The position numbers were made by a program, and so were the translations under genes. A stretch of 64,000 nucleotides of DNA from a virus: positions 2,022 through 66,021 of IMG/VR virus record IMGVR_UViG_3300022744_000001, one strand, 5' to 3'. Below the pieces are notes generated by a model. The model saw nothing but the letters and a program-made list of their open reading frames with translations. It made no database searches and was not told the DNA's origin. Positions within the stretch are counted from its first letter, which is position 1. Each line of letters begins with the position of its first letter. Below, piece after piece: positions 1 to 64,000 of this stretch.

Positions 1-198
1 GCTCTCCACCCAGACGTCTCCGTAGCCGCATTCGAAGAAATCGTAGCCGTGCTTGACAGGGTCAGTGAGCCCTGACGACCGAACGGCCGCTTGGAAGCGC
101 CCGCCGTCCGGACTGCACCCGCCCGACTTCGCGATTATGAAATGCATTACCAGGGCAATGCACCAGCCCCAGAACGTAGCGGATGATTCGCTTGACAT
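1..198 (-). CDS. hypothetical protein, N-terminal part only (ORF runs off window start)
   Basis: ATG at 196-198 on the reverse strand, then 66 sense codons to position 1 without a stop. Hydrophobic stretch ATFWGWCIALVMHFIIA. Absent from the ORF track because the window edge truncates it. Confidence 0.3.
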   Translation of the reverse strand, partial: MSSESSATFWGWCIALVMHFIIAKSGGCSPDGGRFQAAVRSSGLTDPVKHGYDFFECGYGDVWVES

Positions 199-258
199 AG
201 GCCAGGTGGTACACCGGATCTGCTTGATTCCTTCACTAGCTCAGGCTCTAATCGAGCT

Positions 259-504
259 ATGGCTAGGCTGAAATTCTACTACTGTGAATGTGGGTGCAAG
301 GGCGCCCAGGCTTCCGCGGGCCCTCTGCACTACTGGATCTACAACGACCTTCGCGGGACGTTTACGCTCCGCCAGGGGCATGGGCACTTGGGCACCAAGC
401 TCGGGGAGTTCAAATCCCACGAGAGCGCTACATGGGCGGCCAACGACCACGCCAAGGTCGAAGCCGAGAAGATCGTGGAGCAGCTCCAACCCCTCCTCAG
501 CTGA
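259..504 (+). CDS. hypothetical small protein (81 aa)
   Basis: ATG ORF ending in TGA with G/C-rich third positions. Cys cluster YYCECGCKG. No family recognised. Confidence 0.45.
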   Translation: MARLKFYYCECGCKGAQASAGPLHYWIYNDLRGTFTLRQGHGHLGTKLGEFKSHESATWAANDHAKVEAEKIVEQLQPLLS

Positions 505-506
505 AA

Positions 507-583
507 TGGCACCCGCGTAGGGATTCGAACCCCAAACCTCATGGTCCGTAGCCATGTGCTCTATCCAGTTGAGCTACGCGGGC
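507..583 (-). tRNA. tRNA-Arg (anticodon ACG)
   Basis: Reverse complement folds as a 77-nt cloverleaf. Acceptor GCCCGCG/CGCGGGU, D-arm GCUC-AACUGGAUA-GAGC, anticodon arm CAUGG-CUACGGA-CCAUG, T-arm UGGGG-UUCGAAU-CCCUA, encoded GCCA end. Confidence 0.85.
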
Positions 584-589
584 AGAAAA

Positions 590-666
590 TGGCGTCCGCA
601 GGAAGATTCGAACTTCCAACCTTTGGCTTCGTAGGCCACTGCGCTATCCGATTGCGCCATGCGGAC
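590..666 (-). tRNA. tRNA-Arg (anticodon ACG), second copy
   Basis: 77-nt cloverleaf. Acceptor GUCCGCA/UGCGGAC, D-arm GCGC-AAUCGGAUA-GCGC, anticodon loop CUACGAA, T-arm GGAAG-UUCGAAU-CUUCC, GCCA end. Lies 6 nt from the first Arg gene. Confidence 0.8.
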
Positions 667-668
667 AT

Positions 669-744
669 TGGTGGAGAAGAAGGGACTCGAACCCTCAGCC
701 TGTCGCGTGCAAGGCGACTGCTCTTCCAATTGAGCTACTTCCCC
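669..744 (-). tRNA. tRNA-Ala (anticodon UGC)
   Basis: 76 nt. Acceptor GGGGAAG/CUUCUCC includes the G3:U70 alanine identity pair. Anticodon loop CUUGCAC, T-arm GAGGG-UUCGAGU-CCCUU, ACCA end. Confidence 0.9.
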
Positions 745-749
745 AAACT

Positions 750-824
750 TGGCACCCCAGACGGGTTTCGATCCCGCTTGTCCTGCATGAAAGGCAGGCA
801 TCCTAGCCACTAGATGACTGGGGC
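750..824 (-). tRNA. tRNA-Glu (anticodon UUC)
   Basis: 75 nt. The 5' part GCCCCAG-UC-AUC-UAGUGGCUAG-GAU has the bacterial tRNA-Glu architecture. Anticodon arm CCUGC-CUUUCAU-GCAGG, T-loop AUCGAAA, GCCA end. Confidence 0.8.
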
Positions 825-830
825 ATAAAT

Positions 831-907
831 TGGCGTCCCTCCGGGGATTTGAACCCGCGATTTGCAACTTGAGAGGCTGCTGTCCTTGCCAACTAGACGA
901 GAGGGAC
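831..907 (-). tRNA. tRNA-Glu (anticodon CUC), T-stem imperfect
   Basis: 77 nt. Acceptor GUCCCUC/GAGGGAC is perfect, with a Glu-type D region UC-GUC-UAGUUGGCAAGGAC and anticodon arm GCAGC-CUCUCAA-GUUGC. The T-stem gives only 3-4 bp in any register. Confidence 0.6.
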
Positions 908-931
908 AAAATCTGGTGTAACTTCCGGGGC

Positions 932-1261
932 ATGCCTCGCAAGACGCAACCCCCGACCGACCTTGAACGAGCGTTCAAAGCCCAGGTGAAAAACACGCTG
1001 AACGCCCTCATTTTGGGGCGAAACATCAGCCGAAATCAACTCGCCAAACGCATGGGAATCTCGATGTCCCGTCTCACCGAGATGCTGGACATACCCTCGC
1101 TGGGCAACATCTCCCGCATCTGCGAAACTCTGAACGTCGAGCCCCAGATCCGACTCAAGGCCGCGAGCCGCAATCGCCCCCCGCCGAAGCTCGAGGAGGG
1201 GGCCCTCAAAGGACGACCCAAGAATGCGCCACCAGAGGCTGAGGATGAATGTCTCGATTGA
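932..1261 (+). CDS. XRE/Cro-type helix-turn-helix protein
   Basis: 109-aa ORF from ATG 932, just past the tRNA at 831-907. HTH-like segment RNQLAKRMGISMSRLTEMLDIPSLGNISRICETLNV. The track start at 830 would overlap the tRNA. Confidence 0.55.
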   Translation: MPRKTQPPTDLERAFKAQVKNTLNALILGRNISRNQLAKRMGISMSRLTEMLDIPSLGNISRICETLNVEPQIRLKAASRNRPPPKLEEGALKGRPKNAPPEAEDECLD

Positions 1262-1619
1262 GAGGTACCTAGCCGGGTTCGAGCAAACCATCGAACGGCT
1301 CCCCGGCATCCTCGACCGCTGGGAGAGCATCGAAGACATGCTCTGCGGCGAGTACATCGACCAGCTCGAATGGATGCTCGACGTCCGGGAAGACGTCCTC
1401 AACCTCGCCGTGGAGCAAGGCCAGGGCACCCCGGTTCGTGCCCGCATGGACCGAATCAACGCCGGTCTAGGGCGCCTCAGCATCCGGATCAAAGAGGTCA
1501 TGGGCGTCGATGTTCTCGAGACCCTGACTCCAGAGTTGGAGCCCGCAGTGGGAATCGAACCCACAGCCTCCTGTTTACGAAACAGGTGCTCAACCGTTGA
1601 GCTATACGGGCGAAAGTAA
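1245..1619 (+). CDS. hypothetical acidic protein
   Basis: ATG 1245 lies 17 nt upstream of the upstream gene's stop codon, so the two ORFs overlap (...GGATGAATGTCTCGATTGA). 124 aa. The 3' ~80 nt overlap tRNA-Thr on the opposite strand, so the true C-terminus is uncertain. Confidence 0.45.
   Translation: MNVSIERYLAGFEQTIERLPGILDRWESIEDMLCGEYIDQLEWMLDVREDVLNLAVEQGQGTPVRARMDRINAGLGRLSIRIKEVMGVDVLETLTPELEPAVGIEPTASCLRNRCSTVELYGRK
1537..1611 (-). tRNA. tRNA-Thr (anticodon CGU)
   Basis: 75 nt. Acceptor GCCCGUA/UGCGGGC, D-arm GCUC-AACGGUU-GAGC, anticodon arm CCUGU-UUCGUAA-ACAGG, T-arm GUGGG-UUCGAUU-CCCAC, UCCA end. Confidence 0.85.
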
Positions 1620-1641
1620 CAGGGGCACTCGTACCCCTGTT
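1618..1641. terminator. hairpin between convergent genes
   Basis: AACAGGGG-cactcgta-CCCCTGTT, an 8-bp perfect stem between the + ORF ending at 1619 and the - ORF ending at 1646. Confidence 0.4.
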
Positions 1642-1645
1642 GAAA

Positions 1646-2623
1646 TCAGAAGTTGTCCGAAACGACAACCCAGAAGTCGCTGGCCAACTGGGTGTTCTTC
1701 GCGTAGGCGTAGCTCATCCAGAAGTACCCAGCGAGGCCCCAGTTGACGCCCCACGAGTTGCGAACGAGGAATGCACCCGTGGTGCCGTCGGGCATCTTCT
1801 TGGCGTCGTCGTAACCGACGAGCGCGACAGCATGACCGCCCTGCAAGTGTTCCGTGGGACCCGGCAAGCCAAGAAGCGCTTTCTTGGCCATGTCTGCGGT
1901 CATGAAATAATCGTAAACTTGGAACCCAAATCCAACGAGATACCCCATCGCCAACGTGGACTTCATCGTGGCGATGTCCCCGTCCGCGATCGAGTGGTAG
2001 CTCGTGATCAGCTTCGTAGCTGCCTTGGCCCAGAGGTCCGGGGTTGGGTTGACCGTGAACTTCTGGATGTTGTAAGGCCAGCTGGCCTCGTCCAAAATCC
2101 CGTACTTGACTCCGGTCTTGATGGCATCACGAATCGTGGCGCCCGAGTCTTCGTTGACGGTACCTTCGATCTTACGGGTCGCGTAATACTCAAAGAGCCG
2201 CGACACCTGGGTGAACTTCGGGGCGGGAGTCGGGGCCGGGGTCGGCGTGGGAGCCGGAGCCGGGTTGGACACCGCCACGTTGGTCGTGAACGTGACCGAA
2301 CCGTCCGCATTGACCACGACGTTCGAGGTGGTCACCTTGGCGGTAGCCGCGGTAGCTGCCAGCTTCTTCGAAGTCGCCCCGCGGAGGTCGCTGCTCTCGA
2401 TGAGGGCCGCGAACATATTCGCAGTGCAGCTCCCGAGTTCACCTTGGTCCTCGATAGGGCTGCAAATGGGTCGATTGTCGTAAGAGGGTGGGGTAGCAAA
2501 GAAGTTGCCGGACTTGAGACGGTATCCCTCGTCTCGAGCGTCAACAAGCTGCTTCTTCCAACCACCAACATGAACCCTACGAGGGGTCCCGTCCGCATGA
2601 TGTGCAGTCTTGATCATGCACAT
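1646..2623 (-). CDS. papain-family (C1) cysteine peptidase with internal insert
   Basis: 325 aa. Motifs QGELGSCTAN (catalytic Cys), GGHAVALVGYD (His) and VRNSWGVNWGLAGYFW (Asn/Trp block). A ~70-aa insert after the Cys helix ends in PAPAPTPTPAPTPAP. Confidence 0.8.
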   Translation of the reverse strand: MCMIKTAHHADGTPRRVHVGGWKKQLVDARDEGYRLKSGNFFATPPSYDNRPICSPIEDQGELGSCTANMFAALIESSDLRGATSKKLAATAATAKVTTSNVVVNADGSVTFTTNVAVSNPAPAPTPTPAPTPAPKFTQVSRLFEYYATRKIEGTVNEDSGATIRDAIKTGVKYGILDEASWPYNIQKFTVNPTPDLWAKAATKLITSYHSIADGDIATMKSTLAMGYLVGFGFQVYDYFMTADMAKKALLGLPGPTEHLQGGHAVALVGYDDAKKMPDGTTGAFLVRNSWGVNWGLAGYFWMSYAYAKNTQLASDFWVVVSDNF

Positions 2624-2679
2624 ACGCGTGAATAAGAGGGTTAGTTAGCCCGTAAAACTAGCACTTTTGCTAGTCAAAA

Positions 2680-2754
2680 TGGCTCCGAGGGTAGGGGTCG
2701 AACCTACGACCATCCGGTTAACAGCCGGACGCTCTGCCACTGAGCTACCTCGGA
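2680..2754 (-). tRNA. tRNA-Asn (anticodon GUU)
   Basis: 75 nt. Acceptor UCCGAGG/CCUCGGA, D-arm GCUC-AGUGGCA-GAGC, anticodon arm UCCGG-CUGUUAA-CCGGA, T-arm GUAGG-UUCGACC-CCUAC, GCCA end. Confidence 0.9.
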
Positions 2755-2787
2755 ATAGACTCTGTCCCGCAGGACAGGCCGTAAAAA

Positions 2788-3429
2788 CTACCGTGGTTTT
2801 GCAGTGTCACCTTGGATGTAACCCTGCCGGTCAAGCTCTTCCACGGCGAAGTGGTTCTTCCACTTGATGACCAGGTGCTTCTGCCGGAACTCGTCAACGA
2901 CGATCCGATCCGAGAAAATCGTGACGACCGAGTCGTGGTAGCCGGTTCGGTCGAGAACCTCAACTTCCTGACCCTTGCGGTAGACACGAGAGGTCTGGTT
3001 TGACCACTCATACCCAGCAAGCTCGACTTCCTCTGGGCCGAGAAGCTCTTCCAGAGGCGGTTCGGAAGCCGTGACCGAGCTGGCGAACTTGTCGCTCTCT
3101 TTGGCGGAGTCCTCGACCTTCTTTTCGAAGTCGTGAGGGTCCATGGTCCGAATGTCGAACCACAACGACCGTGCGTGATTCAAGTTGTGGCCACCGGCTC
3201 GGCCGGAGCTGTACGAGACGTACACGGCCTGGGCCTTGAACCAAACCCGAATCGTCCCATCCGGAGACGTCGCGTGCGGCACCTTGAGCCCGTCAACCAC
3301 CTTCCAACGCTCCTTCTTCAAGTGCTCGAGGATTTCAGCTCGAGCTTCAAGGAAGGTCTTGCGCTTGGCGGTCTTGTCAGAGAAGGCCGCGGCGACGCGG
3401 AGGGCGATGTCGATGGGGTGGTTGGCCAT
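2788..3429 (-). CDS. hypothetical protein (213 aa)
   Basis: ATG ORF with TAG stop and coding-like composition. No family recognised. Confidence 0.55.
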   Translation of the reverse strand: MANHPIDIALRVAAAFSDKTAKRKTFLEARAEILEHLKKERWKVVDGLKVPHATSPDGTIRVWFKAQAVYVSYSSGRAGGHNLNHARSLWFDIRTMDPHDFEKKVEDSAKESDKFASSVTASEPPLEELLGPEEVELAGYEWSNQTSRVYRKGQEVEVLDRTGYHDSVVTIFSDRIVVDEFRQKHLVIKWKNHFAVEELDRQGYIQGDTAKPR

Positions 3430-3488
3430 GTGTTCCTCTCTCTACGGGCCGCACGAAAAGAGTAGCGCACCGAAGTGCACCCTCGAAA

Positions 3489-3573
3489 TGGCTCCAGGAG
3501 CAGGATTCGAACCTGCGATTGGGTTTCCCCGCGCGGTTAACAGCCGCGTGCACTACCACTATGCGACCCTGGA
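3489..3573 (-). tRNA. tRNA with anticodon GUU (Asn) and a long variable arm
   Basis: 85 nt. Acceptor UCCAGGG/UCCUGGA, D-arm GCAU-AGUGGUA-GUGC, anticodon arm CGCGG-CUGUUAA-CCGCG. The 15-nt variable region CGGGGAAACCCAAUC contains a GGG-AAA-CCC hairpin. T-arm GCAGG-UUCGAAU-CCUGC, GCCA end. Confidence 0.7.
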
Positions 3574-3576
3574 ATA

Positions 3577-3738
3577 GGTGCGCGCGAAGCGCACCGAAAT
3601 AAAATGGGTGGAGGATCCGAGGCCGGGCATCAAAGCACCACGACCGAAGGTTCGAAGCTCTGGCCGCAACACGACGCCAACAGACCTCGGACCCTCCACC
3701 AAGGAAGGCCCCATAAGAGCCTTCCCTCGTTTCTCTTG
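3577..3738 (+). other. structured non-coding segment inside the tRNA cluster
   Basis: Three elements: hairpin GGTGCGC-gcgaa-GCGCACC (3577-3595); a long-range inverted repeat pairing 3607-3622 with 3685-3700 (15 of 16 bp); then GGAAGGC-N9-GCCTTCC followed by CTCGTTTCTCTTG (3703-3738). ORFs in the track here look non-coding. Confidence 0.3.
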
Positions 3739-3951
3739 CCTCAAGCTAGAGTCGTATCGCCCGTCATGTCCCAGCCGCTGGAGCCCCTCAGTATAGTCGA
3801 GGGTCGATCACGCTCTGGCGCTACACGCATGGAGGTACCATGCGCGACGATTCACGCTCTAACCTGTCAGATTTTCAAAGACTTACCCGATGATTTCCAG
3901 CAAGAAGCCCGGAGGCTCGTACCCGAGGGTACCTGTGCACATCGTGTAACT

Positions 3952-4028
3952 TGGTGGGCCTGCGGGGACTCGAACCCCGAACCGTTCGCTTAAGAGGCGA
4001 CTGCACTGACCAGTTGTGCTACAGACCC
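3952..4028 (-). tRNA. tRNA-Lys (anticodon CUU)
   Basis: 77 nt. Acceptor GGGUCUG/CAGGCCC, D-arm GCAC-AACUGGUCA-GUGC, anticodon loop CUCUUAA, T-arm CGGGG-UUCGAGU-CCCCG, ACCA end. Confidence 0.85.
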
Positions 4029-4077
4029 GAAATTCGCTAATCTACGTCTTGGTACCTGTCCGGAGACAAGTGAAACT

Positions 4078-4152
4078 TGGTGAGGCCAGAGAGACTTGAA
4101 CTCTCAACCGTCGGGTTAAAAGCCCGCTGCACTACCATTGTGCTATGACCTC
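4078..4152 (-). tRNA. tRNA-Lys (anticodon UUU)
   Basis: 75 nt. Acceptor GAGGUCA/UGGCCUC, D-arm GCAC-AAUGGUA-GUGC, anticodon arm GCGGG-CUUUUAA-CCCGA, T-arm GAGAG-UUCAAGU-CUCUC, ACCA end. Confidence 0.85.
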
Positions 4153-4154
4153 AT

Positions 4155-4242
4155 TGGTGGAGGATGATGGAGTCGAACCACTCAGCCTTAATGACGCCTC
4201 GTTTACAGCGAGACCTGCCTCCCGGGGCACACGTCACCCTCC
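4155..4242 (-). tRNA. tRNA-Tyr (anticodon GUA), class II
   Basis: 88 nt. Acceptor GGAGGGU/AUCCUCC, anticodon arm UCUCG-CUGUAAA-CGAGG, long variable arm as in bacterial tRNA-Tyr, T-loop UUCGACU, ACCA end. Confidence 0.75.
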
Positions 4243-4438
4243 TCAGATTTGAGAAGAGCTGAGCTTCGATAGCGATCCAACACTCCGTTTTGTGGCTTGC
4301 TCAGCATGGTTGACCCCAGGAAACGTTGAAAAAGATGCAGAAATCCACTCACCCGGAGACACTCCGGGCGTACGAGCCCCAACCCCAAACCGTGGGTTAC
4401 GGTGCAGCTGGAACTAGATTTTTGAGCCTGAAACGACT

Positions 4439-4469
4439 GAAGCCGCCCGAGGTTTCCCAGGGCGGCTTC
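4439..4469 (-). terminator. 10-bp hairpin downstream of small minus-strand ORF
   Basis: GAAGCCGCCC-N11-GGGCGGCTTC, a perfect stem 30 nt past the stop of the ORF at 4499-4696. It lacks a strong U-tract. Confidence 0.35.
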
Positions 4470-4498
4470 GAAGGTACACGGGTTTGTCCCGGTGCTTC

Positions 4499-4696
4499 TT
4501 ATCCGCCCCTTGTTCCCTCCTCCGGCTTGGCATGGCGATACGAGGAGGGTTGCCAGGGATTAAGGGTGCTCAGATCCGTGGCAATGGATGCGACGGCGCT
4601 TTCAAAGCGCTTCGCGGTCACAAACTGACCCTGACCCTGGCCGCCAACGACGACCATCGCCAAACACAAACCAGCGGCCGACGCCATTCTTGGCAT
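4499..4696 (-). CDS. small protein with signal-peptide-like N-terminus
   Basis: 65 aa from ATG 4696, preceded by GAAAGGAACG (SD-like). N-terminus MPRMASAAGLCLAMVVVGG is hydrophobic. A hairpin lies just downstream. Confidence 0.4.
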   Translation of the reverse strand: MPRMASAAGLCLAMVVVGGQGQGQFVTAKRFESAVASIATDLSTLNPWQPSSYRHAKPEEGTRGG

Positions 4697-4949
4697 CGTT
4701 CCTTTCTGGGCTGTGGTGGTGAGTATCGTTGACATGACCGTCTCTCGGTTATCGCCCCGGCGGGGCGTCTTGACACTACAGACCCCTCATAAAAGGGGTA
4801 TTGGGCTAGTCGAGGGCCTTCAAAGCCAATCGGCTAGACACCCTCAAGCTACACCGGCCGTTCCGGGGGCCGCAACCACTTTTTTCGTCACCCCTGTCGA
4901 ATTTTCTCCCAGCCCCCTCTAGTGGAAGTTCTTGTGAACTCGCCCTAGT

Positions 4950-5558
4950 GTGCTGCCCAAGACCGCCCAAGCATTCCTCGATGACGTCTCCAAGTCCGTG
5001 AAAGCATCACGGAAATTCGAGTGCGCCGCCTTCGGCTCCGAGTGGGATCGATTCGTCGAAACTTGGATGCCCACCCTTTACGATTTCGTGGCTCAAGCTC
5101 TCGGGCCCTACGGTCGGGAGCCCCTGCCGACCATCCTTCGCATGGAGGACGGGATGCACATGAGCGGGGCGACCGCGAGCTTTCACATGGGCACGGGGCA
5201 GATCCACATTTGCCAGTCGGTCGAGGGAAACCCCGGGCAAACGCTCGAGAAACTCACCCATGAACTCGTGCATGGGGCCCTGGCCCAGTTCCCGAGCGTG
5301 GACCCGTTTTACGACGAAGGGGCAGTCGATTATTCAACTTGGGTTCTCGCACACGCCCCCATCTACGGCAACCTGCGGGAGAGGGTCATCGCCTCAGCGA
5401 GTTTCAACATCAAGATGCGTCGTGAACGGGCAATGAGGGACTTGTCCGACTATGACCGCAAACGTTGGGCCGGAGGATTGTTCTACAACCTCTCTCACGG
5501 TCCAATGCTCCTAGCCAAACTCAGGATGAAGAAAGAGGCGGGCGACTTCACCTGGTAG
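4950..5558 (+). CDS. putative zincin-type metallopeptidase (HExxH)
   Basis: 202-aa GTG-start ORF with motif LTHELVHGAL and a TAG stop. No further family assignment. Confidence 0.5.
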   Translation: MLPKTAQAFLDDVSKSVKASRKFECAAFGSEWDRFVETWMPTLYDFVAQALGPYGREPLPTILRMEDGMHMSGATASFHMGTGQIHICQSVEGNPGQTLEKLTHELVHGALAQFPSVDPFYDEGAVDYSTWVLAHAPIYGNLRERVIASASFNIKMRRERAMRDLSDYDRKRWAGGLFYNLSHGPMLLAKLRMKKEAGDFTW

Positions 5559-5574
5559 TGGTGTCACCCACGGC

Positions 5575-5979
5575 ATGGAAACCCCATACGCCGTGATCGC
5601 CATCGTGCAAAAGGGCCCACTGCTCCTCGCTGTCTCCCGGAAAAACAACCCGGAAGACTTGGGCTTCCCAGGGGGCAAAGTCGAGCCCGGAGAAGACCCC
5701 GAAGCTGCTATCCGCCGCGAGCTGCTGGAAGAGACGGGGCTCTCCTCAAACCTCGTGCACAAGGTCTACGAGGCCCTCTCCGTGCACAGCAAGCTCCCAA
5801 CCTGGGCGTACCTCATCGTCCCCGGCCCGCCGTACAAACCTCGAGCCTTAGAGGCCGGTACCTGGGTGGGTTGGGTCAACGCCACCAGGATGCTCGACCC
5901 TCGGAACTCATTCGCACCGTACTATGAGGGCTTGTTCAAAGCCTTGGGCATCAAGTACACTGCGAGGCCCTCGAGATGA
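5575..5979 (+). CDS. Nudix hydrolase
   Basis: Nudix box GGKVEPGEDPEAAIRRELLEETGL fits GX5EX7REUXEEXGU. 134 aa. Confidence 0.85.
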   Translation: METPYAVIAIVQKGPLLLAVSRKNNPEDLGFPGGKVEPGEDPEAAIRRELLEETGLSSNLVHKVYEALSVHSKLPTWAYLIVPGPPYKPRALEAGTWVGWVNATRMLDPRNSFAPYYEGLFKALGIKYTARPSR

Positions 5980-5983
5980 AACC

Positions 5984-6124
5984 ATGGAAAAGATTCGAAA
6001 CCCCTACGCGAGCGCAATGGCCCGCCGCTATGGGAAAACCACCAAGGTCATGAAAGACCGCCGCAAAGGACGCGGAGGTTCACGGAACAAGAAGCGGGAG
6101 ATCCTCCACGAGGCAGATCAGTAA
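5984..6124 (+). CDS. small basic protein (46 aa)
   Basis: ATG 5984 lies 5 nt after the upstream stop. Lys/Arg-rich: KDRRKGRGGSRNKKRE. Confidence 0.35.
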   Translation: MEKIRNPYASAMARRYGKTTKVMKDRRKGRGGSRNKKREILHEADQ

Positions 6125-6161
6125 TCCTGTTGTCCCCTATCTTGAACGGGAAGGTTTCACC

Positions 6162-6491
6162 ATGAACTTGATTCTACGCGTAGCCGCCGCCGAGGCCAAA
6201 GCCGCCGCCGAGGATGAGGCCACCTGGGAGGATGCCCAAGCTGTCCTCCGTGACGCGGCCAAGGACATGGGCGTGACCTACGCTGAGAAGGGTGGCAAGG
6301 TCATCTTGACGAACAAGAAGACCAAAGACTATGGCGAGGTCACCTACTCCGGCGGGAAGGTCCACTTCGAACTGTTCGAGGAGGATGAGGACAAGCCCTA
6401 CTCAAAGGGCACCGTCACCCTCCGGTCCTTCAAAGACAGGGACGACTGGAAAGAAAAGCTCGTGATGACCGTCGAAGGTATCGCGATCTGA
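6162..6491 (+). CDS. hypothetical acidic protein (109 aa)
   Basis: ATG preceded by GGGAAGG. Coding-like composition. No family recognised. Confidence 0.55.
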   Translation: MNLILRVAAAEAKAAAEDEATWEDAQAVLRDAAKDMGVTYAEKGGKVILTNKKTKDYGEVTYSGGKVHFELFEEDEDKPYSKGTVTLRSFKDRDDWKEKLVMTVEGIAI

Positions 6492-6510
6492 CCCCGGTGT
6501 AGCCGTACTC

Positions 6511-6903
6511 ATGTGGTACGGAAGATACGACGACAGCGACCTGGCCCCGGCTCTCCCCAAACCGTGCGCCTGCGACAACGGGCCACCTTCCATCCCGCCC
6601 GACGTCGCCATGGCTCTCTGGGCCGGAAACGACGAACCCTCCATGACCATCTGGGCGCAACCCGATCCCTACGAAGGGCAGTGGCACACGGGACACCCAC
6701 GCGCGGAGTACCTATTCCTTCCCACGGCCTCCAAGGAGGAAAAGGAACTCGAGCAAGCCATCTTCAATGCCTTAGACGCGGGGCTCGATGCCATGTTCCT
6801 ACTGAAAGCGACCCAGGACGTCGTCCAGAAGTGGGCAAGGGCTCACGTCATAAAGGGCGAGCGCCTTGCCGACTGGGAACGTCACGTCAGCTCGGATCAG
6901 TAG
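6511..6903 (+). CDS. hypothetical protein (130 aa)
   Basis: ATG ORF with TAG stop. No family recognised. Preferred over the overlapping 389-aa frame at 6513..7682. Confidence 0.5.
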   Translation: MWYGRYDDSDLAPALPKPCACDNGPPSIPPDVAMALWAGNDEPSMTIWAQPDPYEGQWHTGHPRAEYLFLPTASKEEKELEQAIFNALDAGLDAMFLLKATQDVVQKWARAHVIKGERLADWERHVSSDQ

Positions 6904-7241
6904 GGGTCTCGAGGGCAGGGGATTCCGCGCTCCACCCGATCCTTGAGGAACTCTTCGTGGGCCGCGTCCATCTCCTCTGGGGCAAGCGGAGCGCCGAACT
7001 CCCCGCCGTCCATGAGGTCGCGGATCGACATCTTTTCGATCATCATGTCCTCGACGCAGAACATGCCGTAGACCTTTTCCCCGTTCTCGACCATGTAGAC
7101 CTGAACGTAGAGATGCGGGTAGCCGTCCTTGTCGATGACAAGCTGCCAACGCCCGTCCGCAGGTCGAATGACCCCTTGAGCCTGGGGGTCTTCTTCGAAA
7201 CGACTGATCTTGATATCTTGCAGCATGGGGGACTCCTTCAC
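6897..7241 (-). CDS. hypothetical protein (114 aa)
   Basis: ATG ORF convergent with 6511..6903. Coding-like composition. The start could instead be the internal MLQDIK. Confidence 0.5.
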   Translation of the reverse strand: MKESPMLQDIKISRFEEDPQAQGVIRPADGRWQLVIDKDGYPHLYVQVYMVENGEKVYGMFCVEDMMIEKMSIRDLMDGGEFGAPLAPEEMDAAHEEFLKDRVERGIPCPRDPY

Positions 7242-7349
7242 GACCCAACACCGGGTCCGTTAGGGCCGGAGGTCATCCCCCTCACGGCTGTTCATCTACA
7301 AAGTACACCACCTGAACCGGTACCTCAACCCATTTGGTGTCAGAAAAGC

Positions 7350-7682
7350 ATGGCGTGGCTCGGCCCCCGATCGGGCATCCAGTGGTATGTGTACCTTCTC
7401 CGCTCCGAGAAGATCCCCCACCTCTACACGGGCATCACCACCGACCCTGAACGACGCCTGGCCCGCCACAACAACGGCACAGGGGCGAAGTTCACTCGCG
7501 GCCGAGGCCCGTGGTCCATCGCCTACCTCGAGCCCACCATGGACCACCGGGACGCCCTCCGCCGCGAGCGCGAAATCAAAGGCTGGAGCCGAGCCGAGAA
7601 GCTCGAGCTGATCAAGCGACCTTCCGCCGACCCTGTTTCGGCCTCTGCGCCACCGGTGCGACAACGTTCTCGAACTCGGTAA
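7350..7682 (+). CDS. GIY-YIG nuclease superfamily protein (UPF0213/URI-like)
   Basis: WYVYLLRSEKIPHLYTGITTDPERRLARHNNGTGAKFTRGRGPW...ALRREREIKGWSRAEK. The last ~70 nt overlap the convergent helicase ORF. Confidence 0.75.
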   Translation: MAWLGPRSGIQWYVYLLRSEKIPHLYTGITTDPERRLARHNNGTGAKFTRGRGPWSIAYLEPTMDHRDALRREREIKGWSRAEKLELIKRPSADPVSASAPPVRQRSRTR

Positions 7683-10600
7683 GCATGCTGTACAGCTGCT
7701 TCCCGATGCTGAGCCCCACAAGGTAGTTGTCCTCCCCAACGCCCGCCGCTTGAAGAGCCGACTCAGGATCAAGGCCATCCGTGGACACGGACACCGCGAC
7801 CTTTTGCATGAGCAGGTCGTACAGCTGCTCTTGCAGGGTTCCCGCATAGACGGGGAACAAGAGGCGCGTTTCCTTGTCCTGCCCGATGCGGTCAATACGC
7901 CCGCCCGCCTGGCGGAAAATCACCGGGTTGCAAGCAGGGTTCTCCATCCAAATTTCCGTGGAAAAATGGACAAGATTGTTGAGGCCCGTTTGAATGGCCA
8001 CCGGGTTCACGACCAGGATGCGGCGCTTTTTCTTGACGATCTCCCTCGTGATCCAGTCCTGGCGCTTGGCCGTGGGAACCTTGTCCGCGTGCAGGATCGG
8101 GGCCTTTTCCTCCGTGTACTTCTCGAGGAGGGCCGACAGGCGCGGCAACAGGTTCGTGTGCCACGAAAAGACCATCACGTTCCGACCCTCGGCCAGCTCA
8201 TCCAGCACGCGGTCAACGAGCCACTGTTCCTTCGCAAGAAGGGTGTCCCTCGAGAACGGGGCTTGCGACGTGACCAGGTCGCCGCCGACCGACTCCGGAT
8301 AGCGGATCTCGAAATCGCCGCTCTCCACGTTGCCCGTGTCACTGGTCGCCCGGTCCAAGTAGCTCGGAAGCTCGGCAAGCTGCCCAAAGAGCTTGCCCGA
8401 CAGGTCTTCCTTGAAGCGGTCCCGCTTGATACGGTTGACAAGGGCCGTCTGCAACGCCGTGTAGCGCTTGGCCAGCTCTTCACCCGGAGCGACCAGATGC
8501 TTTTCCAGGGTGCACTTGGGCAGATCGATCGCTAGGTCGCTCTTGTGCAACGTGACCGAGATGGGCAAAAGGTGCCGGAGCAGGAAGAGCGGAAGGATGC
8601 CCGGAGCGTCCCCAATCATGCGCTCCGAGCGCTGGACACGATCCGAGTTCGAGCCAAATTCAATGACTTCCCCCTTCTCATCCTTGTCCTGCAAAAGGCG
8701 CTTGCGGTAGCCGTACCGGTCCACGAAGACCGAGCTATCGTCACGGCTGAACTCTTCACGGAATGCGGGCGAAAGAGCCCACATATTCATGAACAGGGAC
8801 TTGGCGTAGCCGTTCATGATCGAGCCGGTTTGAAGGATCGTGGGGATGCCGAGAGACGTCAACCGGTGAGCGGAGATCTCCTGTGCCGAGCCCTCCGTGG
8901 CGTACTCGTGCCCTTCATCGAGCACCAAGAAGTCGAACAGGTCTGGGTAGCGTTCCTTGATGTGTTGAGCCAACGCAACACGGCGAGGCTCCGGAACCGC
9001 CTGATAGAGGTGCTCCCCGCACTCTTCCGACGTCTCGAACCGCGCCACCAAGGCGGCCGAGCGGAGCGCGTTGATCCCCGTGGTCAACCCGTTGCCACGG
9101 CTCCCGTGAACACGAAGCTCCCCGCCGAACCACGAGACCACGACCGAGCCCACCAAGACTTGCTCGTTCTCTTTGGTCACCCGTTCCGCGTTGTTCTTGA
9201 GCACCTGGACCGGAGACCACGACGAGTGCGCGTGCGGGTAAGCCTTAGCCACCTCCGCAAAAGCCGCCGCCTGAACCGGACCCCCCGGAGGCAGGAGCAA
9301 GAGAAGGTCCCGAGCGAAGCTCGAGTACGCCCCGTGACTATCCACCGGGCCCAGCTCCCGCCAAACGCTCACGATCTGCTCAGGAGTCCCGGCCGCGGCG
9401 AGCGCATGGGCCAAAGCCGACTTGACCGCGTCCCCCTGGTGTTCCTTGTACGCCTCGACCAGGAGGCCGATCATATCGTCCAGCTCCCCCGCCTTGAAGC
9501 CAGAGAACACGGGAGGCTTGACCCCATCCTTGAGCTTGGATTCGTAGTGGGTGAGAAACTTCTGGCTCATCCGCTCAGACAAGATCGAGGTCAGGGTGCC
9601 GCTAGTAGGCTTGTGCTTAGCCAGCCGAATCGCCCACTTCTGAACGAGCCGAGCAAGCTCGTTTGCGGAGGTCACCGCCCCGTGCTTGCACCGGGCCCGC
9701 TTTTTGGCCAGGTCCACGACGGGCGTCGTGTGGCCGCACTTGGGGCAACGACCGTTACCCACACCTTCCCAGCCGTGCGAGAGCTTGGCTGTCTCACGCG
9801 AAAGGATGGCGATCACCATCCGGTCACTCGTGTTGGTCGCGACCGCTTCGATGTCCGAAACCGAGGACAGAACCCGAACCTCAGCCTCGGGCACCACCAC
9901 CGCGATCTCGTCCGCCCACGACTTGAGCAAGTGCGGAGGACACATCACAAGGAGCCGACGAACGCCAACCGTCTTGGCTGTCATCAGGGCGACCGTGGTC
10001 TTGCCCGAGCCGATCTCGCCGAGCAGGATTGCACCCTTGCCCTTGCGCTGGGCTCGAGTCGCATTGAGGCCGCCCAGGAGCTTGACCAAAGCGCGCGAGG
10101 CATGGGCCTGGGCCGTGAACAGCTTGCGGGGCGACGAAGCGAGCGGGATGGAGGCCGCATCCCGACGAGGGTCGTACAGGATCGGGCACTGCCGTTCCAT
10201 GACGCCCATGAGAGACTTGCCGTAGTGCTTGAGCAGGTCTGCCACAGTCATGGTTTCGACTGCGACTTTCCCCTTGGTCTCCGACCCCGAACCCAACACG
10301 TGGTACTTGTGGGTTTCCATGTCGAGCACGGTCACAACCAGCTTGGGCTGTTGAACCTGCACAACGCCGACCACATCGCCATCCTTGTTGGTCTTTTCCT
10401 CGACCGTACGGTACTCACGATCAAAGACGCCCTTGACGAGCAGAGGCGGGAGGACCCCGGGCACGTCCGGATCGATACGCGACCCGTTGAAGAGCCCCGA
10501 CGCGATACCAGCCGCGATGTGGGCCGGGCGCGGGGGCGTCGCCACTGGGTAGCGGCGCAAAAGCAGGTCCTGGACAGGTAGAGCCGGAAGGACACCCGAC

Positions 10601-11412
10601 ACCGGGATCTTCTGGCCGCCACGGCTCGTCTGAGTCCAAGGGCGAGCCTTGCTCAGGAGCGTGGTCAGGTCCACGGGCCGGATCTGCCAGCTACCAAGCC
10701 CCGTCTCGTAGTATTCGCCCGTCGGCAGGGTGTACAAGGGCGCGGAGCCCTCTTCTGGCAGCTCCGGAATGCTCGAGGCATCCGCCGCCCAGCCTTGAAC
10801 CTGGGTCACGATGGCCGCGTCAGGCGTAGCAATTGGGTCGCACTTGCGGGCAACCAACACGACTTGCTTGAACCCCTCGAAATCAGCCCCGGGGAACCGG
10901 AAACACTGGACGTTGACGAACTCCCGCCCCAGAAGCTCCACCGAGGCGGCAAGGGCGTAGAAGGGTACAACGAACATGAGCACGCCGCCCGTGGCCAGGA
11001 CGGCCGCAAAGCGGGCCAGGAAACGATGCTCGAGGCGACCATGCACCCGGTCAGTGTCATAGGGCGGGTTCAGGTAGAGAAGCCCGATTCCCTTGCGGCG
11101 GTCGAAATCCCACACAACGCGGAAAGCATCGCCATGGAGGGCGTTTTGACCCGATGTGTAGCTGAACCGAGACAGGTTGGCTTTGGCCGCCGCCGCTCGG
11201 ATCGCTTCCATCTCGCAGACGTACACTTCACTGCTTGCAGCCTGGAGGTGCTCTTTGATGGCCAGGATCGCCGCCGCGTCGCCCGCACAAGGGTCAGCGA
11301 ACGATGTCCGCGCCTCTTTCCCCACCGGCGAGAGAAGGCCCGCGATACGCGGAAGAAGATGGGTCGGGGTTGGGTAATACCCCGCGACTGCTATGGATTC
11401 AGGGCGTGCCAT
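7612..11412 (-). CDS. N6-adenine DNA methyltransferase fused to SNF2-family helicase
   Basis: 1266 aa. The N-terminus has AdoMet motif FADPCAGDAAAIL followed by catalytic LNPPYD. The C-terminal part has GEIGSGKTTVAL (Walker A), LVLDEGHEY (motif II) and QAGGRIDRIGQ (motif VI). A CPKCGH...C zinc ribbon lies between. Confidence 0.85.
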   Translation of the reverse strand: MARPESIAVAGYYPTPTHLLPRIAGLLSPVGKEARTSFADPCAGDAAAILAIKEHLQAASSEVYVCEMEAIRAAAAKANLSRFSYTSGQNALHGDAFRVVWDFDRRKGIGLLYLNPPYDTDRVHGRLEHRFLARFAAVLATGGVLMFVVPFYALAASVELLGREFVNVQCFRFPGADFEGFKQVVLVARKCDPIATPDAAIVTQVQGWAADASSIPELPEEGSAPLYTLPTGEYYETGLGSWQIRPVDLTTLLSKARPWTQTSRGGQKIPVSGVLPALPVQDLLLRRYPVATPPRPAHIAAGIASGLFNGSRIDPDVPGVLPPLLVKGVFDREYRTVEEKTNKDGDVVGVVQVQQPKLVVTVLDMETHKYHVLGSGSETKGKVAVETMTVADLLKHYGKSLMGVMERQCPILYDPRRDAASIPLASSPRKLFTAQAHASRALVKLLGGLNATRAQRKGKGAILLGEIGSGKTTVALMTAKTVGVRRLLVMCPPHLLKSWADEIAVVVPEAEVRVLSSVSDIEAVATNTSDRMVIAILSRETAKLSHGWEGVGNGRCPKCGHTTPVVDLAKKRARCKHGAVTSANELARLVQKWAIRLAKHKPTSGTLTSILSERMSQKFLTHYESKLKDGVKPPVFSGFKAGELDDMIGLLVEAYKEHQGDAVKSALAHALAAAGTPEQIVSVWRELGPVDSHGAYSSFARDLLLLLPPGGPVQAAAFAEVAKAYPHAHSSWSPVQVLKNNAERVTKENEQVLVGSVVVSWFGGELRVHGSRGNGLTTGINALRSAALVARFETSEECGEHLYQAVPEPRRVALAQHIKERYPDLFDFLVLDEGHEYATEGSAQEISAHRLTSLGIPTILQTGSIMNGYAKSLFMNMWALSPAFREEFSRDDSSVFVDRYGYRKRLLQDKDEKGEVIEFGSNSDRVQRSERMIGDAPGILPLFLLRHLLPISVTLHKSDLAIDLPKCTLEKHLVAPGEELAKRYTALQTALVNRIKRDRFKEDLSGKLFGQLAELPSYLDRATSDTGNVESGDFEIRYPESVGGDLVTSQAPFSRDTLLAKEQWLVDRVLDELAEGRNVMVFSWHTNLLPRLSALLEKYTEEKAPILHADKVPTAKRQDWITREIVKKKRRILVVNPVAIQTGLNNLVHFSTEIWMENPACNPVIFRQAGGRIDRIGQDKETRLLFPVYAGTLQEQLYDLLMQKVAVSVSTDGLDPESALQAAGVGEDNYLVGLSIGKQLYSMLTEFENVVAPVAQRPKQGRRKVA

Positions 11413-11656
11413 TGGCCTTCACCTTATCGCGGTAGATTTCAGCACAACTGACACAGGTGTGGTCGAGGTGTTTCTCCGTGATCGGAACCTCAAGATCCCA
11501 ACCCTGCCCCGCCTTCGGGTGACCACAAAGAGCCGCGGTCTGGATGCCGCCCCCGAACTTGAGGGGCATGCCTTCCGAAACCGGTCGGATGTGCCAACGA
11601 GCCAACGGCCCCGCATGGATACTCTCACAGAAGGAGTAGGTAACCTTGTTCGACAC
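11399..11656 (-). CDS. hypothetical small Cys-containing protein (85 aa)
   Basis: Its stop overlaps the start of the helicase gene by 14 nt, consistent with an operon. Contains HTCVSCAEIY. No family recognised. Confidence 0.5.
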   Translation of the reverse strand: MSNKVTYSFCESIHAGPLARWHIRPVSEGMPLKFGGGIQTAALCGHPKAGQGWDLEVPITEKHLDHTCVSCAEIYRDKVKANGTP

Positions 11657-11701
11657 TTGAACCTCTACCCCTAGAACGTGCGAGCCCCAGAGAATCTATA
11701 C

Positions 11702-12523
11702 TCAGACGTGCTCGAAAAACAACGACACCTGCTCAGCCAGGACTTGCTCGATCTGGGCATGGTTCGCACTGAAGGCTACACCTCGGCTGTAGCCCAAGGT
11801 CTCGGCGCGCTCGACACGGAACCCGAGCCGGGATGCCTCCCCGAAAGGAGGCGAGCCGTAGTGATGGCCCGAATTTGGGTAGGAAGCGAGCCCCTGCCCC
11901 AGGCAGGCGATGAGAAGCTGTAGGTAAAACCGCCCGTCCTGCAAGATGGGGCACCGAGTCCGCCGATCCAGGTAGGCCACGAACAGGAAAGCCGTGGGCA
12001 CGAGCTTGGCCAACGCCTCTTCGGACAGGGCCTCAGCCTCCCGCGCCTTCTCAGGCAGCATGGCCCGAACGTGCTGAACGATGGGACCCACCTCCACCCG
12101 CTGCTGAGCAGCCCACGTATCGGTAGGCAGCACGATGAATTTCGCCCCGGCCGGATCCACCATGCCAGGCTCCAGCTCGAACAGCTCAGGCAGGAAAAGG
12201 GTCGCAATTGTGCCCTCCGCCTCTTTCTGCCAAGTCACCTTGAACCCGCTCGACTTCAAGACCTCGAGCCGGTCTTCCTTCTTGCGGTACGAGTGGTCTT
12301 TCTGGGTGAAAGCCGCCTTGCGCCCCGACAGCAGGTTCATGACGAAGGGGCGTAGCTCAGCTTCCGACCCCGCAAAGGACACGTGCACCGGCCGAACGTT
12401 GTCCGTGTCGGTCGCGCCACCCTCCCACAAGGCATCCGCCTCGACCAAGGTCAGGCACGAAGCCGAGAAGGATCTGGACTTCCCCTCTTGTTGCGGCGCG
12501 ATGACGATTTCACGGTGGTTCAT
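11702..12523 (-). CDS. hypothetical protein (273 aa) between the two methyltransferase genes
   Basis: ATG ORF on the same strand as its neighbours with tight spacing. No motif recognised. Confidence 0.6.
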   Translation of the reverse strand: MNHREIVIAPQQEGKSRSFSASCLTLVEADALWEGGATDTDNVRPVHVSFAGSEAELRPFVMNLLSGRKAAFTQKDHSYRKKEDRLEVLKSSGFKVTWQKEAEGTIATLFLPELFELEPGMVDPAGAKFIVLPTDTWAAQQRVEVGPIVQHVRAMLPEKAREAEALSEEALAKLVPTAFLFVAYLDRRTRCPILQDGRFYLQLLIACLGQGLASYPNSGHHYGSPPFGEASRLGFRVERAETLGYSRGVAFSANHAQIEQVLAEQVSLFFEHV

Positions 12524-12578
12524 TTCCCAGACAAACTACTAGGTATTTGACTACCTGGCAATAGGGTAGACCGTAAAT

Positions 12579-14231
12579 TCAATCGTCGGATAGCGCGAGG
12601 TCGAGGATGGAGGTCTCGTTTTGGTCGATGGGTTTGGGTACCTCTACCGGGGCGGGTGGAGGTGCTGACTCCGCTCTCTTTTCGGGGCTTGAGGCTTCGA
12701 TGATGCGGTATTGTGCTCGAGCGATGTACCCCTCGTGCTTCTCGATGGCCACGAAGTTCACCCCCTCGAGAATGGCTGCCACGGCCGTTGTGCCCGAACC
12801 CACGTAGGGGTCGAGGACCACGCCGCCCGGGGGCGTCACGAGGCGCACTAGGTACCTCATCAGCTTGAGAGGCTTCACCGTCGGGTGCTGCTCCGCTCCC
12901 TCGACATCGACCTTCTCCGACGAGGGTGCTTTCGCGCAATAGGTGAACGGGGCATCGGGCTCGAATTGGGCGAAAAAGCGGGAGGCCCCGCCGGAGTCTC
13001 CGCGAGCAATAAAATAAACAGCCCCCTCAAAGGATCGACTTGACCCTCCGCCATGCGAGGTAAGAAGTCCGCTTTGATCATCCAGCTCTTTGCTCGGGCA
13101 CCCAGGGGCGCACTCGTAGACCGGGACTTGCTCTTCCCCGTTCTCATCTCCCGTCTGGGTGCTTGTGTACTCGTGCCCAGCCCCCTCACCAAAGGGTTTC
13201 ATGCCGTCGTCGAACCGGTTGATCACCGGGGCCTTGACCCTCTTGGTACCTACGACTTTGCACCCGTCGCTGTGCACGAGGATGAAGTTCGCAGGCCAAC
13301 GACCCAAAGCCTCAGCCTTGGCAACTTTGGCCGCCATGTCCTGCTTGTAGTCGTCTTTGCGGCCCTCATCGTGCATCCAAGGGCGGTCCCACTCGGGACC
13401 ACCGCACGTGTTGGTCATGTCCGTAGGGCCGCCGAGCCGACCGCCACCCAGAGCGTCGTTTGTCCTGACCCGACACCCGTCGATGTTGATCGCCCCCGTG
13501 CCCGTCGCGAGCACCTGGGCCACCACGGACTTCTCCGCAATGGGCTTGCGGAACACGAGGATGGGCTCCCAGCTCGGCTTCAACGCCGTGCCCCAGCCCT
13601 CCCACTTTTTCGCTTCCTCAGTCGCGGGCTCCGTAACCGGAATGTCGATGCCCACCTGCTTGGCCCCGACCCCATAGGCCCCCACGCCTTTACCGCCCTC
13701 ATCGGTCGTCTGCCGGACCTCTTTACCGTTCACGATGTCATTGAGGTTCTCGCCCCCAACGCCACGCTTGGTACCCACGACCTTGCGCTTGGCCCCCTTC
13801 TTCTTGTCGATGGCCTTGTCGATGCTGTGGGACTTCGGGAAGCCCTGCGACTGCACCCACTGCATGACGCTTTGAGGTCCAAACTGGGTTGCAATCGTGT
13901 CGCGGTTCTCGAACCCCGCCATGCGAATGCCCATCGACATGAGGTCGAAGGTTCGAGTGCCCGCGAACGCGAGAAGATGGCCCCCGGGCTTGAGCACGCG
14001 GAAGCACTCCTTCCAAACCGAGACGGGCGGGATGTCCCACGGCTTGTTCATGAAGTCGCCCGTTTTCAGCTCCGCGCCTTGAAGGTAGGCGATGAGTTCT
14101 TCGGGCGTCGGGTGCTCGTTTCCAAGCCCGTACGGCGGGTCGGTACAGATGGAATCAACCGACTCGTCTGGTAGGGTTTTGAGTATGGCTAAGCAGTCGC
14201 CATGATGCAGGGTGTTCAGCTCGAGGGACAT
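12579..14231 (-). CDS. DNA methyltransferase (beta-order N6A/N4C type) with large insert
   Basis: 550 aa. N-terminal catalytic motif CTDPPYG and C-terminal AdoMet motif VLDPYVGSGTTAVAA. GRWPAN and HPTVKPLKLMRYL blocks are present. A ~250-aa insert lies between the motifs. Confidence 0.85.
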   Translation of the reverse strand: MSLELNTLHHGDCLAILKTLPDESVDSICTDPPYGLGNEHPTPEELIAYLQGAELKTGDFMNKPWDIPPVSVWKECFRVLKPGGHLLAFAGTRTFDLMSMGIRMAGFENRDTIATQFGPQSVMQWVQSQGFPKSHSIDKAIDKKKGAKRKVVGTKRGVGGENLNDIVNGKEVRQTTDEGGKGVGAYGVGAKQVGIDIPVTEPATEEAKKWEGWGTALKPSWEPILVFRKPIAEKSVVAQVLATGTGAINIDGCRVRTNDALGGGRLGGPTDMTNTCGGPEWDRPWMHDEGRKDDYKQDMAAKVAKAEALGRWPANFILVHSDGCKVVGTKRVKAPVINRFDDGMKPFGEGAGHEYTSTQTGDENGEEQVPVYECAPGCPSKELDDQSGLLTSHGGGSSRSFEGAVYFIARGDSGGASRFFAQFEPDAPFTYCAKAPSSEKVDVEGAEQHPTVKPLKLMRYLVRLVTPPGGVVLDPYVGSGTTAVAAILEGVNFVAIEKHEGYIARAQYRIIEASSPEKRAESAPPPAPVEVPKPIDQNETSILDLALSDD

Positions 14232-14255
14232 GCGCGCCCGGAGGTTTACACCGGG

Positions 14256-15548
14256 TCAGTGCCCGCGAAGTTTCGCTTCCCAAGCCTCACGGCAATAGAG
14301 GGCGATGACACTGGGGGAAGCCTGCACAGCGGACATGCTCTTCTTGAGAATGGGGGTCCGGTTGCCCATCACCAGCTCGATGTCCACCTTGTCCCCGAAC
14401 TTGATCTGGACATTGAGGTTCGCATCAAGGTCCTGGTCGGGCAGGATCGGGCTGCTCTTCAACCACACGCGGATCGACCACGTGTCACTTTGCTGGCGAG
14501 GCGACCCGTAATCCCAGTTGAGGAAGCCCGAGACGTTCTCGTACTTCTCGACCCGGCTGAGTTCCTCGTGCAGGGAACGAAGCTGGTTGTTGAGGTACTC
14601 CCCCAGAACGCTCATGAACGTGGACTGGAGCGTAATGAGCTGCGCTTCGTAGTTGAGGCGAAGGACGCTCGAGGGCTCGAGCGCGGTCTTGACCACCAGG
14701 CTGGCAGCAATGTCCTGAGTCGTCTCCGACGCAGTCAACGTGTCCGCCTCATCCAGATCACGCACGTGAAGCGAGGCGGTCTTGAGTTCACGCTTGACCG
14801 TCTCGATGATCTCTTTCTTGTACTTCGTCCAAGCGCCCGGGGTGAACGACGACCGGTCATGCAGGAACGGAAGCATCTTCTGGGAGATGATTTGGCTGTC
14901 CGAGTAGTCCTCGCTGATCAGGTGCAGGTACGTACGAACGTCCTCTTCCGTGATCCCCGCATCCGGCCACTGCCGCTGAATCGCCTTGGCCGCCTCAATC
15001 GCCGCGTGGTCAATCTCCGACTCCGACGCTTCCCCAGGGCCGGAGATGAGGTCCCCCATGTCCGAGAGGTCGTTCTTCACCACGCCACGCTGGCGAACTT
15101 CCTGCCTGCGGTAGGAGTCGCGAAGGTGGTTGATCAGAGTCGTTCGAAGAAGCCTTTGGGCCTCGTCGTAGGTCTTGCCTTCCCAGTGCAGCATGCCTCG
15201 CTTGGCTTTGTCGATGAGCATGCCCATGGCTTCAACCAAGAAGTCCTGGGCCGCTTCTTTGCCCCCCACGTTCTTGATTGCCCACTTGAGCGCCGAGATG
15301 CCGACTTCCCGCCCGTACGTCGGAGGCACGTGGCGGTTGTCGATCTGGCGGATGTTCTGCGGGGGCGTTGCAAGCGGAGGCAGCTCCGTAACGCCCAGGA
15401 GATGGAAGAGCCCCATCGCCACCTGGCCAAAACCATCCGCAACCGACGTGACCGCGATGCGAAGGTGGAAGTACATATTGGCAGTACGTACGCTCCACGG
15501 AGAAGTAGAGGCAGTCCTGCGGAGGAGGTCGGTGGTGAGGTCGAGCAT
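14256..15548 (-). CDS. hypothetical protein, weakly sigma-70 region-2-like
   Basis: 431 aa from ATG 15548, 24 nt downstream of the upstream stop. Segments AAQDFLVEAMGML and TLINHLRDSYRRQEVRQR resemble sigma regions 2.1-2.4. Otherwise unrecognised. Confidence 0.5.
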   Translation of the reverse strand: MLDLTTDLLRRTASTSPWSVRTANMYFHLRIAVTSVADGFGQVAMGLFHLLGVTELPPLATPPQNIRQIDNRHVPPTYGREVGISALKWAIKNVGGKEAAQDFLVEAMGMLIDKAKRGMLHWEGKTYDEAQRLLRTTLINHLRDSYRRQEVRQRGVVKNDLSDMGDLISGPGEASESEIDHAAIEAAKAIQRQWPDAGITEEDVRTYLHLISEDYSDSQIISQKMLPFLHDRSSFTPGAWTKYKKEIIETVKRELKTASLHVRDLDEADTLTASETTQDIAASLVVKTALEPSSVLRLNYEAQLITLQSTFMSVLGEYLNNQLRSLHEELSRVEKYENVSGFLNWDYGSPRQQSDTWSIRVWLKSSPILPDQDLDANLNVQIKFGDKVDIELVMGNRTPILKKSMSAVQASPSVIALYCREAWEAKLRGH

Positions 15549-15571
15549 CACTTCGGCGATGAATAAGAAGA

Positions 15572-15817
15572 TCAGTCGGGGTCTGACTGCCCCGTCGTCT
15601 GTTGCCAGAGCTGGTCTCGAGCCCGGAGCTTCTTGATCTCCGCCACGCACCAGGCCAGGTGGTTGTCGTGTGCCTCGTCCTCGATGCGACCCGTGCCGCT
15701 ACAAGTCGGGCAGGTCCCTTCCGGCTGCCCATACGGACCCAGATAGCCCTCCCCGCCGCAACGGGGGCAGTCAACGGCGAGGAGGGCTTGGATAGCGGGG
15801 AGCCGGTCGTCACTCAT
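15572..15817 (-). CDS. small DnaJ-type CxxCxGxG zinc-finger protein
   Basis: CPRCGGEG and CPTCSGTG repeats. 81 aa. The start overlaps the upstream stop by 4 nt. Confidence 0.6.
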   Translation of the reverse strand: MSDDRLPAIQALLAVDCPRCGGEGYLGPYGQPEGTCPTCSGTGRIEDEAHDNHLAWCVAEIKKLRARDQLWQQTTGQSDPD

Positions 15818-16881
15818 CCGGTGTGGGCCTGGAGCACCTTGGGTCGAATGTTCATCTTGCGAGCCACATCCTGGATGGACTTGCCCGCATCGAACATCTC
15901 GATGACGTCGTTCTCGTTCTCAGGGGTGGACTCGTCGGGGTCGCCGCTACCGGCGAGGTACTCGACCGTCATCTTCAACTCGACGATAGACTCCTGACGT
16001 GCACCGAAGGGGTCACCCAAGGTGTCCTCCCACGCGCGACCCGTCGCCTCGTCGTTGCCCTTGTACTGCTCCTGGTAACGACGCGAACGGGTCCGGCACC
16101 AGTTGGCGTAGATGTTGTGCACGCTGCGCGCGAGATACTGCTTGAACAAGGACTTGGAGAGTACCGAGGCCGGGTCCGCGTTCGGATCCACCGCGTTGTC
16201 CTTCTCGTACTCGAGCACGAGTTTGAGGCGCTCGACGTCCTCGCGATCGTACATGGCAGTTCGGCTCGCCCAGCTGCCCTTGGCAGGCACGGGATACCAG
16301 CGGAACAGGGCCGCCTTGAGGCCGCGGCGTTTTGCACAGAAAACACAAAGGGTCTTCGCCCCCGTGTTGCCCTCGTCCGCGACCCAATAACGCTGAGGAA
16401 GCGAGTCGAGGTCGAGACTTTTCCTCAGCCTGTCCACAACCACCGGGAACACGTCCGGGTTGTTCTGGCGGAGGTGCTCGAGGGAGGCCGCGAACTTGAC
16501 CGTGTCGCACCCGCAGGAGCCGCACACGCCCTTCTCACGACGGTAGATGTCTACTCCGAGCTTCTCCTTCATGGCGCCCCTGTGCACGCGCTGGAGGAAC
16601 GTGAACCACGAGATACGAAGGTAGCTCGCAGCCTGAGCGCCGGTGAGCTGCTTGGGCAGGTGCCCCAGCGAAGCCCGGTGCTTCTCGATGACCCTGTTCT
16701 CGAAGAGCTTCATCCACACGTGTTGGAGAAGATCGTCGAAGTTCGAGTTGACCCGGTTGTGCCTCGTGACGAGACGAGCAACGTAGGTGCCGTAAACACG
16801 AACGAGGTCTTTGTTGTCAACAGGAATGTAGTCGTCCTGGTCAACCAAACCCGTGTCGTTCGCCACTGCCGATGCAAGCAT
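15814..16881 (-). CDS. sigma-70/ECF-like factor with ~200-aa Cys-rich insertion
   Basis: Region-2-like YVARLVTRHNRVNSNFDDLLQHVWMKLFE. Region-2.4-like LFKQYLARSVHNIYANWCRTRSRR. Region-4 HTH-like DVIEMFDAGKSIQDVARKMNIRPKVL. The insert carries CGSCGC and CVFC. Confidence 0.5.
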   Translation of the reverse strand: MLASAVANDTGLVDQDDYIPVDNKDLVRVYGTYVARLVTRHNRVNSNFDDLLQHVWMKLFENRVIEKHRASLGHLPKQLTGAQAASYLRISWFTFLQRVHRGAMKEKLGVDIYRREKGVCGSCGCDTVKFAASLEHLRQNNPDVFPVVVDRLRKSLDLDSLPQRYWVADEGNTGAKTLCVFCAKRRGLKAALFRWYPVPAKGSWASRTAMYDREDVERLKLVLEYEKDNAVDPNADPASVLSKSLFKQYLARSVHNIYANWCRTRSRRYQEQYKGNDEATGRAWEDTLGDPFGARQESIVELKMTVEYLAGSGDPDESTPENENDVIEMFDAGKSIQDVARKMNIRPKVLQAHTG

Positions 16882-16989
16882 GCAGTCCCCCTATGACCAG
16901 CCTCAGCTCCCCTATTTACCCCGCGGGAGCGCCCCAGAGGGGACACCTTTAGCTGATCTGGCGAACACCCGTCAAGGTGTATTTGAGGG

Positions 16990-17601
16990 TTGGACTACAT
17001 GCGTAGGAGAGTATCGGTGGAATGCCCAAACCTCATATCCCATGAGGACCTCCCTGATATCCACGGAGATGTGGAAAGTGTGCTTGCGGAGATGGAAGCC
17101 CAGCGGGTTTTTTTCGACGCGAGCCTTGGTCTAGTTTCAAGCGAAACCGTAAGCGAAACAGCCATTTACGCCCTACGTGTCCGAAGCCAGGACGAGTCCC
17201 TTATCGACCGCCTCACCACCTTTTGTCTATGGCATAGTGTGGGGAGGGTAAAGTTCGACCTTATCCCACATAGGTGGTCACGTTCCACACGGTGGGCGAA
17301 ACGTACAACGGAAGACCTCATTACCTCTTGGATGAGGTGGGTTGCACACGAGGACACGGAGGCCGTTACCCACGCCCTTCATCGGATGGAGCGCGATCGC
17401 GAAGATGCCTCCATTGAGGCACTGCCCCTTCAATATTGGGCAACCGCGATTCAAGCGCTGACTCAATCGGACCAGTTGACCTCGAAACGCTTTTTTGAGC
17501 GTGCCATGGAGGTCTCCTCACAATTCGGTTTCCCGTCCAACCCGCCTATCTGCTGGACGTACGCGCTCAGTTTTCTCCCTCGAGAGCCTCTTTGCGTTTA
17601 G
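16990..17601 (+). CDS. hypothetical protein (203 aa) in lower-GC island
   Basis: ORF with visibly lower GC than the flanks. No family recognised. Confidence 0.4.
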   Translation: MDYMRRRVSVECPNLISHEDLPDIHGDVESVLAEMEAQRVFFDASLGLVSSETVSETAIYALRVRSQDESLIDRLTTFCLWHSVGRVKFDLIPHRWSRSTRWAKRTTEDLITSWMRWVAHEDTEAVTHALHRMERDREDASIEALPLQYWATAIQALTQSDQLTSKRFFERAMEVSSQFGFPSNPPICWTYALSFLPREPLCV

Positions 17602-17935
17602 ACCCTCGGCGATAGCCCGCCAAAAACAACCGGTTTCTCCACGCATGGCCAGGAGGATAGGGGCGAAGGATTTCCTCCAACTCCCTCTCCGCTTGCCCCT
17701 TTGGCCATCCCGCTTGGATGTACGGCCGCCCCGTTTGGCGATCGTAGATAGCCCAAAGCGGAACGCTTTCAACCTTTTGCGTCCGATTTACGCCTCCGCC
17801 CGGAGGGCGTCGGCCAAAATGACTTGGTTTCGGGAGCCATGGCTTCTCAAGAGGCTCTTCTGAGCCTTCACCCTCATTGAGGCTTGACAAGTCCTCGGGA
17901 TCTCCAAGAAAGCCCTCTTCGTCTTCTGGCTTCAT
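17567..17935 (-). CDS. hypothetical protein (122 aa)
   Basis: ATG ORF with an acidic N-terminus and basic C-terminus. Convergent overlap with 16990..17601. Confidence 0.4.
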   Translation of the reverse strand: MKPEDEEGFLGDPEDLSSLNEGEGSEEPLEKPWLPKPSHFGRRPPGGGVNRTQKVESVPLWAIYDRQTGRPYIQAGWPKGQAERELEEILRPYPPGHAWRNRLFLAGYRRGSKRKEALEGEN

Positions 17936-18162
17936 GAACGCTAGTACACCTCGGTTGGTACCCTTTTGGATGTAACCAACCCTCCATCAGGCGCTCCCTC
18001 GCAAGGAACCCTTCCAGATCTCAACCTCCCCTATGGAGGCCCTTTACCAATGAACCCTATGGTTCTCGCTCCATCCCCTGGAGCCCGTTACCGTTTACCG
18101 TACCTGTTGCTTCTACTGTACCTGCATCGTCATCTACTAGGGGTGCATCTTCTGTATCTGCT

Positions 18163-18216
18163 ACGGTTACTGAATCATCTACGGTTACTGAATCATCTAC
18201 GGTTACTGAATCGGTT
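18163..18216. repeat. 18-bp tandem repeat, 3 copies
   Basis: ACGGTTACTGAATCATCT at 18163-18180 and 18181-18198, and ACGGTTACTGAATCGGTT at 18199-18216. Further ACTGA(A/G)TC boxes extend to about 18260. Confidence 0.9.
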
Positions 18217-18295
18217 ACTTCTGAATCTACTGAGTCTGGATCTACTGAATCATCATCTGAGTCTGTTTCGGTTTTTTGTTCCTTAGCTTCACTAC

Positions 18296-18390
18296 TGATC
18301 CCCTAACGGGGATCATATGGATCAAATTAAGATCCTTAAGGATCTAGATCTAGTAGGGATCCATATTGAGCTACTTCGTATCCGGGGATC
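18296..18390. promoter_or_regulatory. GATC-dense palindromic AT-rich segment
   Basis: 8 GATC sites, starting at 18297, 18311, 18320, 18331, 18341, 18347, 18358 and 18387. Hairpin TGATCCCC-taac-GGGGATCA (18296-18315). Palindromes GATCCTTAAGGATC (18331-18344) and GATCTAGATC (18341-18350). Confidence 0.6.
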
Positions 18391-18470
18391 AGAGGGGCTA
18401 CTACCTTCTGTCGCCCGTTACCCAAGGGGTGGTTCCTAAGATCCGATTGCTTCTCTTAGGAGCAGAGCCT

Positions 18471-19028
18471 ATGGGACGGTTCTCGAGAGATACAAACGTG
18501 TCCTTCTCGAGCCAAGGTAACCGGGTCTTTTCTGCTCGCTATGGTTCCAGGGAAGCTCCTGGTAGCGGGATCGATCCGGAGACCGATCGAGGGACCCTAT
18601 ACCCTCACCCCCTTGGACACTTTGGGGGCTGTGACGGACTAGAACACCGAGGGGGACAGGTCAATGGGAAAATTCTCCTATGCCGCCTCTGGGGTAAGAG
18701 GAGCATGGTACCAAGCATCGTTACCTTCTCAGACGTAAAGGACGCTCCTTCTATCCGCATGGAGCTTCCAGCTCTCTTGCCTCTTGGGGAACGAATCAAG
18801 CTCCGGGTGACCCTCCGAAGGAAAAACGGGCACCGTACCGAAGAGCTTCGGGTGGATGGCGAGTACAGGGTCGCAGAGACCTCTGTGGACGCCACGTACG
18901 CCCCTCCCAAGCAGATCGTGAAGGTAGAGGCCACCAAGGTCGCGCCCGCCTGGAAGGCGGTGCGTAACCCCTCCCCGCTTCGTCGGCTCCTCCCTCCCAC
19001 TCACTCGAAAGCGGTCCTAGACGAATGA
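18471..19028 (+). CDS. hypothetical protein (start ambiguous)
   Basis: ATG 18471 lies 8 nt after AGGAG. An in-frame ATG at 18705 follows AAGAGGAG and would give a 107-aa product. The C-terminal half looks more protein-like. Confidence 0.45.
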   Translation: MGRFSRDTNVSFSSQGNRVFSARYGSREAPGSGIDPETDRGTLYPHPLGHFGGCDGLEHRGGQVNGKILLCRLWGKRSMVPSIVTFSDVKDAPSIRMELPALLPLGERIKLRVTLRRKNGHRTEELRVDGEYRVAETSVDATYAPPKQIVKVEATKVAPAWKAVRNPSPLRRLLPPTHSKAVLDE

Positions 19029-19324
19029 TGAACCCGTTCCTCCCGAAAGAGTTCCTGTCCCTCCCAGAAGCCATCTGGGTGCCAAGGCTAGGGCCGAGGG
19101 TCTTCCGGGGGGCCGCAGCCGAGATCGTCCTCCAAATGGCTTCTATGAAGGGCCCACGACCCTCCACGGTGAAGCTGGCGCTCCGGCACCTGGTCGAGGA
19201 TATGTCCTCGACCAATCGCATCCGCGTGAAGATCCCCTGGGAGCAACCCGAAGCCGCCCTCGCTCGAGCATTTCTCCGAGCACTCCTTCAAGCGGGTCTC
19301 TGTTTGCCAGTTCCTTCTGCGTAG
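19025..19324 (+). CDS. hypothetical protein (99 aa)
   Basis: ATGA start-stop overlap with the upstream gene. TAG stop. Confidence 0.5.
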   Translation: MMNPFLPKEFLSLPEAIWVPRLGPRVFRGAAAEIVLQMASMKGPRPSTVKLALRHLVEDMSSTNRIRVKIPWEQPEAALARAFLRALLQAGLCLPVPSA

Positions 19325-19381
19325 GTTGTGCACGGTGTGCGGTTGTACTGAGTGTGCAAGCGGCCCGGTGTAGAGGGCTCC

Positions 19382-20095
19382 ATGCACCAACATGGCGTCC
19401 TCTCCGGCTACGAGATCGAGAAACAGCTCAAGGAGGGGCGAATCCAAATCGACCCCTTCAACCCTGACCACGTGAACCCCGCCTCCGTGGACCTCACTCT
19501 GGGGGATCAGGTTCTGGTCTACCGAGACGCGATCGACTACGAGGAGTACGACGTTACGGACGGGAGCGAGATCATCCCCTCCTTGGACAAGAACGTTCTC
19601 GACAGTCGGCAACCCAATCGCACGGTCAGCTACAAGATCGGGCCTCGCGGCTGGGTCCTCAAGCCGGGCGTCGGGTACCTCATGCACACGGCTGAGCGCG
19701 TCTTCACAGAGAGCTTTGTCCCCGTCCTCGATGGCAAGTCCTCGGTAGGGCGGCTCTTCATCAAGGTGCACGAGACGGCCGGGTATGGCGACCCAGGCTT
19801 CAACGGCCAGTACACACTCGAGGTGACCTCCGTTTACCCGGTCCGGGTCTACACGGGCATGCGCATCTGCCAGGTTCGCTTCCACTCGATTGCAGGCCAG
19901 CCGAAGCTCTACCAAGGGCACTACCGGAACGATACGGCCAAGGGTGCCGTGGCCTCCAGGTCCTGGCAGCAGTTCGAGGAGATGGACGAGGCAGCAGTGG
20001 AGCGGCGAATGCTCGAGTGCAAAGAGGACCATGAGGCCGTCCGCCGCTCCGGCTCCGATGACGGCTGCCTCAAGTGCGGCTACTACGCGAAGTAA
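19382..20095 (+). CDS. dcd: dCTP deaminase family protein with C-terminal extension
   Basis: NPASVDLTLG and GKSSVGRLFIKVHETAGYGDPGFNGQYTLEV are Dcd/dUTPase-fold signatures. About 60 extra C-terminal residues end in CLKCGYY. Confidence 0.85.
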   Translation: MHQHGVLSGYEIEKQLKEGRIQIDPFNPDHVNPASVDLTLGDQVLVYRDAIDYEEYDVTDGSEIIPSLDKNVLDSRQPNRTVSYKIGPRGWVLKPGVGYLMHTAERVFTESFVPVLDGKSSVGRLFIKVHETAGYGDPGFNGQYTLEVTSVYPVRVYTGMRICQVRFHSIAGQPKLYQGHYRNDTAKGAVASRSWQQFEEMDEAAVERRMLECKEDHEAVRRSGSDDGCLKCGYYAK

Positions 20096-20116
20096 TCTTT
20101 CGTTGCCCCGCCTCGA

Positions 20117-20593
20117 GTGATGATCCTTCGTGTCGCCCAAGCCTACCGAGCGGAGTTCGAACAGATGCTCGCCGAGGGGCGAAAGCTCCGCCGGGACTAC
20201 TACGTCCCGGAACGCTACCGGGCTGAGCCTCAGCCCCCGGGGCTCTACGAAGGCCAGCTCCTCGGCCGCAAGATCAAGCGCATGGACGGCGAATGGGTGC
20301 GCGACAACATCGACGTTGACTTCGTCGAAGGTGGGAACCCCTCCCGCTACTCCTATGTGCCCCTCGACGAGCTTTGGGTCGAGATGTCCCTCTCCCCCGT
20401 GGGTCAGACTGCAACCCTTCTCCATGAGGCAGTTGAATGCCACCTCATGGAGAACTACCAGCTGTCCTACAGCAATGCCCATGACATTGCAGCGTTTTTC
20501 GAGTCTCGCTACCGGCAAGACCCCAACACGCCCCTCGATGTTGCGACGGCCGCCGCTGTAACAGAGGCTTTAGAAACGTTAGGTTTGGTGTAA
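20117..20593 (+). CDS. hypothetical protein (158 aa)
   Basis: GTG/ATG start at 20117/20120. Contains LLHEAVECH. No family recognised. Confidence 0.5.
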   Translation: MMILRVAQAYRAEFEQMLAEGRKLRRDYYVPERYRAEPQPPGLYEGQLLGRKIKRMDGEWVRDNIDVDFVEGGNPSRYSYVPLDELWVEMSLSPVGQTATLLHEAVECHLMENYQLSYSNAHDIAAFFESRYRQDPNTPLDVATAAAVTEALETLGLV

Positions 20594-20602
20594 CCTAGCG
20601 CC

Positions 20603-21220
20603 ATGGATCTCTCTGAAACGATTTCTGCCCTTCAACCCGGCGAGATGAAAACCATCATTTCTGCGACGGTTGAGAAACCCAAGCGTGACCTGCAACTTCT
20701 CCCGCTGGTCTACCATCCGAGCCCAATCCTCAACGAGGAGTGCTTTGAGATCCCTGCGGTGACCGAGGACATCGTTTGGTTGGCCAAGGACATGCTCTTC
20801 ACGATGATGAAGCGGCATGGGGTGGGGCTCGCGGCGCCCCAGGTGGGCCACAGCCTTCGACTGTTCGTGGTGGACGTCGGCTGGGTTCGGGGAATCGAGC
20901 ACTCGGACCCCAAGGTGTTCATCAACCCCAGGGTAACTCCCGCGAGCCCGAGCCAGGACAGGGCTCCGGCCGAAATCTCCTCTACCGAGGGCTGCCTCTC
21001 CTTCCCTGGCACGAAGGCTACTTTGCCGCGCTACGAGGTCGTCCACGTTCATGCCCTGGGCATCGACGGCAGGCCATTTGAGCTGTACGCGGACGAGCTT
21101 CTAGGACGCGTGGTGCAGCACGAGAACGACCACTTGAACGGGGTTACCATCCACCCGCACCTCGGTCGCATGCAGCGCCAAGAACTCCGGAAGGGGCTCG
21201 AGAAGGCCCGCCGCGGCTAA
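20603..21220 (+). CDS. def: peptide deformylase
   Basis: All three PDF motifs are present: GVGLAAPQVG, EGCLSFPG and QHENDHLNG. Confidence 0.9.
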   Translation: MDLSETISALQPGEMKTIISATVEKPKRDLQLLPLVYHPSPILNEECFEIPAVTEDIVWLAKDMLFTMMKRHGVGLAAPQVGHSLRLFVVDVGWVRGIEHSDPKVFINPRVTPASPSQDRAPAEISSTEGCLSFPGTKATLPRYEVVHVHALGIDGRPFELYADELLGRVVQHENDHLNGVTIHPHLGRMQRQELRKGLEKARRG

Positions 21221-21241
21221 ACTACCTGTCGCCCGCCCTGG

Positions 21242-22999
21242 GTGATGGACCTCGTACTCCGCGTCGCCTCTCACTTCCTTGTCGGCGGTTTCATCCCCGA
21301 CAAGTTCTTCAAGGCCAAGACGGCCGAGCTGAAGAAGCTCATGCTCACCCCGGCCGGGATGCCCGACGTGACCTCGTTCGAGATTCACGACCGGGTCATC
21401 CCCTTCTACAAGAAGTTCGAGCAGGAGTTGCTCGAGTTCGGGGTGCACCGCTTCGCGGAGGAGTCCATCCGCAGTCGGTTCGAAACCATGCGAGGCATGG
21501 CGGAGAAGATCGCCGAGGGGGCAGCCGGGTTCCACAAGGCCACGAACCAGTTCCCTCCTCGCGGCCCCAAGACCGAAGTCCTGACATCCCTCGAGATGGC
21601 GGTACGAGGCGCCTACGGGGAGAAGGTCAAATATCTCGGGCACGCCTTCAAAACCCAGTGGTTCATCGACGGTGGCCAGCTCGAGGCTTTGGCTGACCGC
21701 CTTTTGAAGAAGGCCACGCCCGCAGAGCTTGGCGCCTTGGAGAGCGCTTCGAACGACGACTTCCGCTCCTCTGTTCTTGACCTCAAGTACGGGTTCTTGA
21801 AGCGAGTGAACGCGGAAGCCGCGGCGCTCAAGCTGGTCAAGAAGACCAAGATCACCTGGGACCCCTTCCAGCGCATCGAGATACTTCGTGCTGCGCTCGA
21901 GGCCAACTACTCGGACAAAGCGGACATGGCGCCTACCGAGTTCGACCTGTTCGGAATGAAGATCGTGGTCAACGACCAATCCGTGGACCAGGACCAGGTC
22001 AATAAGTACGTCGGCTACCTCAAGGAAGCCTACGCTCGCCTCAAGGCCAAGGGGTTTGCCAAGGTCTGGTATGGCACCGTTCTCATCGACTGCCAGCAGT
22101 GCGGGGGCGTCAACTACAACGACGGGGGCGAGGTCGGGGGCCACTACAACATCGGGAAAGACTGGGTGAAGATCTTCGAACGCCCCGGTCCTTTCATCGT
22201 GAAGTTGATGGCTCACGAGCTGGGGCACCGGCACTGGTTCAAGGGCATGTCCTCGGAGCAGCGAGCCCGGTTCAACTCCCTGGTCCGCACGCACGAGGGT
22301 CGAAACCCAAAGAAGGCTGAGGCCAAACTCATCCCTCTCTCCACCGTGGTGAAGCGTCGAAGCACCCTGGACGAAGTTCTCAACCCGCTTGCCAAGGCTC
22401 TCGACCAAGCACTCAAAGACGCTGAAGCACAACGGTTCGACAAGGAGAAGGCCAGGGAGCTTCGGTCTTTCGTCCGCGGGGACGCCCAAGCCCTTTCGAG
22501 GCTGTACCAGTTGGGCTCGAACATGGTCGAGCGGAACGGGGACCTCTACCAAAGCCGTGAGTCACTCCAGCTCGGAACCGAGTTCAGCAAGCTGCTCATG
22601 GATGTGGATGCCGAGTTGGTAGACAAGCTCAACGAGATCCTCAACACGAGCTTGGACTTCAATGAGTCAATCGAGTTCTGGGCGGGCCACTTCCTGACCC
22701 AAACAAAGAAGCTGCACGAGCTGGGCGAGCAGTACCTCATGGCCACGATGAAGGGGCACAACGAGACTGCCAAAATCGAGGCAGAGAAAGCCAAAACCGA
22801 GATCGACACGGCTTGGGGTGCCGACCCCCGCCAAGTCATGCCTGTCTCGGACTACGGCTCATCCAACATCGATGAGGCATTCGCCGAGGTGTTCATGAAG
22901 TACGTCATGGGCGACGACATGAATCGAGACCAGCTCGAGTCGTTCAAGTCTGTGTTCGCCTCGACTGAGGAGTACGACGACCACGACTTCGACGACTAG
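21242..22999 (+). CDS. large hypothetical protein with HExxH motif
   Basis: 585 aa. Contains VKLMAHELGHRHWF. TAG stop. No other family features recognised. Confidence 0.6.
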   Translation: MMDLVLRVASHFLVGGFIPDKFFKAKTAELKKLMLTPAGMPDVTSFEIHDRVIPFYKKFEQELLEFGVHRFAEESIRSRFETMRGMAEKIAEGAAGFHKATNQFPPRGPKTEVLTSLEMAVRGAYGEKVKYLGHAFKTQWFIDGGQLEALADRLLKKATPAELGALESASNDDFRSSVLDLKYGFLKRVNAEAAALKLVKKTKITWDPFQRIEILRAALEANYSDKADMAPTEFDLFGMKIVVNDQSVDQDQVNKYVGYLKEAYARLKAKGFAKVWYGTVLIDCQQCGGVNYNDGGEVGGHYNIGKDWVKIFERPGPFIVKLMAHELGHRHWFKGMSSEQRARFNSLVRTHEGRNPKKAEAKLIPLSTVVKRRSTLDEVLNPLAKALDQALKDAEAQRFDKEKARELRSFVRGDAQALSRLYQLGSNMVERNGDLYQSRESLQLGTEFSKLLMDVDAELVDKLNEILNTSLDFNESIEFWAGHFLTQTKKLHELGEQYLMATMKGHNETAKIEAEKAKTEIDTAWGADPRQVMPVSDYGSSNIDEAFAEVFMKYVMGDDMNRDQLESFKSVFASTEEYDDHDFDD

Positions 23000-23661
23000 C
23001 CCGCTGTGAGCGTGTCGCGGAGCTTCTCAAGCCCCTTCTTCAAGCGGGTCAGTTTGTCGAAGATGTTGACGTTCTTCTCTCGCTTGTCAATGTGCTCGAC
23101 GTCCTCGATGAGGGTCTTCCACTTGGACTTTTCCACGCTGTGGATCATCACTTGAGCCATGTCACTCGTGATGGATTGAACCTTCTCGTAGAAGCGATCC
23201 ATGAACTTCCGGGCCGTGTTGCCCGCGACCAGCTGCGCATCCGCGAACGCCCGAAGGATGGGCCTAGACCGCTCCGGGCGGGGATGGCCGGGACCTTCCC
23301 AGGCTTCTTCCTCCGCTAGGTCAGCTTCCGGGTCGAACACGTCGCCGTGGAAGTCTCCCCCGATGTGGTAAATCTCCCAGGCCGTGTCATCACAGGGCTT
23401 CTTTTTGAAGTCGTCGAAAGCTTTCGCCATCTTTTTGGAGGACTTTTCGGCGTACTTCACCTCGCCCTCAGAGAGCTTGGCTTGCCTCATCTTGGCGATA
23501 GCAGCCTCGAGCGAGTGCTCGGAGTTGGAGGCGTACTTCGCAAGCCACACCTTGGCGGCTTGGGTGTCTTTGTCCACCGTGGAGATCAGGCCGAGCACCG
23601 TGCGAAGGGCTTGGTCTTTGGAGGCGGTTTTGGCCACATGGAGGATCATGGACATGGTCAA
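22996..23661 (-). CDS. hypothetical protein (221 aa)
   Basis: ATG ORF with helical, charged composition. 4-nt overlap with the upstream gene. Confidence 0.55.
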   Translation of the reverse strand: MTMSMILHVAKTASKDQALRTVLGLISTVDKDTQAAKVWLAKYASNSEHSLEAAIAKMRQAKLSEGEVKYAEKSSKKMAKAFDDFKKKPCDDTAWEIYHIGGDFHGDVFDPEADLAEEEAWEGPGHPRPERSRPILRAFADAQLVAGNTARKFMDRFYEKVQSITSDMAQVMIHSVEKSKWKTLIEDVEHIDKREKNVNIFDKLTRLKKGLEKLRDTLTAG

Positions 23662-23918
23662 ACTCCGAACGACTTTCGCTTCTCTGGGTCAGCGTGCCAG
23701 ATGTTGAAGAGGCCCAACGTCTTGTCCTGTTTGCGGCCTTTGGGGACAGGCTCGAGCACAACAATGGGGACCCCACGGTCGTCCACGGAGATGGACTTGA
23801 TGATGGCCTTCTTGTTCTTGTACTTGCCGAACACGACAAGGTCGCCCGGGTTGAAGTAACCCGCAGTTTTCAGGAAGTTCGCCGCAACCCTGAGCGGGGT
23901 GGTTTTCGACGTGGTCAC
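23658..23918 (-). CDS. hypothetical protein (86 aa)
   Basis: ATG ORF. Contains GDLVVFGKYKNKKAIIKSISVDDRGVPIVVLEP. No family recognised. Confidence 0.5.
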   Translation of the reverse strand: MTTSKTTPLRVAANFLKTAGYFNPGDLVVFGKYKNKKAIIKSISVDDRGVPIVVLEPVPKGRKQDKTLGLFNIWHADPEKRKSFGV

Positions 23919-23940
23919 ATCAGGGGCAGCCTAAAAGTAG

Positions 23941-23968
23941 AAAGGGCGGAACTCTCGTCCCGCCCTTT
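23941..23968. terminator. 9-bp hairpin downstream of fibre gene
   Basis: AAAGGGCGG-N10-CCGCCCTTT, flanked by A/T runs on both sides, so a candidate bidirectional terminator. Confidence 0.45.
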
Positions 23969-24066
23969 CACTCACCACTCGTCGGTTCCTACCTGTTGCT
24001 TCCACCTCCGCAATGGGTCACTCACCGTTGTGTAAAACGCGAGTCTCTTCATGCGTCACTACCTCC

Positions 24067-24089
24067 CTGCGGGGAACGAAGCCCCGCAG
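24067..24089. terminator. 8-bp hairpin
   Basis: CTGCGGGG-aacgaag-CCCCGCAG, about 100 nt downstream of the stop of 24190..27192. Confidence 0.3.
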
Positions 24090-24189
24090 ACCCTGCGATG
24101 GGCTTTCTAATGGTGGTTACAGGTGTGAAGGGGACCGACTGAAAATCGCGATGCTCTGTGCACCTTACCTAAGAAGGGGCATAAGAAGA

Positions 24190-27100
24190 TCAGGCCGGTA
24201 CATGGGGCATGATCCACCAGTTGGTCCCGTCGCAAGCTGCATGGAATCCTTGGCGCCCAGATGCCCCGAATGCAACACCGGTAGTGGCCAAAGTTCCGTT
24301 GATGTTTCCGGAGCTGGATTTCAATGTGAAAGTGTTGCTATCCGTGGTGGTCTTCATGAGTGTAAGAGAGTGTCCACCGCTACTAGCAGGTGCAGGCAGC
24401 TGAATGTTTGCGATAGCTCCGCCTGATGTGTCGATCATAGTAAACGCGCCAGAAGACAGAGTTCCGCTGCCTCCGAGTGAGTCTACCTTTGAAAGAATGA
24501 TGGCTCCATACCCAACGCCGAACCCGGACCCGGGCCGACGCCCCACATAGAGGTCTACTGAGTTTGTGGTTAGAACTGCGGTGCCTGCTGCTGGGGCGAT
24601 AACCACTGCGCCGTGGTCGCCAGAGCCAGCAGGGGCGCCCGTGGTCAGCGTGATGTCTCCGCCGTTCTGGTTGCCGCCGACAGCCGAAGTTGCTGTGATG
24701 TTGACCGCGCCGCCGACCCCAGAAGTGGCTGTGGTGCCCGCAGAGATATTTACGGTGCCACCAACACCATTGGCGTTGTTGGCGCCTCGGACCGTGACCG
24801 AGCCAGCGGTTCCAGACCCGGTTGAGACACCGCCTGCGATAGTGATGCTTCCACCATTTTGGTTGCTTCCAGCAGCTGCACCCGCGGTAACGACGATGGC
24901 GCCACCTGTGCCTGAACCGCTAGCAGCACCAGCAGTGATAGTGACTTGGCCGCCAGCCCCCGAGGTTGAACCGCCAGCCCCCGCAAGGAGCAGAGCAGTA
25001 CCTCCGCTACCTGTAGCGCCTCCAGCTCCCGCACGAAGGGACGCGCCACCTCCCCCAGAAGAGCCTCGGCTGCTGCCTGCGGTGAAACTGATATCTCCAC
25101 CGGCGCCGGACGTAGCAGAAGCATTCGCGCTGCCTCCTGTAGCGGTGAAGCTACCGCCGTTGCCGCTACCAGTGCCGCCGGTACCTCCAGTGAAGGTAAA
25201 GGAACCGCCGACACCAGTTTGACCAGCTCCACTCGAGGCCGCTCCCGCGTTGAATGTGAAGCTTCCGCCGTTGTTGGCGCTCAAGCTTCCACCGCTGCCG
25301 CCAGTGAAAGTGATCGAACCGCCAGAGCCGCTCGATGTGCTGCCACAAGTGAGGGCGATGGAGCCACCAGCACCCGATGTTGAAGCGCCCGCAGTGATTT
25401 GAAGGGCTCCGCCAGCACCAGAGGTAGAACCGCCCACGCCTGAGAACAGCTGGAGAACAGCACCTGCTCCCGTTGCGCCCGAGGTACCGGGTTGAACCAG
25501 AAGGGCGCCCGCCGCCGAAGCACCGAAACCATCACCGGTTCGAATCGTGGTGGTTCCGCCAACCGCCGACGAACCGCCAGAGACGGCATCCGCCCCCTTG
25601 ATGGTTACAGAGCCTGCTGTGCCGCCGTTAGTCGGGGAGCCACCCGTGATGGTGATTGCACCACCAGCTTGAGTGGTACCTACGCCCGCTCCGCCCGTGA
25701 TGGAGAGGGCTCCGCCAGCACCAGACGTCGTAGCTGCACCACCCTGGAGAGAAAGGGTGCCTCCAGCTCCAGAAGTGGCACCACCAGGACCGCCTTTGAC
25801 GACTACCGAGCCGCCCGTGTTGGTACCTCCAGGAGTGCCGCCTTGGATGGTGACTGTGCCACCGTTACCCGCGGCAAGAGAGGTGCCTCCGTTGATGTTG
25901 AGGGCACCACCAGCACCGGTCAGGCCCCCGGTACCTCCCTGTGCTGTCAGGGAGTACCCAGTTCCAGCTCCGACAAGATCGGCAGGTTTGATAGTCGGGG
26001 AGGTGCCAGTGGTAACAACCACCCCGCTATCAATCAATGCTGTAGCCGCCGAGCTACTCCAGACGGGGACCCCGTTGGTGTTCCCAGAACCTGGGCCTGT
26101 GACCCCGCCCCCACCTCCGGTTCCTCCAAGAGGGAGCACTCGCCACGCGTTGCTGGTGTAGTCCCGCACTAGCAACGCCGCAGAACCACCAGTCAGGGAG
26201 TAATCGGTTGCCGAAGGGCAAATAAGCCGATTGAATGCAGACGATCCAGCATCTTGGTGTTTGAGGGTCAGTGTCGTACTGGAGCGGTTTACAAGGAAAC
26301 GCTGTGAGTAGGACAGGTCGAGGTCAGTGTCGCGGAAGAAGCCCGTAACGGTTGCACCCGAAGTGACCGCATCAAAAAAGATCGTCCGCGCAAAACGCCA
26401 CTTGTAGATGTCTCCAAGCTTGTAGTCGTTGTTGGTGCCGCTGACCGAGACCGACGCGGTCTGCTCGATGGAGGGGTAAGTGAAAAGGTTGTCACTCGTC
26501 CCGCCAAAGTTGTTGTTCGCGAACTTCGAAGCGTTGTTGTTCGTTGCGTCGGTAGTGACAGGATTGTTGAACAACACGATTGAGGCCGGGGCACCGTCGT
26601 CAACCAAGTACCCAGAGGTTCCGACGTTCGCGTTGAAGATCTGAAGGTACCCTCCGTTGGTAATGAATGGGTACCCTGTGATACCTGCCAACCAAGTGCT
26701 TGCTGGGAATTCACAATAGACGTCGAGCGATCCGCCATTGCCTGCATTAATCCACGAAGACGTTGCGGCCCCATCGGTGTAGAGCTGGGAAAATCTCCCC
26801 AAGGTAATCGAGGGGTAATCGCTGGGGCTCATCGTATAGAGGGCCCCAGACGTCTTGTGGTTGACCATCACTACGTTTTCGATTCGACGAGGCAGCTTAA
26901 CGATGACCGCGGGGTCATAGAAGTTCATGACCGCTGTGCCGAGAGGATCTGTTGACGAGCGGCCAACGATCTCACAGTCCGTGAAGTCAAAGGAGTTGCT
27001 ACCGCTAAGGGGTACATTCGTAAGCAGCGTGATTCGACACGGGCCAGGGTGCCTTGCTGCAAGAAGCAGAGCCATGTCGTTATACGTGTTGCCCGAAGGT

Positions 27101-27192
27101 GAGGCTCCCGAGTCAAACACGAAGTCAGCCACCACGATTTCCTCGAAGGTGTGCCCAGCGGCGCTCGACAAAACTGGATAGCGATTCGACAT
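24190..27192 (-). CDS. glycine-rich repeat fibre/tailspike-like protein (1000 aa)
   Basis: A ~370-aa non-repetitive N-terminal region is followed by ~500 aa of degenerate GGxG/GAGG repeats (for example GGTGGLTGAGGALNINGGTSLAAGNGGTVTIQGG). The C-terminal domain is distinct. Confidence 0.65.
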   Translation of the reverse strand: MSNRYPVLSSAAGHTFEEIVVADFVFDSGASPSGNTYNDMALLLAARHPGPCRITLLTNVPLSGSNSFDFTDCEIVGRSSTDPLGTAVMNFYDPAVIVKLPRRIENVVMVNHKTSGALYTMSPSDYPSITLGRFSQLYTDGAATSSWINAGNGGSLDVYCEFPASTWLAGITGYPFITNGGYLQIFNANVGTSGYLVDDGAPASIVLFNNPVTTDATNNNASKFANNNFGGTSDNLFTYPSIEQTASVSVSGTNNDYKLGDIYKWRFARTIFFDAVTSGATVTGFFRDTDLDLSYSQRFLVNRSSTTLTLKHQDAGSSAFNRLICPSATDYSLTGGSAALLVRDYTSNAWRVLPLGGTGGGGGVTGPGSGNTNGVPVWSSSAATALIDSGVVVTTGTSPTIKPADLVGAGTGYSLTAQGGTGGLTGAGGALNINGGTSLAAGNGGTVTIQGGTPGGTNTGGSVVVKGGPGGATSGAGGTLSLQGGAATTSGAGGALSITGGAGVGTTQAGGAITITGGSPTNGGTAGSVTIKGADAVSGGSSAVGGTTTIRTGDGFGASAAGALLVQPGTSGATGAGAVLQLFSGVGGSTSGAGGALQITAGASTSGAGGSIALTCGSTSSGSGGSITFTGGSGGSLSANNGGSFTFNAGAASSGAGQTGVGGSFTFTGGTGGTGSGNGGSFTATGGSANASATSGAGGDISFTAGSSRGSSGGGGASLRAGAGGATGSGGTALLLAGAGGSTSGAGGQVTITAGAASGSGTGGAIVVTAGAAAGSNQNGGSITIAGGVSTGSGTAGSVTVRGANNANGVGGTVNISAGTTATSGVGGAVNITATSAVGGNQNGGDITLTTGAPAGSGDHGAVVIAPAAGTAVLTTNSVDLYVGRRPGSGFGVGYGAIILSKVDSLGGSGTLSSGAFTMIDTSGGAIANIQLPAPASSGGHSLTLMKTTTDSNTFTLKSSSGNINGTLATTGVAFGASGRQGFHAACDGTNWWIMPHVPA

Positions 27193-27320
27193 GGTCCCTC
27201 AACTGGAAAACAGCTGCTACCCAAGGCTGGTTTGACAGTAGTTTATTGGGGGCTTTCGCTAACCCTTCAAGCTTCGATAAGCCTCTCATGTAGAGCGCTA
27301 GGCATGAAGGTGCGGTACCC

Positions 27321-28517
27321 ATGACTGCCTCAGCTATCTGCCAGGTCCAAGACGGCGCTGGGCCGTTCCTGACCCCTACCAACGGCCTCGACGTCACTCA
27401 AGGCAATACAGTCTCGATCACGCTCGCTTCAACGACTGACGTGTCTGTTTGGACGCTTCAGATCTTTGGCGTGGATGAAGTCACAGCGACGGCTCCAACG
27501 CTTTCAGGGGTAGACCCGGACACGCACCAAGTCACGACCCCAGGGACAACCGTCACGTTCACGGTTCCGGCTGGGGCGGGCATCGGTCGAGCGTTCCTCA
27601 TTCGCTCTTCCGTGAATGGTGGTGGGTCGAGCCTCACCACGACTTTCGGGCTGTACACGCTGACGTCTTCTGGGCGACGGGTTGGCGCAGTCGGAGAGCG
27701 CTTTGAAGGCAACAACCTTTTCGGGTGGGCCTCGACGGTCAACTCCATCATCCGTGCCGGTGGCGGGGGTGGCGGACTCCCTCCGTTGGCGGGGGTGCAG
27801 TACGCAGTTTTGATGGAAGACCCAGTCGGGGTCCTCACCTTCCAGCAACTGACTCAGAACATGATTGCCCCGGCTTTCGCGATTGCGTCTTTCGCGAAAA
27901 CCGCCCCCAGCGGTTCCGCAACCTTGGTTCGCCGCGGGCAGCTGCTCTCAGGTCTCACAGCAGCCGCGACCTACACTTCCGGGCCCCCAACCTCGGCGAG
28001 CATCGCCAACACGTTAGGGGGCAGCTCAGACGTCGGGGACAACCCCCCGGGGCCTTGGACGATCAACGCCCCTTACGCCACGGCTTCCATGTCTGGGGCG
28101 ATCAGGCGGATCGGTTCTGACCTTGGGTTGAACCCAACCTGGACCTTCACTCTGACCGCCACGAAAAACGCACTCTCGGTTCAGAGCGGCGTGACCGTCA
28201 CATGGACCCGAGACGTGTACTGGGGCGTCGGCCCGGCTGGCTTTTCCACAGAAGCGGACATCGTGGGGTTGGCGGGTAGCACGCTTCAAGTCGGGCGAAA
28301 CCGCATCATCACGGTGAGCCCCTCGAACGAGAAAGTCTACTACGCCTACCCCAAGGCAGATGGCCTCGCCACATTCACTTTGAACAACTTCCCAGCCTCG
28401 TTCCTGGCTCCGGTCGAGGTGCAAGTCACCAACGTCAACAGCGTGACGAGCACCTACTACCTCTACGAGTCAACGAACCTCCTCACCGGTTCCAACCTCA
28501 ACTTCGTGGTGACGTGA
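27321..28517 (+). CDS. structural-like hypothetical protein (398 aa)
   Basis: Divergent from the fibre gene. Thr/Ser/Gly-rich, beta-like composition. Translationally coupled (TGACATG) to the next fibre-like gene. Confidence 0.55.
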   Translation: MTASAICQVQDGAGPFLTPTNGLDVTQGNTVSITLASTTDVSVWTLQIFGVDEVTATAPTLSGVDPDTHQVTTPGTTVTFTVPAGAGIGRAFLIRSSVNGGGSSLTTTFGLYTLTSSGRRVGAVGERFEGNNLFGWASTVNSIIRAGGGGGGLPPLAGVQYAVLMEDPVGVLTFQQLTQNMIAPAFAIASFAKTAPSGSATLVRRGQLLSGLTAAATYTSGPPTSASIANTLGGSSDVGDNPPGPWTINAPYATASMSGAIRRIGSDLGLNPTWTFTLTATKNALSVQSGVTVTWTRDVYWGVGPAGFSTEADIVGLAGSTLQVGRNRIITVSPSNEKVYYAYPKADGLATFTLNNFPASFLAPVEVQVTNVNSVTSTYYLYESTNLLTGSNLNFVVT

Positions 28518-28518
28518 C

Positions 28519-29820
28519 ATGGCCATCGGGTTAACTGACATTCTCGTTGCGCTTGGCAACTTCCCGCTGCTCGAGGACATCTTCTTGAAGGGGGGTTTTC
28601 GGGCGGTAGATAACCCCGAAGCGAGAGACGACATTGACCCCAGCATGCAGAAAAGCGGGATGCTCGTTTGGGTGGAGTCCGAAGGGAAGCTCTACCAAAT
28701 GGCAGAAGGGTGGGTTGAGGTCTCTCTTGGGCCAGGCAACGGCTCTACTAACACAGTCCCCGTTTGGTCAAACCCCTCGAACACTCTGGCAAACAGCACA
28801 GATTCGATCGGGGCGGTTAGGTTAGGCTCAAGTGCCGGACAAAACATCATCGTACAACCCACAGCATCCCTTGATGCTGGAGGTGCGAACGTAGAGGTCA
28901 ACGGAGGGGCGGGCGGGCCGACTTCCAATGGAGGTTATGCCTTACTTTACGGCGGTGCTGGTGGGGAGACATCTGGAGATGGCGGCAACGCCTATGTGGC
29001 AGCAGGCGATGCGACCACCGAGGGTCACGGCGGGTACGTTACAATCAATGGTGGTTATGCCGAAGGCACTGACAAAAACGGCGGAAGTGTTCATCTTGAA
29101 GGCGGGCTCCCAACTGGACTCGGGTCACCTGGGAGTATATCGCTCCAAGCGGCGGGCAACACTTCAACAGTTGGCGGCAACGTTGTCCTTAGTGTTGGAG
29201 AGGGCTCGTCCGCCGCTAATGATGGTACCGTACTAATTGCTACCGTAGGAAACTCCAGTCGCGCAGCCCGTCTTCAGTTCCTTGGGAGTAACACTAACCC
29301 CATCAGCATCAAAGCCCCGGCAACGGTCACCACCTACGAGATGACGCTTCCTAGCTCCCAAGGCGGAGCAGGTACCGTTCTGACCAACGATGGTAGCGGC
29401 GGTTTGACTTGGTCCGCTGGTGGCGGAGGCATGGGGGACTATCAGATTAACGCTTCTGTAACGTCCCCTGACGCCACTCCCTTGACGGTTCACACTTACA
29501 CGGACCCAGTGAACACTGATCGTGCCATTATTTGCTATGACATTTTAGCGACGGCGATTGGGCCTTTCGGGAACCGCTACGCGTCGTTCAAAATCAATGC
29601 AGTGTTCGAAATGGACGCCATTTCCGAAGTGATCCACCCTCGAGAAGTCACATACCTAAACGGCCCTGTTCGGACAAACCCCGCTTGGAATGTGCAGTTT
29701 GACATCGTGGGGGCTGACATCAATCTTCAAGTGGTTGGCGAGTCCAATGGTACCGAAGGAACACGATGGCGGATCGTCGGGTTCATTACTCGCAGCGGCT
29801 TCACGTTCTCCGAGGCGTGA
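28519..29820 (+). CDS. glycine-rich tail-fibre-like protein (433 aa)
   Basis: GGAGGPTSNGGYALLYGGAGGETSGDGGNAYVAAGD repeats resemble those in 24190..27192. Also contains ISIKAPATVTTYEMTLPSSQGGAGTVLTNDGSGGLTWS. Confidence 0.6.
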   Translation: MAIGLTDILVALGNFPLLEDIFLKGGFRAVDNPEARDDIDPSMQKSGMLVWVESEGKLYQMAEGWVEVSLGPGNGSTNTVPVWSNPSNTLANSTDSIGAVRLGSSAGQNIIVQPTASLDAGGANVEVNGGAGGPTSNGGYALLYGGAGGETSGDGGNAYVAAGDATTEGHGGYVTINGGYAEGTDKNGGSVHLEGGLPTGLGSPGSISLQAAGNTSTVGGNVVLSVGEGSSAANDGTVLIATVGNSSRAARLQFLGSNTNPISIKAPATVTTYEMTLPSSQGGAGTVLTNDGSGGLTWSAGGGGMGDYQINASVTSPDATPLTVHTYTDPVNTDRAIICYDILATAIGPFGNRYASFKINAVFEMDAISEVIHPREVTYLNGPVRTNPAWNVQFDIVGADINLQVVGESNGTEGTRWRIVGFITRSGFTFSEA

Positions 29821-30262
29821 TGAGCTTCGATAGCACGTCGAGGAATCCGACGTTGTAGAGCGCGTTGGGTCGTCGCTCCTGGACGACCCGAATGCACTCC
29901 TCCCCGGTCATGCCCGTGAGCATGTGCAAGGCCAGGGCACTCACGAGCCCACTACGGTTCCACCCCATCTGGCAGGTGACCAGCACCGGTCTCTTGGCTT
30001 GGAGGGCCAGGGTGACGCCCCGAGCCCCCTTTACAGCGATGTGCAGCTCCCGCTCCGTGATGGGGCGCTCTTGGTCCTCGTTTGGGGCGTAGATGACCTC
30101 GAGCCCAGGGAACCGCTTCTCCGGGGGCTGGTTCTCTTTGGCGCAGAGAACGAGCACCTTGAACCCCACGGAAGCCAAGTAGCTCCCCTCGGGGGGCTTG
30201 GAGCCTTGCCAGAGGCCAGGGTGGATTTCGTTGACATCGAGCCCTGCGGGGTAAACCTTCAT
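29801..30262 (-). CDS. dual-specificity/tyrosine-type protein phosphatase (CX5R)
   Basis: Active-site loop VLVTCQMGWNRSGLVSA fits C-X5-R-S. 153 aa. Confidence 0.7.
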   Translation of the reverse strand: MKVYPAGLDVNEIHPGLWQGSKPPEGSYLASVGFKVLVLCAKENQPPEKRFPGLEVIYAPNEDQERPITERELHIAVKGARGVTLALQAKRPVLVTCQMGWNRSGLVSALALHMLTGMTGEECIRVVQERRPNALYNVGFLDVLSKLITPRRT

Positions 30263-30290
30263 GCCTCAGTGACACCGGTATAGAAACTCC

Positions 30291-30319
30291 AGGGCTCCTG
30301 CGTTACCAGGGCAAGGAGA
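30291..30319 (+). promoter_or_regulatory. conserved upstream motif, copy 1
   Basis: AGGGCTCCTGCGTTACCAGGGCAAGGAGA sits immediately 5' of ATG 30327. It shares GGGCTC..GCGTTACCAGGGCAAGGA with 35163-35193. Confidence 0.5.
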
Positions 30320-30326
30320 ACGAGCC

Positions 30327-30584
30327 ATGTCGAAGTGTCAAGCCGGAACCCACATCACCATCGAACGCGACGGTCGCGAAATCGACGTCCTGGTCAACGG
30401 GTTCGTCATCCTGGAAGAGGGTCAGGTTGTTGATGCGGAGTTCACCGACGCCCACGACGACAACGGCGAGATCAAGCTCACCGAGAGCGAAATCGATACC
30501 GCTACCGACGAACTGATGGGCTCCTATGACAACCATCTCGAGGACGGGGAGGAGTTCCCGGAGCATGGCTACGACCACGACTGA
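30327..30584 (+). CDS. small acidic protein (85 aa)
   Basis: ATG lies 8 nt after AAGGAG. Highly acidic. Confidence 0.55.
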   Translation: MSKCQAGTHITIERDGREIDVLVNGFVILEEGQVVDAEFTDAHDDNGEIKLTESEIDTATDELMGSYDNHLEDGEEFPEHGYDHD

Positions 30585-30695
30585 GGGTTTGTTTTAGGTA
30601 GACGATCGCAGGCATTCTGGAGTACAACATCCAGACTGATCTTTTGTGACATCCCTGTGTCAGACCATGCGCAACATATAGCGCCGCTGACCATG

Positions 30696-30721
30696 AGGCT
30701 CTACTACTCCTAGTAGAGCCT
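30696..30721 (+). terminator. 11-bp hairpin
   Basis: AGGCTCTACTA-ctcc-TAGTAGAGCCT, about 110 nt downstream of 30327..30584. Confidence 0.35.
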
Positions 30722-30742
30722 GTAAATTCGTTACGTCAAGGG

Positions 30743-30771
30743 TTGACGCGTTACAAAATGCGGGATACGTT
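30743..30771 (+). promoter_or_regulatory. sigma-70-like promoter
   Basis: TTGACG, a 17-nt spacer, then TACGTT. The -35 context TTGACGCGT recurs at 63150. Confidence 0.4.
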
Positions 30772-30777
30772 GCGGGT

Positions 30778-30874
30778 ACTTTCCAAGGTTCATTGCCACC
30801 TTGAAGCGCAAGCCCCCAACTCCAAAACCCCCGGAAAGTGAAAGCGGCTGACCCCCTCAGCCGCTTTCGTCTTT
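30778..30874 (+). ncRNA. candidate small RNA (promoter to terminator, ~95 nt)
   Basis: Downstream of the promoter: hairpin CAAGGT-N8-ACCTTG (30784-30803), the C-rich stretch CCCCCAACTCCAAAACCCCC, then AAAGCGGCTGA-ccccc-TCAGCCGCTTT followed by CGTCTTT (30841-30874). No ORF. Confidence 0.3.
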
Positions 30875-31156
30875 ATGCATGCAGGGGAAGCAAATCCGGT
30901 AGGTCGTGAACCGGCCATTGAGCGGGCGATACGCTTCTCCTTTGGCAGGGATGGCTCTCGCGCACAAGCAGCACTCCCAAGGCTTTTTGGTGATGGTCCG
31001 GGCCCAGAGGACTCGGACAGTGCAGCCCTCGACGGTCAGGTTGGAGAGGTAGGAGGTCCCGGGGAGGAACTCCTTCTTGTTCGTGATTGAGACCACAGAG
31101 TAGGTTTGGCACAGAACCGGTGTCAGTGTCACCGATGCGTGATGCCCCCGCCCCAC
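30857..31156 (-). CDS. hypothetical Cys-rich protein (start uncertain)
   Basis: 99-aa ORF containing CCLCARAIP...CFPCMH. Its N-terminal ~20 nt overlap the divergent ARH gene, so an internal start is possible. Confidence 0.35.
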   Translation of the reverse strand: MGRGHHASVTLTPVLCQTYSVVSITNKKEFLPGTSYLSNLTVEGCTVRVLWARTITKKPWECCLCARAIPAKGEAYRPLNGRFTTYRICFPCMHKDESG

Positions 31157-32049
31157 TTCTTGGTCAAGCCATCGCTGATGCCCTGGGTATGCCGTTCGAG
31201 TTGTGTGGTCCCGAAGATCCCAAGTTGAAGGACTGGGATGGGCAGACCTACCACTCGAGCGAGTACCACAAGCTCATGCCAGGGCAGTGGTCCGACGACA
31301 CGATGATGGCCAAGCTCCTGGCCGAAAGCCTTCTCCAGGTGGGCGGGTATGACCCGGAGAACGCAGCCAAACGCTACCTGGGTTGGTACAAGAGCGGGGA
31401 CCACCGGGGGATGGGGACGGCGACCAGGACCGCCCTCGGTCGCCTGGACGAGGGCAAGGATTGGTCGGAGTCCGGAGTCGAGAACGCCCAGGGGAACGGG
31501 ACCGCCATGAGGGCGATCCCTCTCGGGGTTTTCTTCCGGAACCGTCTCGACCTCCTCGTCGAGGCTGCAAGCTTGGACTCTCACATCACCCATCGGTCGG
31601 ACGAGGCTGAGGAGGGGGCGATCGCAATCGCCCTGGCTGCCGCATACCTCTACCGTGGCCTCCCGAAGGATGAGCTTCCAGAGGCTATCTCGAGGCGGCT
31701 CAAAGACGGCCCCATCAAGACCGGAGTCATGAAGTGCGAGTTCTACCTTCGCACCGGCGGAGTCTCGGTTGGGGAAGCACTCCGAGTCATTGGCACGAAA
31801 CCCCACGTGGTCCAGACCGTGCCCGCTGCCCTGGCCGCGTTCCTTTTGTCCAAGACCTACCTGGAGGCTGTCCAAGCTGCGATTCGGGCCGGGGGCGATA
31901 CGGACACCACAGCCGCCATCGCCGGTGGCCTGGCGGGCATCTACTACGGTCGCCAAGCCATCCCCGCGGACCTCATCCCTCCGCTCGAGGCCGCAGACGC
32001 CCTCAGTGGGCTCGACTTCCAACTCAACACCCCTGCCCGTGAACTCTGA
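31135..32049 (+). CDS. ADP-ribosylglycohydrolase (DraG/ARH family)
   Basis: GQAIADALGMPFE, QWSDDTMM, GNGTAMRAIPLG and GGDTDTTAAIAGGLAG blocks. ATG 31135 chosen within the track ORF that starts at 31087. Confidence 0.85.
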   Translation: MRDAPAPLLGQAIADALGMPFELCGPEDPKLKDWDGQTYHSSEYHKLMPGQWSDDTMMAKLLAESLLQVGGYDPENAAKRYLGWYKSGDHRGMGTATRTALGRLDEGKDWSESGVENAQGNGTAMRAIPLGVFFRNRLDLLVEAASLDSHITHRSDEAEEGAIAIALAAAYLYRGLPKDELPEAISRRLKDGPIKTGVMKCEFYLRTGGVSVGEALRVIGTKPHVVQTVPAALAAFLLSKTYLEAVQAAIRAGGDTDTTAAIAGGLAGIYYGRQAIPADLIPPLEAADALSGLDFQLNTPAREL

Positions 32050-32062
32050 GACCCTCCGCTGC

Positions 32063-32290
32063 ATGGGGCTGGGGATTTGCCCCCAGTGCAAAGGGCCAGC
32101 TCGGAATGAGCCACCCTCGGGCTACTTCTGGTGTCCAAAGTGCAAGCGAATTCTTTGGCATTTGCGCCGGATAGCGGCTACCACTGCCAAATCGGAGGGT
32201 TCGGGGGATGCTGGAAGACAACAAGCTGAGGATTTTCGAGAGGTTCTCGGTAGACAAGGAGCTTCCGAAGTTCCAAAAGCCGAAGGGTGA
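32063..32290 (+). CDS. possible small zinc-ribbon protein
   Basis: ATG 32063. CPQCKG...CPKCKR. The 3' third overlaps the next gene, so its extent is uncertain. Confidence 0.3.
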   Translation: MGLGICPQCKGPARNEPPSGYFWCPKCKRILWHLRRIAATTAKSEGSGDAGRQQAEDFREVLGRQGASEVPKAEG

Positions 32291-33047
32291 GAACGTAGAA
32301 CTCGTTCGAGCGGACGGGTCCACGGACCACGCCGTGATTTACGAGTTTGCGATCGACCTGGTCAATAGAGGCTGGACAGAGGGCATCGAAATCACGGAAG
32401 CCGTCGCGGACCGGATTACGTTGCGGGGCCGAGTCAAAGGGTTTCGTGGCTGGCTCCGGAAGCTGCTCCATTGGGTCACCCAGAGGCCGAGCATCACCAT
32501 CCCTCAGTTCTTCACCCTCGTGAAGGGTTCCGTGAAGGACCTCGAGATCGTGGAGGCGCGTGCCAAGGGGTACGAGGAGGCCATCTCCAACGCCCGCAAG
32601 TTCGGCCAGAAAGCCCTCGTTGAGGAGCTGACACAGAACCTGGTTGCGGTCCGGCTCGAGGCGCACTTGGTCACGATGGGGCTGACCAAGTACCTGACCG
32701 AGGACAAGCTCGTCGAATTCGTGAAGCTGTGCCCGAAGGGGCTCCGGCTCGACTGGATCGCGAACTTTGGGCGTCGCATCCCCACAGAGCTGCTCGAGCG
32801 CAAGCTCGCCTGCGACGAACGGTTCCTCTTCGACAACTACGTCATCCTCCACTACGACCCCAAAGGCAAGAGCTGGAAGGAAACGGAAGCCGAGAAGGCC
32901 GCCCGCAAAGACCCGATCCTCTTCGGGGTCATGAAGGGGCGCCGCCAGCTCTACTACCTCGGGGACTGGGTCGATGAGCTTTGCGACCTCACGCTCGACC
33001 AGATTGCAGATACGATTGGGAAGAGTGCGATCGGGGAGCTGAAATAA
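32208..33047 (+). CDS. hypothetical protein (279 aa)
   Basis: ATG ORF with TAA stop and good coding-like composition. No family recognised. Confidence 0.6.
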   Translation: MLEDNKLRIFERFSVDKELPKFQKPKGENVELVRADGSTDHAVIYEFAIDLVNRGWTEGIEITEAVADRITLRGRVKGFRGWLRKLLHWVTQRPSITIPQFFTLVKGSVKDLEIVEARAKGYEEAISNARKFGQKALVEELTQNLVAVRLEAHLVTMGLTKYLTEDKLVEFVKLCPKGLRLDWIANFGRRIPTELLERKLACDERFLFDNYVILHYDPKGKSWKETEAEKAARKDPILFGVMKGRRQLYYLGDWVDELCDLTLDQIADTIGKSAIGELK

Positions 33048-33051
33048 CCCA

Positions 33052-33729
33052 GTGGACAGTAGCGCAGAAGAGTTTGAGCAGATAGTGCGCGAGAGTTTAT
33101 CCGCTGCACAAGCCCTACGAAAACTGGACCGGGCTACCGTGGGGTCCAACTACGACTGGGTGCGTCGGGAGGTTCAACGGTTTGGGCTCGACACATCTCA
33201 CTGGGGAAGAGCTGGTGCTCGCAATACAACCCCGAACCTCGATGAGGTTTTCATTGAGAATGGTGCCTACTCAACAGGTCTTGTTAAGACGATCATTCTT
33301 CGTGAACGTTTACTCCCGGAGCTGTGTGCTGAGTGTGGATTAGGACCCTCCTGGAGGGGTAAGAAATTAGTCCTCCGCCTTGACCACAAAAACGGGAAAC
33401 GAAGTGATCACCGGCTCGGAAACTTGCGTTTTCTGTGTCCGAACTGCGACTCTCAAACAGAGACATTTTGCGGTCGCAACAAACGTCTCCCAGCCAAGCT
33501 GTGTAAATGCGGGGTGGCAATAGGGCAGCAGTCCGCAGCTTGCAGGTCGTGCACGGCAAAAAGCAGAAAACCAACAACGAAAATCGTTTGGCCTCCATTC
33601 GAGGAAGTGCAGGAAAGGGTCAAAAACACCTCCTTCCTTGCCACAGCCAAACATCTTGGTGTATCAGATAATGCAGTTCGGAAGTTTTTACGCTCCCGTG
33701 CCCGAGTGGTTGAAGGGGCAGGATTCTAA
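33052..33729 (+). CDS. HNH homing-endonuclease-like protein
   Basis: LRLDHKNGKRSDHRLGNLRFLCPNCDSQ is an HNH core. N-terminal ...GLDTSHWGR and C-terminal LGVSDNAVRKFL are HTH-like. Visibly lower GC than the flanks. The last 38 nt overlap the tRNA. Confidence 0.75.
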   Translation: MDSSAEEFEQIVRESLSAAQALRKLDRATVGSNYDWVRREVQRFGLDTSHWGRAGARNTTPNLDEVFIENGAYSTGLVKTIILRERLLPELCAECGLGPSWRGKKLVLRLDHKNGKRSDHRLGNLRFLCPNCDSQTETFCGRNKRLPAKLCKCGVAIGQQSAACRSCTAKSRKPTTKIVWPPFEEVQERVKNTSFLATAKHLGVSDNAVRKFLRSRARVVEGAGF

Positions 33730-33783
33730 ATCCTTGGGGCCGCAAGGCCCACGCCGCAGGTTCGAACCCTGCCGGGAGCGCCA
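33692..33783 (+). tRNA. suppressor tRNA, anticodon CUA (reads UAG), serine-type architecture
   Basis: 92 nt: GCUCCCG-UG-CCC-GAGUGGUUGAA-GGG-G-CAGGA-UUCUAAA-UCCUU-[20-nt variable arm G-GGGCC-GCAA-GGCCC-ACGCC]-GCAGG-UUCGAAC-CCUGC-CGGGAGC-G-CCA. The acceptor and T stems pair perfectly. Confidence 0.8.
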
Positions 33784-33784
33784 G

Positions 33785-34111
33785 TCAAGAGCGTAAAGCG
33801 AGAGGAAGCCGCTGAACAAGTCGTTTTGCGGCGGGCTCGAGCGCGATGGCGGTCACCTCGTTGTCTCGGTCCGGCTCCCGAAACAAGCTGACCCTGAACC
33901 CTCGACGGGTCGCATCCTCCGCGAGACGAGTCAGGGAAGGCTCATCAGGGCTCTCGAGGAGAGCGAGGTAGTTCGACTGCTCGAACCACTCCCGCTCGAC
34001 CTCCGGGTGCTCCGCGACGAACCCTCGCATGGCGTGAGCTGCTTGGACAGCTTGCGCGCCAAGAGGGAGGTCGCTTCGGACAATGAGGTAGAGTTTGTCA
34101 CCCATCCTCAT
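33785..34111 (-). CDS. Pth2-like peptidyl-tRNA hydrolase family protein
   Basis: 108 aa. KLYLIVRSDLPLGAQAVQAAHA... and ...NEVTAIALEP follow the PTH2 pattern (vvR.DL...aQ..HA ... T.lai.P). Confidence 0.6.
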   Translation of the reverse strand: MRMGDKLYLIVRSDLPLGAQAVQAAHAMRGFVAEHPEVEREWFEQSNYLALLESPDEPSLTRLAEDATRRGFRVSLFREPDRDNEVTAIALEPAAKRLVQRLPLALRS

Positions 34112-34535
34112 CGTCGGTACCTTCCTCGTCTTCGTCGTCGCTCAGGTGCAACCCAACCCTGTGAATGACCTCCTCTGGAATCCCGGCCGCCCGGAGCTTC
34201 CCGTCCCAGTCAGCGTAGGGGCGGTCCCCGCCACCCCACTTGCGCTCGCCCACGAAGAACATGGGAGGGTCACTGTGGATTTTCCCGTGAGGGGTCTCAA
34301 CGTAGGGCCAGATCTCCAAGGGCGAGTCGTTGCAGCACCCGCAGTTGTGCCGCATGTCGAACTTGGTCACCTGGCTGTTCACTGAGGCTGAGCAGTAGGC
34401 GACCTTGTTCCAGCGGCCGACATGCTTGCGCAGATCAGGGTAGAGTTCGGCCAGTTTGGCCAACCTCTCCGCTTCCTGGTCCTTTGCCCGGGCTTCCCCC
34501 CGGGCTTGTTGGATCTCTTCAGCGATGGTACCCAT
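34098..34535 (-). CDS. hypothetical protein (145 aa)
   Basis: ATG ORF with a coiled-coil-like N-terminus, a CGCC motif and an acidic tail. Overlaps the next gene by 14 nt. Confidence 0.55.
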   Translation of the reverse strand: MGTIAEEIQQARGEARAKDQEAERLAKLAELYPDLRKHVGRWNKVAYCSASVNSQVTKFDMRHNCGCCNDSPLEIWPYVETPHGKIHSDPPMFFVGERKWGGGDRPYADWDGKLRAAGIPEEVIHRVGLHLSDDEDEEGTDDEDG

Positions 34536-34538
34536 GGC

Positions 34539-34991
34539 TCAGGCCGCCTTCCGCTCAAACTTCGGGCGGAGACCCGCAAGCCACATACCGATGTCGTCCT
34601 CGGAGATAGCGGCTCCGCCCCCGAAGCTCTGGAGAAGGCTGTGGAGCGCTCGAGGGCTCAAGACCTCCGCGGTCGTTCGCTCGATTTGGACATACTCGAG
34701 GCCCCGGAGCATTCCGAGCAGCACCAGGTGCAGTCGGATCCAGTACCGGCCATCCCGCTTCTGGTCCCACAGGCGAGACCGGTCGTAACCGGTCTCGGGG
34801 CGGCGGTAGGGTTTGAGGGCTCGTTTGCCGTTGACCCTCCTACCATCCTCACCCCGCTGGGAGCGGAGGGTGGCGATGGCGTCGGCCGACCCGGGCGTCC
34901 AAGCCAGCTCTTGGAGCTGGCGGCGGATCCCCATCTGGGCGTCGGTCAGGGTCTTGAGTTCAGTGCGCAGCTTCTTGATAGTTTCCTTCAT
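34539..34991 (-). CDS. hypothetical protein (150 aa)
   Basis: ATG preceded by GGAGGAAATC on the reverse strand. No family recognised. Confidence 0.55.
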   Translation of the reverse strand: MKETIKKLRTELKTLTDAQMGIRRQLQELAWTPGSADAIATLRSQRGEDGRRVNGKRALKPYRRPETGYDRSRLWDQKRDGRYWIRLHLVLLGMLRGLEYVQIERTTAEVLSPRALHSLLQSFGGGAAISEDDIGMWLAGLRPKFERKAA

Positions 34992-35162
34992 GATTTCCTC
35001 CAGTTCGCGTTGTGTTCAGGTCGATGACGAGACTGAACGGCGCGTGGAGGACCACGAGGAGCGTGCGCTAAAGGATGTAGCTAGTGACCCATGACTTCCA
35101 TCCTAAACACCGGACCGCGGGGGTCAAGAGGGGAAATTCGATCTGGTCGGTTTAGGCTCGAG

Positions 35163-35193
35163 GGGGCTCGCGCGTTACCAGGGCAAGGAAGGC
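35163..35193 (+). promoter_or_regulatory. conserved upstream motif, copy 2
   Basis: GGGGCTCGCGCGTTACCAGGGCAAGGAAGG sits immediately 5' of ATG 35203. Confidence 0.5.
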
Positions 35194-35202
35194 TGGTGTC
35201 AG

Positions 35203-35415
35203 ATGGCAACGAAGAGCGGATTCGTGTTCAAGAAGGAAGGGTTCGTGATCGAGTTCAAGCAGGACGACGGTCGTTGGACCGACGACTTGGGAGGCGTGAC
35301 CCTCAACGAGTTCAGCGCCGAATCGGACGCGCAGGTTGTCCTGGACTCTCTTCGCACCCTGGAAGGGGTTTGGGCGAGCCGGGAGTACCGCATCAGCCCG
35401 GTGTGGTTCGAGTGA
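35203..35415 (+). CDS. small hypothetical protein (70 aa)
   Basis: ATG lies 10 nt after AAGGAAGG. Acidic. Confidence 0.5.
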   Translation: MATKSGFVFKKEGFVIEFKQDDGRWTDDLGGVTLNEFSAESDAQVVLDSLRTLEGVWASREYRISPVWFE

Positions 35416-35653
35416 GCTTGTAGAGGGGGTTCCGTTCCCTCTCGCGCTCGACAAGGTCACGACAGAACTCGCACTCGGCTGCATGGCCGGACAGGGGCTC
35501 GTGGCTAAAAACCACCCGCTCCAAGTTGGCGGCGGACAAATGAGAGGAGGCGTCCTGCTCGAGAGCTGAGGCCACCTTCAATAGGGCTTGGCGGAGTTCT
35601 TCGTCCATGCTCCTTAAGACGCTCGAGCCCGCCTGAAACTGAGCAGTGGTCAT
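35393..35653 (-). CDS. hypothetical protein (86 aa)
   Basis: Internal ATG 35653 chosen (MTTAQFQAG...). Contains CEFC. The N-terminal region overlaps the 3' end of 35505..36146. Confidence 0.4.
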   Translation of the reverse strand: MTTAQFQAGSSVLRSMDEELRQALLKVASALEQDASSHLSAANLERVVFSHEPLSGHAAECEFCRDLVERERERNPLYKLTRTTPG

Positions 35654-36146
35654 ACTCTTTTCTGGCCCATCGCCCCCGCTCCTCGGCCCGGTAGGCCACC
35701 AGCTCGGGGTCGCTCCCGTGCACAACGGCCCGGGTGTCGAAGTCGATGAGGTAGTCCTCCTCGTTGAAGGGGAGGGGCCATTTGATAAGGGTCTCGCAGA
35801 CCACCGGGTGGTCGTTCGCGCTCATGTTTTGGCGCAGGACCCGGTTTCGCCCCGCAAGAGCGTTAGGCACCTCCTCGTAACGCCGAACCCGTCCGCCCAC
35901 GAACACGACGCCCGATTCGTCCACACGCGACCCCTGGACTCGAGTCGAGAACCGGAAGCCATAAGGCCGCGCGCCAACCCGGGCCTCGGCTTCTTGGGTC
36001 AAATCCAAAGCCAGGCGAAGGTCCCAAACCGGAACGGGGATCGCCCGCTCCTCGATGTACATGGAGCCTTGGAAGAGAAACAGGACGTGGTGGGTCTCTC
36101 CGTACCCCACGACTCTTCCGCTATCGGGATGCAGTAGCTCGGACAA
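35505..36146 (-). CDS. hypothetical protein (213 aa)
   Basis: ATG ORF. No family recognised. The last ~150 nt overlap the next ORF in a different frame. Confidence 0.5.
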   Translation of the reverse strand: MSELLHPDSGRVVGYGETHHVLFLFQGSMYIEERAIPVPVWDLRLALDLTQEAEARVGARPYGFRFSTRVQGSRVDESGVVFVGGRVRRYEEVPNALAGRNRVLRQNMSANDHPVVCETLIKWPLPFNEEDYLIDFDTRAVVHGSDPELVAYRAEERGRWARKEYDHCSVSGGLERLKEHGRRTPPSPIEGGLSSRAGRLLSFVRRQLGAGGF

Positions 36147-36408
36147 GAGGAATCTCCTTCGGCAAAGTGTTCACGTACGCCTCGAGCTTGGAGCGCTCGG
36201 CGGCGGTGAGTTGTAAAAAGGTAGACACCTGGCGAAGGTCGGCGGCAAGGCGGTCTTTGCTGCTGAACGGAAACATTCCGCTCTCAATCATGATGGCTTT
36301 CGCCATCATCGAAACAAATCCGCCGTTGTTGTACGAGTTTGTAAGCGCGCTCCGGACACACAGCATAGGGGCCTCCGGGGGTAGGCAACCGATGACGTGC
36401 AGTAACAT
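36121..36408 (-). CDS. hypothetical small protein (start uncertain)
   Basis: 95-aa ORF. The internal start MMAKAIMIESG is equally plausible. Confidence 0.35.
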   Translation of the reverse strand: MLLHVIGCLPPEAPMLCVRSALTNSYNNGGFVSMMAKAIMIESGMFPFSSKDRLAADLRQVSTFLQLTAAERSKLEAYVNTLPKEIPLVRATASR

Positions 36409-36461
36409 GCCACAATAGCCGGAACTTCCCGAGCGCGCCAGGGCCCGGTGTCCAAGAGGGC

Positions 36462-36956
36462 ATGATCAAGTACCTCAAGGGCGACGCTACCGAACCCCAG
36501 GGCGCCGGAACCAAGTTCATCATCCACGTGGTCAACGACCGAGGCGGTTGGGGCGCAGGTTTCGTTTTGGCCCTCTCCCGCAAGTGGAAGGGGCCCGAGC
36601 AGTCGTATCGGAAGTACAGCCCACTCACTCTCGGCCAGATTCAGGTGGTGCCCGTCGAGCGACATCCGGGAGGCGTCCCGTACCTCTACGTCGTGAATAT
36701 GTGTGCCCAAACGGGGTACGGCCGCGGCAACCGGAACCTCCACCGTACCAACGAACCCGACGACCAGATCCCGTTGCGGTACGACGCCCTCCAGACGTGT
36801 CTTGAGCAAGTTGCAGAAGAGGCCACTGTCCTCGGCGCTGCAATCCACGCTCCTCGGTTCGGGTGCGGGCTCGCCGGGGGAAAGTGGGAGCTTGTCGAGC
36901 CCATCATTCAAAGTGCCCTTGAAGACCTTCCCGTTTTCATCTACGACCTGCCGTGA
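36462..36956 (+). CDS. macro-domain protein (ADP-ribose binding/hydrolase type)
   Basis: FIIHVVNDRGGWGAGFVLALSRKW... and ...APRFGCGLAGGKWELVEPII fit the viral/phage macro-like pattern. Confidence 0.7.
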   Translation: MIKYLKGDATEPQGAGTKFIIHVVNDRGGWGAGFVLALSRKWKGPEQSYRKYSPLTLGQIQVVPVERHPGGVPYLYVVNMCAQTGYGRGNRNLHRTNEPDDQIPLRYDALQTCLEQVAEEATVLGAAIHAPRFGCGLAGGKWELVEPIIQSALEDLPVFIYDLP

Positions 36957-37339
36957 TGGACACGAAAAAGCTCATGAAGCAGCTCATGGAGATGACCGAA
37001 GACTACATGCAAAAGCTGCTCTTCAAGTCGTGGTGCCTTCAGCAACGCGACGAACGGAAAGCACGCTTGGCTGCTGTTATGGAGCTTTCCGTGGAACTCG
37101 ACAAAATCCGACGGGTCAACCAGTTCGGCACAGGGTTGGCGGAGACGGTGCTCGAGAACATCATCCAAGGCGAATGGGAGCGAGCGCATGAAGGGGCTCA
37201 ACTCTTTCGCTTCAACGAAGAGAACCAAGAGTTGCGAAACCAGTTCGCGCCCCTTTGGAACAAGTTCGTTGTCTTGACCGAGGCAGCCTGCGTCTTGACT
37301 CGAGTACGGGAGCAAGTAGGGAGTGTGAAGCCGAGCTGA
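36953..37339 (+). CDS. hypothetical helical protein (128 aa)
   Basis: ATGA overlap with the macro gene. No family recognised. Confidence 0.55.
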   Translation: MMDTKKLMKQLMEMTEDYMQKLLFKSWCLQQRDERKARLAAVMELSVELDKIRRVNQFGTGLAETVLENIIQGEWERAHEGAQLFRFNEENQELRNQFAPLWNKFVVLTEAACVLTRVREQVGSVKPS

Positions 37340-37355
37340 TGGTGTACCCGCCCTC

Positions 37356-37838
37356 ATGCGACCTGCTACGCGAGAGGGTTGGAAGATCATCTCTATCACG
37401 GCTCACCGAACGTTGACCGGGCAAGACCGAACGTTCATCCGAGCTGGGATGAAGCTGCTGGTACAAAACCCCACCGTCGATGCGATCTACGTCGGGGGCG
37501 CTCGAGGGGGAGATACGATCGCGCTCCAAGCCGCCGCAGAGTTCCGAAAGGGCTCGAGGCCGCAGTTGGTTGTCGTCTGTCCCGACACAGAGGCGGCCCA
37601 ACCTTTTCAGGCCCGCCAATGGTTTCACTTGGCTGACGAGGTCATCGAGCTTGGAAACCCCATCACTCGAGAGGACGGCTTTGAGTCCTACCGCATCCGC
37701 AACAAGTACCTTGTTGATCACTGCACCACTCTCGTCGCCTTCTACAACGGAGACAAAGACACGGGCACCGGGCATGCCGTCCAGTATGCCGAGTCTCTCG
37801 GTGTTGTTGTCCGTACAGTCCCGATTGTCGGAAGGTAA
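37356..37838 (+). CDS. SLOG-fold protein (DUF2493/YpsA-like)
   Basis: IYVGGARGGDTIALQAAAE, YRIRNKYLV and LVAFYNGDKDTGTGHAVQYAESLGVVV follow the GGA.GaD ... RN ... GT pattern of DUF2493. Confidence 0.6.
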   Translation: MRPATREGWKIISITAHRTLTGQDRTFIRAGMKLLVQNPTVDAIYVGGARGGDTIALQAAAEFRKGSRPQLVVVCPDTEAAQPFQARQWFHLADEVIELGNPITREDGFESYRIRNKYLVDHCTTLVAFYNGDKDTGTGHAVQYAESLGVVVRTVPIVGR

Positions 37839-37841
37839 AAC

Positions 37842-38243
37842 ATGCTCACAGCTATCCTGCTCCTCTGCATCGCCATCGTTGCCATGGTGGGCGTTCTGAT
37901 CTTCGAAACGGCCAACCTCCGAGGGGCGTTCCACGAGATGCAGAAAGCTCTCCAAGACGCCGTTCGAACGAGTGAAGAACTCGACGCGAAGGAGGACGAA
38001 GAGGGGGATCAGCTCGAGATTGAATGGCGAGACAGGTTCAACGAGATGCAAGACACGCTGAACCGCCTCGAGTTGAACCTGGGGCGGGTCAATCAGCGTG
38101 TGGCCCGGCTACAAGCCAAGTCAAAGGCGGGCAGCACGAAGAAGAAGGCCAAGTTCGACCTCATCCAAGGGGGCCAGAAGAACCCCCAAGAGGAGCGTCC
38201 GCAGGTGATTCAGCTTCACCCTGAGCCTCGAGACCCAAGCTGA
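37842..38243 (+). CDS. membrane-anchored coiled-coil protein
   Basis: N-terminal TM segment MLTAILLLCIAIVAMVGVLIF followed by a charged helical region. Confidence 0.55.
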   Translation: MLTAILLLCIAIVAMVGVLIFETANLRGAFHEMQKALQDAVRTSEELDAKEDEEGDQLEIEWRDRFNEMQDTLNRLELNLGRVNQRVARLQAKSKAGSTKKKAKFDLIQGGQKNPQEERPQVIQLHPEPRDPS

Positions 38244-39036
38244 AAATCTTGCTCACTTGGGGGTTGCCGTAATCAGAATGCCCCGTGTAGACGGTGAGGT
38301 TTTCAAAATGCTTGTACTCCCCCGGTGAGTGCGTGTGCCCGCAGAGCACGGTGAACTTGACCTCGGGGAACAGGGACGCGACGTCCGCCAACATGGCGCC
38401 GAACGTGAGGTTCGTGAACCACGGGAGCCAGTTCTTGTCGGAGATGCGGTCCCGGTAAAAGCAGGACTCCCGAAAGGGCGGGATGTGCGTTGCAAAGAAA
38501 ACCTGCTTGTACTTCCGAGCCGCGGCGACGAGGTTCGGCCGAGCTTCCTCAGCCATTTGCTTGGCCACCTCCCTGCACTTTTCGATGTGCCCGTATCGCT
38601 CCTTGTCTCGAAACTCCTCGATGACCTTGAAGTCGTTCATGATGACGTTCGACCCTTCGGGGTCCCCCGAACGAGCGTCGTACCAACCCCCGTGGCCAAC
38701 GAGCGCGATTTCCGGAGTCAGCTCCACGACGCCCGCGGCGTTCAGCCAGGAGAGGTTCTTCACGGCTTGGCTGTCATGGAGAACCTGTGCGATCAGGCGA
38801 CCCTTCTCGAGAGAGCCGTTATAGAAGTCGTGGTTTCCGAGCACGAAATAAACGGGGATCTCAACCTTCGATGCGAACAAGACCAGGTTGAAGGCGAGTG
38901 AGGGGCACTCCGCGATATCCCCGGTCATCACGATGGCGTCCGCTTGGGTCAGTCTGCGAACGTACTTCGCGAACTTCGCGGTACCCGCGGGAGGTAGGAA
39001 ATTGAAATGGGGGTCCGTGATCCAGGCGAGGCGCAT
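38161..39036 (-). CDS. calcineurin-like metallophosphoesterase
   Basis: WITDPHFN, VMTGDIAE, VLGNHDF, GHGGW and LCGHTHSPG motifs. The 3' ~80 nt overlap the convergent gene. Confidence 0.8.
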   Translation of the reverse strand: MRLAWITDPHFNFLPPAGTAKFAKYVRRLTQADAIVMTGDIAECPSLAFNLVLFASKVEIPVYFVLGNHDFYNGSLEKGRLIAQVLHDSQAVKNLSWLNAAGVVELTPEIALVGHGGWYDARSGDPEGSNVIMNDFKVIEEFRDKERYGHIEKCREVAKQMAEEARPNLVAAARKYKQVFFATHIPPFRESCFYRDRISDKNWLPWFTNLTFGAMLADVASLFPEVKFTVLCGHTHSPGEYKHFENLTVYTGHSDYGNPQVSKIFSLGLEAQGEAESPADAPLGGSSGPLG

Positions 39037-39055
39037 GGAAGCGGGTACACCGAGG

Positions 39056-39493
39056 TCAACGAACTCGAACCCACTTCACCGAAGGCCGCAGAGTGGAAAT
39101 CCTCATCGCTCGGTCTACGGGGTCCACCGCGGTGTGAACTCGAGCGTCCCCGTTCGAGCCCGGGTAGTAGTGGATCGTGACTGCCTTCTTTGGCTCGTGA
39201 GCCGGGAGTGCGGGAGGCGGTGTCCACTGGGGCTCGAGGGATTCGATGTGTTTCTGCACCAGGACCGCAACCCGCAAAAGCTCTTGCTTCGCTTGGTCCC
39301 CTCTGGTCGCGTCTGCGTACAGGGTTTTCAGGAGTTGACGAAAGCCAACCTTGAATTTAGCTTTGAGCCCGCCAAGCAGCTTTTCTGCTTGGGCTTTCGA
39401 CTCAGCCAAACGAACCATCTCAAAGTCCCGGGGGGACAGCCCAGAGGCACGCAAAAGCCCGATCACGACTTGAGGGTTTTCGCGCTCCAACAC
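39056..39493 (-). CDS. hypothetical protein (145 aa)
   Basis: ATG ORF. No family recognised. Confidence 0.5.
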   Translation of the reverse strand: MLERENPQVVIGLLRASGLSPRDFEMVRLAESKAQAEKLLGGLKAKFKVGFRQLLKTLYADATRGDQAKQELLRVAVLVQKHIESLEPQWTPPPALPAHEPKKAVTIHYYPGSNGDARVHTAVDPVDRAMRISTLRPSVKWVRVR

Positions 39494-39543
39494 AGGGCCT
39501 CCTAGTACGCCGGTGTATCAAGAGAAACCGCAGGACAAAGGAA

Positions 39544-40431
39544 ATGTTGCGCTACACCGACCAGACCCTGAACTGTCGTGATTGCCCCTCCACGTTCGTC
39601 TTCACCGCTGCTGAGCAAGAGCGGTTCGCCAAGACGACCACTGAAGATGGCTCTCCGCTCTCCCCTCCCAAACGCTGTGCCGAGTGTCGGCAGAAGAAGC
39701 GCGAGAGAAACAACCAGCAAGGGGCGGGGTCGGCGGATACCGGAACCCAGCCGGGGCAGGTGGGCAGCACTCGGCTTCGCGTCACCCGTCCAACGGCAAT
39801 GCCCGGACACAGGCTCCTGTCATCCAGTATCGCCGTGGGGTTGGGGACAGCGCTCCGCCCCGCCAACAAGGAATGTCCGAGAGTTTTTCGCAGGGCTACG
39901 GGCGCCAAGCAGCTCCTGACCGGGGTAAGAAGGTCCAAGGAGAGCGAAGAACTGATGCCTACTCGGAAAGGCGTTCGCGCAAGCGCAACGACTGGCAAGA
40001 TCAGGACCAAGACGGCTGACAAGATCGACACGTCAGAACACGACCTGGTCATCACCTTCCGCGGCGTTCGAGTCGTCGAAAGCGGCCCTTACAAAGGAAC
40101 CAAGTCCGTAGACCGGACCGAGGTCTACGTGAAGGGCAAGAAACTCGCTATGGTGTCGCGAATCGAGTTCGTGCACGGCGCCGGGGAGCCGCTACCTCAC
40201 GTGCAGTTCACGTTCAGCACCCTCGACCCACAACTCGTGAAGGCCAACCCAGCTATCAAAGAGCTGTACGAGCGGAACGTGGAGCCCGTTAAAAGCGTGC
40301 TGCCCTGGGCCTTCTACACGAGCCCAGTGGGCAACCGTGAGCCTGGCCAGGCATTGAACGTGCTCGACTTGGGGATGGTCAAACCTGCCGCCCCCGAGCC
40401 AACCAAGGAAAAGAAACGGCGCAAGAGATGA
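39544..40431 (+). CDS. protein with N-terminal CxxC...CxxC zinc ribbon; possibly composite
   Basis: The N-terminus LNCRDCPSTFVFTAAEQERFAK...PKRCAECRQKKRE resembles small zinc-ribbon proteins. The middle ~90 aa are low-complexity. The C-terminal 160 aa, from MPTRKG at about 39955, look like an independent domain. Confidence 0.45.
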   Translation: MLRYTDQTLNCRDCPSTFVFTAAEQERFAKTTTEDGSPLSPPKRCAECRQKKRERNNQQGAGSADTGTQPGQVGSTRLRVTRPTAMPGHRLLSSSIAVGLGTALRPANKECPRVFRRATGAKQLLTGVRRSKESEELMPTRKGVRASATTGKIRTKTADKIDTSEHDLVITFRGVRVVESGPYKGTKSVDRTEVYVKGKKLAMVSRIEFVHGAGEPLPHVQFTFSTLDPQLVKANPAIKELYERNVEPVKSVLPWAFYTSPVGNREPGQALNVLDLGMVKPAAPEPTKEKKRRKR

Positions 40432-40434
40432 GGG

Positions 40435-40638
40435 TCAGTCCACGTCGTCAACCGGGCGCGGCCACACCAGGCGACCCATTTCCGAGCCGCAGGAGCTGCA
40501 CGCCCGAACCTCGTGCACAGCCCCGTCCACCGTCACCGGACGATGAGGTAGGGCGTTGAACTCGGTGCGAGAATACGGGAAACCACACTGACACAGCCGG
40601 TGGGCGATCGAGCGAAGACGTAGCGTTGCAGTACCCAT
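40435..40638 (-). CDS. small Cys-containing protein (67 aa)
   Basis: CQCG...CSSCG pairs. Convergent with 39544..40431. Confidence 0.45.
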   Translation of the reverse strand: MGTATLRLRSIAHRLCQCGFPYSRTEFNALPHRPVTVDGAVHEVRACSSCGSEMGRLVWPRPVDDVD

Positions 40639-40830
40639 ATGGACCCTCCCTTCGATGAGTCCGTTCCATCTACTGGCAAATATAAGCCATGTTCCAAAAA
40701 ATGTGAAGTGGAAAATGTCGATTTCGCTTGACTAGCTTTTTCCGCTACGTCCTGCACACGCAGGGGAGGGGTTTTCTTCCAACTGGGTTGAGATTCGGAC
40801 CCTCTCGCGCGTTCTAGGGGTGAGGAGATT

Positions 40831-41199
40831 TTGATGTCACAGGAAACAGCAATCGAGACCCGCCCTTGTGAACTGTGCAAGGGGAGCGGAAGAAGGACCG
40901 GAACCAACCACCCGTGCTTGGTTTGCGATGGGATCGCCAGATTCCCGTCTTTCGATTCGGAGCGCATCCTGGGGCTCATCTTGACCCAAGGCCGCCTTAC
41001 GTCCGAGATTCATGCGATGACCGAGGACGAGACCTTGAACAGTCGGGCCTTTTTCGTCTGGGCGACCATCAGGAAACTCAAAGGGGTGTCCGACCCCATG
41101 GAACAAGTCCACGCCGGGCTCGCCATTACAGGGGACCCCTTCCGTACGGAGCTGGAAACTTTGGCTGGAGAGCTTTACACGAAAGAGGTTGCGGCGTGA
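40831..41199 (+). CDS. hypothetical protein with CxxCxGxG-type zinc finger
   Basis: GAGGAG lies 8 nt upstream of the ATG. CELCKGSG...CLVCDG. Confidence 0.55.
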   Translation: MMSQETAIETRPCELCKGSGRRTGTNHPCLVCDGIARFPSFDSERILGLILTQGRLTSEIHAMTEDETLNSRAFFVWATIRKLKGVSDPMEQVHAGLAITGDPFRTELETLAGELYTKEVAA

Positions 41200-41840
41200 A
41201 CGCAGCACAGTACCTGGGCAAGCGGTGGGAGAAAACGTTGCAGGTGCTTCGGGTGCCTTCAGCCCCCGCCACCACGGCAATGATCTCAGAGATCCTTCAC
41301 CAGTACGCTGAGCCCGGCCGGGCCTACCACAACCTCGAGCACCTTCGCTTTTGCTTCACCGTGATAGACGACGTCATGGCGAAGCTCCCCGGCATCGGCG
41401 CCGTAGAACTCGCGCTCTGGTACCACGATTTCTTCTACGACACGCACGCTCAAGACAACGAGGAGCGAAGTGCTGCTCACGCTCGAGACCAACTCATTGG
41501 TTCTGGGTTCGGCCGCGGCTTCGCCAACCAAGTCGAAAACCTGATCCTCGCCACGAAGCACTCGAACGAGCCGAAGACACGGGAAGCCAAAGTCCTGCTC
41601 GACGTGGACATCTCCATTTTCAGCGCGACCACAGAAGAGTACGACGCCTACGAGACCGGGATTCGTCGCGAATACCACTGGGTCCCTGAAGAACAGTTCC
41701 GGGCCCGCCGTGTTGAAGTGCTCGAGCGCTTCCTGTCTCGGCAGTGGATTTATGCTACGCCCGAGTTCAGAAGCGGGCCGTACGAGACGCTCGCTCGAGC
41801 CAACCTCACGCGCGCCATTGCGGCACTGAAGGCCCCATGA
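41196..41840 (+). CDS. HD-domain-like metal-dependent phosphohydrolase (COG4339-like)
   Basis: GTG start overlaps the upstream stop (GTGA). AYHNLEHL...LALWYHDFFYD pattern. Confidence 0.55.
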   Translation: MNAAQYLGKRWEKTLQVLRVPSAPATTAMISEILHQYAEPGRAYHNLEHLRFCFTVIDDVMAKLPGIGAVELALWYHDFFYDTHAQDNEERSAAHARDQLIGSGFGRGFANQVENLILATKHSNEPKTREAKVLLDVDISIFSATTEEYDAYETGIRREYHWVPEEQFRARRVEVLERFLSRQWIYATPEFRSGPYETLARANLTRAIAALKAP

Positions 41841-41989
41841 ACAGCCCTTTGTTCAAGCACTCCGCGAAATACTGCACTCACTGCCAGAAAAACTCGAGGG
41901 AGCAGGTTCACTACCAGCGAGGCTTCAACAAGGGTGTGCACTGGCAATGCAAGATCTGTGGGAGAAAGTCCGTGCGTTGCTCTAAGTGA
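41837..41989 (+). CDS. small zinc-ribbon protein (50 aa)
   Basis: ATGA overlap with the upstream gene. CTHCQ...CKICG. Confidence 0.45.
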   Translation: MNSPLFKHSAKYCTHCQKNSREQVHYQRGFNKGVHWQCKICGRKSVRCSK

Positions 41990-43628
41990 ATCGGTGCCCG
42001 CCGGACTCCTTGGAGTCGTACATGGCGGCATCCGCGATCCGTACAAGGCTCTCAGGCTCACGCCCGTGCGTTGGGAACAAGGCCAGACCGATGCTGGCGC
42101 GAACCCCAACCTCTTCTCCGGAGGGCAGCTCGATAGGCTCCCCTACCAAGTTGAGGATCTTCGTCGCCACTGGGCCTGCATCGCCTTCTTGCGCAAGGTC
42201 GTCCAGCACAACGACGTACTCGTCGCCCCCTAGTCTGGCCACGACGTCGGTTCTTCGCACGCAAGCTCGGAGCCGGGCCGCGACCTCCTTGAGCACGATG
42301 TCTCCAGCGTCATGGCCGTGAGTGTCATTGACCTCTTTGAAGCCGTCGAGGTCGATGAACAGGACTGCGAGCTTGCTGTCGTACTGCTCTGCTCGAGCGA
42401 GCTTCGAAGCCAACGTGTTCATCAGCGTCGCCCGGTTCTGGAGCCCCGTGAGCGGGTCAGTATGGGCTGCTTTGATGAGGGCTGCCTCGGTCCTCTTTCG
42501 CTCAGTTACGTCACGGGCCACAACATAGAGCTTCCCCTCCACGTGAGCAGGGAAGTGCCAGGAGAGCCATCGCCACGTCCCATCTTTGCACCGGGCCCTG
42601 CACTCGAACTTCACCCCGTCGTAACCGCTGGCGAGCTTTGAGAGCTGCTCCTGCATGTCCATCCGGTCATCCGGGTGGAGCAGGTCGAAGATGGGGCGGC
42701 AAAGCAGCTCGTCCTCGGAGAAGCCCAGGACGCGAGTGAACGAGGGGTTCACTCGGATGAAGTAGCCGTCAAGCCGTGCGACACAGATGAGGTCAAGGCT
42801 CACGGTGAAGAGTCGATCGCGCTCTTCCTCGGCTCGTTTGCGGTCCGTGACGTCGGTGGCGGCCCAAAGGTAGCCAACGAGGTCTCCGGTGTCTTCTCGC
42901 ATGACCACCGTCTTCGCGCTGACCCAGAGAATGGATCCGTCGGGCCGAAGAAATCGGAACTCATGCTCGAACGAGAGGCCGAGGTCTGTGAGCCGCCGCC
43001 ACGCCATCATGACCGCTCGTCGGTCGTCTGGGTGCACAGCTCGAGTCCAGCCTTGCCCGTAGCACTCCTCGAGAGACAGGCCGCACATCTCCGACCAGGT
43101 TCGGTTCACAAACCCGCACCGGCCATGCTCGTTGGTCATGAGGGTGCCCGCGGGGGTCTCGTGGATGAACGCTCGGAGCTTGCTCTCGCTCTCGCGAAGG
43201 GCCCGCTCCATGTTCTTGGTGGCAGAGATGTCCCGGAAGGTGAGTAGAGCCCCGTGCGGTTTCTGCCCAGGCTTCTGAAGCGGGCGCGTGTTCGTGCTGA
43301 CCCAAACGGCAGTCCCATTCGGGCGAGCAACCTCCAGCACAACACTCGAGAGGGCGATGCCCGTGCGCAGGGACACTACGGCCGGGTGGTCATCCTTCGA
43401 AAGGAGAGACCCGTCCTCGCATGAAATACGAGGCGCATCGGACATATACTTTCCGATCAGGTCCTTCTCTGTAACCCCGAGGATCCGGGCCGCACAAGGG
43501 TTCGCCTCAACGATCTGTTCGGTTGCATCGATGACGAAGACCCCCTCCTCCATTGATTCGATCAAGGAGCGGTAGAATGCCTCATCTAACTGCAATCCCG
43601 CACTTTTGGTTACGTCTGAGTTCGGCAT
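41982..43628 (-). CDS. PAS-PAS-PAS-GGDEF diguanylate cyclase
   Basis: 548 aa. Three PAS-like repeats, each ending in a ...DVT(D/E)RK-type linker. The GGDEF domain has LFIDLDGFKEVNDTHGH, the active site RLGGDEYVV, and an RxxD (RRTD) 5 residues upstream. Confidence 0.85.
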   Translation of the reverse strand: MPNSDVTKSAGLQLDEAFYRSLIESMEEGVFVIDATEQIVEANPCAARILGVTEKDLIGKYMSDAPRISCEDGSLLSKDDHPAVVSLRTGIALSSVVLEVARPNGTAVWVSTNTRPLQKPGQKPHGALLTFRDISATKNMERALRESESKLRAFIHETPAGTLMTNEHGRCGFVNRTWSEMCGLSLEECYGQGWTRAVHPDDRRAVMMAWRRLTDLGLSFEHEFRFLRPDGSILWVSAKTVVMREDTGDLVGYLWAATDVTDRKRAEEERDRLFTVSLDLICVARLDGYFIRVNPSFTRVLGFSEDELLCRPIFDLLHPDDRMDMQEQLSKLASGYDGVKFECRARCKDGTWRWLSWHFPAHVEGKLYVVARDVTERKRTEAALIKAAHTDPLTGLQNRATLMNTLASKLARAEQYDSKLAVLFIDLDGFKEVNDTHGHDAGDIVLKEVAARLRACVRRTDVVARLGGDEYVVVLDDLAQEGDAGPVATKILNLVGEPIELPSGEEVGVRASIGLALFPTHGREPESLVRIADAAMYDSKESGGHRFT

Positions 43629-43679
43629 GCACCTACTGTCCCCACGGATGGAGCCATTTTAGCGGTGCAAAAGAAGGTT

Positions 43680-44135
43680 CTAGGCGGCGGTTTCCCACAT
43701 TAGAGTGTAGCGGAGCCGATAGCCTTTTCCGCGGACGTATTCGATCTGCCCTTCCTGAACTTGCGCTCGTAGCGCTTGCCGGAGGTAGTGCAGGAAGACT
43801 TCCCGATGTTCTACAGCTAACGTCCCGTCTTGAACGGCCCGATCAACCAAGGTTTTGGCCTCGTACGAGGGGTACGTGCCATCCGTTGCCTTGCGCCGCA
43901 GGAAAGCGATGAAACGCCACGCTTTTTGGTACGCTTGCGTCTTGATTTTTTCGCGGGACTGTCGAGGAGAAGGGCGGGGAGCGCGAGATTCCGCGTAGGA
44001 GGCGAACATAAGCGACTCGAGCACCTTATGTTCCTTGATAAGTTTCACAGCTGCTACCGCTGCGTTACGCCCCTCTTCCCCGCTGGTGGATTCGGTCAGG
44101 TCGATAAGCTTCTGGATCTTTTCCAGGATGTTCAC
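43680..44135 (-). CDS. hypothetical protein, DUF2786-like N-terminus
   Basis: ILEKIQKLIDLTESTSGEEGRNAAVAAVKLIKEH resembles the DUF2786 helix pair. Assigned from recall only. Confidence 0.45.
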   Translation of the reverse strand: MNILEKIQKLIDLTESTSGEEGRNAAVAAVKLIKEHKVLESLMFASYAESRAPRPSPRQSREKIKTQAYQKAWRFIAFLRRKATDGTYPSYEAKTLVDRAVQDGTLAVEHREVFLHYLRQALRAQVQEGQIEYVRGKGYRLRYTLMWETAA

Positions 44136-44475
44136 GTCTGTCCCCCAATTTTCGCAACGATCCCCTTACAGCCGCTGCGAGGCCATACGCAATACACCAT
44201 GTTGGCCAGCCGTCACCATTTTTCCGCGGCCTTTGTTGCGCTTTTGTTCTAAACCGTTGAAACCAAACGGTTTTGAACGAGTCACAACACGATTGAACAG
44301 GGCGGCCAGGCGTTTTTGGTGTTTTCCCTTTCGTTGCTGCTACTTACAGTGGTTTTCCACAGCTTATCGTACCATGTGGGATTATACCGATACGCGAAAA
44401 AGGGCCTGTGTCAGGATCATTTCGAGTGTGTCCCTTTGGACACACCCGTTTCAACAATTCCCTAATCATTCCAAT

Positions 44476-45090
44476 ATGGAGGCTATGCCGCAGAGCCTCG
44501 ATTGGACGCCCGTTTTTTCCCCGCCGCCCGAGCCCATTTCGGTTCGGTTGAAGGTGCCGTGGCTGGTTCAGCTCGGTGCGAAGTGTCCTGGTTGTGGGGT
44601 GCCCGTTTCCAATTTGGGCTCGATCACGCACGAGTGCGGCGAGGTTCTGGAGGTCGTCGATTCCGCTCCGGCCCTGGTGCTGTTGGTCAGGTATCCCGCG
44701 GGGTATCTCGTGGTGAGATCCGACCGTTGGGACAGGTATCTCATCAAAGTGCCATGCACGAGCCCTATCGAAGGTGACTCGCGGGTGCCGCTCAGCACTT
44801 TGCATGGCGAGCCTTGGGTTATTTGGGATCGCACTGGAACGAAAGAACCGCACTGGGAGCGAGCACACCACTGCCCTGAATGCGGAAAAGCCCACGACCA
44901 CCCGATCTCGGACACCGTGTTCAGGTGTGAATGTCGTACGAGGTTACTCCCCTTGCCCGCGGAAATCATTGTTGGATTTACCCCCGCAGACGTTGTGGGA
45001 AAACTGTGGGATGAACGCGCCCTCGTGGTCAAACATCGAGGGCGACACCTTTTGTGGTCCATGTTGAACTTCCCCCGTCCAGAGGTGTAG
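44476..45090 (+). CDS. hypothetical Cys-rich protein (204 aa)
   Basis: Internal ATG 44476 chosen after a 340-nt lower-GC intergenic region. CPGCG...HECG and CPECG...CEC pairs. Confidence 0.5.
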   Translation: MEAMPQSLDWTPVFSPPPEPISVRLKVPWLVQLGAKCPGCGVPVSNLGSITHECGEVLEVVDSAPALVLLVRYPAGYLVVRSDRWDRYLIKVPCTSPIEGDSRVPLSTLHGEPWVIWDRTGTKEPHWERAHHCPECGKAHDHPISDTVFRCECRTRLLPLPAEIIVGFTPADVVGKLWDERALVVKHRGRHLLWSMLNFPRPEV

Positions 45091-45097
45091 TCCAGTT

Positions 45098-45340
45098 GTG
45101 ACCTGTCAGCGGTGCAGCTCAGCTCGAGTAGCGTTCATGGTTGCCACCACGACGGGGGTCCGGTTCACCCAAGTAGGCGAATCCTTCGCTGAGGTCGTTC
45201 CTCACGGCATGGGCATCACGGATATGGGGGACTCGCTCCGGATGCGCTGGTGCCTTGACTGCGGTCAAATTCAAGGGCAGTGGCCGGTCAAACGAACGCC
45301 GCTCGAGCCGCCGCCCTTGAAACGCCCTCACTCGAAATAG
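45098..45340 (+). CDS. small zinc-ribbon protein (80 aa)
   Basis: CQRC...CLDCG. Confidence 0.45.
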   Translation: MTCQRCSSARVAFMVATTTGVRFTQVGESFAEVVPHGMGITDMGDSLRMRWCLDCGQIQGQWPVKRTPLEPPPLKRPHSK

Positions 45341-45561
45341 GCGACAATCTTCGACATATGGATGGGCCCTGGGAGGCCCTCCCCGTTTACTCGAACCACC
45401 CTCCAAGCCTTGATCCCAGAGGCGGTCGCTTTCTCACTGAAAGACTGAGCGGCGGCTCGAGCGGTGTTGGCCCCAACAGCGAGGGCAACTGCGCCGAGGG
45501 TAAGGGCTCCGAGAAATCCCCTTCGTGTAAGGGCTGTGGTTTGACGAGCTTGGATTTTCAT
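45328..45561 (-). CDS. small exported protein with twin-arginine-like signal
   Basis: From ATG 45561: MKIQARQTTALTRRGFLGALTLGAVALAVGANTARAAAQ (RRxFL followed by a hydrophobic core and AxA). Confidence 0.5.
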   Translation of the reverse strand: MKIQARQTTALTRRGFLGALTLGAVALAVGANTARAAAQSFSEKATASGIKAWRVVRVNGEGLPGPIHMSKIVAYFE

Positions 45562-45584
45562 ACCGCCTCTTTCGCAGCAAAGGA

Positions 45585-45776
45585 CTATAGCCGGAGAAAC
45601 TTGCGCCGCTCTTTGAGTCTCGACCTCCACAGGTCGAACTTCAACTTGCCATCGTCCCTCTTTTGCACAAGAAGGCGCTCAACGCCAGCGCCGACGAGAA
45701 GACTCGCAAACATCCAAGCCACGAGATCCATGGTTTCCCATACACCGCAGTTCCTTTGCTGGAACTGCTTAGGCAT
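45585..45776 (-). CDS. small membrane protein (start uncertain)
   Basis: Hydrophobic segment MDLVAWMFASLLVGAGV followed by a basic tail. Confidence 0.35.
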   Translation of the reverse strand: MPKQFQQRNCGVWETMDLVAWMFASLLVGAGVERLLVQKRDDGKLKFDLWRSRLKERRKFLRL

Positions 45777-46239
45777 GCAGATCTGGTTTGGTATCGGTGA
45801 CCACGAGGTTCAAATTAGCCTGCACGGCCCCGGGCTCAGGCTGTCCTTGGCCAAACCCGGACTCCTCGAGCAGGACGGGTGCTCCATTCTCCCCGATGCT
45901 GAAATTGAAGAGGGGTGGGAGTATGAGATTCGACCCATTGATCGGGGCTACCTCACTGAGGTGAACTCGCGAGGCTGGGCGTACGAGGCAAGCTATCTCT
46001 GGGTCAACCCCAACACGCAAGTCCCGGAGTTGGCTGAGACTCGGCTGGTCCTCTGCCGAGAAGAGGATGCTAGCTGGGGCCTCTACATCTACCCGGAAGG
46101 CGGCACAGACCTGGTGCTTGCGCTTCCCCTCGCAGTGGCTGAGACATTGGAAGCAGTGTTCCGGTCTTACCCCGCACCTCATGGCTTCGTTCCTGTGCTC
46201 ATTCCAGGGGGCGCATCGGAAGATGGGGCGGCCCCATAA
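45775..46239 (+). CDS. hypothetical protein (154 aa)
   Basis: Internal ATG 45775 of the track ORF 45280..46239. The upstream part of that ORF overlaps minus-strand genes. Confidence 0.5.
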   Translation: MQIWFGIGDHEVQISLHGPGLRLSLAKPGLLEQDGCSILPDAEIEEGWEYEIRPIDRGYLTEVNSRGWAYEASYLWVNPNTQVPELAETRLVLCREEDASWGLYIYPEGGTDLVLALPLAVAETLEAVFRSYPAPHGFVPVLIPGGASEDGAAP

Positions 46240-46279
46240 TTCGACCTGGCCTCGGTCGAAGTTTGGGGTAGGTAGCGGC

Positions 46280-46744
46280 ATGCCCCTGATCGCGTTGGAT
46301 GACGTTGGTCGTTTACTCCACCAGCACCCCAAACACGCATTTCTCTCGGGGGACCCGAAGGAAACGCTACCCAAAGCCGCACACTCGCTCGTTCAATCCC
46401 TGGGCCTCAAGCAGCTGTGGCAGGTGCTGACTTTCTCTCCGCGAGAGTTGCTCGCGCACGACCCCTCGAGTCAAACCCTTCTCGAGCCCATCGCAAACGC
46501 CTTGGCTCCCTACAGCTTGGCGTTGCGGGAGAACGCCCCGTTCGCGCTCCGGACGGGCAATCGTTACGTCAAATCCATCTCAGAGGGCACCAACATTTTG
46601 ATGCCCTTCTACGAGGACACGACGTTCTACTGGACACGGTGGACGGCCATGACCGCCGCTACGAAGCTGGCGATAGCCTTCCCCGGGATTACTCCCGTCT
46701 TCCGCTCAGAGACGTTGCGGCTTGGTTATGTGCTTCGCCCCTAG
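46280..46744 (+). CDS. hypothetical protein (154 aa)
   Basis: Internal ATG 46280 of the track ORF 46067..46744. Confidence 0.5.
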   Translation: MPLIALDDVGRLLHQHPKHAFLSGDPKETLPKAAHSLVQSLGLKQLWQVLTFSPRELLAHDPSSQTLLEPIANALAPYSLALRENAPFALRTGNRYVKSISEGTNILMPFYEDTTFYWTRWTAMTAATKLAIAFPGITPVFRSETLRLGYVLRP

Positions 46745-47739
46745 ACGTTCGCGACCGCGGGCCTCACGGGCATGATGGCGTTGGGCCCGTCGAACAAAGC
46801 CCAAGGCCAGAGACCGGAACGAATCGCGGCGTCTCGAGTACGCTGCCAACGACCTCCGGGGATGTTGGCGTTCCATCGTCCGAAGTTCGAGGTTCCGAGC
46901 ATCTGGAGCAGGACTCGCGGGAGCAGCTCGCGGCTACCGCTTGCCACCTTCCAGGCGTTTTGAAGGCACGTGACCGCAATGGCCGGGGCGTTCACGGAGT
47001 TCGAGTACCACACCGCGAAGGCAAGCTCGAGAGCTGGTGTTAGGGTTGCAGTGGTGACGTCCGCCCCAATCACCTGCTCGACGGTCGAGATGCCGTTGAG
47101 GTTGAGTCGGCGACTCTGGAATGCCTTCTCCATGTGCTCGAGCCCGTAGAGCCGCTGTGTGGTGAACGTAGCAGGGTCCGAGAAGAGCTGAGAGAACAGG
47201 GTCGCCCATCGAGCGGCTTGGTCCCACTGGGGTCCGTTCGGAGGAACCCGACCTCCCGCGGGCGTCAACTCGTTCCGGATCAATGCCCCATGAACCGTTG
47301 CCCCAGCTTTCACTTGAAGCTGCTTGCCTGCAACCGTCACCGTCTGGTCGGCGGCGTAGCGAAGCACTCCGGACGGGGAAAGGACCCACCCCCGGGCCCT
47401 GAAGCCCGCCTGGATGGCCGCCGCCGCAGGTGTGGTGGCCACGGCAAGGACTCGAGCGAGCAGGGCGCCTAGCGGTCCCTGGTCGTCCTCTGCGTTGAAG
47501 TCCTCATTCGCGAGTTCCTTCGGGTAGACGATGATGAACTGGTCCGGCCCAGCCGTGAGCCCCGTCCCATCGAACATCACCACGGTGCCAAAAGTCCCGT
47601 TGGTCTCTACCTTGGTAGTGAGCCAGTAGAACCGCTCCGCGGACAACTTGCTCGTTGGAACCGGGATAGCTGTAGCCCCGACAACCATCGGTCCCGAGTA
47701 ATCCCCAAACTGCCTCCATTGAACGTTCGGCATGGCCAC
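46741..47739 (-). CDS. hypothetical protein (332 aa)
   Basis: ATG ORF with good coding-like composition. No family recognised. Confidence 0.6.
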   Translation of the reverse strand: MAMPNVQWRQFGDYSGPMVVGATAIPVPTSKLSAERFYWLTTKVETNGTFGTVVMFDGTGLTAGPDQFIIVYPKELANEDFNAEDDQGPLGALLARVLAVATTPAAAAIQAGFRARGWVLSPSGVLRYAADQTVTVAGKQLQVKAGATVHGALIRNELTPAGGRVPPNGPQWDQAARWATLFSQLFSDPATFTTQRLYGLEHMEKAFQSRRLNLNGISTVEQVIGADVTTATLTPALELAFAVWYSNSVNAPAIAVTCLQNAWKVASGSRELLPRVLLQMLGTSNFGRWNANIPGGRWQRTRDAAIRSGLWPWALFDGPNAIMPVRPAVANV

Positions 47740-47768
47740 CTCACGGTGTAGGGGCCATAAGAAAGCTG

Positions 47769-47796
47769 TTGACTACGATGTAGTGGCAGCTATGCT
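47769..47796 (+). promoter_or_regulatory. sigma-70-like promoter
   Basis: TTGACT, a 16-nt spacer, then TATGCT, about 40 nt upstream of ATG 47836. Confidence 0.4.
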
Positions 47797-47835
47797 TCTA
47801 GGCTCGCCTTAAGGGCAGAAAGCGTTTCCCTAGTC

Positions 47836-48612
47836 ATGCGCCAGGACATGCCCAAAGTCGTTGTTGAACGTGGGCGCACCAACGCCACGTACAGCTACCG
47901 CGACCACCGCTCCTCTCGGAAAAAGGCAGAGGATGACCTCCCTCGCAACGAGGGGATGCGTCGTCCTTATGGCTGGGAGAAGAAGCAGCTGAACGAGACG
48001 CTCGCACCATTGCGTCGGTTCCTGCGTAGCCGAGTCGGGCAGCCGTGGGACAAGGTCTACTCCGAAATCAGCGAGAACCTGAAAGCCTCGAATCCGGTTC
48101 AGCAGCACGTCCGCGACCACCTGAAGGACTACGTGTTCTTCACCGTCGTTGTGAAGAACGGGCGTTACGAGGGACCTCGTCGTGGTGACCTCGGCTGGAC
48201 CGTTCGCCTGCGCAAGGGTGACCTTTACGTGAACGAGGCTGGCATCCTCTGCCAGCTCCGCCATGACGGGCCTAAGAAGGGCGACTCCCGGTACAAGTCG
48301 TACGTGGTCTCGGCCATCACTGAGAAGGCGGGCGGGAGCCGCCACCTTCACCGGACGAAGACGACCTACTTCCTGGCCCGGAAGAAGGACTATGCACCCG
48401 CGAGCGGTGAGGTCGTTGTCGAAACCATCGAAGCTGTGTCCTTCGAATCGGCCCGGGACCTCTTCAACGAGCGCTACCGCAAAAACCCCGTGGTGGCGGA
48501 GAGCTGGGTGTCCTCGGTCAACTGTCGCTGCACGAAGTGCATCCAATACCAGTCCGAGAGCCACCAGATGAGGCAAGCTCGCGAGCGAGAGAAGCTCAGC
48601 GCAGCTGGATAG
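47836..48612 (+). CDS. hypothetical basic protein (258 aa)
   Basis: ATG ORF. No family recognised. Confidence 0.6.
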   Translation: MRQDMPKVVVERGRTNATYSYRDHRSSRKKAEDDLPRNEGMRRPYGWEKKQLNETLAPLRRFLRSRVGQPWDKVYSEISENLKASNPVQQHVRDHLKDYVFFTVVVKNGRYEGPRRGDLGWTVRLRKGDLYVNEAGILCQLRHDGPKKGDSRYKSYVVSAITEKAGGSRHLHRTKTTYFLARKKDYAPASGEVVVETIEAVSFESARDLFNERYRKNPVVAESWVSSVNCRCTKCIQYQSESHQMRQAREREKLSAAG

Positions 48613-49153
48613 GGGCAGCCTTCTTTGTCGTGAACGCCTGCTCGGTTTCCTCGTTCGTCACGATGCCGATGTTCTTGATCTTGTCCGTGGGGAAGCCGAA
48701 GAAGCCCGAGAACATGGCGCCCATGCCTGTCTCGTATTGGTCTCGGTAGGCTTGCTGGCGCGCGATCAAGGACTTCTGGTCAGCTTCGAAGCTCTGGCGG
48801 CCCGACTGGATTTGCAGCTGGATTCGCTCATACATCTTCGAATCGAAGTTCGGGTTGTGCTCCTTGATGAACTGCACCAGGGCCTTTGACCCATCCGCCC
48901 CGTAGCGGCTTTGGATGGCCCCGTCGTAGACCTTCTTGAGGTCGTCCGTGTACATGGACGGGACCTGAGCCATCTCTTTGAGGGTGGAGAAGTAGTTCGA
49001 GTAGTTGTTCTTGTCTTGGTCGTACTGGGCAACGAGCCCGTTCTCCATGCGCACGCACGTGTTGTAGAAGCCGAACAGAACGAACGCGAAAATGATCACC
49101 ACCAGGAAAAGCCCAGCGATGCCTGCCAACAGAAACTTCATAGCCGTAGACAT
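48596..49153 (-). CDS. LemA-like membrane protein
   Basis: N-terminal TM LLAGIAGLFLVVIIFAFVLFGF followed by YNTCVRMENGLVAQ, and a C-terminal ...QQAYRDQYETGMGAMFSGFFGFP, parallel to the LemA layout. Confidence 0.5.
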   Translation of the reverse strand: MSTAMKFLLAGIAGLFLVVIIFAFVLFGFYNTCVRMENGLVAQYDQDKNNYSNYFSTLKEMAQVPSMYTDDLKKVYDGAIQSRYGADGSKALVQFIKEHNPNFDSKMYERIQLQIQSGRQSFEADQKSLIARQQAYRDQYETGMGAMFSGFFGFPTDKIKNIGIVTNEETEQAFTTKKAAPIQLR

Positions 49154-49165
49154 TGTCTCTCCTCT

Positions 49166-50056
49166 TCAACCCTCAAGGGTTTGGTAGAACTTTTCGACGT
49201 CGAGTGCGATGGTGACCGGGTAGGGCCCTGGCTCGCCCACGAACGTGAAGTCCGTATCGGGGCGGGTCCCCCACTCACCCTTTTCTCGGTAGGGGAAGCC
49301 TCGGACCCAAGTAGCGGCCGACGGGTTGATAGCCAGCGCAACTGCGATGACGTCATGCAGGGCTTTGCCGTTCGGGTGCTTCTGAAAGTAGGTGAGCATC
49401 CCAAGCTTCAAGAGGTCGAGTCCTGGGTGAGCCCCGTCCGGAAGCTGAACGCTCTGGTCGTAGATGATCCCGTGGCACACGTTCTTGGTGACAAATCGCT
49501 TGGTAGGGATGGCTTCAGTTGAGATCAGGGCTTTGGCCGCGGGAACGTCCCCGTTGAGGTTGAACGTCGGGCAGGTGATGCGGCCTTCGAATTTGGGAAG
49601 GCGGAATTCCGGCGGCACCACGTTGTCGCCTGCAAACCCGCCCTGGCAGGTCCAATTCTGGAAGAACGGTTTGGCTCCTCGAGCTTGGAGGGCCTCGTGG
49701 ACATTGGTCAGGGCGGCCCCCGTGACAAGGTGGGTTGCGCCCCCATCGAGAGCCCCGTGGATGACCTCGACCGCGGTCCCGTCTGGGATGCAAGGACCAA
49801 AGCCCCCCAACCAGTCACGGTAGAACCCAGCCACTCGAGGCGCTTCCTTCTTGGGTGTCCCAGCCCCTACAAGCACGTCTGGGCGGCCCAGAAGCGCCAG
49901 GACGTGCTTGGCCAACCCGACCTGGTCGTGACCTCCAGGGAAGACTGTGATGGCCCGCAAATCCACTCGAGGGTGGGTTGCGAGGATGCAGAGGGCCATG
50001 GCGTCATCGGGGTCGCCGGTCTCCATGTCGAAGACCATCTTGATTCGTTTGGCCAT
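49166..50056 (-). CDS. inosine/uridine-preferring nucleoside hydrolase family protein
   Basis: The N-terminal metal-binding motif FDMETGDPDDAMAL fits DxDxxxDD. ATG 50056 overlaps the upstream stop (ATGA). Confidence 0.7.
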   Translation of the reverse strand: MAKRIKMVFDMETGDPDDAMALCILATHPRVDLRAITVFPGGHDQVGLAKHVLALLGRPDVLVGAGTPKKEAPRVAGFYRDWLGGFGPCIPDGTAVEVIHGALDGGATHLVTGAALTNVHEALQARGAKPFFQNWTCQGGFAGDNVVPPEFRLPKFEGRITCPTFNLNGDVPAAKALISTEAIPTKRFVTKNVCHGIIYDQSVQLPDGAHPGLDLLKLGMLTYFQKHPNGKALHDVIAVALAINPSAATWVRGFPYREKGEWGTRPDTDFTFVGEPGPYPVTIALDVEKFYQTLEG

Positions 50057-51189
50057 CACCGGTGCCTCTTGTGTGTGGGCTTCTCGTCCCCGAACACGTC
50101 GTGGTAGTGGAACACGAACATCAGCCCAATCGAGATCGCTAACCCGATGATCACGGACACGACCCACTGGGTTGTTGTGGGTACAACGCTCGCGGCGAGG
50201 TACTCGAAGTCCTTCATGGGCTTGCGTTGGTAGTTCTGAATCACATGAGAACGAAAGAGCCCGAGGATGGGTTCGCGCTCGAGAGGGAGCCCTTGAACCG
50301 CGGCCTCCAGCTCGACTTCGAAGTTCTTCCTCACGGTCCAAGCCATGACCTCGGCCCACACGATCTGGTTCGTTTGGTCGAGACCTAGAACCAGCACCGC
50401 GTCATTTTTCTTCGCTCCAACCCAGAACTCTTCCAGGGCGTAGAAGAAGTCACGCGGCTTGTGGGACACGACCACGATGAGGTTGACCTGTTTTTTCGGC
50501 CCCACCTCGCCGTTGATTTTCTCGAGCTGCCGGTTCCACTCGTCCGCATCAGGCAAGGCCACCCCCACCTGCACGAGCCTCTTCAAGTGCCAGTAGTCGT
50601 AGACCTGGTCCGGGTAAGCAGGCAGGACATCCTGATACTTCTCCGTGAGCCCTTGGTGGCGGAATACGGAGTCGGGAGAGGCTTTGACGTAGTTCTCGTA
50701 CGAGTGGGTCCGAGCTACCGGCTCGCCCACCTTCGTGGCACCCCAACGGGGAGGCGTGATCGTGCCTTGCCGGTCGATACGGGAGATCTCGAATTGGCCG
50801 AGTGACGTGTAGACATCCCAGTCGAAATCATACGGGTGGTCGTAACACGTCTCGTAGCAGGTGTCATAGCAACGGTCGTAGCAGTAGCTGGGGTTCTTGG
50901 CCGTGCCTCCGCACTTGCGTCGGTTGCAGTTGTGCGGGTTGCATTTGTACGGGTGGCATCGGTAGCTGTGTTCGCAGCTCACCCGCTCTTGCTTTTTGCC
51001 GGTCACTGTACCGTTGAGGACTTCAACGTCGCCGGTGTCCTGGTAGTAAACGATCGCGGCCGAGCCGCCCGCTACCATGGCTTGAGCGGCCAAGTGGAGC
51101 GCGAATTCCTTCCACGTGATGCCGTGGAAGAAAGCGCGGCCAACGATAGCCGGGAGAATGGCGACTGCGAATAGAAGTAGGAAGACCAT
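50056..51189 (-). CDS. membrane protein with Cys/Tyr-rich ectodomain
   Basis: TM segments at both ends. Cluster CEHSYRCHPYKCNPHNCNRRKCGG...YCYDRCYDTCYETCYDHPYD. No family recognised. Confidence 0.6.
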   Translation of the reverse strand: MVFLLLFAVAILPAIVGRAFFHGITWKEFALHLAAQAMVAGGSAAIVYYQDTGDVEVLNGTVTGKKQERVSCEHSYRCHPYKCNPHNCNRRKCGGTAKNPSYCYDRCYDTCYETCYDHPYDFDWDVYTSLGQFEISRIDRQGTITPPRWGATKVGEPVARTHSYENYVKASPDSVFRHQGLTEKYQDVLPAYPDQVYDYWHLKRLVQVGVALPDADEWNRQLEKINGEVGPKKQVNLIVVVSHKPRDFFYALEEFWVGAKKNDAVLVLGLDQTNQIVWAEVMAWTVRKNFEVELEAAVQGLPLEREPILGLFRSHVIQNYQRKPMKDFEYLAASVVPTTTQWVVSVIIGLAISIGLMFVFHYHDVFGDEKPTHKRHR

Positions 51190-51236
51190 CGGTGCCCACT
51201 AAAGACACCGATGGTTTGACAATTTGCTGGTTTTTC

Positions 51237-51461
51237 TCACCAGTAGTCCCACCGGATGTGGCGGGGGTAGCGGTCGGGGATACGCTCGAACTGGCGGGTT
51301 CGGAGGGCGTCGTGGACGAGACGCCGAGCGCTTTTCCAGTTCATCCGTTGTGCCCACCGGCAGTAACCGATGGTCATAACGCTGTAGCCTCGCAGCTTCT
51401 TATGCCTTGAACGCTTCTTTCGACGGTAGTTCGTGTGCACTCGTCCCTCGTAGGGCGCCAA
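51237..51461 (-). CDS. small basic protein (74 aa)
   Basis: ATG ORF, Arg/Lys-rich. No family recognised. Confidence 0.4.
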   Translation of the reverse strand: MAPYEGRVHTNYRRKKRSRHKKLRGYSVMTIGYCRWAQRMNWKSARRLVHDALRTRQFERIPDRYPRHIRWDYW

Positions 51462-51470
51462 AGGGGCGTC

Positions 51471-51737
51471 CTAACGGGGCTTCGTGTCGGTCGTAGATGG
51501 TCGGCATGGGTCGTCTACACCATAGATGGTTTCGCCGCTGGCGACAAACTCTTCCGCCCACCGCACGAGAACCTGGTCCTCAACGTAGTAAAGGGCGGTC
51601 CCGTCGTTGCCCTTCTGCTGGTTGATGCTGTTCGAGATGAGCTGACCCAGGCGTAAATGAGGGCTGCTCACCCAGGCCGCGTAGAGGCGGTTGATGACTT
51701 CCTTCTTCTGTTCTGGTGTAAAGGCTCTATCTTGCAT
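51471..51737 (-). CDS. hypothetical protein (88 aa)
   Basis: Internal ATG 51737 chosen (MQDRAFTPEQKKEV...). Confidence 0.45.
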   Translation of the reverse strand: MQDRAFTPEQKKEVINRLYAAWVSSPHLRLGQLISNSINQQKGNDGTALYYVEDQVLVRWAEEFVASGETIYGVDDPCRPSTTDTKPR

Positions 51738-51758
51738 GACTACTTCCTGGAGGGTCGC

Positions 51759-52106
51759 ATGGCATTTCCGAAAAGCAAACGCAGAAAAATCACAGTGGAT
51801 GGGGTCACCTATCACTACGTGATCGTTCCCGCCGCCGCGGGCCTCACGCGCACCATGACCTTAAGAGTGCAACGGGTCGCCGACGGGGAGCACTTCGTGT
51901 TCAGGGCGATCGACACAACTTACGACCCGGGAAAAGCGGTACGCGAGTTCGTGAGCCCCATCTCGGGGGAAGTGTCGAACGACTCCAATGGGGTCACTCC
52001 GAAGGATGTGGCCGCGGCGATTCGTGGCGAACGCATCTCCGGTGTGTGGCAGCTCAGCCCGGTCACCGGTCAAAAGCAGCCTGCATCAATGGGCGGAGTT
52101 TGTTGA
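51759..52106 (+). CDS. hypothetical protein (115 aa)
   Basis: Internal ATG 51759 (MAFPKSKRRKITVDGVTYHY...). Divergent from 51471..51737. Confidence 0.45.
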   Translation: MAFPKSKRRKITVDGVTYHYVIVPAAAGLTRTMTLRVQRVADGEHFVFRAIDTTYDPGKAVREFVSPISGEVSNDSNGVTPKDVAAAIRGERISGVWQLSPVTGQKQPASMGGVC

Positions 52107-52638
52107 GGTCCTCCTCGAAACCCTCGCCCACTCGAATCTTGAATACGTTCGGGTGGGCGAAGTCCAGGTTCCAAGGAGACTCCAACATCACGCCGAGACC
52201 ACGAGGGCGCCACTGCAACCAACGCAGCATGTACGCAGGCCAGTCGTCGAACAAGACACGCCCGTAGACGAGCCCTTTGTCCTCCGTGATGGTCACAGGA
52301 ACGTTGGGTAGGTATTTGCGGCACCACTCGACCTTTTCAGTCCAAGCACTCGCTGTACGAAAAGGCCCCTTCGTCAGTACCGTGGTTTGAAACCCCATCT
52401 GCTGCATCGTGAGGACAACCCGAAAACCCTCTCGGATTGGAGGCAACCTCCGCCAGAACCCTGGTTGTGACTTGATGAGAGTTTTGCGGGCATCGAGCCA
52501 CGCTGGTATATCCTCCCCCTCGAACTTTGGCTCGCCAGGGTAAGCGATCTTCTCGAGAGCTGCTTTCATCCCGCCGTAGTAGTCGGCGATGGTGCCGTCC
52601 ATGTCTATAAGGGCGATTTTCTCAGGTGCTTGTTCCAT
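52063..52638 (-). CDS. HAD-family 5'(3')-deoxyribonucleotidase-like protein
   Basis: N-terminal motif IALIDMDGTIADY (DxDGT) and a later VLFDDW motif. 191 aa. Confidence 0.6.
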   Translation of the reverse strand: MEQAPEKIALIDMDGTIADYYGGMKAALEKIAYPGEPKFEGEDIPAWLDARKTLIKSQPGFWRRLPPIREGFRVVLTMQQMGFQTTVLTKGPFRTASAWTEKVEWCRKYLPNVPVTITEDKGLVYGRVLFDDWPAYMLRWLQWRPRGLGVMLESPWNLDFAHPNVFKIRVGEGFEEDLNKLRPLMQAAFDR

Positions 52639-52656
52639 TGGTGTAGAGGTACACCG

Positions 52657-52935
52657 ATGGAACCCACAACAAAGATGTTGCAGCTTCTACCCGCCACTCC
52701 TGAGTGGAGCGCAGCCTTCCTTGAACCCTCCAGCAAAGACGTCACCTTTCGCCCTGTACTCATGTGGGCGCTTTGCGCGGACGGCGAACGAACCAAGGTT
52801 CACGGGGTTGTTTGCATCGAGGGGCAAATCCTTCCCGTTTCAGATTGCCCAGCATTTGTCGGGTACCTTGATCCGACCCTTACCGTGACCGAACGGAAAA
52901 AACGCATCAGCATGTTTCGTGGGGTCACGGTGTAG
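52657..52935 (+). CDS. hypothetical protein (92 aa)
   Basis: Internal ATG 52657. Divergent from the nucleotidase gene. Confidence 0.4.
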   Translation: MEPTTKMLQLLPATPEWSAAFLEPSSKDVTFRPVLMWALCADGERTKVHGVVCIEGQILPVSDCPAFVGYLDPTLTVTERKKRISMFRGVTV

Positions 52936-52946
52936 AGGGGCCTATC

Positions 52947-53504
52947 ATGCCTGACCTGGACCTGACCGAGGAGGAATGGGCTGCTTTGCTTCGGGCCTCG
53001 GATGAAACCTCCCCCAAGAAACAAGAGCCAAAACCGTCCACTGGGGTTCCAACTCAACCCTTACGAACCCGGTACGAGTTGGACGAGCAGTTCCCGAACC
53101 AACGACGGGACCTCGTTTGCCCTGAGTGCGGTAGCCAAATGACGCTCAAAGACAGCCGGAATGGCGTCTTCTATGGGTGCGTGCGTTGGCATGAGACCCG
53201 GTGCAAAGGCTCGCACTCAGCTCACCGAAGCACGGGGCTGCCTATGGGCATTCCCGCGACCGCGAACACGAAGAAACTCCGGATGGATGCCCACGCCTCA
53301 TTCGACCAGCTGTGGAAGACCGGTCGAATGAAGAGACCCGAAGCATACGCCTGGTTGTCCAAACAACTCGAGCTACCCCCGGCGCAAACCCACATCTCCA
53401 TGTTCGACGATGAGATGTGTCGAAAAGTTATACGGGTAGTTGAACGTGAGTTCACACCTCAGAGTCGATTCGACTTGATGGATGAGTGGGACGGTACCCT
53501 ATGA
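52947..53504 (+). CDS. zinc-ribbon protein, DUF3268-like
   Basis: CPECGSQMTLKDSRNGVFYGCVRWHETRCKGSHSAH followed by ...RMDAHASFDQLW...AYAWLSKQL...HISMFDDEMC. Family assigned from recall only. Confidence 0.45.
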   Translation: MPDLDLTEEEWAALLRASDETSPKKQEPKPSTGVPTQPLRTRYELDEQFPNQRRDLVCPECGSQMTLKDSRNGVFYGCVRWHETRCKGSHSAHRSTGLPMGIPATANTKKLRMDAHASFDQLWKTGRMKRPEAYAWLSKQLELPPAQTHISMFDDEMCRKVIRVVEREFTPQSRFDLMDEWDGTL

Positions 53505-53701
53505 CCATTGATGAGTCAGCCAAACTGAGTAAACTACGCGCCACAGAGAACCAACGTTGGGCAGAAATGGAGAGGGCCCTAGACCGATTCAATCAATCCC
53601 TAGCTCGGTTTGAGGGTTGGGTTACCTGCGAAGCGATTCGAGTAAGGAAGTTAGCGTTAGCAACCCCGGTGGCCGAGGATAGCCCCCGCAAGAAAACTTG
53701 A
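53486..53701 (+). CDS. small coiled-coil protein (71 aa)
   Basis: ATG ORF overlapping the upstream stop region. Confidence 0.4.
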   Translation: MGRYPMTIDESAKLSKLRATENQRWAEMERALDRFNQSLARFEGWVTCEAIRVRKLALATPVAEDSPRKKT

Positions 53702-53780
53702 CGCCCTCGAGAGGGTGACTAATCAAGGTTGCCTGCGCCCCGCAAATTCCGTGTAAATTCGGCGTGTCACGTCTTTTCAG

Positions 53781-54137
53781 TTGGCGAGTTTGTGCCACAC
53801 TCGCAGGATGCTTAGGCAGCTCTTCTCCCCCCGAACCAAACTCGACAAGCCCGCTCTGGACCGCCAAACCCAAGAGGCCCTTCGCTGGGAGCGAATGGGG
53901 GAACTCTGGGCAGAGGACCAGTTCGGGAGCGTCTATGGCAGAGAGGCATCGCTGAGGCTTCTGGCTGAGCGCCTTTCGACCTCTCGAACCGCACCCAATC
54001 AACACCAGTGGTCCCGGCTCATCCTCGCCTATGAGCGGCGCTGGGACGCTTTGCGTCGAGACTGGGCTCTGCGGCGAAGCTACGAGCCCAAACCCTACCT
54101 CTACCGAGCGCTAGGGTTTCTCCGCAATCACAGTTGA
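53781..54137 (+). CDS. hypothetical protein (118 aa; start uncertain)
   Basis: Arg/Trp-rich. MLRQLF at 53808 is an alternative start. Confidence 0.4.
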   Translation: MASLCHTRRMLRQLFSPRTKLDKPALDRQTQEALRWERMGELWAEDQFGSVYGREASLRLLAERLSTSRTAPNQHQWSRLILAYERRWDALRRDWALRRSYEPKPYLYRALGFLRNHS

Positions 54138-54153
54138 AAACGAGCACGTTTGC

Positions 54154-54729
54154 GTGCATAACTCCGCCTTGATGCACGCAAATCCTACGAAATCCTCCAT
54201 CGGCTTCCTCGCAGCCCCAAGTGACGCGACCCTGACCGCGCTCTGCGCCAAGCACACCTCACTCACTCGTGTGCAATGGAATCTGCGACCTTTCGGCCCG
54301 GAGTTCATGGGACGGGTCTGGGTGGATGAGATGGAGCACCTCCAGTTCAGGAGAACTCACCACTACTTCCACACGTACTTCCGGTCTCCCAGCGAGGTCG
54401 CTGTACGTGTAGCCCTCGCCCTCGCCCTCGAAGCCACGGAACCAGCACTATCTCCCGCTCGGGCCGCCGCGCTTCTCTCCAAATCCGAGACCGTGGTCAT
54501 CCGGAAGATCGACCGAGAACTCAAGGTCAAGATCAACCGAAGTAGCCCGCTCGAGCACTTCAGCGTCTGGGTGCACCCTAAGAGCAGAGAGCAAGTGCGC
54601 GTCTCCAGTGTCAACTTCGGTGAAGTCCGCGTCATGTATGTGGGCAGAACGCTTGAAACCGACACTCAGCGTGAACCTAGCTTTGTATCCAACTTCCGCC
54701 TCCTTGGGGTTGAGCAGTTAGCGGTGTAG
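54154..54729 (+). CDS. hypothetical protein (191 aa)
   Basis: ATG ORF with TAG stop. Confidence 0.5.
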   Translation: MHNSALMHANPTKSSIGFLAAPSDATLTALCAKHTSLTRVQWNLRPFGPEFMGRVWVDEMEHLQFRRTHHYFHTYFRSPSEVAVRVALALALEATEPALSPARAAALLSKSETVVIRKIDRELKVKINRSSPLEHFSVWVHPKSREQVRVSSVNFGEVRVMYVGRTLETDTQREPSFVSNFRLLGVEQLAV

Positions 54730-54737
54730 CGTGGTGA

Positions 54738-54956
54738 GTGACTCTCGAGGAAGATGAGGATACCGGGGTTCTTGTGCAGATTGGGGCGGAAGAGGTCGGG
54801 TATTATCCTGACGGGACGCCCATGATCATGTACTTCCCTCTGGATTTTGATTACCCGCCCAAGCCCGGCACTCTGGAACACCAGGAGGCCATCGCCCCCT
54901 ACGTCCACGCTCTCATTTTCGCGTTCGCCCCAGGCCCCCAGGACATCGACTTCTGA
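54738..54956 (+). CDS. small acidic protein (72 aa)
   Basis: GTG start. Confidence 0.4.
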   Translation: MTLEEDEDTGVLVQIGAEEVGYYPDGTPMIMYFPLDFDYPPKPGTLEHQEAIAPYVHALIFAFAPGPQDIDF

Positions 54957-54958
54957 CT

Positions 54959-55621
54959 ATGAACACCCGCACGCTCTACAAGCGGCTCCGCCGCGCCAGC
55001 AAGAACCCGTTCGAGACTGCGTTTGGCAGCCGCTTCGGCATCGACATTCTTCTCCCCACCTCTCTGCTCGCAGAGCAACAACCGCCCAAGCCCGAGCTGC
55101 CTCCCGACCTCATGCAAGGGGTGTTCATCGGGGACTTTGTCCCTGCCAAGGAGGAGGAAGAGGAAAAGCCCCATACCCGAATCGTAAGCGTTTACGCGGC
55201 GGATGGCGACGGCCCGGAAAAACGAGAAGCGCTCGTCCCGGGGAGCGTGCGCGAGATTGAGCCCATCGAGGGGCGACGTCGATTCACTTGGTACGAGGCC
55301 ACTGATTGGAGAGACGATGGTTCGAAGCTTGGAACGCACACGCCCTATTTTGAACCTTGGGTTCTACAGGAGATCGCGTACCAGGAGTGGCAGCAAAAAG
55401 CACAGGATGATGTTGCGCACCCCGTGCTGGCGAGACTCAAAGAGATTCACCGGCACGCATCGAAACGAACCGTGTACGTGCTCAACGACGGGCTTCATGT
55501 GACCTACCTGTTCAAGACGTATGACAGGGACCGCGAGCACCTCATGGACATTGCTCGCACGGCGAGCCGGGCCATCCGCTTCGCAGAGCGGCAAGGGGTT
55601 CCGATTCGAGTCCGGGTCTAG
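54959..55621 (+). CDS. hypothetical protein (220 aa)
   Basis: ATG lies 2 nt after the upstream stop. Confidence 0.55.
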   Translation: MNTRTLYKRLRRASKNPFETAFGSRFGIDILLPTSLLAEQQPPKPELPPDLMQGVFIGDFVPAKEEEEEKPHTRIVSVYAADGDGPEKREALVPGSVREIEPIEGRRRFTWYEATDWRDDGSKLGTHTPYFEPWVLQEIAYQEWQQKAQDDVAHPVLARLKEIHRHASKRTVYVLNDGLHVTYLFKTYDRDREHLMDIARTASRAIRFAERQGVPIRVRV

Positions 55622-55863
55622 TTCGGCAAGCTCTGAATCCGAAGGGTCGAACGCAGCTTGAGCAGCTCCTCGTAGGGCAGCTCGACCCGGTCCCCCTCAA
55701 CGTCCAAGGCCACCGGGTAGCCGTGCACCTCGGGCATCTGCTCGACGTCTTCGACTATGTCCATGAAGACCTGCTCCGGCATCTTCACCGACTGCTCGAA
55801 TCCGTTCTCCCACACAGAGAGGACTACGTCCTCGCCCACGCGCTTGATTCGGTAGCTGATCAT
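55618..55863 (-). CDS. hypothetical protein (81 aa)
   Basis: ATG ORF convergent with 54959..55621. Confidence 0.5.
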   Translation of the reverse strand: MISYRIKRVGEDVVLSVWENGFEQSVKMPEQVFMDIVEDVEQMPEVHGYPVALDVEGDRVELPYEELLKLRSTLRIQSLPN

Positions 55864-55949
55864 TCACCCAAGGTTTCCCACAAGTGAACTAACAGGGATT
55901 TACCAGCACTTCTCGTACGTTGTAGTGCATTATCCCCGTTTTCTCCACA

Positions 55950-56168
55950 TCACCCGTTCAGACGAGCCAAGACCTGGGTGTACAGCTCCTCCGGCACCTC
56001 AACCCAGTAGTCGCCCTTCTGAGGCGCTCGCAGCTGAAGGCGGTAGTTCTTCCCTGTCACCGACTGACCGACAACCTGGCCAGATTCCCCGTAGTGGAAC
56101 TTGAGCACGTCGCGTACCTCATGGCCGACGACCAGCACTCCAACCTCTCGCATCTTCTTCTCTGTCAT
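55950..56168 (-). CDS. hypothetical protein (72 aa)
   Basis: Internal ATG 56168 (MTEKKMREVGVLVVGHEV...). Confidence 0.45.
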   Translation of the reverse strand: MTEKKMREVGVLVVGHEVRDVLKFHYGESGQVVGQSVTGKNYRLQLRAPQKGDYWVEVPEELYTQVLARLNG

Positions 56169-56200
56169 GCTCCAGTTTACACCGCGGTGTACTAGGGCGC

Positions 56201-56407
56201 ATGGGCGACGATACCGTGAGCTTGGATGACGTGGAGTGCATCCGAGAGACCAACAGTGCAATCCTCTGCCGGATCGGGGACAAGAGGAAGCGGGAGGTTT
56301 GGATACCTCAGAGCCAAGTACATGACGACAGCGAAGTGTACGCCAAAGGCCACAAAGGCAAGCTTGTGGTCACCCAGTGGTTTGCAGAACAAGAGGGGCT
56401 CGAGTGA
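56201..56407 (+). CDS. small hypothetical protein (68 aa)
   Basis: ATG ORF containing SAILCRIGDKRKREVWIPQSQV. Confidence 0.5.
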   Translation: MGDDTVSLDDVECIRETNSAILCRIGDKRKREVWIPQSQVHDDSEVYAKGHKGKLVVTQWFAEQEGLE

Positions 56408-56835
56408 ACTTTCAGTTCGGGGTTTACGCAGAGATTGAACTACTCGTTGATTTGACCTACTCGGGCGTCACTGTGGCGCTCGCGGACGGCCATGACGCTG
56501 AGGCCCAGCTCTGGATGGGGGAAGGGAAGAAGCGGAGGGTCTACGAGCCTTTTCGAGTCGATGACCGTGTCCGCCAGTACAACATCGTCCCGCTCATCCC
56601 AGATGTGAAAGAGGGTGGCGTTTACCTATGGACCTGGATCGCTCACTACTACTGGACCCCGCCAAACTCGAACGTTACGATCCGCCGCTCCGATATCACG
56701 CTCGCCCGCACCGGGAGGATGCGCTATCGGCTCGAGGTCAAGACGTGGCAAAACGAAGCGATTCAGTATCTTCTTGACAAGTACACGTCACAAATTATGG
56801 AAGAGTCCTATCGAGCCACGAACGTGCGCGGCTAA
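56404..56835 (+). CDS. hypothetical protein (143 aa)
   Basis: GTG start overlaps the upstream stop (GTGA). Confidence 0.5.
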   Translation: MNFQFGVYAEIELLVDLTYSGVTVALADGHDAEAQLWMGEGKKRRVYEPFRVDDRVRQYNIVPLIPDVKEGGVYLWTWIAHYYWTPPNSNVTIRRSDITLARTGRMRYRLEVKTWQNEAIQYLLDKYTSQIMEESYRATNVRG

Positions 56836-56843
56836 GGACGGCC

Positions 56844-57260
56844 ATGGACCTGACCATTACAGCGGTATGCGTGCTTGTCATCAACCCCAAGGGCCAGGTG
56901 CTCCAGGTAGCTCGCCGGGGCACCACCGACCAGTGGGGCATCGTTGGCGGCAAGGTGGAGCCCCCGGACAAGTCCCCAGCTCACGCCGCAGCGCGCGAGG
57001 TCCGGGAGGAGTCAGGGGTCATCGTCAAGGTGCACCACCTCATCCCGCTTTTCACGAGCATGGCGGACGAGGAGTTCGTCTGCCAAACCTTCCTCGCGCT
57101 CGAGTACGACGACACGGACATGGTGACCGAGACCGAAGAGGGGCCTGTCCAGTGGGGCTCCTACAGCAACGTCATCGAAGGTCCGTTTGGAGAGTACAAC
57201 CGTCGGCTCCTCGAGAAGTTCTCCATGGTCAAGGCGGTCCTTGGGCGATTGGCCTACTGA
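56844..57260 (+). CDS. Nudix hydrolase (second copy)
   Basis: Nudix box GGKVEPPDKSPAHAAAREVREESGV. Confidence 0.85.
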   Translation: MDLTITAVCVLVINPKGQVLQVARRGTTDQWGIVGGKVEPPDKSPAHAAAREVREESGVIVKVHHLIPLFTSMADEEFVCQTFLALEYDDTDMVTETEEGPVQWGSYSNVIEGPFGEYNRRLLEKFSMVKAVLGRLAY

Positions 57261-57289
57261 CCTGGAGGGGTAGGGGGTACACTGCGGGT

Positions 57290-57649
57290 ATGACTCGCAG
57301 CATCAACTCCCTACGCGACCTCTTCTCGGGCACCCCTGTGGTCAACCCGACGCTCCAAGAGCTGGCGAACGAACGGCCGCCGCACACCATCTACGAGCAG
57401 TCAGGGAACGACATCACGGCGCGGATGCCCGGAGAGACCGCTGAGGACCACCCAGCCTACCCGCATGAATTGGTAGCCATGGCTCGAGCCCAGCGCTCCC
57501 AAGTTCGAGGCAGGCTCGAGGCGGAGGGGGCCGGGACCTATGTGGCGCCGCCGGTACCCGAGTTCAACGAGGAGGAGTTCCACCCGCCGGTAGACCCCAA
57601 CGCTTGTCCGTTGCGTCCCGGTGATGTATGGCCTTGGCCGAAGGAGTGA
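57290..57649 (+). CDS. hypothetical protein (119 aa)
   Basis: Internal ATG 57290 of the track ORF 56615..57649. Confidence 0.45.
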   Translation: MTRSINSLRDLFSGTPVVNPTLQELANERPPHTIYEQSGNDITARMPGETAEDHPAYPHELVAMARAQRSQVRGRLEAEGAGTYVAPPVPEFNEEEFHPPVDPNACPLRPGDVWPWPKE

Positions 57650-57652
57650 CCT

Positions 57653-57916
57653 TTGGCGACCCACAGCGACCTTACCCCCGAGATGATCGCGAACGCTGAA
57701 CAGAAGCTGGCTCGACGGATCGAGTTGCTCATGGGGTTCGAGGAGGGGCGGGTCACCGTCAAGCTCTTTGACCCCGCCATGCCCGGCAAAACCGGCATGG
57801 AGTTCAACGCCACCCCTCCCCTGACCCAACAAGAGGAGGCACAGATCTTGAGCTACATCAAGGCCATGAACGCAATGATGGGTGGGAGCCCCATCATTGA
57901 ACCCGGCAAAGCCTAG
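57653..57916 (+). CDS. hypothetical protein (87 aa)
   Basis: TTG start 6 nt after AAGGAG. Confidence 0.45.
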   Translation: MATHSDLTPEMIANAEQKLARRIELLMGFEEGRVTVKLFDPAMPGKTGMEFNATPPLTQQEEAQILSYIKAMNAMMGGSPIIEPGKA

Positions 57917-59031
57917 TAGCCTCGTTCCGGGGACGTCGCGCCCTTCTTGTCGTCGCCCACGAGCCAACCGATGGAGGGTCGGATCGCCCCAGACTCCATC
58001 TGGTGTGCGCCCACGAACCCACCAAGGAACTCCATCTCGAACTTCTGGTCGAAGTAGAACCAGGTGAACGGGGCGCGCGAGAGCCCAAGAGGGAGGTCGT
58101 CTGGGCTGGGGCCGTGCCATCCAGCTCCGCCCTTGAGGTGCTCCCCAAAGGCATAGGAGTTCCTCCTCGGACTGTCGTACCGAAGGTACGGGAAGAACTG
58201 GTTGATCCACCCCGTTACGAACGGGCCGCCCGACCCACCGCTCTCCTTGTAGAGGCTCTGCCAGAACTTCGCGTTGGCGCGGCCCTCGGCCGCCCGTACG
58301 AACTCGTCGAGGGTCGGCACAAGGTCGTTGACCCACCAGCTCAGGTCGAACTCGGCCAACGCCTGGGCACGCGCTACAACGTCCTTCCAGTCCTGCACCG
58401 TCCCGAGCAACGTGATCTCGGGGATGCCGCAGCAGGTGCGGACCGCGTAGGTGAAGTACGCACTCATCGACTCCATGAGCACCACTTCGGAGGCCGCCTT
58501 CTCGACACCGCCCGTGGTCGAGAAATTCGAGCGCACAAGCTTCACCTTCTCCTGTCCGATGTTCTCCCCGATCTTCGCGGAGAACTCGTCGAAGGCACCG
58601 GGCCAGTCGTTGTGCGGGCTGCCCTTCACGAAGCCGTCTCGGCGGATCTCGATGAGCTTCTTCTCGCCCTCCTTCGAGCCCAGAACAAACCGCTGGCGAA
58701 GCGCCTCAGCGTTCTTCAGGACGTGCTGGGAGAATCCCTGGGCGATGGCCAGCCAGATGTCGTCCGGGGACAGGACGAGCGGGTAGTGGTCGGCAAACGC
58801 TATGTGGACGGCCTGCAAAAAGCCGTTCTTGGGGGCGTACACCTTGATGACGTCGGGAGTGTTCGCGCCGAACGCTTCGGCCCCGGCTTCGTTGATGATG
58901 CTCTGACCTTTGACTGCGCTCTGTGTTCTGGGGTTCACCCAAGGGGGCATTGTGAGCCGCTCGAGCACCGTTGCCGCGGGAAGCCGCTCCGTGTTTTGCT
59001 TGACGTTCGTTACTTGGAATGTGGTGGGCAT
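57913..59031 (-). CDS. hypothetical protein, DUF4419-like
   Basis: 372 aa. FLQAVHIAFADHYPLVLSPDDIWLAIAQGFSQHVLKNAEALRQRFV resembles my recollection of DUF4419. Confidence 0.55.
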   Translation of the reverse strand: MPTTFQVTNVKQNTERLPAATVLERLTMPPWVNPRTQSAVKGQSIINEAGAEAFGANTPDVIKVYAPKNGFLQAVHIAFADHYPLVLSPDDIWLAIAQGFSQHVLKNAEALRQRFVLGSKEGEKKLIEIRRDGFVKGSPHNDWPGAFDEFSAKIGENIGQEKVKLVRSNFSTTGGVEKAASEVVLMESMSAYFTYAVRTCCGIPEITLLGTVQDWKDVVARAQALAEFDLSWWVNDLVPTLDEFVRAAEGRANAKFWQSLYKESGGSGGPFVTGWINQFFPYLRYDSPRRNSYAFGEHLKGGAGWHGPSPDDLPLGLSRAPFTWFYFDQKFEMEFLGGFVGAHQMESGAIRPSIGWLVGDDKKGATSPERGY

Positions 59032-59068
59032 TCCGCCTTATACACCGCGCCGCGGATTTTGCAGCGAA

Positions 59069-59551
59069 TCAGCGACCGAGGTCGCGTTCCTTGCGCTCCC
59101 ACATGGCTTCATGGGCCAGGTGCATCTCGAGGCCGCAGGAATAACCCTCCTCCACAGCGCGACGTTCGTTGTAGTCGTAGAGCTTGTCCTGAGCGATCAT
59201 TTCGGCTGTGTCCACCCAAAGCTCGGGGGTCACCTTCTTGCCCGCCAGAGCGCGAATCACGAGAGCCTTGAACTCTTCGGCCGTTCCACCCGCGGACACA
59301 AACATTCCGCGGAAGTGCATGGCGGCGTTGCGGTGAATCCGGAGGTGGTGAGCGCGAGCTTCCGCCTCGCTGAGCCGATCCCCGTCACGGTCGTATTCCG
59401 GATGAGGGACGTTCCCGCCGTGAAAGCGGCACTTGTGCCAGGTATCAAGGTCCGAGTTGAGCCAGCCACCGCCACGGCAAGGGCACTTGGAGGGGTTGAC
59501 TTCCGCCCACATCCCGCGCTCAAGCTCGTTGTATTCGTGCTGCATGCTCAT
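59069..59551 (-). CDS. hypothetical protein (160 aa)
   Basis: ATG ORF containing CPCRGGGW...HKCRFH. Confidence 0.55.
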   Translation of the reverse strand: MSMQHEYNELERGMWAEVNPSKCPCRGGGWLNSDLDTWHKCRFHGGNVPHPEYDRDGDRLSEAEARAHHLRIHRNAAMHFRGMFVSAGGTAEEFKALVIRALAGKKVTPELWVDTAEMIAQDKLYDYNERRAVEEGYSCGLEMHLAHEAMWERKERDLGR

Positions 59552-59659
59552 CTTCGTACCCGTCCTTCCTTGCCTAAAGAACGCGGAAGGCCCTCAGAAT
59601 CTATACTGGGAGCAGCGATTTTTCGAGAGCTGTGAGCAAGCCAGCGGAATCAAAAGCGT

Positions 59660-60292
59660 TTACCGTCCAGCCTCACGAGCTGCCCGGCGGCGGTTGTCGA
59701 TGGGGATGAGTCCGGACCAACCCGTTCCCAGGGCTTCGATGGCTTTATAGATGGCCGCGGCGTGGGGTTGCAGCACGTCGTACGGGGCGTTGGCGATCCA
59801 GAACATCTGGGACGCGCAGAAGGTCCCAGGCTCTTGCACGGAGTGGTCTACCCGGAGCAGGCCCTCCATGTGGTTGAACGCCGGACTGTCGAGCATGTCC
59901 TCGGTGATCTCGGCCATCTTCTCCCCGGGTTTGAACTGGGGTGGCGGGCGCAGCATTGCGTGGCGGAACCCATTCCCACCCTCGTCGTACTCTTTGGCCT
60001 CTCCCAGGTAAATGTAAGGCTGCACGTTCTCGAACGCCCAGCGGGTCGGGTCAAGGATGCTCTTGTCCTTGAGGACGACCCAGCCGTGGTGAACCCAACC
60101 CACGTGGGAGAGATGGCCGAACACCGGGGACTCGGGGCTGACCTTGCCACGGAAGTGCCCGTACACGGCCGTTGCCCCTTCCACGAGCTTGGCGGCTTCG
60201 GTCGCGAGCCAGAAGCACTGTCCTGCCCAATACGCAGCGGGTCGCTTCGTCACCTTCTCGAGCATTTCAAGGGTGAGTTGTTCAGGTCGCAT
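59660..60292 (-). CDS. hypothetical protein (210 aa)
   Basis: Internal ATG 60292 (MRPEQLTLEML...). Confidence 0.55.
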   Translation of the reverse strand: MRPEQLTLEMLEKVTKRPAAYWAGQCFWLATEAAKLVEGATAVYGHFRGKVSPESPVFGHLSHVGWVHHGWVVLKDKSILDPTRWAFENVQPYIYLGEAKEYDEGGNGFRHAMLRPPPQFKPGEKMAEITEDMLDSPAFNHMEGLLRVDHSVQEPGTFCASQMFWIANAPYDVLQPHAAAIYKAIEALGTGWSGLIPIDNRRRAAREAGR

Positions 60293-60521
60293 TGGGAGTC
60301 TCCTTGTGGTCCTCGTGCTCTGCCATGAACTTGAGTCGCCCCCTGACGCCATGGGACTCGACCCACACCTGGCAGTGCTCGCACCAGCGCTCGACCACGG
60401 TCATCGTGGTCATGGCCAACGGACCAAGGTCAATGACTCGCCCGTCAGCTGTTTGGCATTCGAAACTCTTCCCAGGGGAGGTCTCGAGTCGGCGGTTCCG
60501 CTCTTCTCCATGCTTCGGCAT
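60282..60521 (-). CDS. hypothetical protein (79 aa)
   Basis: ATG ORF containing CEHC. Its stop overlaps the next start by 11 nt. Confidence 0.45.
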   Translation of the reverse strand: MPKHGEERNRRLETSPGKSFECQTADGRVIDLGPLAMTTMTVVERWCEHCQVWVESHGVRGRLKFMAEHEDHKETPNAT

Positions 60522-60590
60522 TCGCTCCTACCAGCCGAGGCCAATATACCTCAGCATCTTGGTAACGCGCGAGCGAATCCGAACCTAAAC

Positions 60591-60887
60591 TCAGGCGGGA
60601 CGTTTTCCGAGGATATCGATGAGCTGCAATTCCTGTATGCTGGTCAACCCCATGCAGTAGAGGTAGCCTTGCACGAACCCTACCCATTGAAGGGCTCGCT
60701 CTGGTTTGCCTCGACCCACCATGTCCCGGGCCTCCCCGAGCATCCAACGGAGGTGAGCGTAGACGTCCCGTGGGTGGGTTGAGTGAGGGTTTCTGACCGG
60801 GGCCAAGCTGTCGCCAGCGGCTTCCAAGATGATCTGGTCCATGGCGTCAATCACGCCCTCGAGCCAGCCTTCTGGGCACTCTTCCAT
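60591..60887 (-). CDS. hypothetical protein (98 aa)
   Basis: ATG 60887 overlaps the upstream stop (ATGA). Confidence 0.5.
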   Translation of the reverse strand: MEECPEGWLEGVIDAMDQIILEAAGDSLAPVRNPHSTHPRDVYAHLRWMLGEARDMVGRGKPERALQWVGFVQGYLYCMGLTSIQELQLIDILGKRPA

Positions 60888-61198
60888 CACAACCCTCCCG
60901 CTGGGCCAAGGAACTTCTGCAAGCGACGCTGGAAGTCTCGCACGGCCACCTCGAGCTTGCCTGTGGTCGCGAGGGCAGTCAGCCCGAACACGGACACGGT
61001 CGGGCCGTCCCGGCCACTGTTGGGCCCCTCGTAGGTGAGGGTCCCGCGCCACTGCTTGTCATCATAGGGCCAGACCTCGACACATTGCCCGTGGGCGATG
61101 AGTTCGTACCCACCTCCCATCTCCGCTTTCTTCATCCTACGGCCCATGAAAACCGGCGGCTTTTCCGTGGGAACCACCCGTAATGGCGTTCGCATCAC
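60887..61198 (-). CDS. hypothetical protein (103 aa)
   Basis: ATGA overlap with the upstream gene at 61195-61198. Confidence 0.5.
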   Translation of the reverse strand: MMRTPLRVVPTEKPPVFMGRRMKKAEMGGGYELIAHGQCVEVWPYDDKQWRGTLTYEGPNSGRDGPTVSVFGLTALATTGKLEVAVRDFQRRLQKFLGPAGGL

Positions 61199-61458
61199 AC
61201 ACCCACCTCGCGGTTTTCAGCTACACCGGGTAGCGCCCACAGCGGCGGGTAGATCGACCTTTTGCCAGTGGGCTCGAACTGCTCGAGCACCTCAGCAAGG
61301 GAAAGCGTCAGCTTCGAATCACCTTCGATGAGAAGGTCCAGGGTTTCTAACCTCCCCTCGCCCCAGTGAGTGCACGAAACCCACCCAACTTTGGATGTGG
61401 TTTTGTGCTGAAGGTAAGCGCCTCGATACAACCAAATAGGCGGAAGCTCGACCTGCAT
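61195..61458 (-). CDS. hypothetical protein (87 aa)
   Basis: Internal ATG 61458 (MQVELPPIWLY...). The longer track ORF would cross the divergent intergenic hairpin. Confidence 0.45.
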   Translation of the reverse strand: MQVELPPIWLYRGAYLQHKTTSKVGWVSCTHWGEGRLETLDLLIEGDSKLTLSLAEVLEQFEPTGKRSIYPPLWALPGVAENREVGV

Positions 61459-61485
61459 ACAAACGTGACCCCCAGCAATAGAACA

Positions 61486-61525
61486 CCGGCCTCTGAGCTG
61501 ACTAGGGGGCAGTCTCAGAGGCCGG
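61486..61525. promoter_or_regulatory. perfect 12-bp inverted repeat in divergent intergenic region
   Basis: CCGGCCTCTGAG-N16-CTCAGAGGCCGG lies between the minus operon start (61458) and the plus operon start (61544). Confidence 0.5.
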
Positions 61526-61543
61526 TGGAGACCACGGAGGGGG

Positions 61544-61879
61544 ATGGGTCTCCGTTCTATTACACCGGTGTCAGGGTTTAAGTGCAAGGGGGTAGTTTTG
61601 ATCCTGTATTTGGGTAAGGGGCACGTTCGAGGTCTACAGTTTGAGCTTGAGTCGCAAGAGGCCGTGCTCTGGGTGCGTGAAGGGGACGACTTTCAGGCAA
61701 CTCTGGTCTCAGACAAAGGCCCTCTTCTGCACACAGCAGTGCAAGATGAATGGCGGATCTTCGTCCTTCCAGGGCCTGGGGAATGGCGGGCCACTTTCCT
61801 TGGCCCTAAAAAAGCCCCCGAGACCGTGTTCGTTGGCGTGCGGTGTACGGATCAAGGCAAGGTTCTCACAGTTTTCTGA
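61544..61879 (+). CDS. hypothetical protein (111 aa; start uncertain)
   Basis: ATG lies only 3 nt after GGAGG. No family recognised. Confidence 0.4.
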   Translation: MGLRSITPVSGFKCKGVVLILYLGKGHVRGLQFELESQEAVLWVREGDDFQATLVSDKGPLLHTAVQDEWRIFVLPGPGEWRATFLGPKKAPETVFVGVRCTDQGKVLTVF

Positions 61880-61884
61880 GGTGT

Positions 61885-62547
61885 ATGCCAGATTGGGTCT
61901 GCCGAACGTGCGGGGAATGGACGGGAGACGGTCGCGGGGGCGACGGCCCTCCTTCGTTTTGCCGGTGCGATCGAGAGCGAATCCGCTCGAGCGGGGAGCC
62001 CATCCCGCCCGAAACTCAACGGGCCATGACTAACTCCGAGCGTGCGGCACCGGAGCCTCGTCGCCCCATCCCGCCACCCCCGCCACCCCAGGTGACCAAA
62101 AAGTGCTACATTTGCGGCTCGGACGATGTCGCCACGGAGATTGCGGCTAGGTCGGGACAAGTCCCTCTGGGGCCCGAGATTTTCTACCGAGCGGTCGAAG
62201 ACACGTGCCGCAACTGCGGGGAGACCGGGGACTTCAACCGGGAGAACGACTTCCGAATTGAGGCCGCGTACCTCGAGTCAGGGGTTCGGTTTGTGCGCGA
62301 GACCCTGGCTTGGTTTGAGTCCGAGGGCACCTCGATGGTCGAAATCGACCGCTGCCTTCGCATGAAGATCGGCACCTGCGGGAAGTGGGCTCAGGGGAAG
62401 TCCATCACGGCCGAGGCCGTAGCGCTCATGCAGATCTTGAAGACCTTCCCATGGCTGCTCAACGTGGCAGACAACGACTTCTCCGATGCGGACGGGGAAA
62501 TTGCGAAGATGCTTCGGGAGCACCTGCTGATCGACGTCCCTCAGTAG
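61885..62547 (+). CDS. zinc-ribbon + HTH protein, MqsA-antitoxin-like C-terminus
   Basis: ATG 61885 lies after the upstream stop and GAGGTG. CRTCGEW...CRC and CYICG...CRNCG ribbons. C-terminal segment GKWAQGKSITAEAVALMQILKTFPWLL. Confidence 0.45.
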   Translation: MPDWVCRTCGEWTGDGRGGDGPPSFCRCDRERIRSSGEPIPPETQRAMTNSERAAPEPRRPIPPPPPPQVTKKCYICGSDDVATEIAARSGQVPLGPEIFYRAVEDTCRNCGETGDFNRENDFRIEAAYLESGVRFVRETLAWFESEGTSMVEIDRCLRMKIGTCGKWAQGKSITAEAVALMQILKTFPWLLNVADNDFSDADGEIAKMLREHLLIDVPQ

Positions 62548-62708
62548 GGCAGGTTGTCCTGGGGGTCGGTGGGCGGGAGCGTCGGAACGCTCTGGGCGTA
62601 GCGCACCCACGCCTCGAACGAGAGAGGGGTGGTGTGCTTTTCGGCGCAGGACGAGACGTAGTCGTCGTAGGCGGCTCGGGCTTCTTGTTCTTGGATCAGG
62701 CTGGTCAT
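62541..62708 (-). CDS. small hypothetical protein (55 aa)
   Basis: My own translation; below the track size cutoff. MTSLIQEQEARAAYDDYVSSCAEKHTTPLSFEAWVRYAQSVPTLPPTDPQDNLPY, with strongly G/C-biased third positions. Confidence 0.45.
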   Translation of the reverse strand: MTSLIQEQEARAAYDDYVSSCAEKHTTPLSFEAWVRYAQSVPTLPPTDPQDNLPY

Positions 62709-62763
62709 GTCCACCTAACGCATGGGGCTCGACGATTCTGAACCGGAATCGTAGGCTCCGCCC

Positions 62764-62982
62764 ATGGATTACGACCAGCAGCCCGACCGAGACACGGAAG
62801 CACTCAAAACCGCATGGGGTTCTGTCCGCGAGGCCGCTACCGCCGTGGAGGCCGCCCAATCCGCTATGCGGTCCGTAGGGGTGCGCCTCACAGTGAACGT
62901 GAGTTTGCCACCGGGCGTGCCCCTTTACACGGAAGTTCCGGCTCCTTCCGAGCGCCCCAAAAGAGTCGGCCGGAACGATTGA
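62764..62982 (+). CDS. hypothetical protein (72 aa)
   Basis: ATG ORF. Confidence 0.4.
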   Translation: MDYDQQPDRDTEALKTAWGSVREAATAVEAAQSAMRSVGVRLTVNVSLPPGVPLYTEVPAPSERPKRVGRND

Positions 62983-63007
62983 CTTCCTTTGTTTTTACGG
63001 ATAGTTT
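62979..63007 (+). promoter_or_regulatory. sigma-70-like promoter of tRNA-like element A
   Basis: TTGACT, a 17-nt spacer, then TAGTTT. The -10 ends 6 nt before GGAAGCG at 63014. Confidence 0.5.
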
Positions 63008-63013
63008 GCGATC

Positions 63014-63099
63014 GGAAGCGTCTTGGTAGTCCAGGCCCCCGTCTTCTTCTTCGCAGCCAGCGGGGGCCTGGGGTGCAGGTTCGATTCCTGCCGCTTCCT
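63014..63099 (+). ncRNA. tRNA-like RNA A (acceptor + T-arm intact, no normal anticodon arm)
   Basis: Acceptor GGAAGCG/CGCUUCC (7/7) and T-arm GCAGG-UUCGAUU-CCUGC. The centre is an 11-bp stem CCAGGCCCCCG/CGGGGGCCUGG around the 19-nt loop UCUUCUUCUUCGCAGCCAG. No CCA is encoded. Confidence 0.5.
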
Positions 63100-63149
63100 C
63101 TTTACCCCGGCGCGAGGGTTCAGCCGCCCATAAAAAAGGGCAAGCGGGC

Positions 63150-63178
63150 TTGACGCGTGTAGGATCAATTACTACTTT
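63150..63178 (+). promoter_or_regulatory. sigma-70-like promoter of tRNA-like element B
   Basis: TTGACG, a 17-nt spacer, then TACTTT. The -10 ends 5 nt before GGAAGCG at 63184. The -35 context TTGACGCGT is identical to 30743. Confidence 0.45.
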
Positions 63179-63183
63179 CTGAG

Positions 63184-63258
63184 GGAAGCGCTCGGTGGCC
63201 AGGCGTCCCCCATGTCCCCCATGTGGCGTCCGGTGAGGGTTCGAATCCCCCGCTTCAG
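63184..63258 (+). ncRNA. tRNA-like element B (degenerate copy of A)
   Basis: Same 5' GGAAGCG and 3' CGCTTC, with a T-loop-like GAGGG-TTCGAAT-CCCCC. The centre holds the tandem 9-mer GTCCCCCAT x2 and does not fold as an anticodon arm. Confidence 0.35.
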
Positions 63259-63263
63259 CTTTA

Positions 63264-63830
63264 TCAGCACTCCTCGAGCTGTCCGTCTCGCAACCACCCG
63301 TGATACGAACCGCAGATGATGCTGGGGGTCACGGTGATGTTGGGTGGGGTCCCGGTTCGGGTCCACCAGCCGCCCCCGCTGGCAGGGCCGTCCACGACCC
63401 AATCGCCCCCGGGCGTACGCACCACCAGGACGTCGCCGTCAGGGCTCTTCGCGAAGCTTGTGCCTTTGAGCCAGCTCGCAATCCACATCGAGCCCACTGG
63501 GGCTTGTCCGAGCACCGTGAGGTCGCCCGTCCCCGGGTGCCGGTACATCCGGGTCTTGCCCACCTGCCACTGGTCCGCGGGCATGAACTCGTACTGGCAC
63601 GCCACGCAATGAGTCGGCCACCGGGGGTCGGCCCGGTCCACGCCGTCCAAGGTGTGCTCCCCCTCGAGCTGATTTGCAAAGGGGTATGGCATCTGACCGA
63701 TGGTTGCTTTTGCGTCGTGCCCCCACTCGTGAACACACGGGGTGGCGCTCGAGGAGTAGGTGAAGCGCCGCAAGGACACCTCAGCTACTTCGGTAGGTTC
63801 AAGTAGGTAACAGGTAATCTTGCGGGTCAT
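63264..63830 (-). CDS. hypothetical protein, possibly DUF6527-like
   Basis: 188 aa. The C-terminal WWTRTGTPPNITVTPSIICGSYHGWLRDGQLEEC resembles my recollection of DUF6527. Confidence 0.55.
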   Translation of the reverse strand: MTRKITCYLLEPTEVAEVSLRRFTYSSSATPCVHEWGHDAKATIGQMPYPFANQLEGEHTLDGVDRADPRWPTHCVACQYEFMPADQWQVGKTRMYRHPGTGDLTVLGQAPVGSMWIASWLKGTSFAKSPDGDVLVVRTPGGDWVVDGPASGGGWWTRTGTPPNITVTPSIICGSYHGWLRDGQLEEC

Positions 63831-63853
63831 GCCTAAGACGGTGCATAAAAAGA

Positions 63854-63881
63854 AGGAGGGGAGGCTTTCACCTCCCCTCCT
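63854..63881 (-). terminator. intrinsic terminator
   Basis: AGGAGGGGAGG-ctttca-CCTCCCCTCCT is an 11-bp perfect stem. On the minus strand it is followed by TTCTTTTT. It lies 78 nt downstream of the stop at 63959-63961. Confidence 0.65.
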
Positions 63882-63958
63882 TTGGGCTTTGTTTCAAGAC
63901 GGGATGCCAGCAGCCGCTGTCCTGAGTTCTCCCCAGGCACCATACGCCCCGGATAGTC

Positions 63959-64000
63959 TTAGAGGGTGACCTCGTCGTTGATCCCACGGAAGCCGTGGAA
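63959..64000 (-). CDS. C-terminal end of an ORF entering from beyond the window
   Basis: The reverse strand reads ...FHGFRGINDEVTL-TAA, followed by the terminator hairpin. Too short to assess. Confidence 0.3.
   Translation of the reverse strand, partial: FHGFRGINDEVTL

Follow-up and report, generated by a model that had tools for sequence, protein, structure and literature searches.

Large domains inserted into a sigma factor are known from the non-conserved region (NCR) of sigma-70, a lineage-specific insertion within the sigma2 region that lies between regions 1.2 and 2.1. Two-subunit sigmas are represented by T4 gp55/gp33 and SPO1 gp33/gp34. Other phage sigmas considered for comparison are the 'minimal' and RpoD-like sigmas of jumbo phages, and Gp17 of Bacillus phage HSE3, in which a zinc ribbon replaces sigma2. 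The ECF (group 4) sigmas, such as E. coli sigmaE and M. tuberculosis (Mtb) SigE and SigH, carry a specificity loop of 8–10 residues. The role of this loop has been described: it lies between regions 2.2 and 2.3 and captures the flipped-out -10 nucleotide (bioRxiv 10.1101/534826). A census of ECF sigmas reports N- and C-terminal extensions only, and the word 'insertion' is absent from it (PMC7826278).

The locus described here lies within a 64,000 nt stretch (the window) of a 448 kb contig, and its features are given in Table 1. It carries a sigma-like gene whose sigma2 domain is intact, unlike that of HSE3 Gp17, but is interrupted in the -10 reading loop rather than at the NCR position, while a second, remotely sigma-like gene (the partner) lies downstream. 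No description of a nested-insert sigma laid out beside a sigma-like partner was met in the literature searched. We favor, with a probability of roughly 70%, the reading that the gene encodes a divergent, two-domain, ECF-like sigma factor of a huge phage, which would bind the host RNA polymerase (RNAP) core and redirect it to phage promoters, the insert providing an extra DNA-binding surface.

Table 1. Features of the sigma-like locus, with window coordinates and residue numbers.
Feature	Position	Strand	Residues and remarks
Sigma gene, 355 aa, ECF-like, nested insertion	15814..16881	-	ORF present
Sigma region 2.1-2.2	16684..16824	-	aa 20-66; includes DLLQH core-binding-type motif
Insertion in sigma-2 specificity loop, 173 aa	16165..16683	-	aa 67-239
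Winged helix, N-terminal half, probably excisionase/MerR-like	16564..16683	-	aa 67-106; LPKQLTGAQAASYLRISW...
Predicted Cys4 zinc domain, HNH-like (ZRANB3-type), catalytic residues lost	16312..16563	-	~aa 107-190; C120, C123, C179, C182
Winged helix, C-terminal half (wing), probable	16165..16311	-	aa 191-239; WYPVPAKGSW...YDREDVERLK
Sigma region 2.3-2.4	16066..16164	-	aa 240-272; FKQYLARSVHNIYANWCRTRSRR
Sigma-4-like C-terminal HTH	15817..15996	-	aa 296-355
81-aa protein, two CxxCxGxG zinc-finger motifs	15572..15817	-	between sigma gene and partner
Partner, 430 aa	14256..15548	-	N-terminal ~260 aa conserved, remotely sigma-like
Partner sigma2/sigma4-like segment	14856..15314	-	aa 79-231
Beta-class DNA methyltransferase, 550 aa, CcrM-like	12579..14231	-	DPPY motif; syntenic with sigma pair
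Conserved gene, 200 aa, divergent from sigma gene, weak TPR signal	16999..17601	+	kept upstream in loci examined
Sigma-70-type promoter-like element, TTGACG-N18-TAAAGG	16946..16975	-	94 nt 5' of sigma start codon

Sigma-70 identity of the interrupted gene

Three minus-strand ORFs are present in the window, those of the 355 aa and 81 aa proteins and a third of 464 aa (14256-15650, GTG start), and the peptides quoted in the original prediction (DDLLQHVWMKLFE, YLARSVHNIYANWCRTRSRR, GKSIQDVARKMNIRPKVL, CGSCGC, CVFC and TLINHLRDSYRRQEVRQR) were all found. Searches of Pfam, PHROGs and NCBIfam with the unmodified 355 aa protein gave sigma and HTH matches that were all sub-threshold: Sigma70_r2 at E 0.012 (15.8 bits vs the Pfam cutoff of 24), TIGR02937 at E 0.0019 (17.9 bits vs a cutoff of 42.9; aa 244-345 on profile positions 50-145), and GerE (Pfam), matched by the C-terminal HTH, at E 0.0094. 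For this reason the insert was spliced out and family profiles were used. With aa 67-239 excised, boundaries that were our own choice, Sigma70_r2 was matched over all its positions (1-71/71) in 26 of 28 members (best 2.5e-9; window protein 1.3e-4) and the sigma70-ECF profile TIGR02937 in 28 of 28 (best 8e-11; window protein 2e-7). In the spliced window protein, aa 25-173 covered positions 5-146 of the 165 in TIGR02937, spanning both sigma2 and sigma4, at scores still under the curated cutoffs (22.1 vs 24 bits for Pfam, 30.8 vs 42.9 for TIGR02937). Short relatives reached TIGR02937 at 1.1e-11 with their sequences unmodified, and about 20 homologs bear PF04542.

The sigma-2 domain (regions 2.1-2.4) was recognized by both profile and fold searches, with Sigma70_r2 positions 1-37 corresponding to aa 26-62. 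Within the segment containing regions 2.1-2.2, which has a mean pairwise identity of 59%, residues D50, L51, Q53 and H54 of region 2.2 are conserved in at least 90% of the homolog alignment. Region 2.3-2.4 is the best-conserved segment of the protein (75%), and aligns to a 22-residue stretch of Mtb SigE. The conserved motifs are DLLQH in region 2.2 and FK.YLAR..HN.Y.NWCRTR.RR in 2.3/2.4. Sigma-4 (regions 4.1-4.2) is collinear with sigma-2, and its support is weaker than that for sigma-2; in PDB searches the C-terminal HTH matched LuxR-type HTH chains (E 0.1-1). Profile and structure searches had been named beforehand as the refutation test of the proposal that the gene is sigma-like, and the return of sigma r2/r4 matches bears that proposal out, the product being a divergent, ECF-like protein of the sigma-70 family with sigma2 and sigma4.

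At least 617 clusters (50% identity) make up the family, which, unlike the ECF sigmas, is phage-only, being found on huge-phage contigs alone; the relatives are on IMG/VR viral contigs of 19-512 kb. None were detected in 185,579 GTDB species-representative bacterial and archaeal genomes, nor in 50,697 GenBank phage records (tblastn with the window protein and two short relatives). Family HMMs found no further sigma-like paralogs in the window, which also contains an array of 11 tRNA genes. The length of the contig, the viral setting of the relatives, their absence from the cellular genomes scanned and the tRNA array all speak for a phage origin.

The insertion in the specificity loop

In the alignment with Mtb SigE, the junction with the insert falls within the loop N-terminal to the conserved Trp; read against the published definition, this is the specificity loop. 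The short contiguous loop is absent from the window protein, and the 173 aa insert is found in its place. An insertion of about 200 residues, rich in cysteine, had been predicted between regions 2.2 and 2.4. Its presence and its zinc-type Cys4 character hold, and it lies between region 2.2 and regions 2.3/2.4, but its size is about 173 aa and its content is better described as a probable winged helix with a nested, inactivated HNH domain.

The outer domain is probably an excisionase/MerR-like winged helix (HTH_17), as indicated by several weak, mutually consistent matches; the A12 HMM aligned to aa 191-238, and P197, P199 and G202 in the C-terminal half are invariant in both the short and long subfamilies. 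Between the two halves lies the HNH-like domain, which matches the ZRANB3-type HNH profile at E 3.6e-8. A beta-beta-alpha fold with a CxxC...CxxC zinc site was found, and both of these, along with a helical insertion between the CxxC motifs, are shared with the HNH (His-Me finger) domain of human ZRANB3 (PDB 5mkw). C120, C179 and C182 are invariant and C123 is kept in 41 of 44 homologs, but the columns of the ZRANB3 DH, N and H residues are now occupied by E/D, K/R, Y and L/A/V in the 44 sequences (D169, E170, A175 and A183 in the window protein). Judged from this alignment, the domain keeps the structural Cys4 zinc site and has lost the catalytic His and Asn and the metal-binding His, and it differs further from ZRANB3 in being embedded in another domain of a sigma factor. 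A Pfam scan of the isolated insert gave no match, which is explained by the loss of the HNH motif residues.

HNH domains are characteristic of homing endonucleases, and the sigma call originally made on this gene was based on short motifs, so it might be asked whether the insert is an active or recent mobile element of the homing type, or the sigma resemblance a product of chance. Both are extremely improbable. The replacement of all three catalytic residues across the 44 sequences rules out an active homing HNH, the insert keeps the reading frame, occurs in each of the 73 HNH-bearing members measured and is conserved to about the same degree as sigma-4 (30% vs 32%), and chance resemblance is ruled out by the independent profile and fold searches.

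The HNH domain probably sits nested inside the winged helix, which itself sits in sigma-2, since relatives of 250-330 aa have a winged-helix insert without an HNH domain. A predicted winged-helix insert of at least 75 aa is present at the same site in all 179 family members that could be measured, with lengths across the measured family ranging from 75 to 326 aa, and 106 of the 179 have the winged helix without the Cys4 domain. Other domains can occupy the nesting site in place of the HNH: RAMA/DUF2924 in member P0141 (E 3.6e-34 and 1.2e-11) and DUF4357 in member P0171 (1.2e-14), one or the other being found in two of the ten long-insert members scanned. Across the family the loop thus holds one to three folded domains (one to three winged helices). 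That a huge-phage family of this size always keeps such domains in the -10 loop was unexpected, and prompts the structural question of how the -10 element is melted with a module of 75-326 aa in the reading loop.

A bulky domain at this site might just as well hinder reading of the -10 element, and the insert may thus be inhibitory or regulatory. In one specific version, prompted by its exact placement on the DNA-reading loop and by its four conserved cysteines, the insert would be a regulator in cis, either a built-in anti-sigma or a zinc/redox switch that keeps the -10 reading surface covered until released by a signal, comparable to ZAS domains or to the fused extensions, some of them Cys-rich, that commonly regulate ECF sigmas (PMC7826278). 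We consider this version quite unlikely. The Cys4 arrangement matches the structural zinc site seen in HNH folds rather than the HxxxCxxC of ZAS domains, the alternative nested domains are DNA-associated, and since so many measured members have no Cys4 domain, a role common to the whole family would be independent of the zinc site.

The partner and the neighboring genes

The partner was annotated as the 430 aa product of an ATG at 15548, a start favored by gene callers and by homolog alignment over the upstream GTG. The original description of this gene as weakly sigma-like agrees with its remote similarity to the sigma family by hhalign (probability 90.7%, E 1.3e-6, 139 aligned columns), where the alignment spans both the sigma2 and sigma4 parts, and with its conservation beside the sigma gene. 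It also matches NF006550 (NCBIfam) and, at locus L018, the partner HMM matches the sigma protein on either side of its insert. Distant relatives of the partner are about 265 aa long, and an alpha/beta domain at the C-terminus is found only in close relatives. A partner-profile search for homologs gained three sequences, and the structure model, built from nine sequences, is weak. Synteny with the sigma gene is kept in 19 of the 19 related loci examined. The partner is co-inherited with the sigma gene and probably acts with or after the sigma factor, of which it may be a co-factor; alternatively, it may be a second, temporal sigma.

Adjacent, co-inherited, sigma-related genes are also seen in T4 (gp55 and gp33) and SPO1 (gp33 and gp34), as well as in the B. 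subtilis SigO-RsoA pair, which is cited as a two-subunit sigma in PMC7826278. Such precedents, taken with scores under the curated sigma cutoffs, a disrupted specificity loop and an obligatory sigma-like neighbor, raise the question of whether the interrupted protein is a working sigma at all: it could be a sigma-derived regulator or decoy (a PhyR-like mimic titrating a host factor), or one half of a two-subunit sigma in which the partner reads the -10 element. Either is unlikely, given that regions 2.2 and 2.3/2.4 are the best conserved, as would be the case in a protein that still binds core and melts DNA. Moreover, segments resembling both sigma2 and sigma4 occur in each of the two proteins, which are therefore not complementary halves and differ in this from pairs of the SigO-RsoA type.

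The gene between sigma and partner overlaps the sigma stop codon with its ATG (ATGA), and its 81 aa product carries the motifs CPRCGGEG and CPTCSGTG. All its matches were sub-threshold: DnaJ_CXXCXGXG (19 vs 32.7 bits), anti-TRAP (20.7 vs 32) and TIGR02642 (E 1.3e-5). It had been proposed as a DnaJ-type zinc-finger member of the module, but it is missing from all related loci examined, even those of the nearest relatives (sigma proteins 65-67% identical). It is a recent, lineage-specific addition that stands outside the conserved module. The divergently oriented gene on the other side of the sigma gene belongs to a family in which 3 of 10 members gave TPR matches (E ~5e-4).

Downstream of the partner is a DNA methyltransferase that matches N6_N4_Mtase (Pfam, 2.5e-28) and, under the cutoff, CcrM (NCBIfam, 6.9e-21). 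In most related loci a full-length relative of it lies 3' of the partner; L010 and L012 have a short partial match only. Its presence makes methylation-dependent promoter recognition by the sigma factor a testable idea, in which the nested module would sense N6-methyladenine (m6A) deposited by the syntenic, CcrM-like enzyme, and the sigma, or the pair, would fire only on methylated phage DNA. This is possible but doubtful. The domains found at the nesting site speak in its favor: RAMA, a domain of restriction-modification (R-M) systems, is predicted to discriminate m6A (PMC4738411), DUF4357 is found in restriction proteins of the GmrSD/McrB type, and wH-HNH fusions have been established by experiment as m6A-dependent endonucleases (PMC11037411). 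On the other hand, the synteny may reflect plain inheritance of an early-gene block, in some loci with other genes between (PhoH in L001), and the methyltransferase match is partial in two loci. The m6A preference of RAMA is without experimental confirmation (noted in PMC11037411), RAMA or DUF4357 occurs in few of the long-insert members scanned, and ZRANB3, the relative of the HNH-like domain, is structure-specific rather than modification-specific.

The resemblance to type IV, modification-dependent restriction systems, with their wH-HNH and RAMA/DUF4357 fusions, lies in the pairing of a winged helix with HNH, or with RAMA/DUF4357 in the paralogous sigmas, near an adenine methyltransferase gene. 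The type IV fusions, however, are nucleases and sense m6A through their winged helix, whereas here the domains are nested and not in tandem, the host protein is a sigma and the nuclease residues are lost; methylation sensing is a proposal. The nested domains (dead HNH, RAMA and DUF4357) are of types otherwise found in restriction proteins and in proteins that sense modification, an instance of defense domains recruited into the transcription machinery. At its most tentative, the idea can be extended to a -10 specificity loop that acts as a docking site for interchangeable DNA readers (one to three winged helices with nested dead HNH, RAMA or DUF4357) and, with its obligatory sigma-like partner, fires only on phage DNA marked by the methyltransferase. 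If methylation is indeed read, epigenetic self/non-self discrimination would be built into a sigma factor.

Expression, promoter recognition and the repeated 18-mer

Under the preferred reading of a host-directed phage sigma, the protein would probably be made early from a host sigma-70-type promoter. Early expression is proposed because a TTGAC[N]-N18-TA element precedes the sigma gene in each of the 12 loci compared, as against 1.8% of background 150-nt windows. A scan of the region upstream of the sigma gene for the strict sigma-70 promoter consensus called no promoter, and the element is best described as promoter-like. The conserved region 2.2 would then bind the host RNAP core, and the polymerase would be redirected to phage promoters. 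The insert would most likely offer an additional, non-catalytic surface for contacting DNA next to the -10 element and spacer, standing in for regions 1.2 and 3.0, or for the NCR, of larger sigmas and so specifying a phage-specific promoter class. A phage-encoded RNAP may be present elsewhere on the 448 kb contig, the analysis having covered the window. The family can serve as a marker for an uncultivated group of huge phages, in which it is likely to act as an early/middle transcriptional switch, and it is a possible source of orthogonal sigma/promoter pairs.

Enrichment of 8-mers in the intergenic regions of the window gave nothing convincing as a cognate promoter motif. A conserved motif, GCGTTACCAGGGCAAGGA, had been put forward as the cognate promoter or operator, at 30291 and 35163. 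Each of these positions is one base short of a longer, 26-nt repeat (starts at 30292 and 35164), and the 18-mer itself starts at 30300 and 35172. The proposed role is not upheld: only these two copies are exact, and no link between the motif and the sigma factor was seen. The motif overlaps a Shine-Dalgarno sequence, its last bases forming an AAGGA(G) ribosome-binding site with start codons 9-13 nt further on, and a search of Rfam with the surrounding region returned a tRNA only. A third copy, with three mismatches, occurs at 144; the number of matches expected by chance is 0.03. The small ORFs 3' of the two exact copies show marginal similarity to each other (E 0.003 over 32 aa).

Sigma-family homology and site of the insert

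All three minus-strand genes of the original prediction, and every peptide quoted in it, were located in the window. In the 355-aa protein, the halves of sigma region 2 are separated by about 173 aa (aa 67-239), and all matches of the native protein were sub-threshold: E = 0.012 to Sigma70_r2 (aa 26-62, profile positions 1-37 only), E = 0.0094 to GerE at the C-terminus, and E = 0.0019 to TIGR02937 (aa 244-345). Homologs were found on viral contigs (IMG/VR, 19-512 kb); in a full-length alignment of 69, about 20 carry a precomputed PF04542 match. Once aa 67-239 had been deleted in silico from 28 family members, 26 of the 28 matched Sigma70_r2 (Pfam) end to end (1-71/71; best E = 2.5e-9), and all 28 matched TIGR02937 (sigma70-ECF; best E = 8e-11). 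The spliced window protein scored E = 1.3e-4 with the former (22.1 bits, slightly under the 24-bit cutoff) and E = 2e-7 with the latter, aa 25-173 aligning to profile positions 5-146 of 165, so that sigma2 and sigma4 are both covered. Shorter natural relatives, left unedited, reached E = 1.1e-11 with TIGR02937. The predicted sigma-factor identity thus passes the kind of test set for it beforehand: it is supported by the matches of the spliced set and of these short relatives, which demonstrate sigma-family homology, with the window protein itself too divergent to reach curated sigma cutoffs.

In a profile alignment with M. tuberculosis SigE, the splice junction (E66/V240) falls inside VQNYQPGTF, and the invariant Y249 lies opposite the conserved Trp of GWLHRI. 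ECF sigmas have their 'specificity loop' at this place (residues 72-79 in SigH), where it makes up the pocket that receives the flipped-out -10 nucleotide, stacked on W81 (bioRxiv 10.1101/534826). Taken with this definition of the loop, the SigE alignment indicates that the -10-reading element itself is replaced or expanded by the insert.

Coordinates of features in the window
Feature	Position	Strand	Remarks
26-nt repeat, degenerate third copy	144-161		
11-tRNA array	507-4239	-	Arg x2, Ala, Glu x2, Thr, Asn x2, Lys x2, Tyr
1266-aa protein gene	7612-11412	-	DUF6094 methyltransferase domain
Methyltransferase gene	12579-14231	-	550 aa
Partner gene	14256-15548	-	430 aa from ATG at 15548
81-aa protein gene	15572-15817	-	CxxCxGxG
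Sigma gene	15814-16881	-	355 aa
TTGACG-N18-TAAAGG	16975-16946	-	upstream of sigma gene
200-aa protein gene	16999-17601	+	divergent from sigma gene; position kept in related loci examined
Tandem repeats	18161-18212	+	perfect 18-nt repeat, 2.9 copies, then 15-nt repeat
26-nt repeat	30292-30317		
tRNA, anticodon CTA (reads UAG)	33692-33783	+	92 nt; ARAGORN label Pyl; Rfam tRNA, 52 bits
26-nt repeat	35164-35189		
PAS-PAS-GGDEF diguanylate cyclase gene	41982-43628	-	GGDEF E = 7.8e-45

The nested HNH-like domain and the wider family

Within the insert, the family profile matched the human ZRANB3 HNH domain (PDB 5mkw) with E = 2.5e-7 for the whole protein and 3.6e-8 for the insert alone. Both CxxC pairs are shared (C120, C179 and C182 invariant, C123 in 41 of 44), but the catalytic DH, N and final H of ZRANB3 have been lost from the phage domain, the opposite columns holding E/D, K/R, Y and L/A/V (D169, E170, A175 and A183 in the window protein). 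Since these residues are replaced, the insert holds an HNH-derived zinc domain incapable of the canonical His-Me mechanism. Mean pairwise identity is similar in the HNH-like segment (30%) and sigma-4 (32%), the best-conserved segments being the two sigma-2 halves (59% and 75%).

An exhaustive HMM search over 1.84 billion representatives gave 617 clusters at E<=1e-3, of which 78 also passed E<=1e-30. Many of the 617 are proteins of 250-330 aa that lack the HNH-like part and have in common the flanks LP.TMTG.EAAAYLG..W..F and W.P.P..G...S..A.Y...D.E. The insert is conserved family-wide: in all 179 members in which both sigma halves could be located, 75 aa or more are inserted here; the HNH-like domain is present in 73 (median insert 194 aa) and absent in 106 (median 101 aa), and is nested within a second inserted domain. 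Members with tandem putative winged helices (two or three in the same loop) or alternative nested domains include P0141, P0171, P0097, P0104, P0115 and P0117. At the place of the HNH-like domain, P0141 carries RAMA/DUF2924 nested twice (E = 3.6e-34 and 1.2e-11) and P0171 carries DUF4357 (E = 1.2e-14).

That phages, jumbo phages among them, can encode their own sigma factors is well established (PMC7824862; PMC7162821). ECF sigmas with N- or C-terminal extensions have been catalogued, in a census that by its own statement did not capture phage sigmas (PMC7826278). Here a folded domain lies within the sigma-2 specificity loop. No description of a folded domain in that loop, nested or not, or of the gene module described below, was found in the literature, a provisional result given incomplete coverage.

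Gene neighborhood, putative promoters and possible function

Gene order is kept in the distinct loci examined, 13 from the HNH-bearing subfamily (L001, L004-L015) and six from the short subfamily, with a probable winged-helix insert only (L016-L021): the divergent 200-aa gene, sigma and partner, followed in most cases immediately by a DNA methyltransferase, whose match is only partial in L010 and L012. The 200-aa protein shows weak TPR similarity and no other signal, and might regulate the sigma pair. Distant relatives have a partner of about 265 aa, which leaves its N-terminal ~260 aa as the universal part. Its family aligned with the spliced sigma family over 139 columns spanning sigma2-like and sigma4-like parts alike (profile-profile probability 90.7%, E = 1.3e-6), the window partner matched the NCBIfam sigma model NF006550 (E = 6e-4), and in locus L018 the partner HMM matches the sigma protein on either side of its insert. 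In line with the original proposal, the partner is probably another sigma-like protein that has diverged extremely. The 81-aa gene, whose start overlaps the sigma stop codon (ATGA), is a lineage-specific insertion: none of the other loci examined has it, not even those with 65-67% identical sigma proteins, where the partner begins 24 nt past the sigma gene. Its product has sub-threshold similarity to the DnaJ finger, anti-TRAP and TIGR02642.

In 12 of 12 loci examined, a TTGAC[N]-N18-TA element precedes the sigma start by 65-138 nt, versus 1.8% of background 150-nt windows. It resembles a host sigma-70-type promoter and would fit an early gene, a reading we infer only, since a strict consensus promoter scanner did not call the element upstream of the sigma gene. 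The GCGTTACCAGGGCAAGGA motif, previously a candidate cognate promoter, proved to belong to a 26-nt repeat whose terminal AAGGA(G), a Shine-Dalgarno sequence, lies 9-13 nt ahead of small-ORF start codons. Its overlap with the ribosome-binding site favors a 5'-leader element over a promoter, and it may be a shared leader or translational operator; the downstream small ORFs show marginal mutual similarity (E = 0.003). A k-mer search of the window intergenic regions revealed no convincing shared promoter motif.

The sigma protein would bind host RNAP core via its conserved region 2.2 and redirect it to phage promoters, the inserted module adding a non-catalytic DNA-binding surface beside the -10 element and spacer. 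A DPPY motif is present in the methyltransferase, which among NCBIfam models scores best with CcrM-type adenine methyltransferases (6.9e-21, below cutoff). That the module reads adenine methylation from this enzyme is speculative and rather unlikely. In its favor, RAMA has been predicted to discriminate m6A (PMC4738411), DUF4357 is found in type IV restriction proteins, and wH-HNH fusions are m6A-dependent nucleases by experiment (PMC11037411); against it, the RAMA preference is unconfirmed, and the sigma-methyltransferase synteny among related phages may reflect simple inheritance.

The phage and other features

The identical 355-aa protein is encoded by a 448,224-bp metagenomic contig (ENA ERZ27252002 k141_47206). 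Relatives were found neither in bacteria or archaea (pattern scan, one genome per species, 185,579 species) nor in GenBank phages (tblastn, 50,697 records). From these results and the viral contigs carrying homologs, we conclude that the source is an uncultivated huge phage. The window has a G+C content of about 60%, and most ORFs have no family assignment. The CTA-anticodon tRNA could act as an amber suppressor, a hint of stop-codon recoding of the kind reported for other huge phages. There is no confident gene call at the tandem repeats. The 1266-aa protein also has weak SNF2/ResIII helicase similarity; its gene is syntenic with the sigma module in close relatives, and nearby are genes for GIY-YIG and NUDIX proteins, peptide deformylase and dCTP deaminase. 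The phage also encodes a diguanylate cyclase.

Follow-up and report, generated by a model that had tools for sequence, protein, structure and literature searches.

Direct repeats beside an AT-rich block of very high GATC density are found in the replication origins P1 oriR and Escherichia coli oriC, the latter with 11 GATC sites in 245 bp. Clustered GATC sites whose state could gate protein binding also occur in the Dam switches of pap and Mu mom and in P1 pac, which hold 2-7 spaced sites. Among RNAs, GOLLD, ROOL, and other long RNAs of tRNA-rich phages extend over several hundred nucleotides, contain many covarying helices, and have no known function. To our knowledge, few large structured RNAs exist, and new biology has so far come out of every class discovered. 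In long cis-regulatory leaders such as riboswitches, ribosomal-protein leaders, and phage csRNAs, the structure ends at the first ribosome-binding site of the operon, in the same orientation. The phage csRNAs are positioned upstream of conserved genes and the survey that covers them includes 10,006 unnamed candidates (PMC10690425).

The locus described here shares features with each of these systems. It is contained in a 64,000-nt window (the whole stretch of DNA analyzed) that is part of a ~448-kb jumbo phage and combines direct repeats with eight GATC sites in 94 bp, as in oriR and oriC, and a conserved clustering of GATC, as in the Dam switches and pac. It also spans several hundred nucleotides with many covarying helices and palindromic segments that could self-pair, in a tRNA-rich phage and with no known function, as for GOLLD and ROOL, and its structure ends at the first ribosome-binding site of the downstream operon in the same orientation, as in the leaders. 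In contrast to GOLLD and ROOL, the element matched no Rfam model even at permissive thresholds and is situated directly upstream of an operon, not beside a tRNA array; compared with typical leaders it is much larger (~420 nt or more) and no known aptamer was recognized in it. We know of no hypervariable repeat tract or GATC-selected arm, both present in the element, described for GOLLD or ROOL. A description of the element was not found in the literature and it matched no described RNA family in Rfam 15, the 10,006 unnamed candidates of the csRNA survey (PMC10690425) being outside this comparison. The stretch flagged as an origin or methylation-sensitive hub in the initial annotation has a probability of about one half of forming the 5' portion of a structured RNA or leader, not described before, that precedes the p107-dcd-pdf operon. 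Judged from sequence comparison, its repeats and GATC block look like two modules of a larger conserved element and not like an iteron origin.

Related phages were reached only via p355, dcd, and an alignment of p203; a similarity search of the window DNA against 50,697 GenBank phage records gave no match, and neither did single-protein IMG/VR scans with p122- and p107. The gene order mt550-p464-p355 <-> p203-GAP-p107-(p99)-dcd-pdf was kept in eight IMG/VR loci and more than ten metagenome lineages, with flanking-protein identities of only 35-65% among the element-bearing phages. The gap between p203 and p107 measured 0.6-1.2 kb in ~19 related lineages and its modules followed a constant order: first a T-rich tract that is hypervariable, then a conserved box and a perfect hairpin, and finally a long inverted repeat rich in GATC and ~330 nt of covarying helices. 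The conserved upstream flanking gene p203 (16990-17601, + strand; every relative has a homolog, of 35-66% identity, immediately before the element) was predicted to encode an all-alpha, TPR-like protein, whose AF2 model (pLDDT 83) gave weak TPR-like fold matches, none of them informative. The small gene p122- (17567-17935, - strand) between p203 and the element was confined to the subclade of the window, with tblastn homologs only in L011/L024/L034, L031, L035, and L047 and a weak codon signal.

On the downstream side, a ribosome-binding site (AAGAGGAG) and p107 (18697-19028, + strand) open the operon p107-p99-dcd-p158-pdf, in which dCTP deaminase and peptide deformylase were identified by Pfam. 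Homologs of the open reading frame 18366-19028 matched only from about residue 104-117, i.e., over its last ~107 residues, and the true start of p107 was therefore placed at the ATG at 18705. The p107 product was predicted to be all-beta, with a confident model and no informative fold match. Two genes beside the locus, p355 and p464, were weakly sigma-like. Scans of 16800-19200 identified no sigma-70 promoter-like site and one intrinsic terminator-like site, at 16959-16974, outside the element.

The 5' end of the element is marked by Box L (CTACTAGGGG, 18134-18143), the left border of the hypervariable tract, and similar CTACTA..GGGG(T)-like motifs start the tract in L007, L008, L009, and L011. 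The T-rich tract itself (18144-18284) contains the 18-bp tandem repeats on which the origin proposal had partly been built, and these were recovered by TRF at 18161-18212 (period 18, 2.9 copies, 100% match), followed by degenerate 15-nt repeats at 18220-18258. The window contains ACGGTTACTGAATC three times only, at 18163, 18181, and 18199, and the accompanying ACTGA(A/G)TC boxes were present at 18169, 18187, 18205, 18229, and 18244. The 18-mer was not conserved even in the closest relatives (L031 and L051-L053), and the tract position in relatives was occupied by repeats unrelated to it, with units of 6, 9, 15, or 21 nt. Repeat periods in the tract were mostly multiples of 3 (~22 of 25 TRF arrays), and the alignments of this region were too poor for reading indel phases. 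As assembled, two contigs otherwise identical over 20.6 kb differed in 18-mer copy number, with three in the window and two in an ENA contig (L001). The T-rich array appears to be a fast-evolving flank that grows and shrinks by slippage, not a group of conserved iterons for protein binding.

The tract is followed by Box R (AGCTTCACTACT, 18285-18296), conserved in all lineages, with variants of GCTTCACCACTA directly before the hairpin in every relative. The 8-bp hairpin noted earlier (P2, 18296-18315; TGATCCCC-TAAC-GGGGATCA) is present, and a perfect hairpin of 7-13 bp was found at this position in ~17 of 19 lineages, its stem sequence different in each clade. Next is a long inverted repeat (P3, 18315-18366), an addition to the initial annotation that forms the core of the GATC cluster, with outer arms ATATGGATC (18315-18323) and GATCCATAT (18358-18366) enclosing the GATC-rich palindromes already reported, GATCCTTAAGGATC at 18331-18344 and GATCTAGATC at 18341-18350. 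Comparable long-range stems were seen in relatives, each arm containing GATC and the two arms enclosing a variable insert rich in GATC, whose copy number differed between the close relatives L023 and L032. Box 3 (GAGCTACTT, 18368-18376) completes this part of the element, and G(A/G)G(C/G)TACTT follows the inverted repeat in nearly all lineages.

All of the GATC sites listed previously (18297, 18311, 18320, 18331, 18341, 18347, 18358, and 18387, plus 18239 and 18440) were present, and their excess over chance was substantiated: eight in 94 bp against ~0.37 expected (Poisson P(>=8) 6.5e-9), or P ~4e-4 once all positions in 64 kb were allowed for. The window-wide rate of 3.95 GATC per kb equaled the composition prediction, and no other 150-nt stretch of the 64-kb window had as many. 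The GC content was also lower, as claimed (0.45 over 18131-18470 against ~0.60 for the window), and fell to 0.39 at 18308-18335 against ~0.60 for the genome, in a segment made of palindromes and not of an A/T tract. At the homologous position, 78 GATC sites were counted in 16 x 150 nt from 16 lineages where ~17.6 were expected (~4.4-fold), and this site had the highest GATC density, alone or tied, in 10 of the 16 loci. The two halves of the original observation therefore fared differently among relatives: all of the related phages inspected had a GATC cluster at the corresponding site, and the 18-mer was replaced by unrelated repeats. Because of this recurrence, GATC itself appears to be under selection in the palindromic arm.

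Downstream of Box 3, the remaining ~330 nt show covarying helices, as a structured RNA would. This conserved multi-helix domain (18377-18696, + strand) would comprise a CCTAAG..CTTAGG hairpin (~18435-18460), a TCTCGAGA/TCTCGAG helix (~18481-18511), a TTTTC block (18528-18532), the nested helix CTCGCTA..CCAGG-GAAGCT-CCTGG..TAGCGGG (18535-18569), a TCGATC/GATCGA hairpin (18571-18590), and a CCCCC..GGGGG hairpin (18608-18628). For the other clades (A8), 90.3% of cells paired in the 3' domain compared to 25-50% in slid controls, and double compensatory changes occurred in 16 of 24 pairs, a result reached by 0 of 500 shuffles. For the subclade that includes the window (A10), 84.8% of cells paired versus 43-60% with partners slid, and 30 pairs had changes on both sides versus 8-14 in the slid controls, scores that are inflated, since the five sequences scored had also served to predict the A10 structure. 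The two-sequence consensus fold of the window and L031 reached -71 kcal/mol against -38 +/- 5 for column shuffles.

The + strand is indirectly favored as the transcribed strand by its better predicted fold (minimum free energy -174.2 kcal/mol, z = -4.4, versus -153.4 kcal/mol, z = -3.2, for the minus strand) and by an excess of G-U over A-C pairs in the modeled helices (24 versus 8), with the qualification that stable folds are predicted for either strand and that the G-U excess is only modest. With covariance models from two clades, the element was detected in another four lineages, in each case on the + strand (E 1e-6 to 6e-3). Three rounds with models from other clades at default filters did not detect the window's own copy, and with filters off this copy was the top match only within 900 nt (E ~0.1); therefore, the case for homology between its 3' domain and those of the distant clades depends on synteny, on the order of motifs, and on intermediate relatives. 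An all-clade MAFFT alignment of the 3' block misaligned the window. The models from clades A and B also gave a recurrent weak match elsewhere in the window, at 11608-11722 (- strand). Rfam searches returned no match at E<=1 in window positions 16800-19200, none at E<=5 in five relatives, and tRNAs only at the gathering score across eight loci.

The reading frames across the repeats were as the initial annotation had described them, with a Ser/Thr/Glu-rich + frame (17938-18303) devoid of ATG, GTG, and TTG and an acidic minus frame (18060-18302) bounded by TAG on both sides. A codon-usage scan of all frames over 17940-18660 gave no coding signal, and the acidic frame had a GC3 of 0.26 against ~0.78, with GTA for 12 of 12 Val and TCA for 7 of 9 Ser. 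Indels between the window and L031 from 18366 to 18704, upstream of the p107 ATG, were not multiples of 3. No open reading frame over the repeats had the ordinary features of a protein gene, as start codon, codon usage, and conserved frame were all lacking. Recoding of TAG as the cause of "missing" genes was rejected, since the standard code yields an uninterrupted 1000-aa gene and the flagged frames either include TAA and TGA stops as well or have no starts. A start-less tmRNA-like tag was discarded as well (ARAGORN found no tmRNA, Rfam gave nothing, and the tails of 7-130 codons shared no common C-terminus), as was a -1 frameshift joining the Box R GTG to the acidic frame, for which slippery heptamers such as A_AAA_AAC in L031 and C_CCA_AAA in L053 were not consistent across lineages.

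Several features of the tract are nevertheless those expected of a minus-strand protein gene that would start near Box R or the hairpin with the peptide motif S-G-E-A-E/K and continue into a hypervariable, acidic or Pro/Asn-rich disordered tail, the GATC block encoding its N-terminal or upstream part. The multiples-of-3 periods fit such a gene, as do the sole polymorphism between contigs of exactly 18 nt and a minus frame that is stop-free after the motif in all lineages; neither the periods nor this stop-free frame is explained by a purely noncoding model. Close relatives encode related residues (DSVTVDD in the window, DSVDDSEQVPD in L053, and PNPTV in L031 and L052), codons of the motif vary at the third position in a seemingly synonymous way (GGT/GGC/GGG and GCT/GCC), the upstream part is hydrophobic in L029 and L031, and the phage carries an amber-suppressor tRNA. 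Against this, in-frame ATG, GTG, and TTG codons are missing from ~8 lineages, the window among them, the frame stops after 7-10 codons in L029 and L023/L032, the long frame of L051, L029, L037, and L039 is a different one relative to the motif, and L051 and L053 differ by a 2-nt indel. In addition, the window frame consists almost entirely of codons that are the rarest in the phage and has a strongly negative codon-usage score, the low T content of the minus strand is in itself enough to make stops infrequent, and the gene caller of the source predicted nothing at the locus. A protein gene here is consequently regarded as unlikely.

Two explanations at the DNA level, an origin and a switch, build on the GATC cluster. 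Conservation of GATC in the arm without covariation points to DNA recognition and would be compatible with either. In a replication origin, the repeats would be lineage-specific iterons and the AT-rich GATC block the unwinding or sequestration region, as in oriC and P1 oriR, with a transcript possibly serving as primer or R-loop RNA; structured RNAs prime some phage and plasmid origins (ColE1 RNA II and T4 oriF/oriG). This is consistent with direct repeats accompanied by a 60-bp stretch of ~39% GC and the densest GATC cluster of the window, with the conservation of that cluster in relatives, and with the location in the lowest-GC 2 kb of the window. The iteron-plus-origin claim nevertheless lacked support on several points in which oriR and oriC differ from the element. 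Its repeats are unconserved (2.9 copies, where at least three direct repeats of ~17-22 bp conserved with an initiator among relatives were looked for), vary in sequence, length, and phase with 6-21 nt periods out of helical register, and change in copy number between near-identical genomes. DnaA-box-like sites were absent from 17078-19680, and no adjacent Rep or initiator gene was detected, as neighboring proteins had no Pfam, PHROG, or NCBIfam match to replication initiators, the predicted p107 and p203 folds were not initiator-like, and the neighbors are instead the TPR-like p203, the all-beta p107, and the weakly sigma-like p355 and p464. Within the 64 of ~448 kb available, GC skew was negative on both sides and cumulative skew kept falling through 18 kb with no V-shaped minimum, i.e., no skew switch. 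The GATC block is furthermore embedded in covarying helices, and we know of no iteron origin with such helices extending over ~330 nt. An origin is accordingly considered very improbable. A methylation-gated switch or set of protein-binding palindromes, with pap- or mom-type promoter control or P1 pac-like GATC-regulated cleavage, would instead treat the hairpin and inverted repeats as operator or cruciform DNA and not as RNA structure. The conservation of GATC as sequence in both arms and in an otherwise unalignable insert is what tetranucleotide recognition, and not base-pair covariation, predicts. Genome-wide, GATC in the relatives was at or above expectation (6-8 per kb), hence not counter-selected and compatible with methylation, and two weakly sigma-like genes adjoin the element. 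The earlier link to two methyltransferases at 7612-14231 is only inferential and stood in part: the gene 12579-14231 encodes a clear N6/N4 DNA methylase, whereas the product of 7612-11412 is not a clear methylase but a DUF6094 protein with weak matches to SNF2-type helicase families. One beta-class methylase (adenine/N4) was syntenic with the element in all relatives, resembling CcrM, DpnA, and PvuII-type enzymes only in catalytic and SAM-binding motifs. The arm may be under methylation control. Unlike pap, mom, and pac, the element lacks a nearby terminase gene and any neighboring partner of the Lrp, OxyR, or PacA type, and carries at least eight GATC sites in nested palindromes; its inverted-repeat arms are 35-100 nt apart, unlike operators, and the downstream covarying helices would go unexplained, though a switch could coexist with an RNA. 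As the whole explanation, a DNA switch is therefore unlikely.

The preferred reading of a structured RNA or leader would accommodate these modules as follows. The flagged ~18134-18376 would be the 5' part of a ~560-nt composite noncoding element (18134-18696) that this jumbo-phage clade keeps between p203 and the p107-p99-dCTP-deaminase-peptide-deformylase operon. We infer that the + strand is the one most likely transcribed, and that the transcript would fold into a large structured RNA acting as a long operon leader or as a separate noncoding RNA. Box R, the hairpin, the GATC-rich inverted repeat as an extensible stem, and Box 3 may constitute a first RNA domain, followed over ~330 nt by several further helices with predicted long-range contacts, among which a GUGUCC/GGACAC pairing is proposed. 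The most economical reading of the arm is that it is recognized as GATC, either in DNA, where adenine methylation would gate transcription into the element, or in RNA as self-complementary GAUC. More speculatively, and with odds clearly below even, the element may represent a new class of large structured jumbo-phage RNA of at least 450 nt, combining a triplet-periodic hypervariable 5' tract, a GATC/GAUC-selected palindromic arm, and a multi-helix core with pseudoknot-like long-range pairs. In such a class the arm would couple DNA adenine methylation to transcription or allow self-association through GAUC loops, and the element would regulate, or work together with, an operon for nucleotide metabolism and translation located beside phage sigma-like factors.

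These results remove a plausible but unsupported origin-of-replication annotation and identify an element joining three features seldom found together, namely repeats that evolve rapidly, a palindromic arm selected for GATC, and a core of covarying helices. As a source of large structured RNAs, jumbo phages have been little explored. If the element is an RNA, it would be a defined, testable regulatory element for an operon beside phage sigma-like genes, and should methylated DNA be the form in which the GATC arm is read, it would exemplify epigenetic control of genes in jumbo phages.

The repeat-bearing stretch is best described as the 5' part of a composite, conserved noncoding element (18134-18696, +) that is apparently RNA-forming and specific to a jumbo-phage clade. 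The window is part of a metagenomic contig of 448,224 bp, a length that indicates a jumbo phage. Successive genes leftward of the element encoded a beta-class DNA methylase, p464 (14256-15650, -), and p355 (15814-16881, -), the latter two with weak matches to the sigma-70 family (E 7e-4 and 2e-3) and to a LuxR/GerE-type HTH (E 9e-3); every relative kept both in synteny with the element, and they may be phage sigma-like factors. Next, on the + strand, came p203 (16990-17601), which overlapped convergently by 35 nt (17567-17601) at its 3' end with p122- (17567-17935, minus strand), a small gene confined to the subclade of the window; its absence from most relatives suggests that it was inserted between p203 and the element. 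A gene-free stretch separated p122- from p107, whose start was set by homolog comparison at the ATG at 18705 and which was followed in order by p99, dCTP deaminase (dcd), p158, and peptide deformylase (pdf). Two related loci (L026 and L035) carried a different minus-strand gene (ML(S/A)E(D/E)E..HEVTRIYSYALGT..) inserted left of the repeat tract at the place of p122-, which makes the site just past p203 an apparent hotspot of gene insertion. Eleven tRNA genes were clustered at 507-4239 (-; Arg x2, Ala, Glu x2, Thr, Asn x2, Lys x2, and Tyr), with similar arrays a few kb past the methylase in relatives. A 92-nt amber suppressor tRNA with anticodon CTA (33692-33783, +; labeled 'Pyl' by ARAGORN) had a long variable arm, discriminator G, and an encoded CCA end; since the standard code leaves the large genes of the window intact, TAG read-through, if it occurs, would be restricted to a few genes. 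The gene caller of the source also predicted a 1000-aa protein (24190-27192, -) with a long repetitive Gly/Ser/Ala/Thr-rich region and atypically low GC3.

No GenBank phage matched the window at the DNA level, and protein-guided searches identified the same neighborhood in eight IMG/VR jumbo-phage contigs (114-512 kb) and approximately 10 more metagenome lineages, with three closer relatives added via p107 homologs. The p203-p107 gap measured 0.6-1.2 kb in all relatives found and, read in the window orientation, every gap maintained an identical module order: (i) a short CTACTAGGGG-like box, (ii) a T-rich or GT-rich tract of 60-350 nt, (iii) a conserved box (box R), approximately GCTTCACCACTA, (iv) a perfect hairpin of 7-13 bp with a stem sequence differing clade by clade, (v) a long inverted repeat whose two arms contain GATC and enclose a variable, palindromic, GATC-rich insert, (vi) the box G(A/G)GCTACTT, and (vii) approximately 330-400 nt of conserved blocks and hairpins up to the p107 ribosome-binding site.

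All sequence features described in the initial annotation were recovered at their coordinates, and the repeats and GATC cluster are real and non-random. The low-GC island had a GC of 0.45 over 18131-18470, and no 2-kb stretch of the window was lower in GC than 17001-19000. TRF delimited the 18-nt tandem repeat at 18161-18212, with 2.9 copies at 100% identity, and degenerate 15-nt repeats continued to 18258. The hairpin TGATCCCC-TAAC-GGGGATCA (18296-18315) preceded the palindromes GATCCTTAAGGATC (18331-18344) and GATCTAGATC (18341-18350), both enclosed by a newly identified outer inverted repeat (ATATGGATC, 18315-18323; GATCCATAT, 18358-18366). Five palindromic six-base restriction-type sites (CATATG, CTTAAG, TCTAGA, AGATCT, and GGATCC, with TCTAGA in its sole copy within the window) were packed into 50 nt at 18314-18362, a polylinker-like arrangement but present as the same sequence in independent ENA and Logan assemblies.

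In the window, the hypervariable tract of module (ii) takes the form of the 18-mer array. This tract was unalignable across clades and strongly diverged even among 90%-identical relatives. Over 20.6 kb, the single difference between the window and the 448,224-bp contig (L001, ENA ERZ27252002 k141_47206) was one 18-nt unit (three copies in the window versus two in L001; 18161-18178), either a true VNTR or a short-read assembly effect, and a third, independent assembly (Logan contig L002) started inside the repeat. The interpretation of these repeats as iterons was not borne out, as the repeat sequence was unconserved in relatives, its copy number was unstable, periods varied by lineage (6, 9, 12, 15, 18, and 21 nt), and adjoining units were without helical phasing.

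The GATC sites (18297, 18311, 18320, 18331, 18341, 18347, 18358, and 18387, with two more at 18239 and 18440) lay exactly where first listed. As the GATC rate of the whole window (3.95 per kb) equaled the composition-based expectation, eight sites in 94 bp had a Poisson P of 6.5e-9 (approximately 4e-4 once every window position was allowed for), and no second 150-nt stretch in the 64 kb matched this density. The cluster was conserved, with the 150-nt segments immediately past box R (18285-18296 in the window) containing 78 GATC in total across 16 lineages versus approximately 17.6 expected from their own loci; this segment had the highest density of the locus, alone or tied, in 10 of 16 loci. 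The inverted repeat arms read (A)TGATC/GATCA(T) in most lineages, and the insert, which had grown by tandem duplication (a 21-nt unit 2.3 times in locus L023 and about once in L032), was GATC-rich throughout the lineages. Because this unalignable insert stays GATC-rich, the tetranucleotide seems to be selected as such, beyond any role in a helix. Relatives of approximately 50% GC (L004-L008 and L023-L039 loci) contained 6-8 GATC per kb versus approximately 3.9 expected, while the window was at expectation.

A covariance model built from two clades, comprising a block with a TTTTC motif and three helices, recovered the element in four further lineages (E 1e-6 to 6e-3), each time on the + strand at the syntenic place. 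In the 11-sequence alignment, standard pairs occupied 90.3% of cells versus 25-50% with partners slid by one to three columns, and both sides had changed in 16 of 24 pairs, values attained in none of 500 shuffles. The window subclade (window, L031, L051, L052, and L053; MAFFT alignment with RNAalifold consensus) gave 84.8% pairing versus 43-60% in slid controls and double changes in 30 pairs versus 8-14, figures inflated because the structure was derived from the very sequences scored. The + strand of 18283-18704 (422 nt) folded at -174 kcal/mol (z = -4.4; equaled by none of 100 dinucleotide shuffles) versus -153 kcal/mol (z = -3.2) for the minus strand, and the modeled helices contained 24 G-U versus 8 A-C pairs. 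A candidate long-range pairing read by eye, GUGUCC (18498-18503) with GGACAC (18615-20), had the compensatory counterpart AUGGCC/GGCCAU in another clade. Distant-clade models missed the window's own copy under default filters, and with filters off it was the best match within 900 nt only (E about 0.1). A recurrent weak match of the relatives' 3'-domain models at 11608-11722 (-; E about 0.003; UUUUUCGAGC...GCUCG plus GGUUACCUAC), straddling the junction of genes 11702-12523 and 11399-11656, could reflect either chance or a related small hairpin motif. No Rfam 15 family matched the element and ARAGORN found no tmRNA. In the accessible literature no description of the element was found, although it may be among the 10,006 unnamed candidate structured RNAs of an IMG/VR-wide survey (PMC10690425).

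A start-less minus-strand ORF over the tract was considered unlikely. Such an ORF would account for repeat periods divisible by three in about 22 of 25 arrays, for a conserved peptide-like motif (S-G-E-A-E/K) followed by a stop-free frame in every lineage, and for the akin acidic/Pro-rich residue patterns among close relatives. However, an in-frame start was absent in about eight lineages including the window, the ORF spanned just 7-10 codons in three lineages, the long frame was out of register with the motif in four, and two close relatives differed by a 2-nt indel in this region. The window frame used the phage's rarest codons nearly throughout (Val = GTA 12/12; GC3 0.26 versus about 0.78), and the minus strand is T-poor, which by itself makes stop codons rare. 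The three open frames across the repeats behaved as originally described, lacking G/C third-position bias, and a log-odds scan of codon usage, with the confident genes of the window as its training set, detected no coding signal in any frame over 17940-18660. Slippery -1 heptamers occurred on the minus strand just past box R (A_AAA_AAC at about 4760-4795 of L031; C_CCA_AAA then TAA at about 2495-2530 of L053), where a GTG/TTG-initiated frame would need to shift into the long acidic/Pro-rich frame, in a pattern inconsistent across lineages. The triplet periods and stop-free minus frame are left unexplained by a simple noncoding model.

An iteron origin, as proposed initially, is not the best-supported description of the stretch, and a replication origin was judged very improbable. 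Apart from the GATC density and an AT-rich stretch, the latter built of palindromes and not of an A/T tract, none of the testable origin-defining features was present; DnaA-box-like sites were absent within 17078-19680 and initiator-like proteins among the neighbors, where p203 was a helical repeat protein of TPR-like type and p107 was all-beta with no informative structural match. The suggested GC-skew check, which covered 64 of the approximately 448 kb, gave negative skew to the left and right of the locus, with cumulative skew falling past it until about 23-30 kb. To our knowledge, hardly any jumbo-phage origin has been described, and for this reason and because of the fraction of the genome covered, an origin kept a small probability. 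Selection on GATC would fit DNA recognition, by methylation or a GATC-binding protein, or self-complementary GAUC in RNA. The syntenic methylase resembled CcrM, DpnA, and PvuII-type enzymes in the catalytic and SAM-binding region alone, a resemblance that predicts no particular target site. A DNA-only methylation switch, compatible with a coexisting RNA, was considered an unlikely reading on a par with the ORF, and something outside the readings considered was given as little weight as an origin.

The favored reading, with a probability of about one half, is a structured RNA or leader with a GATC-selected arm, located immediately 5' to the p107-dcd-pdf operon and beside the sigma-like genes of this jumbo-phage clade.
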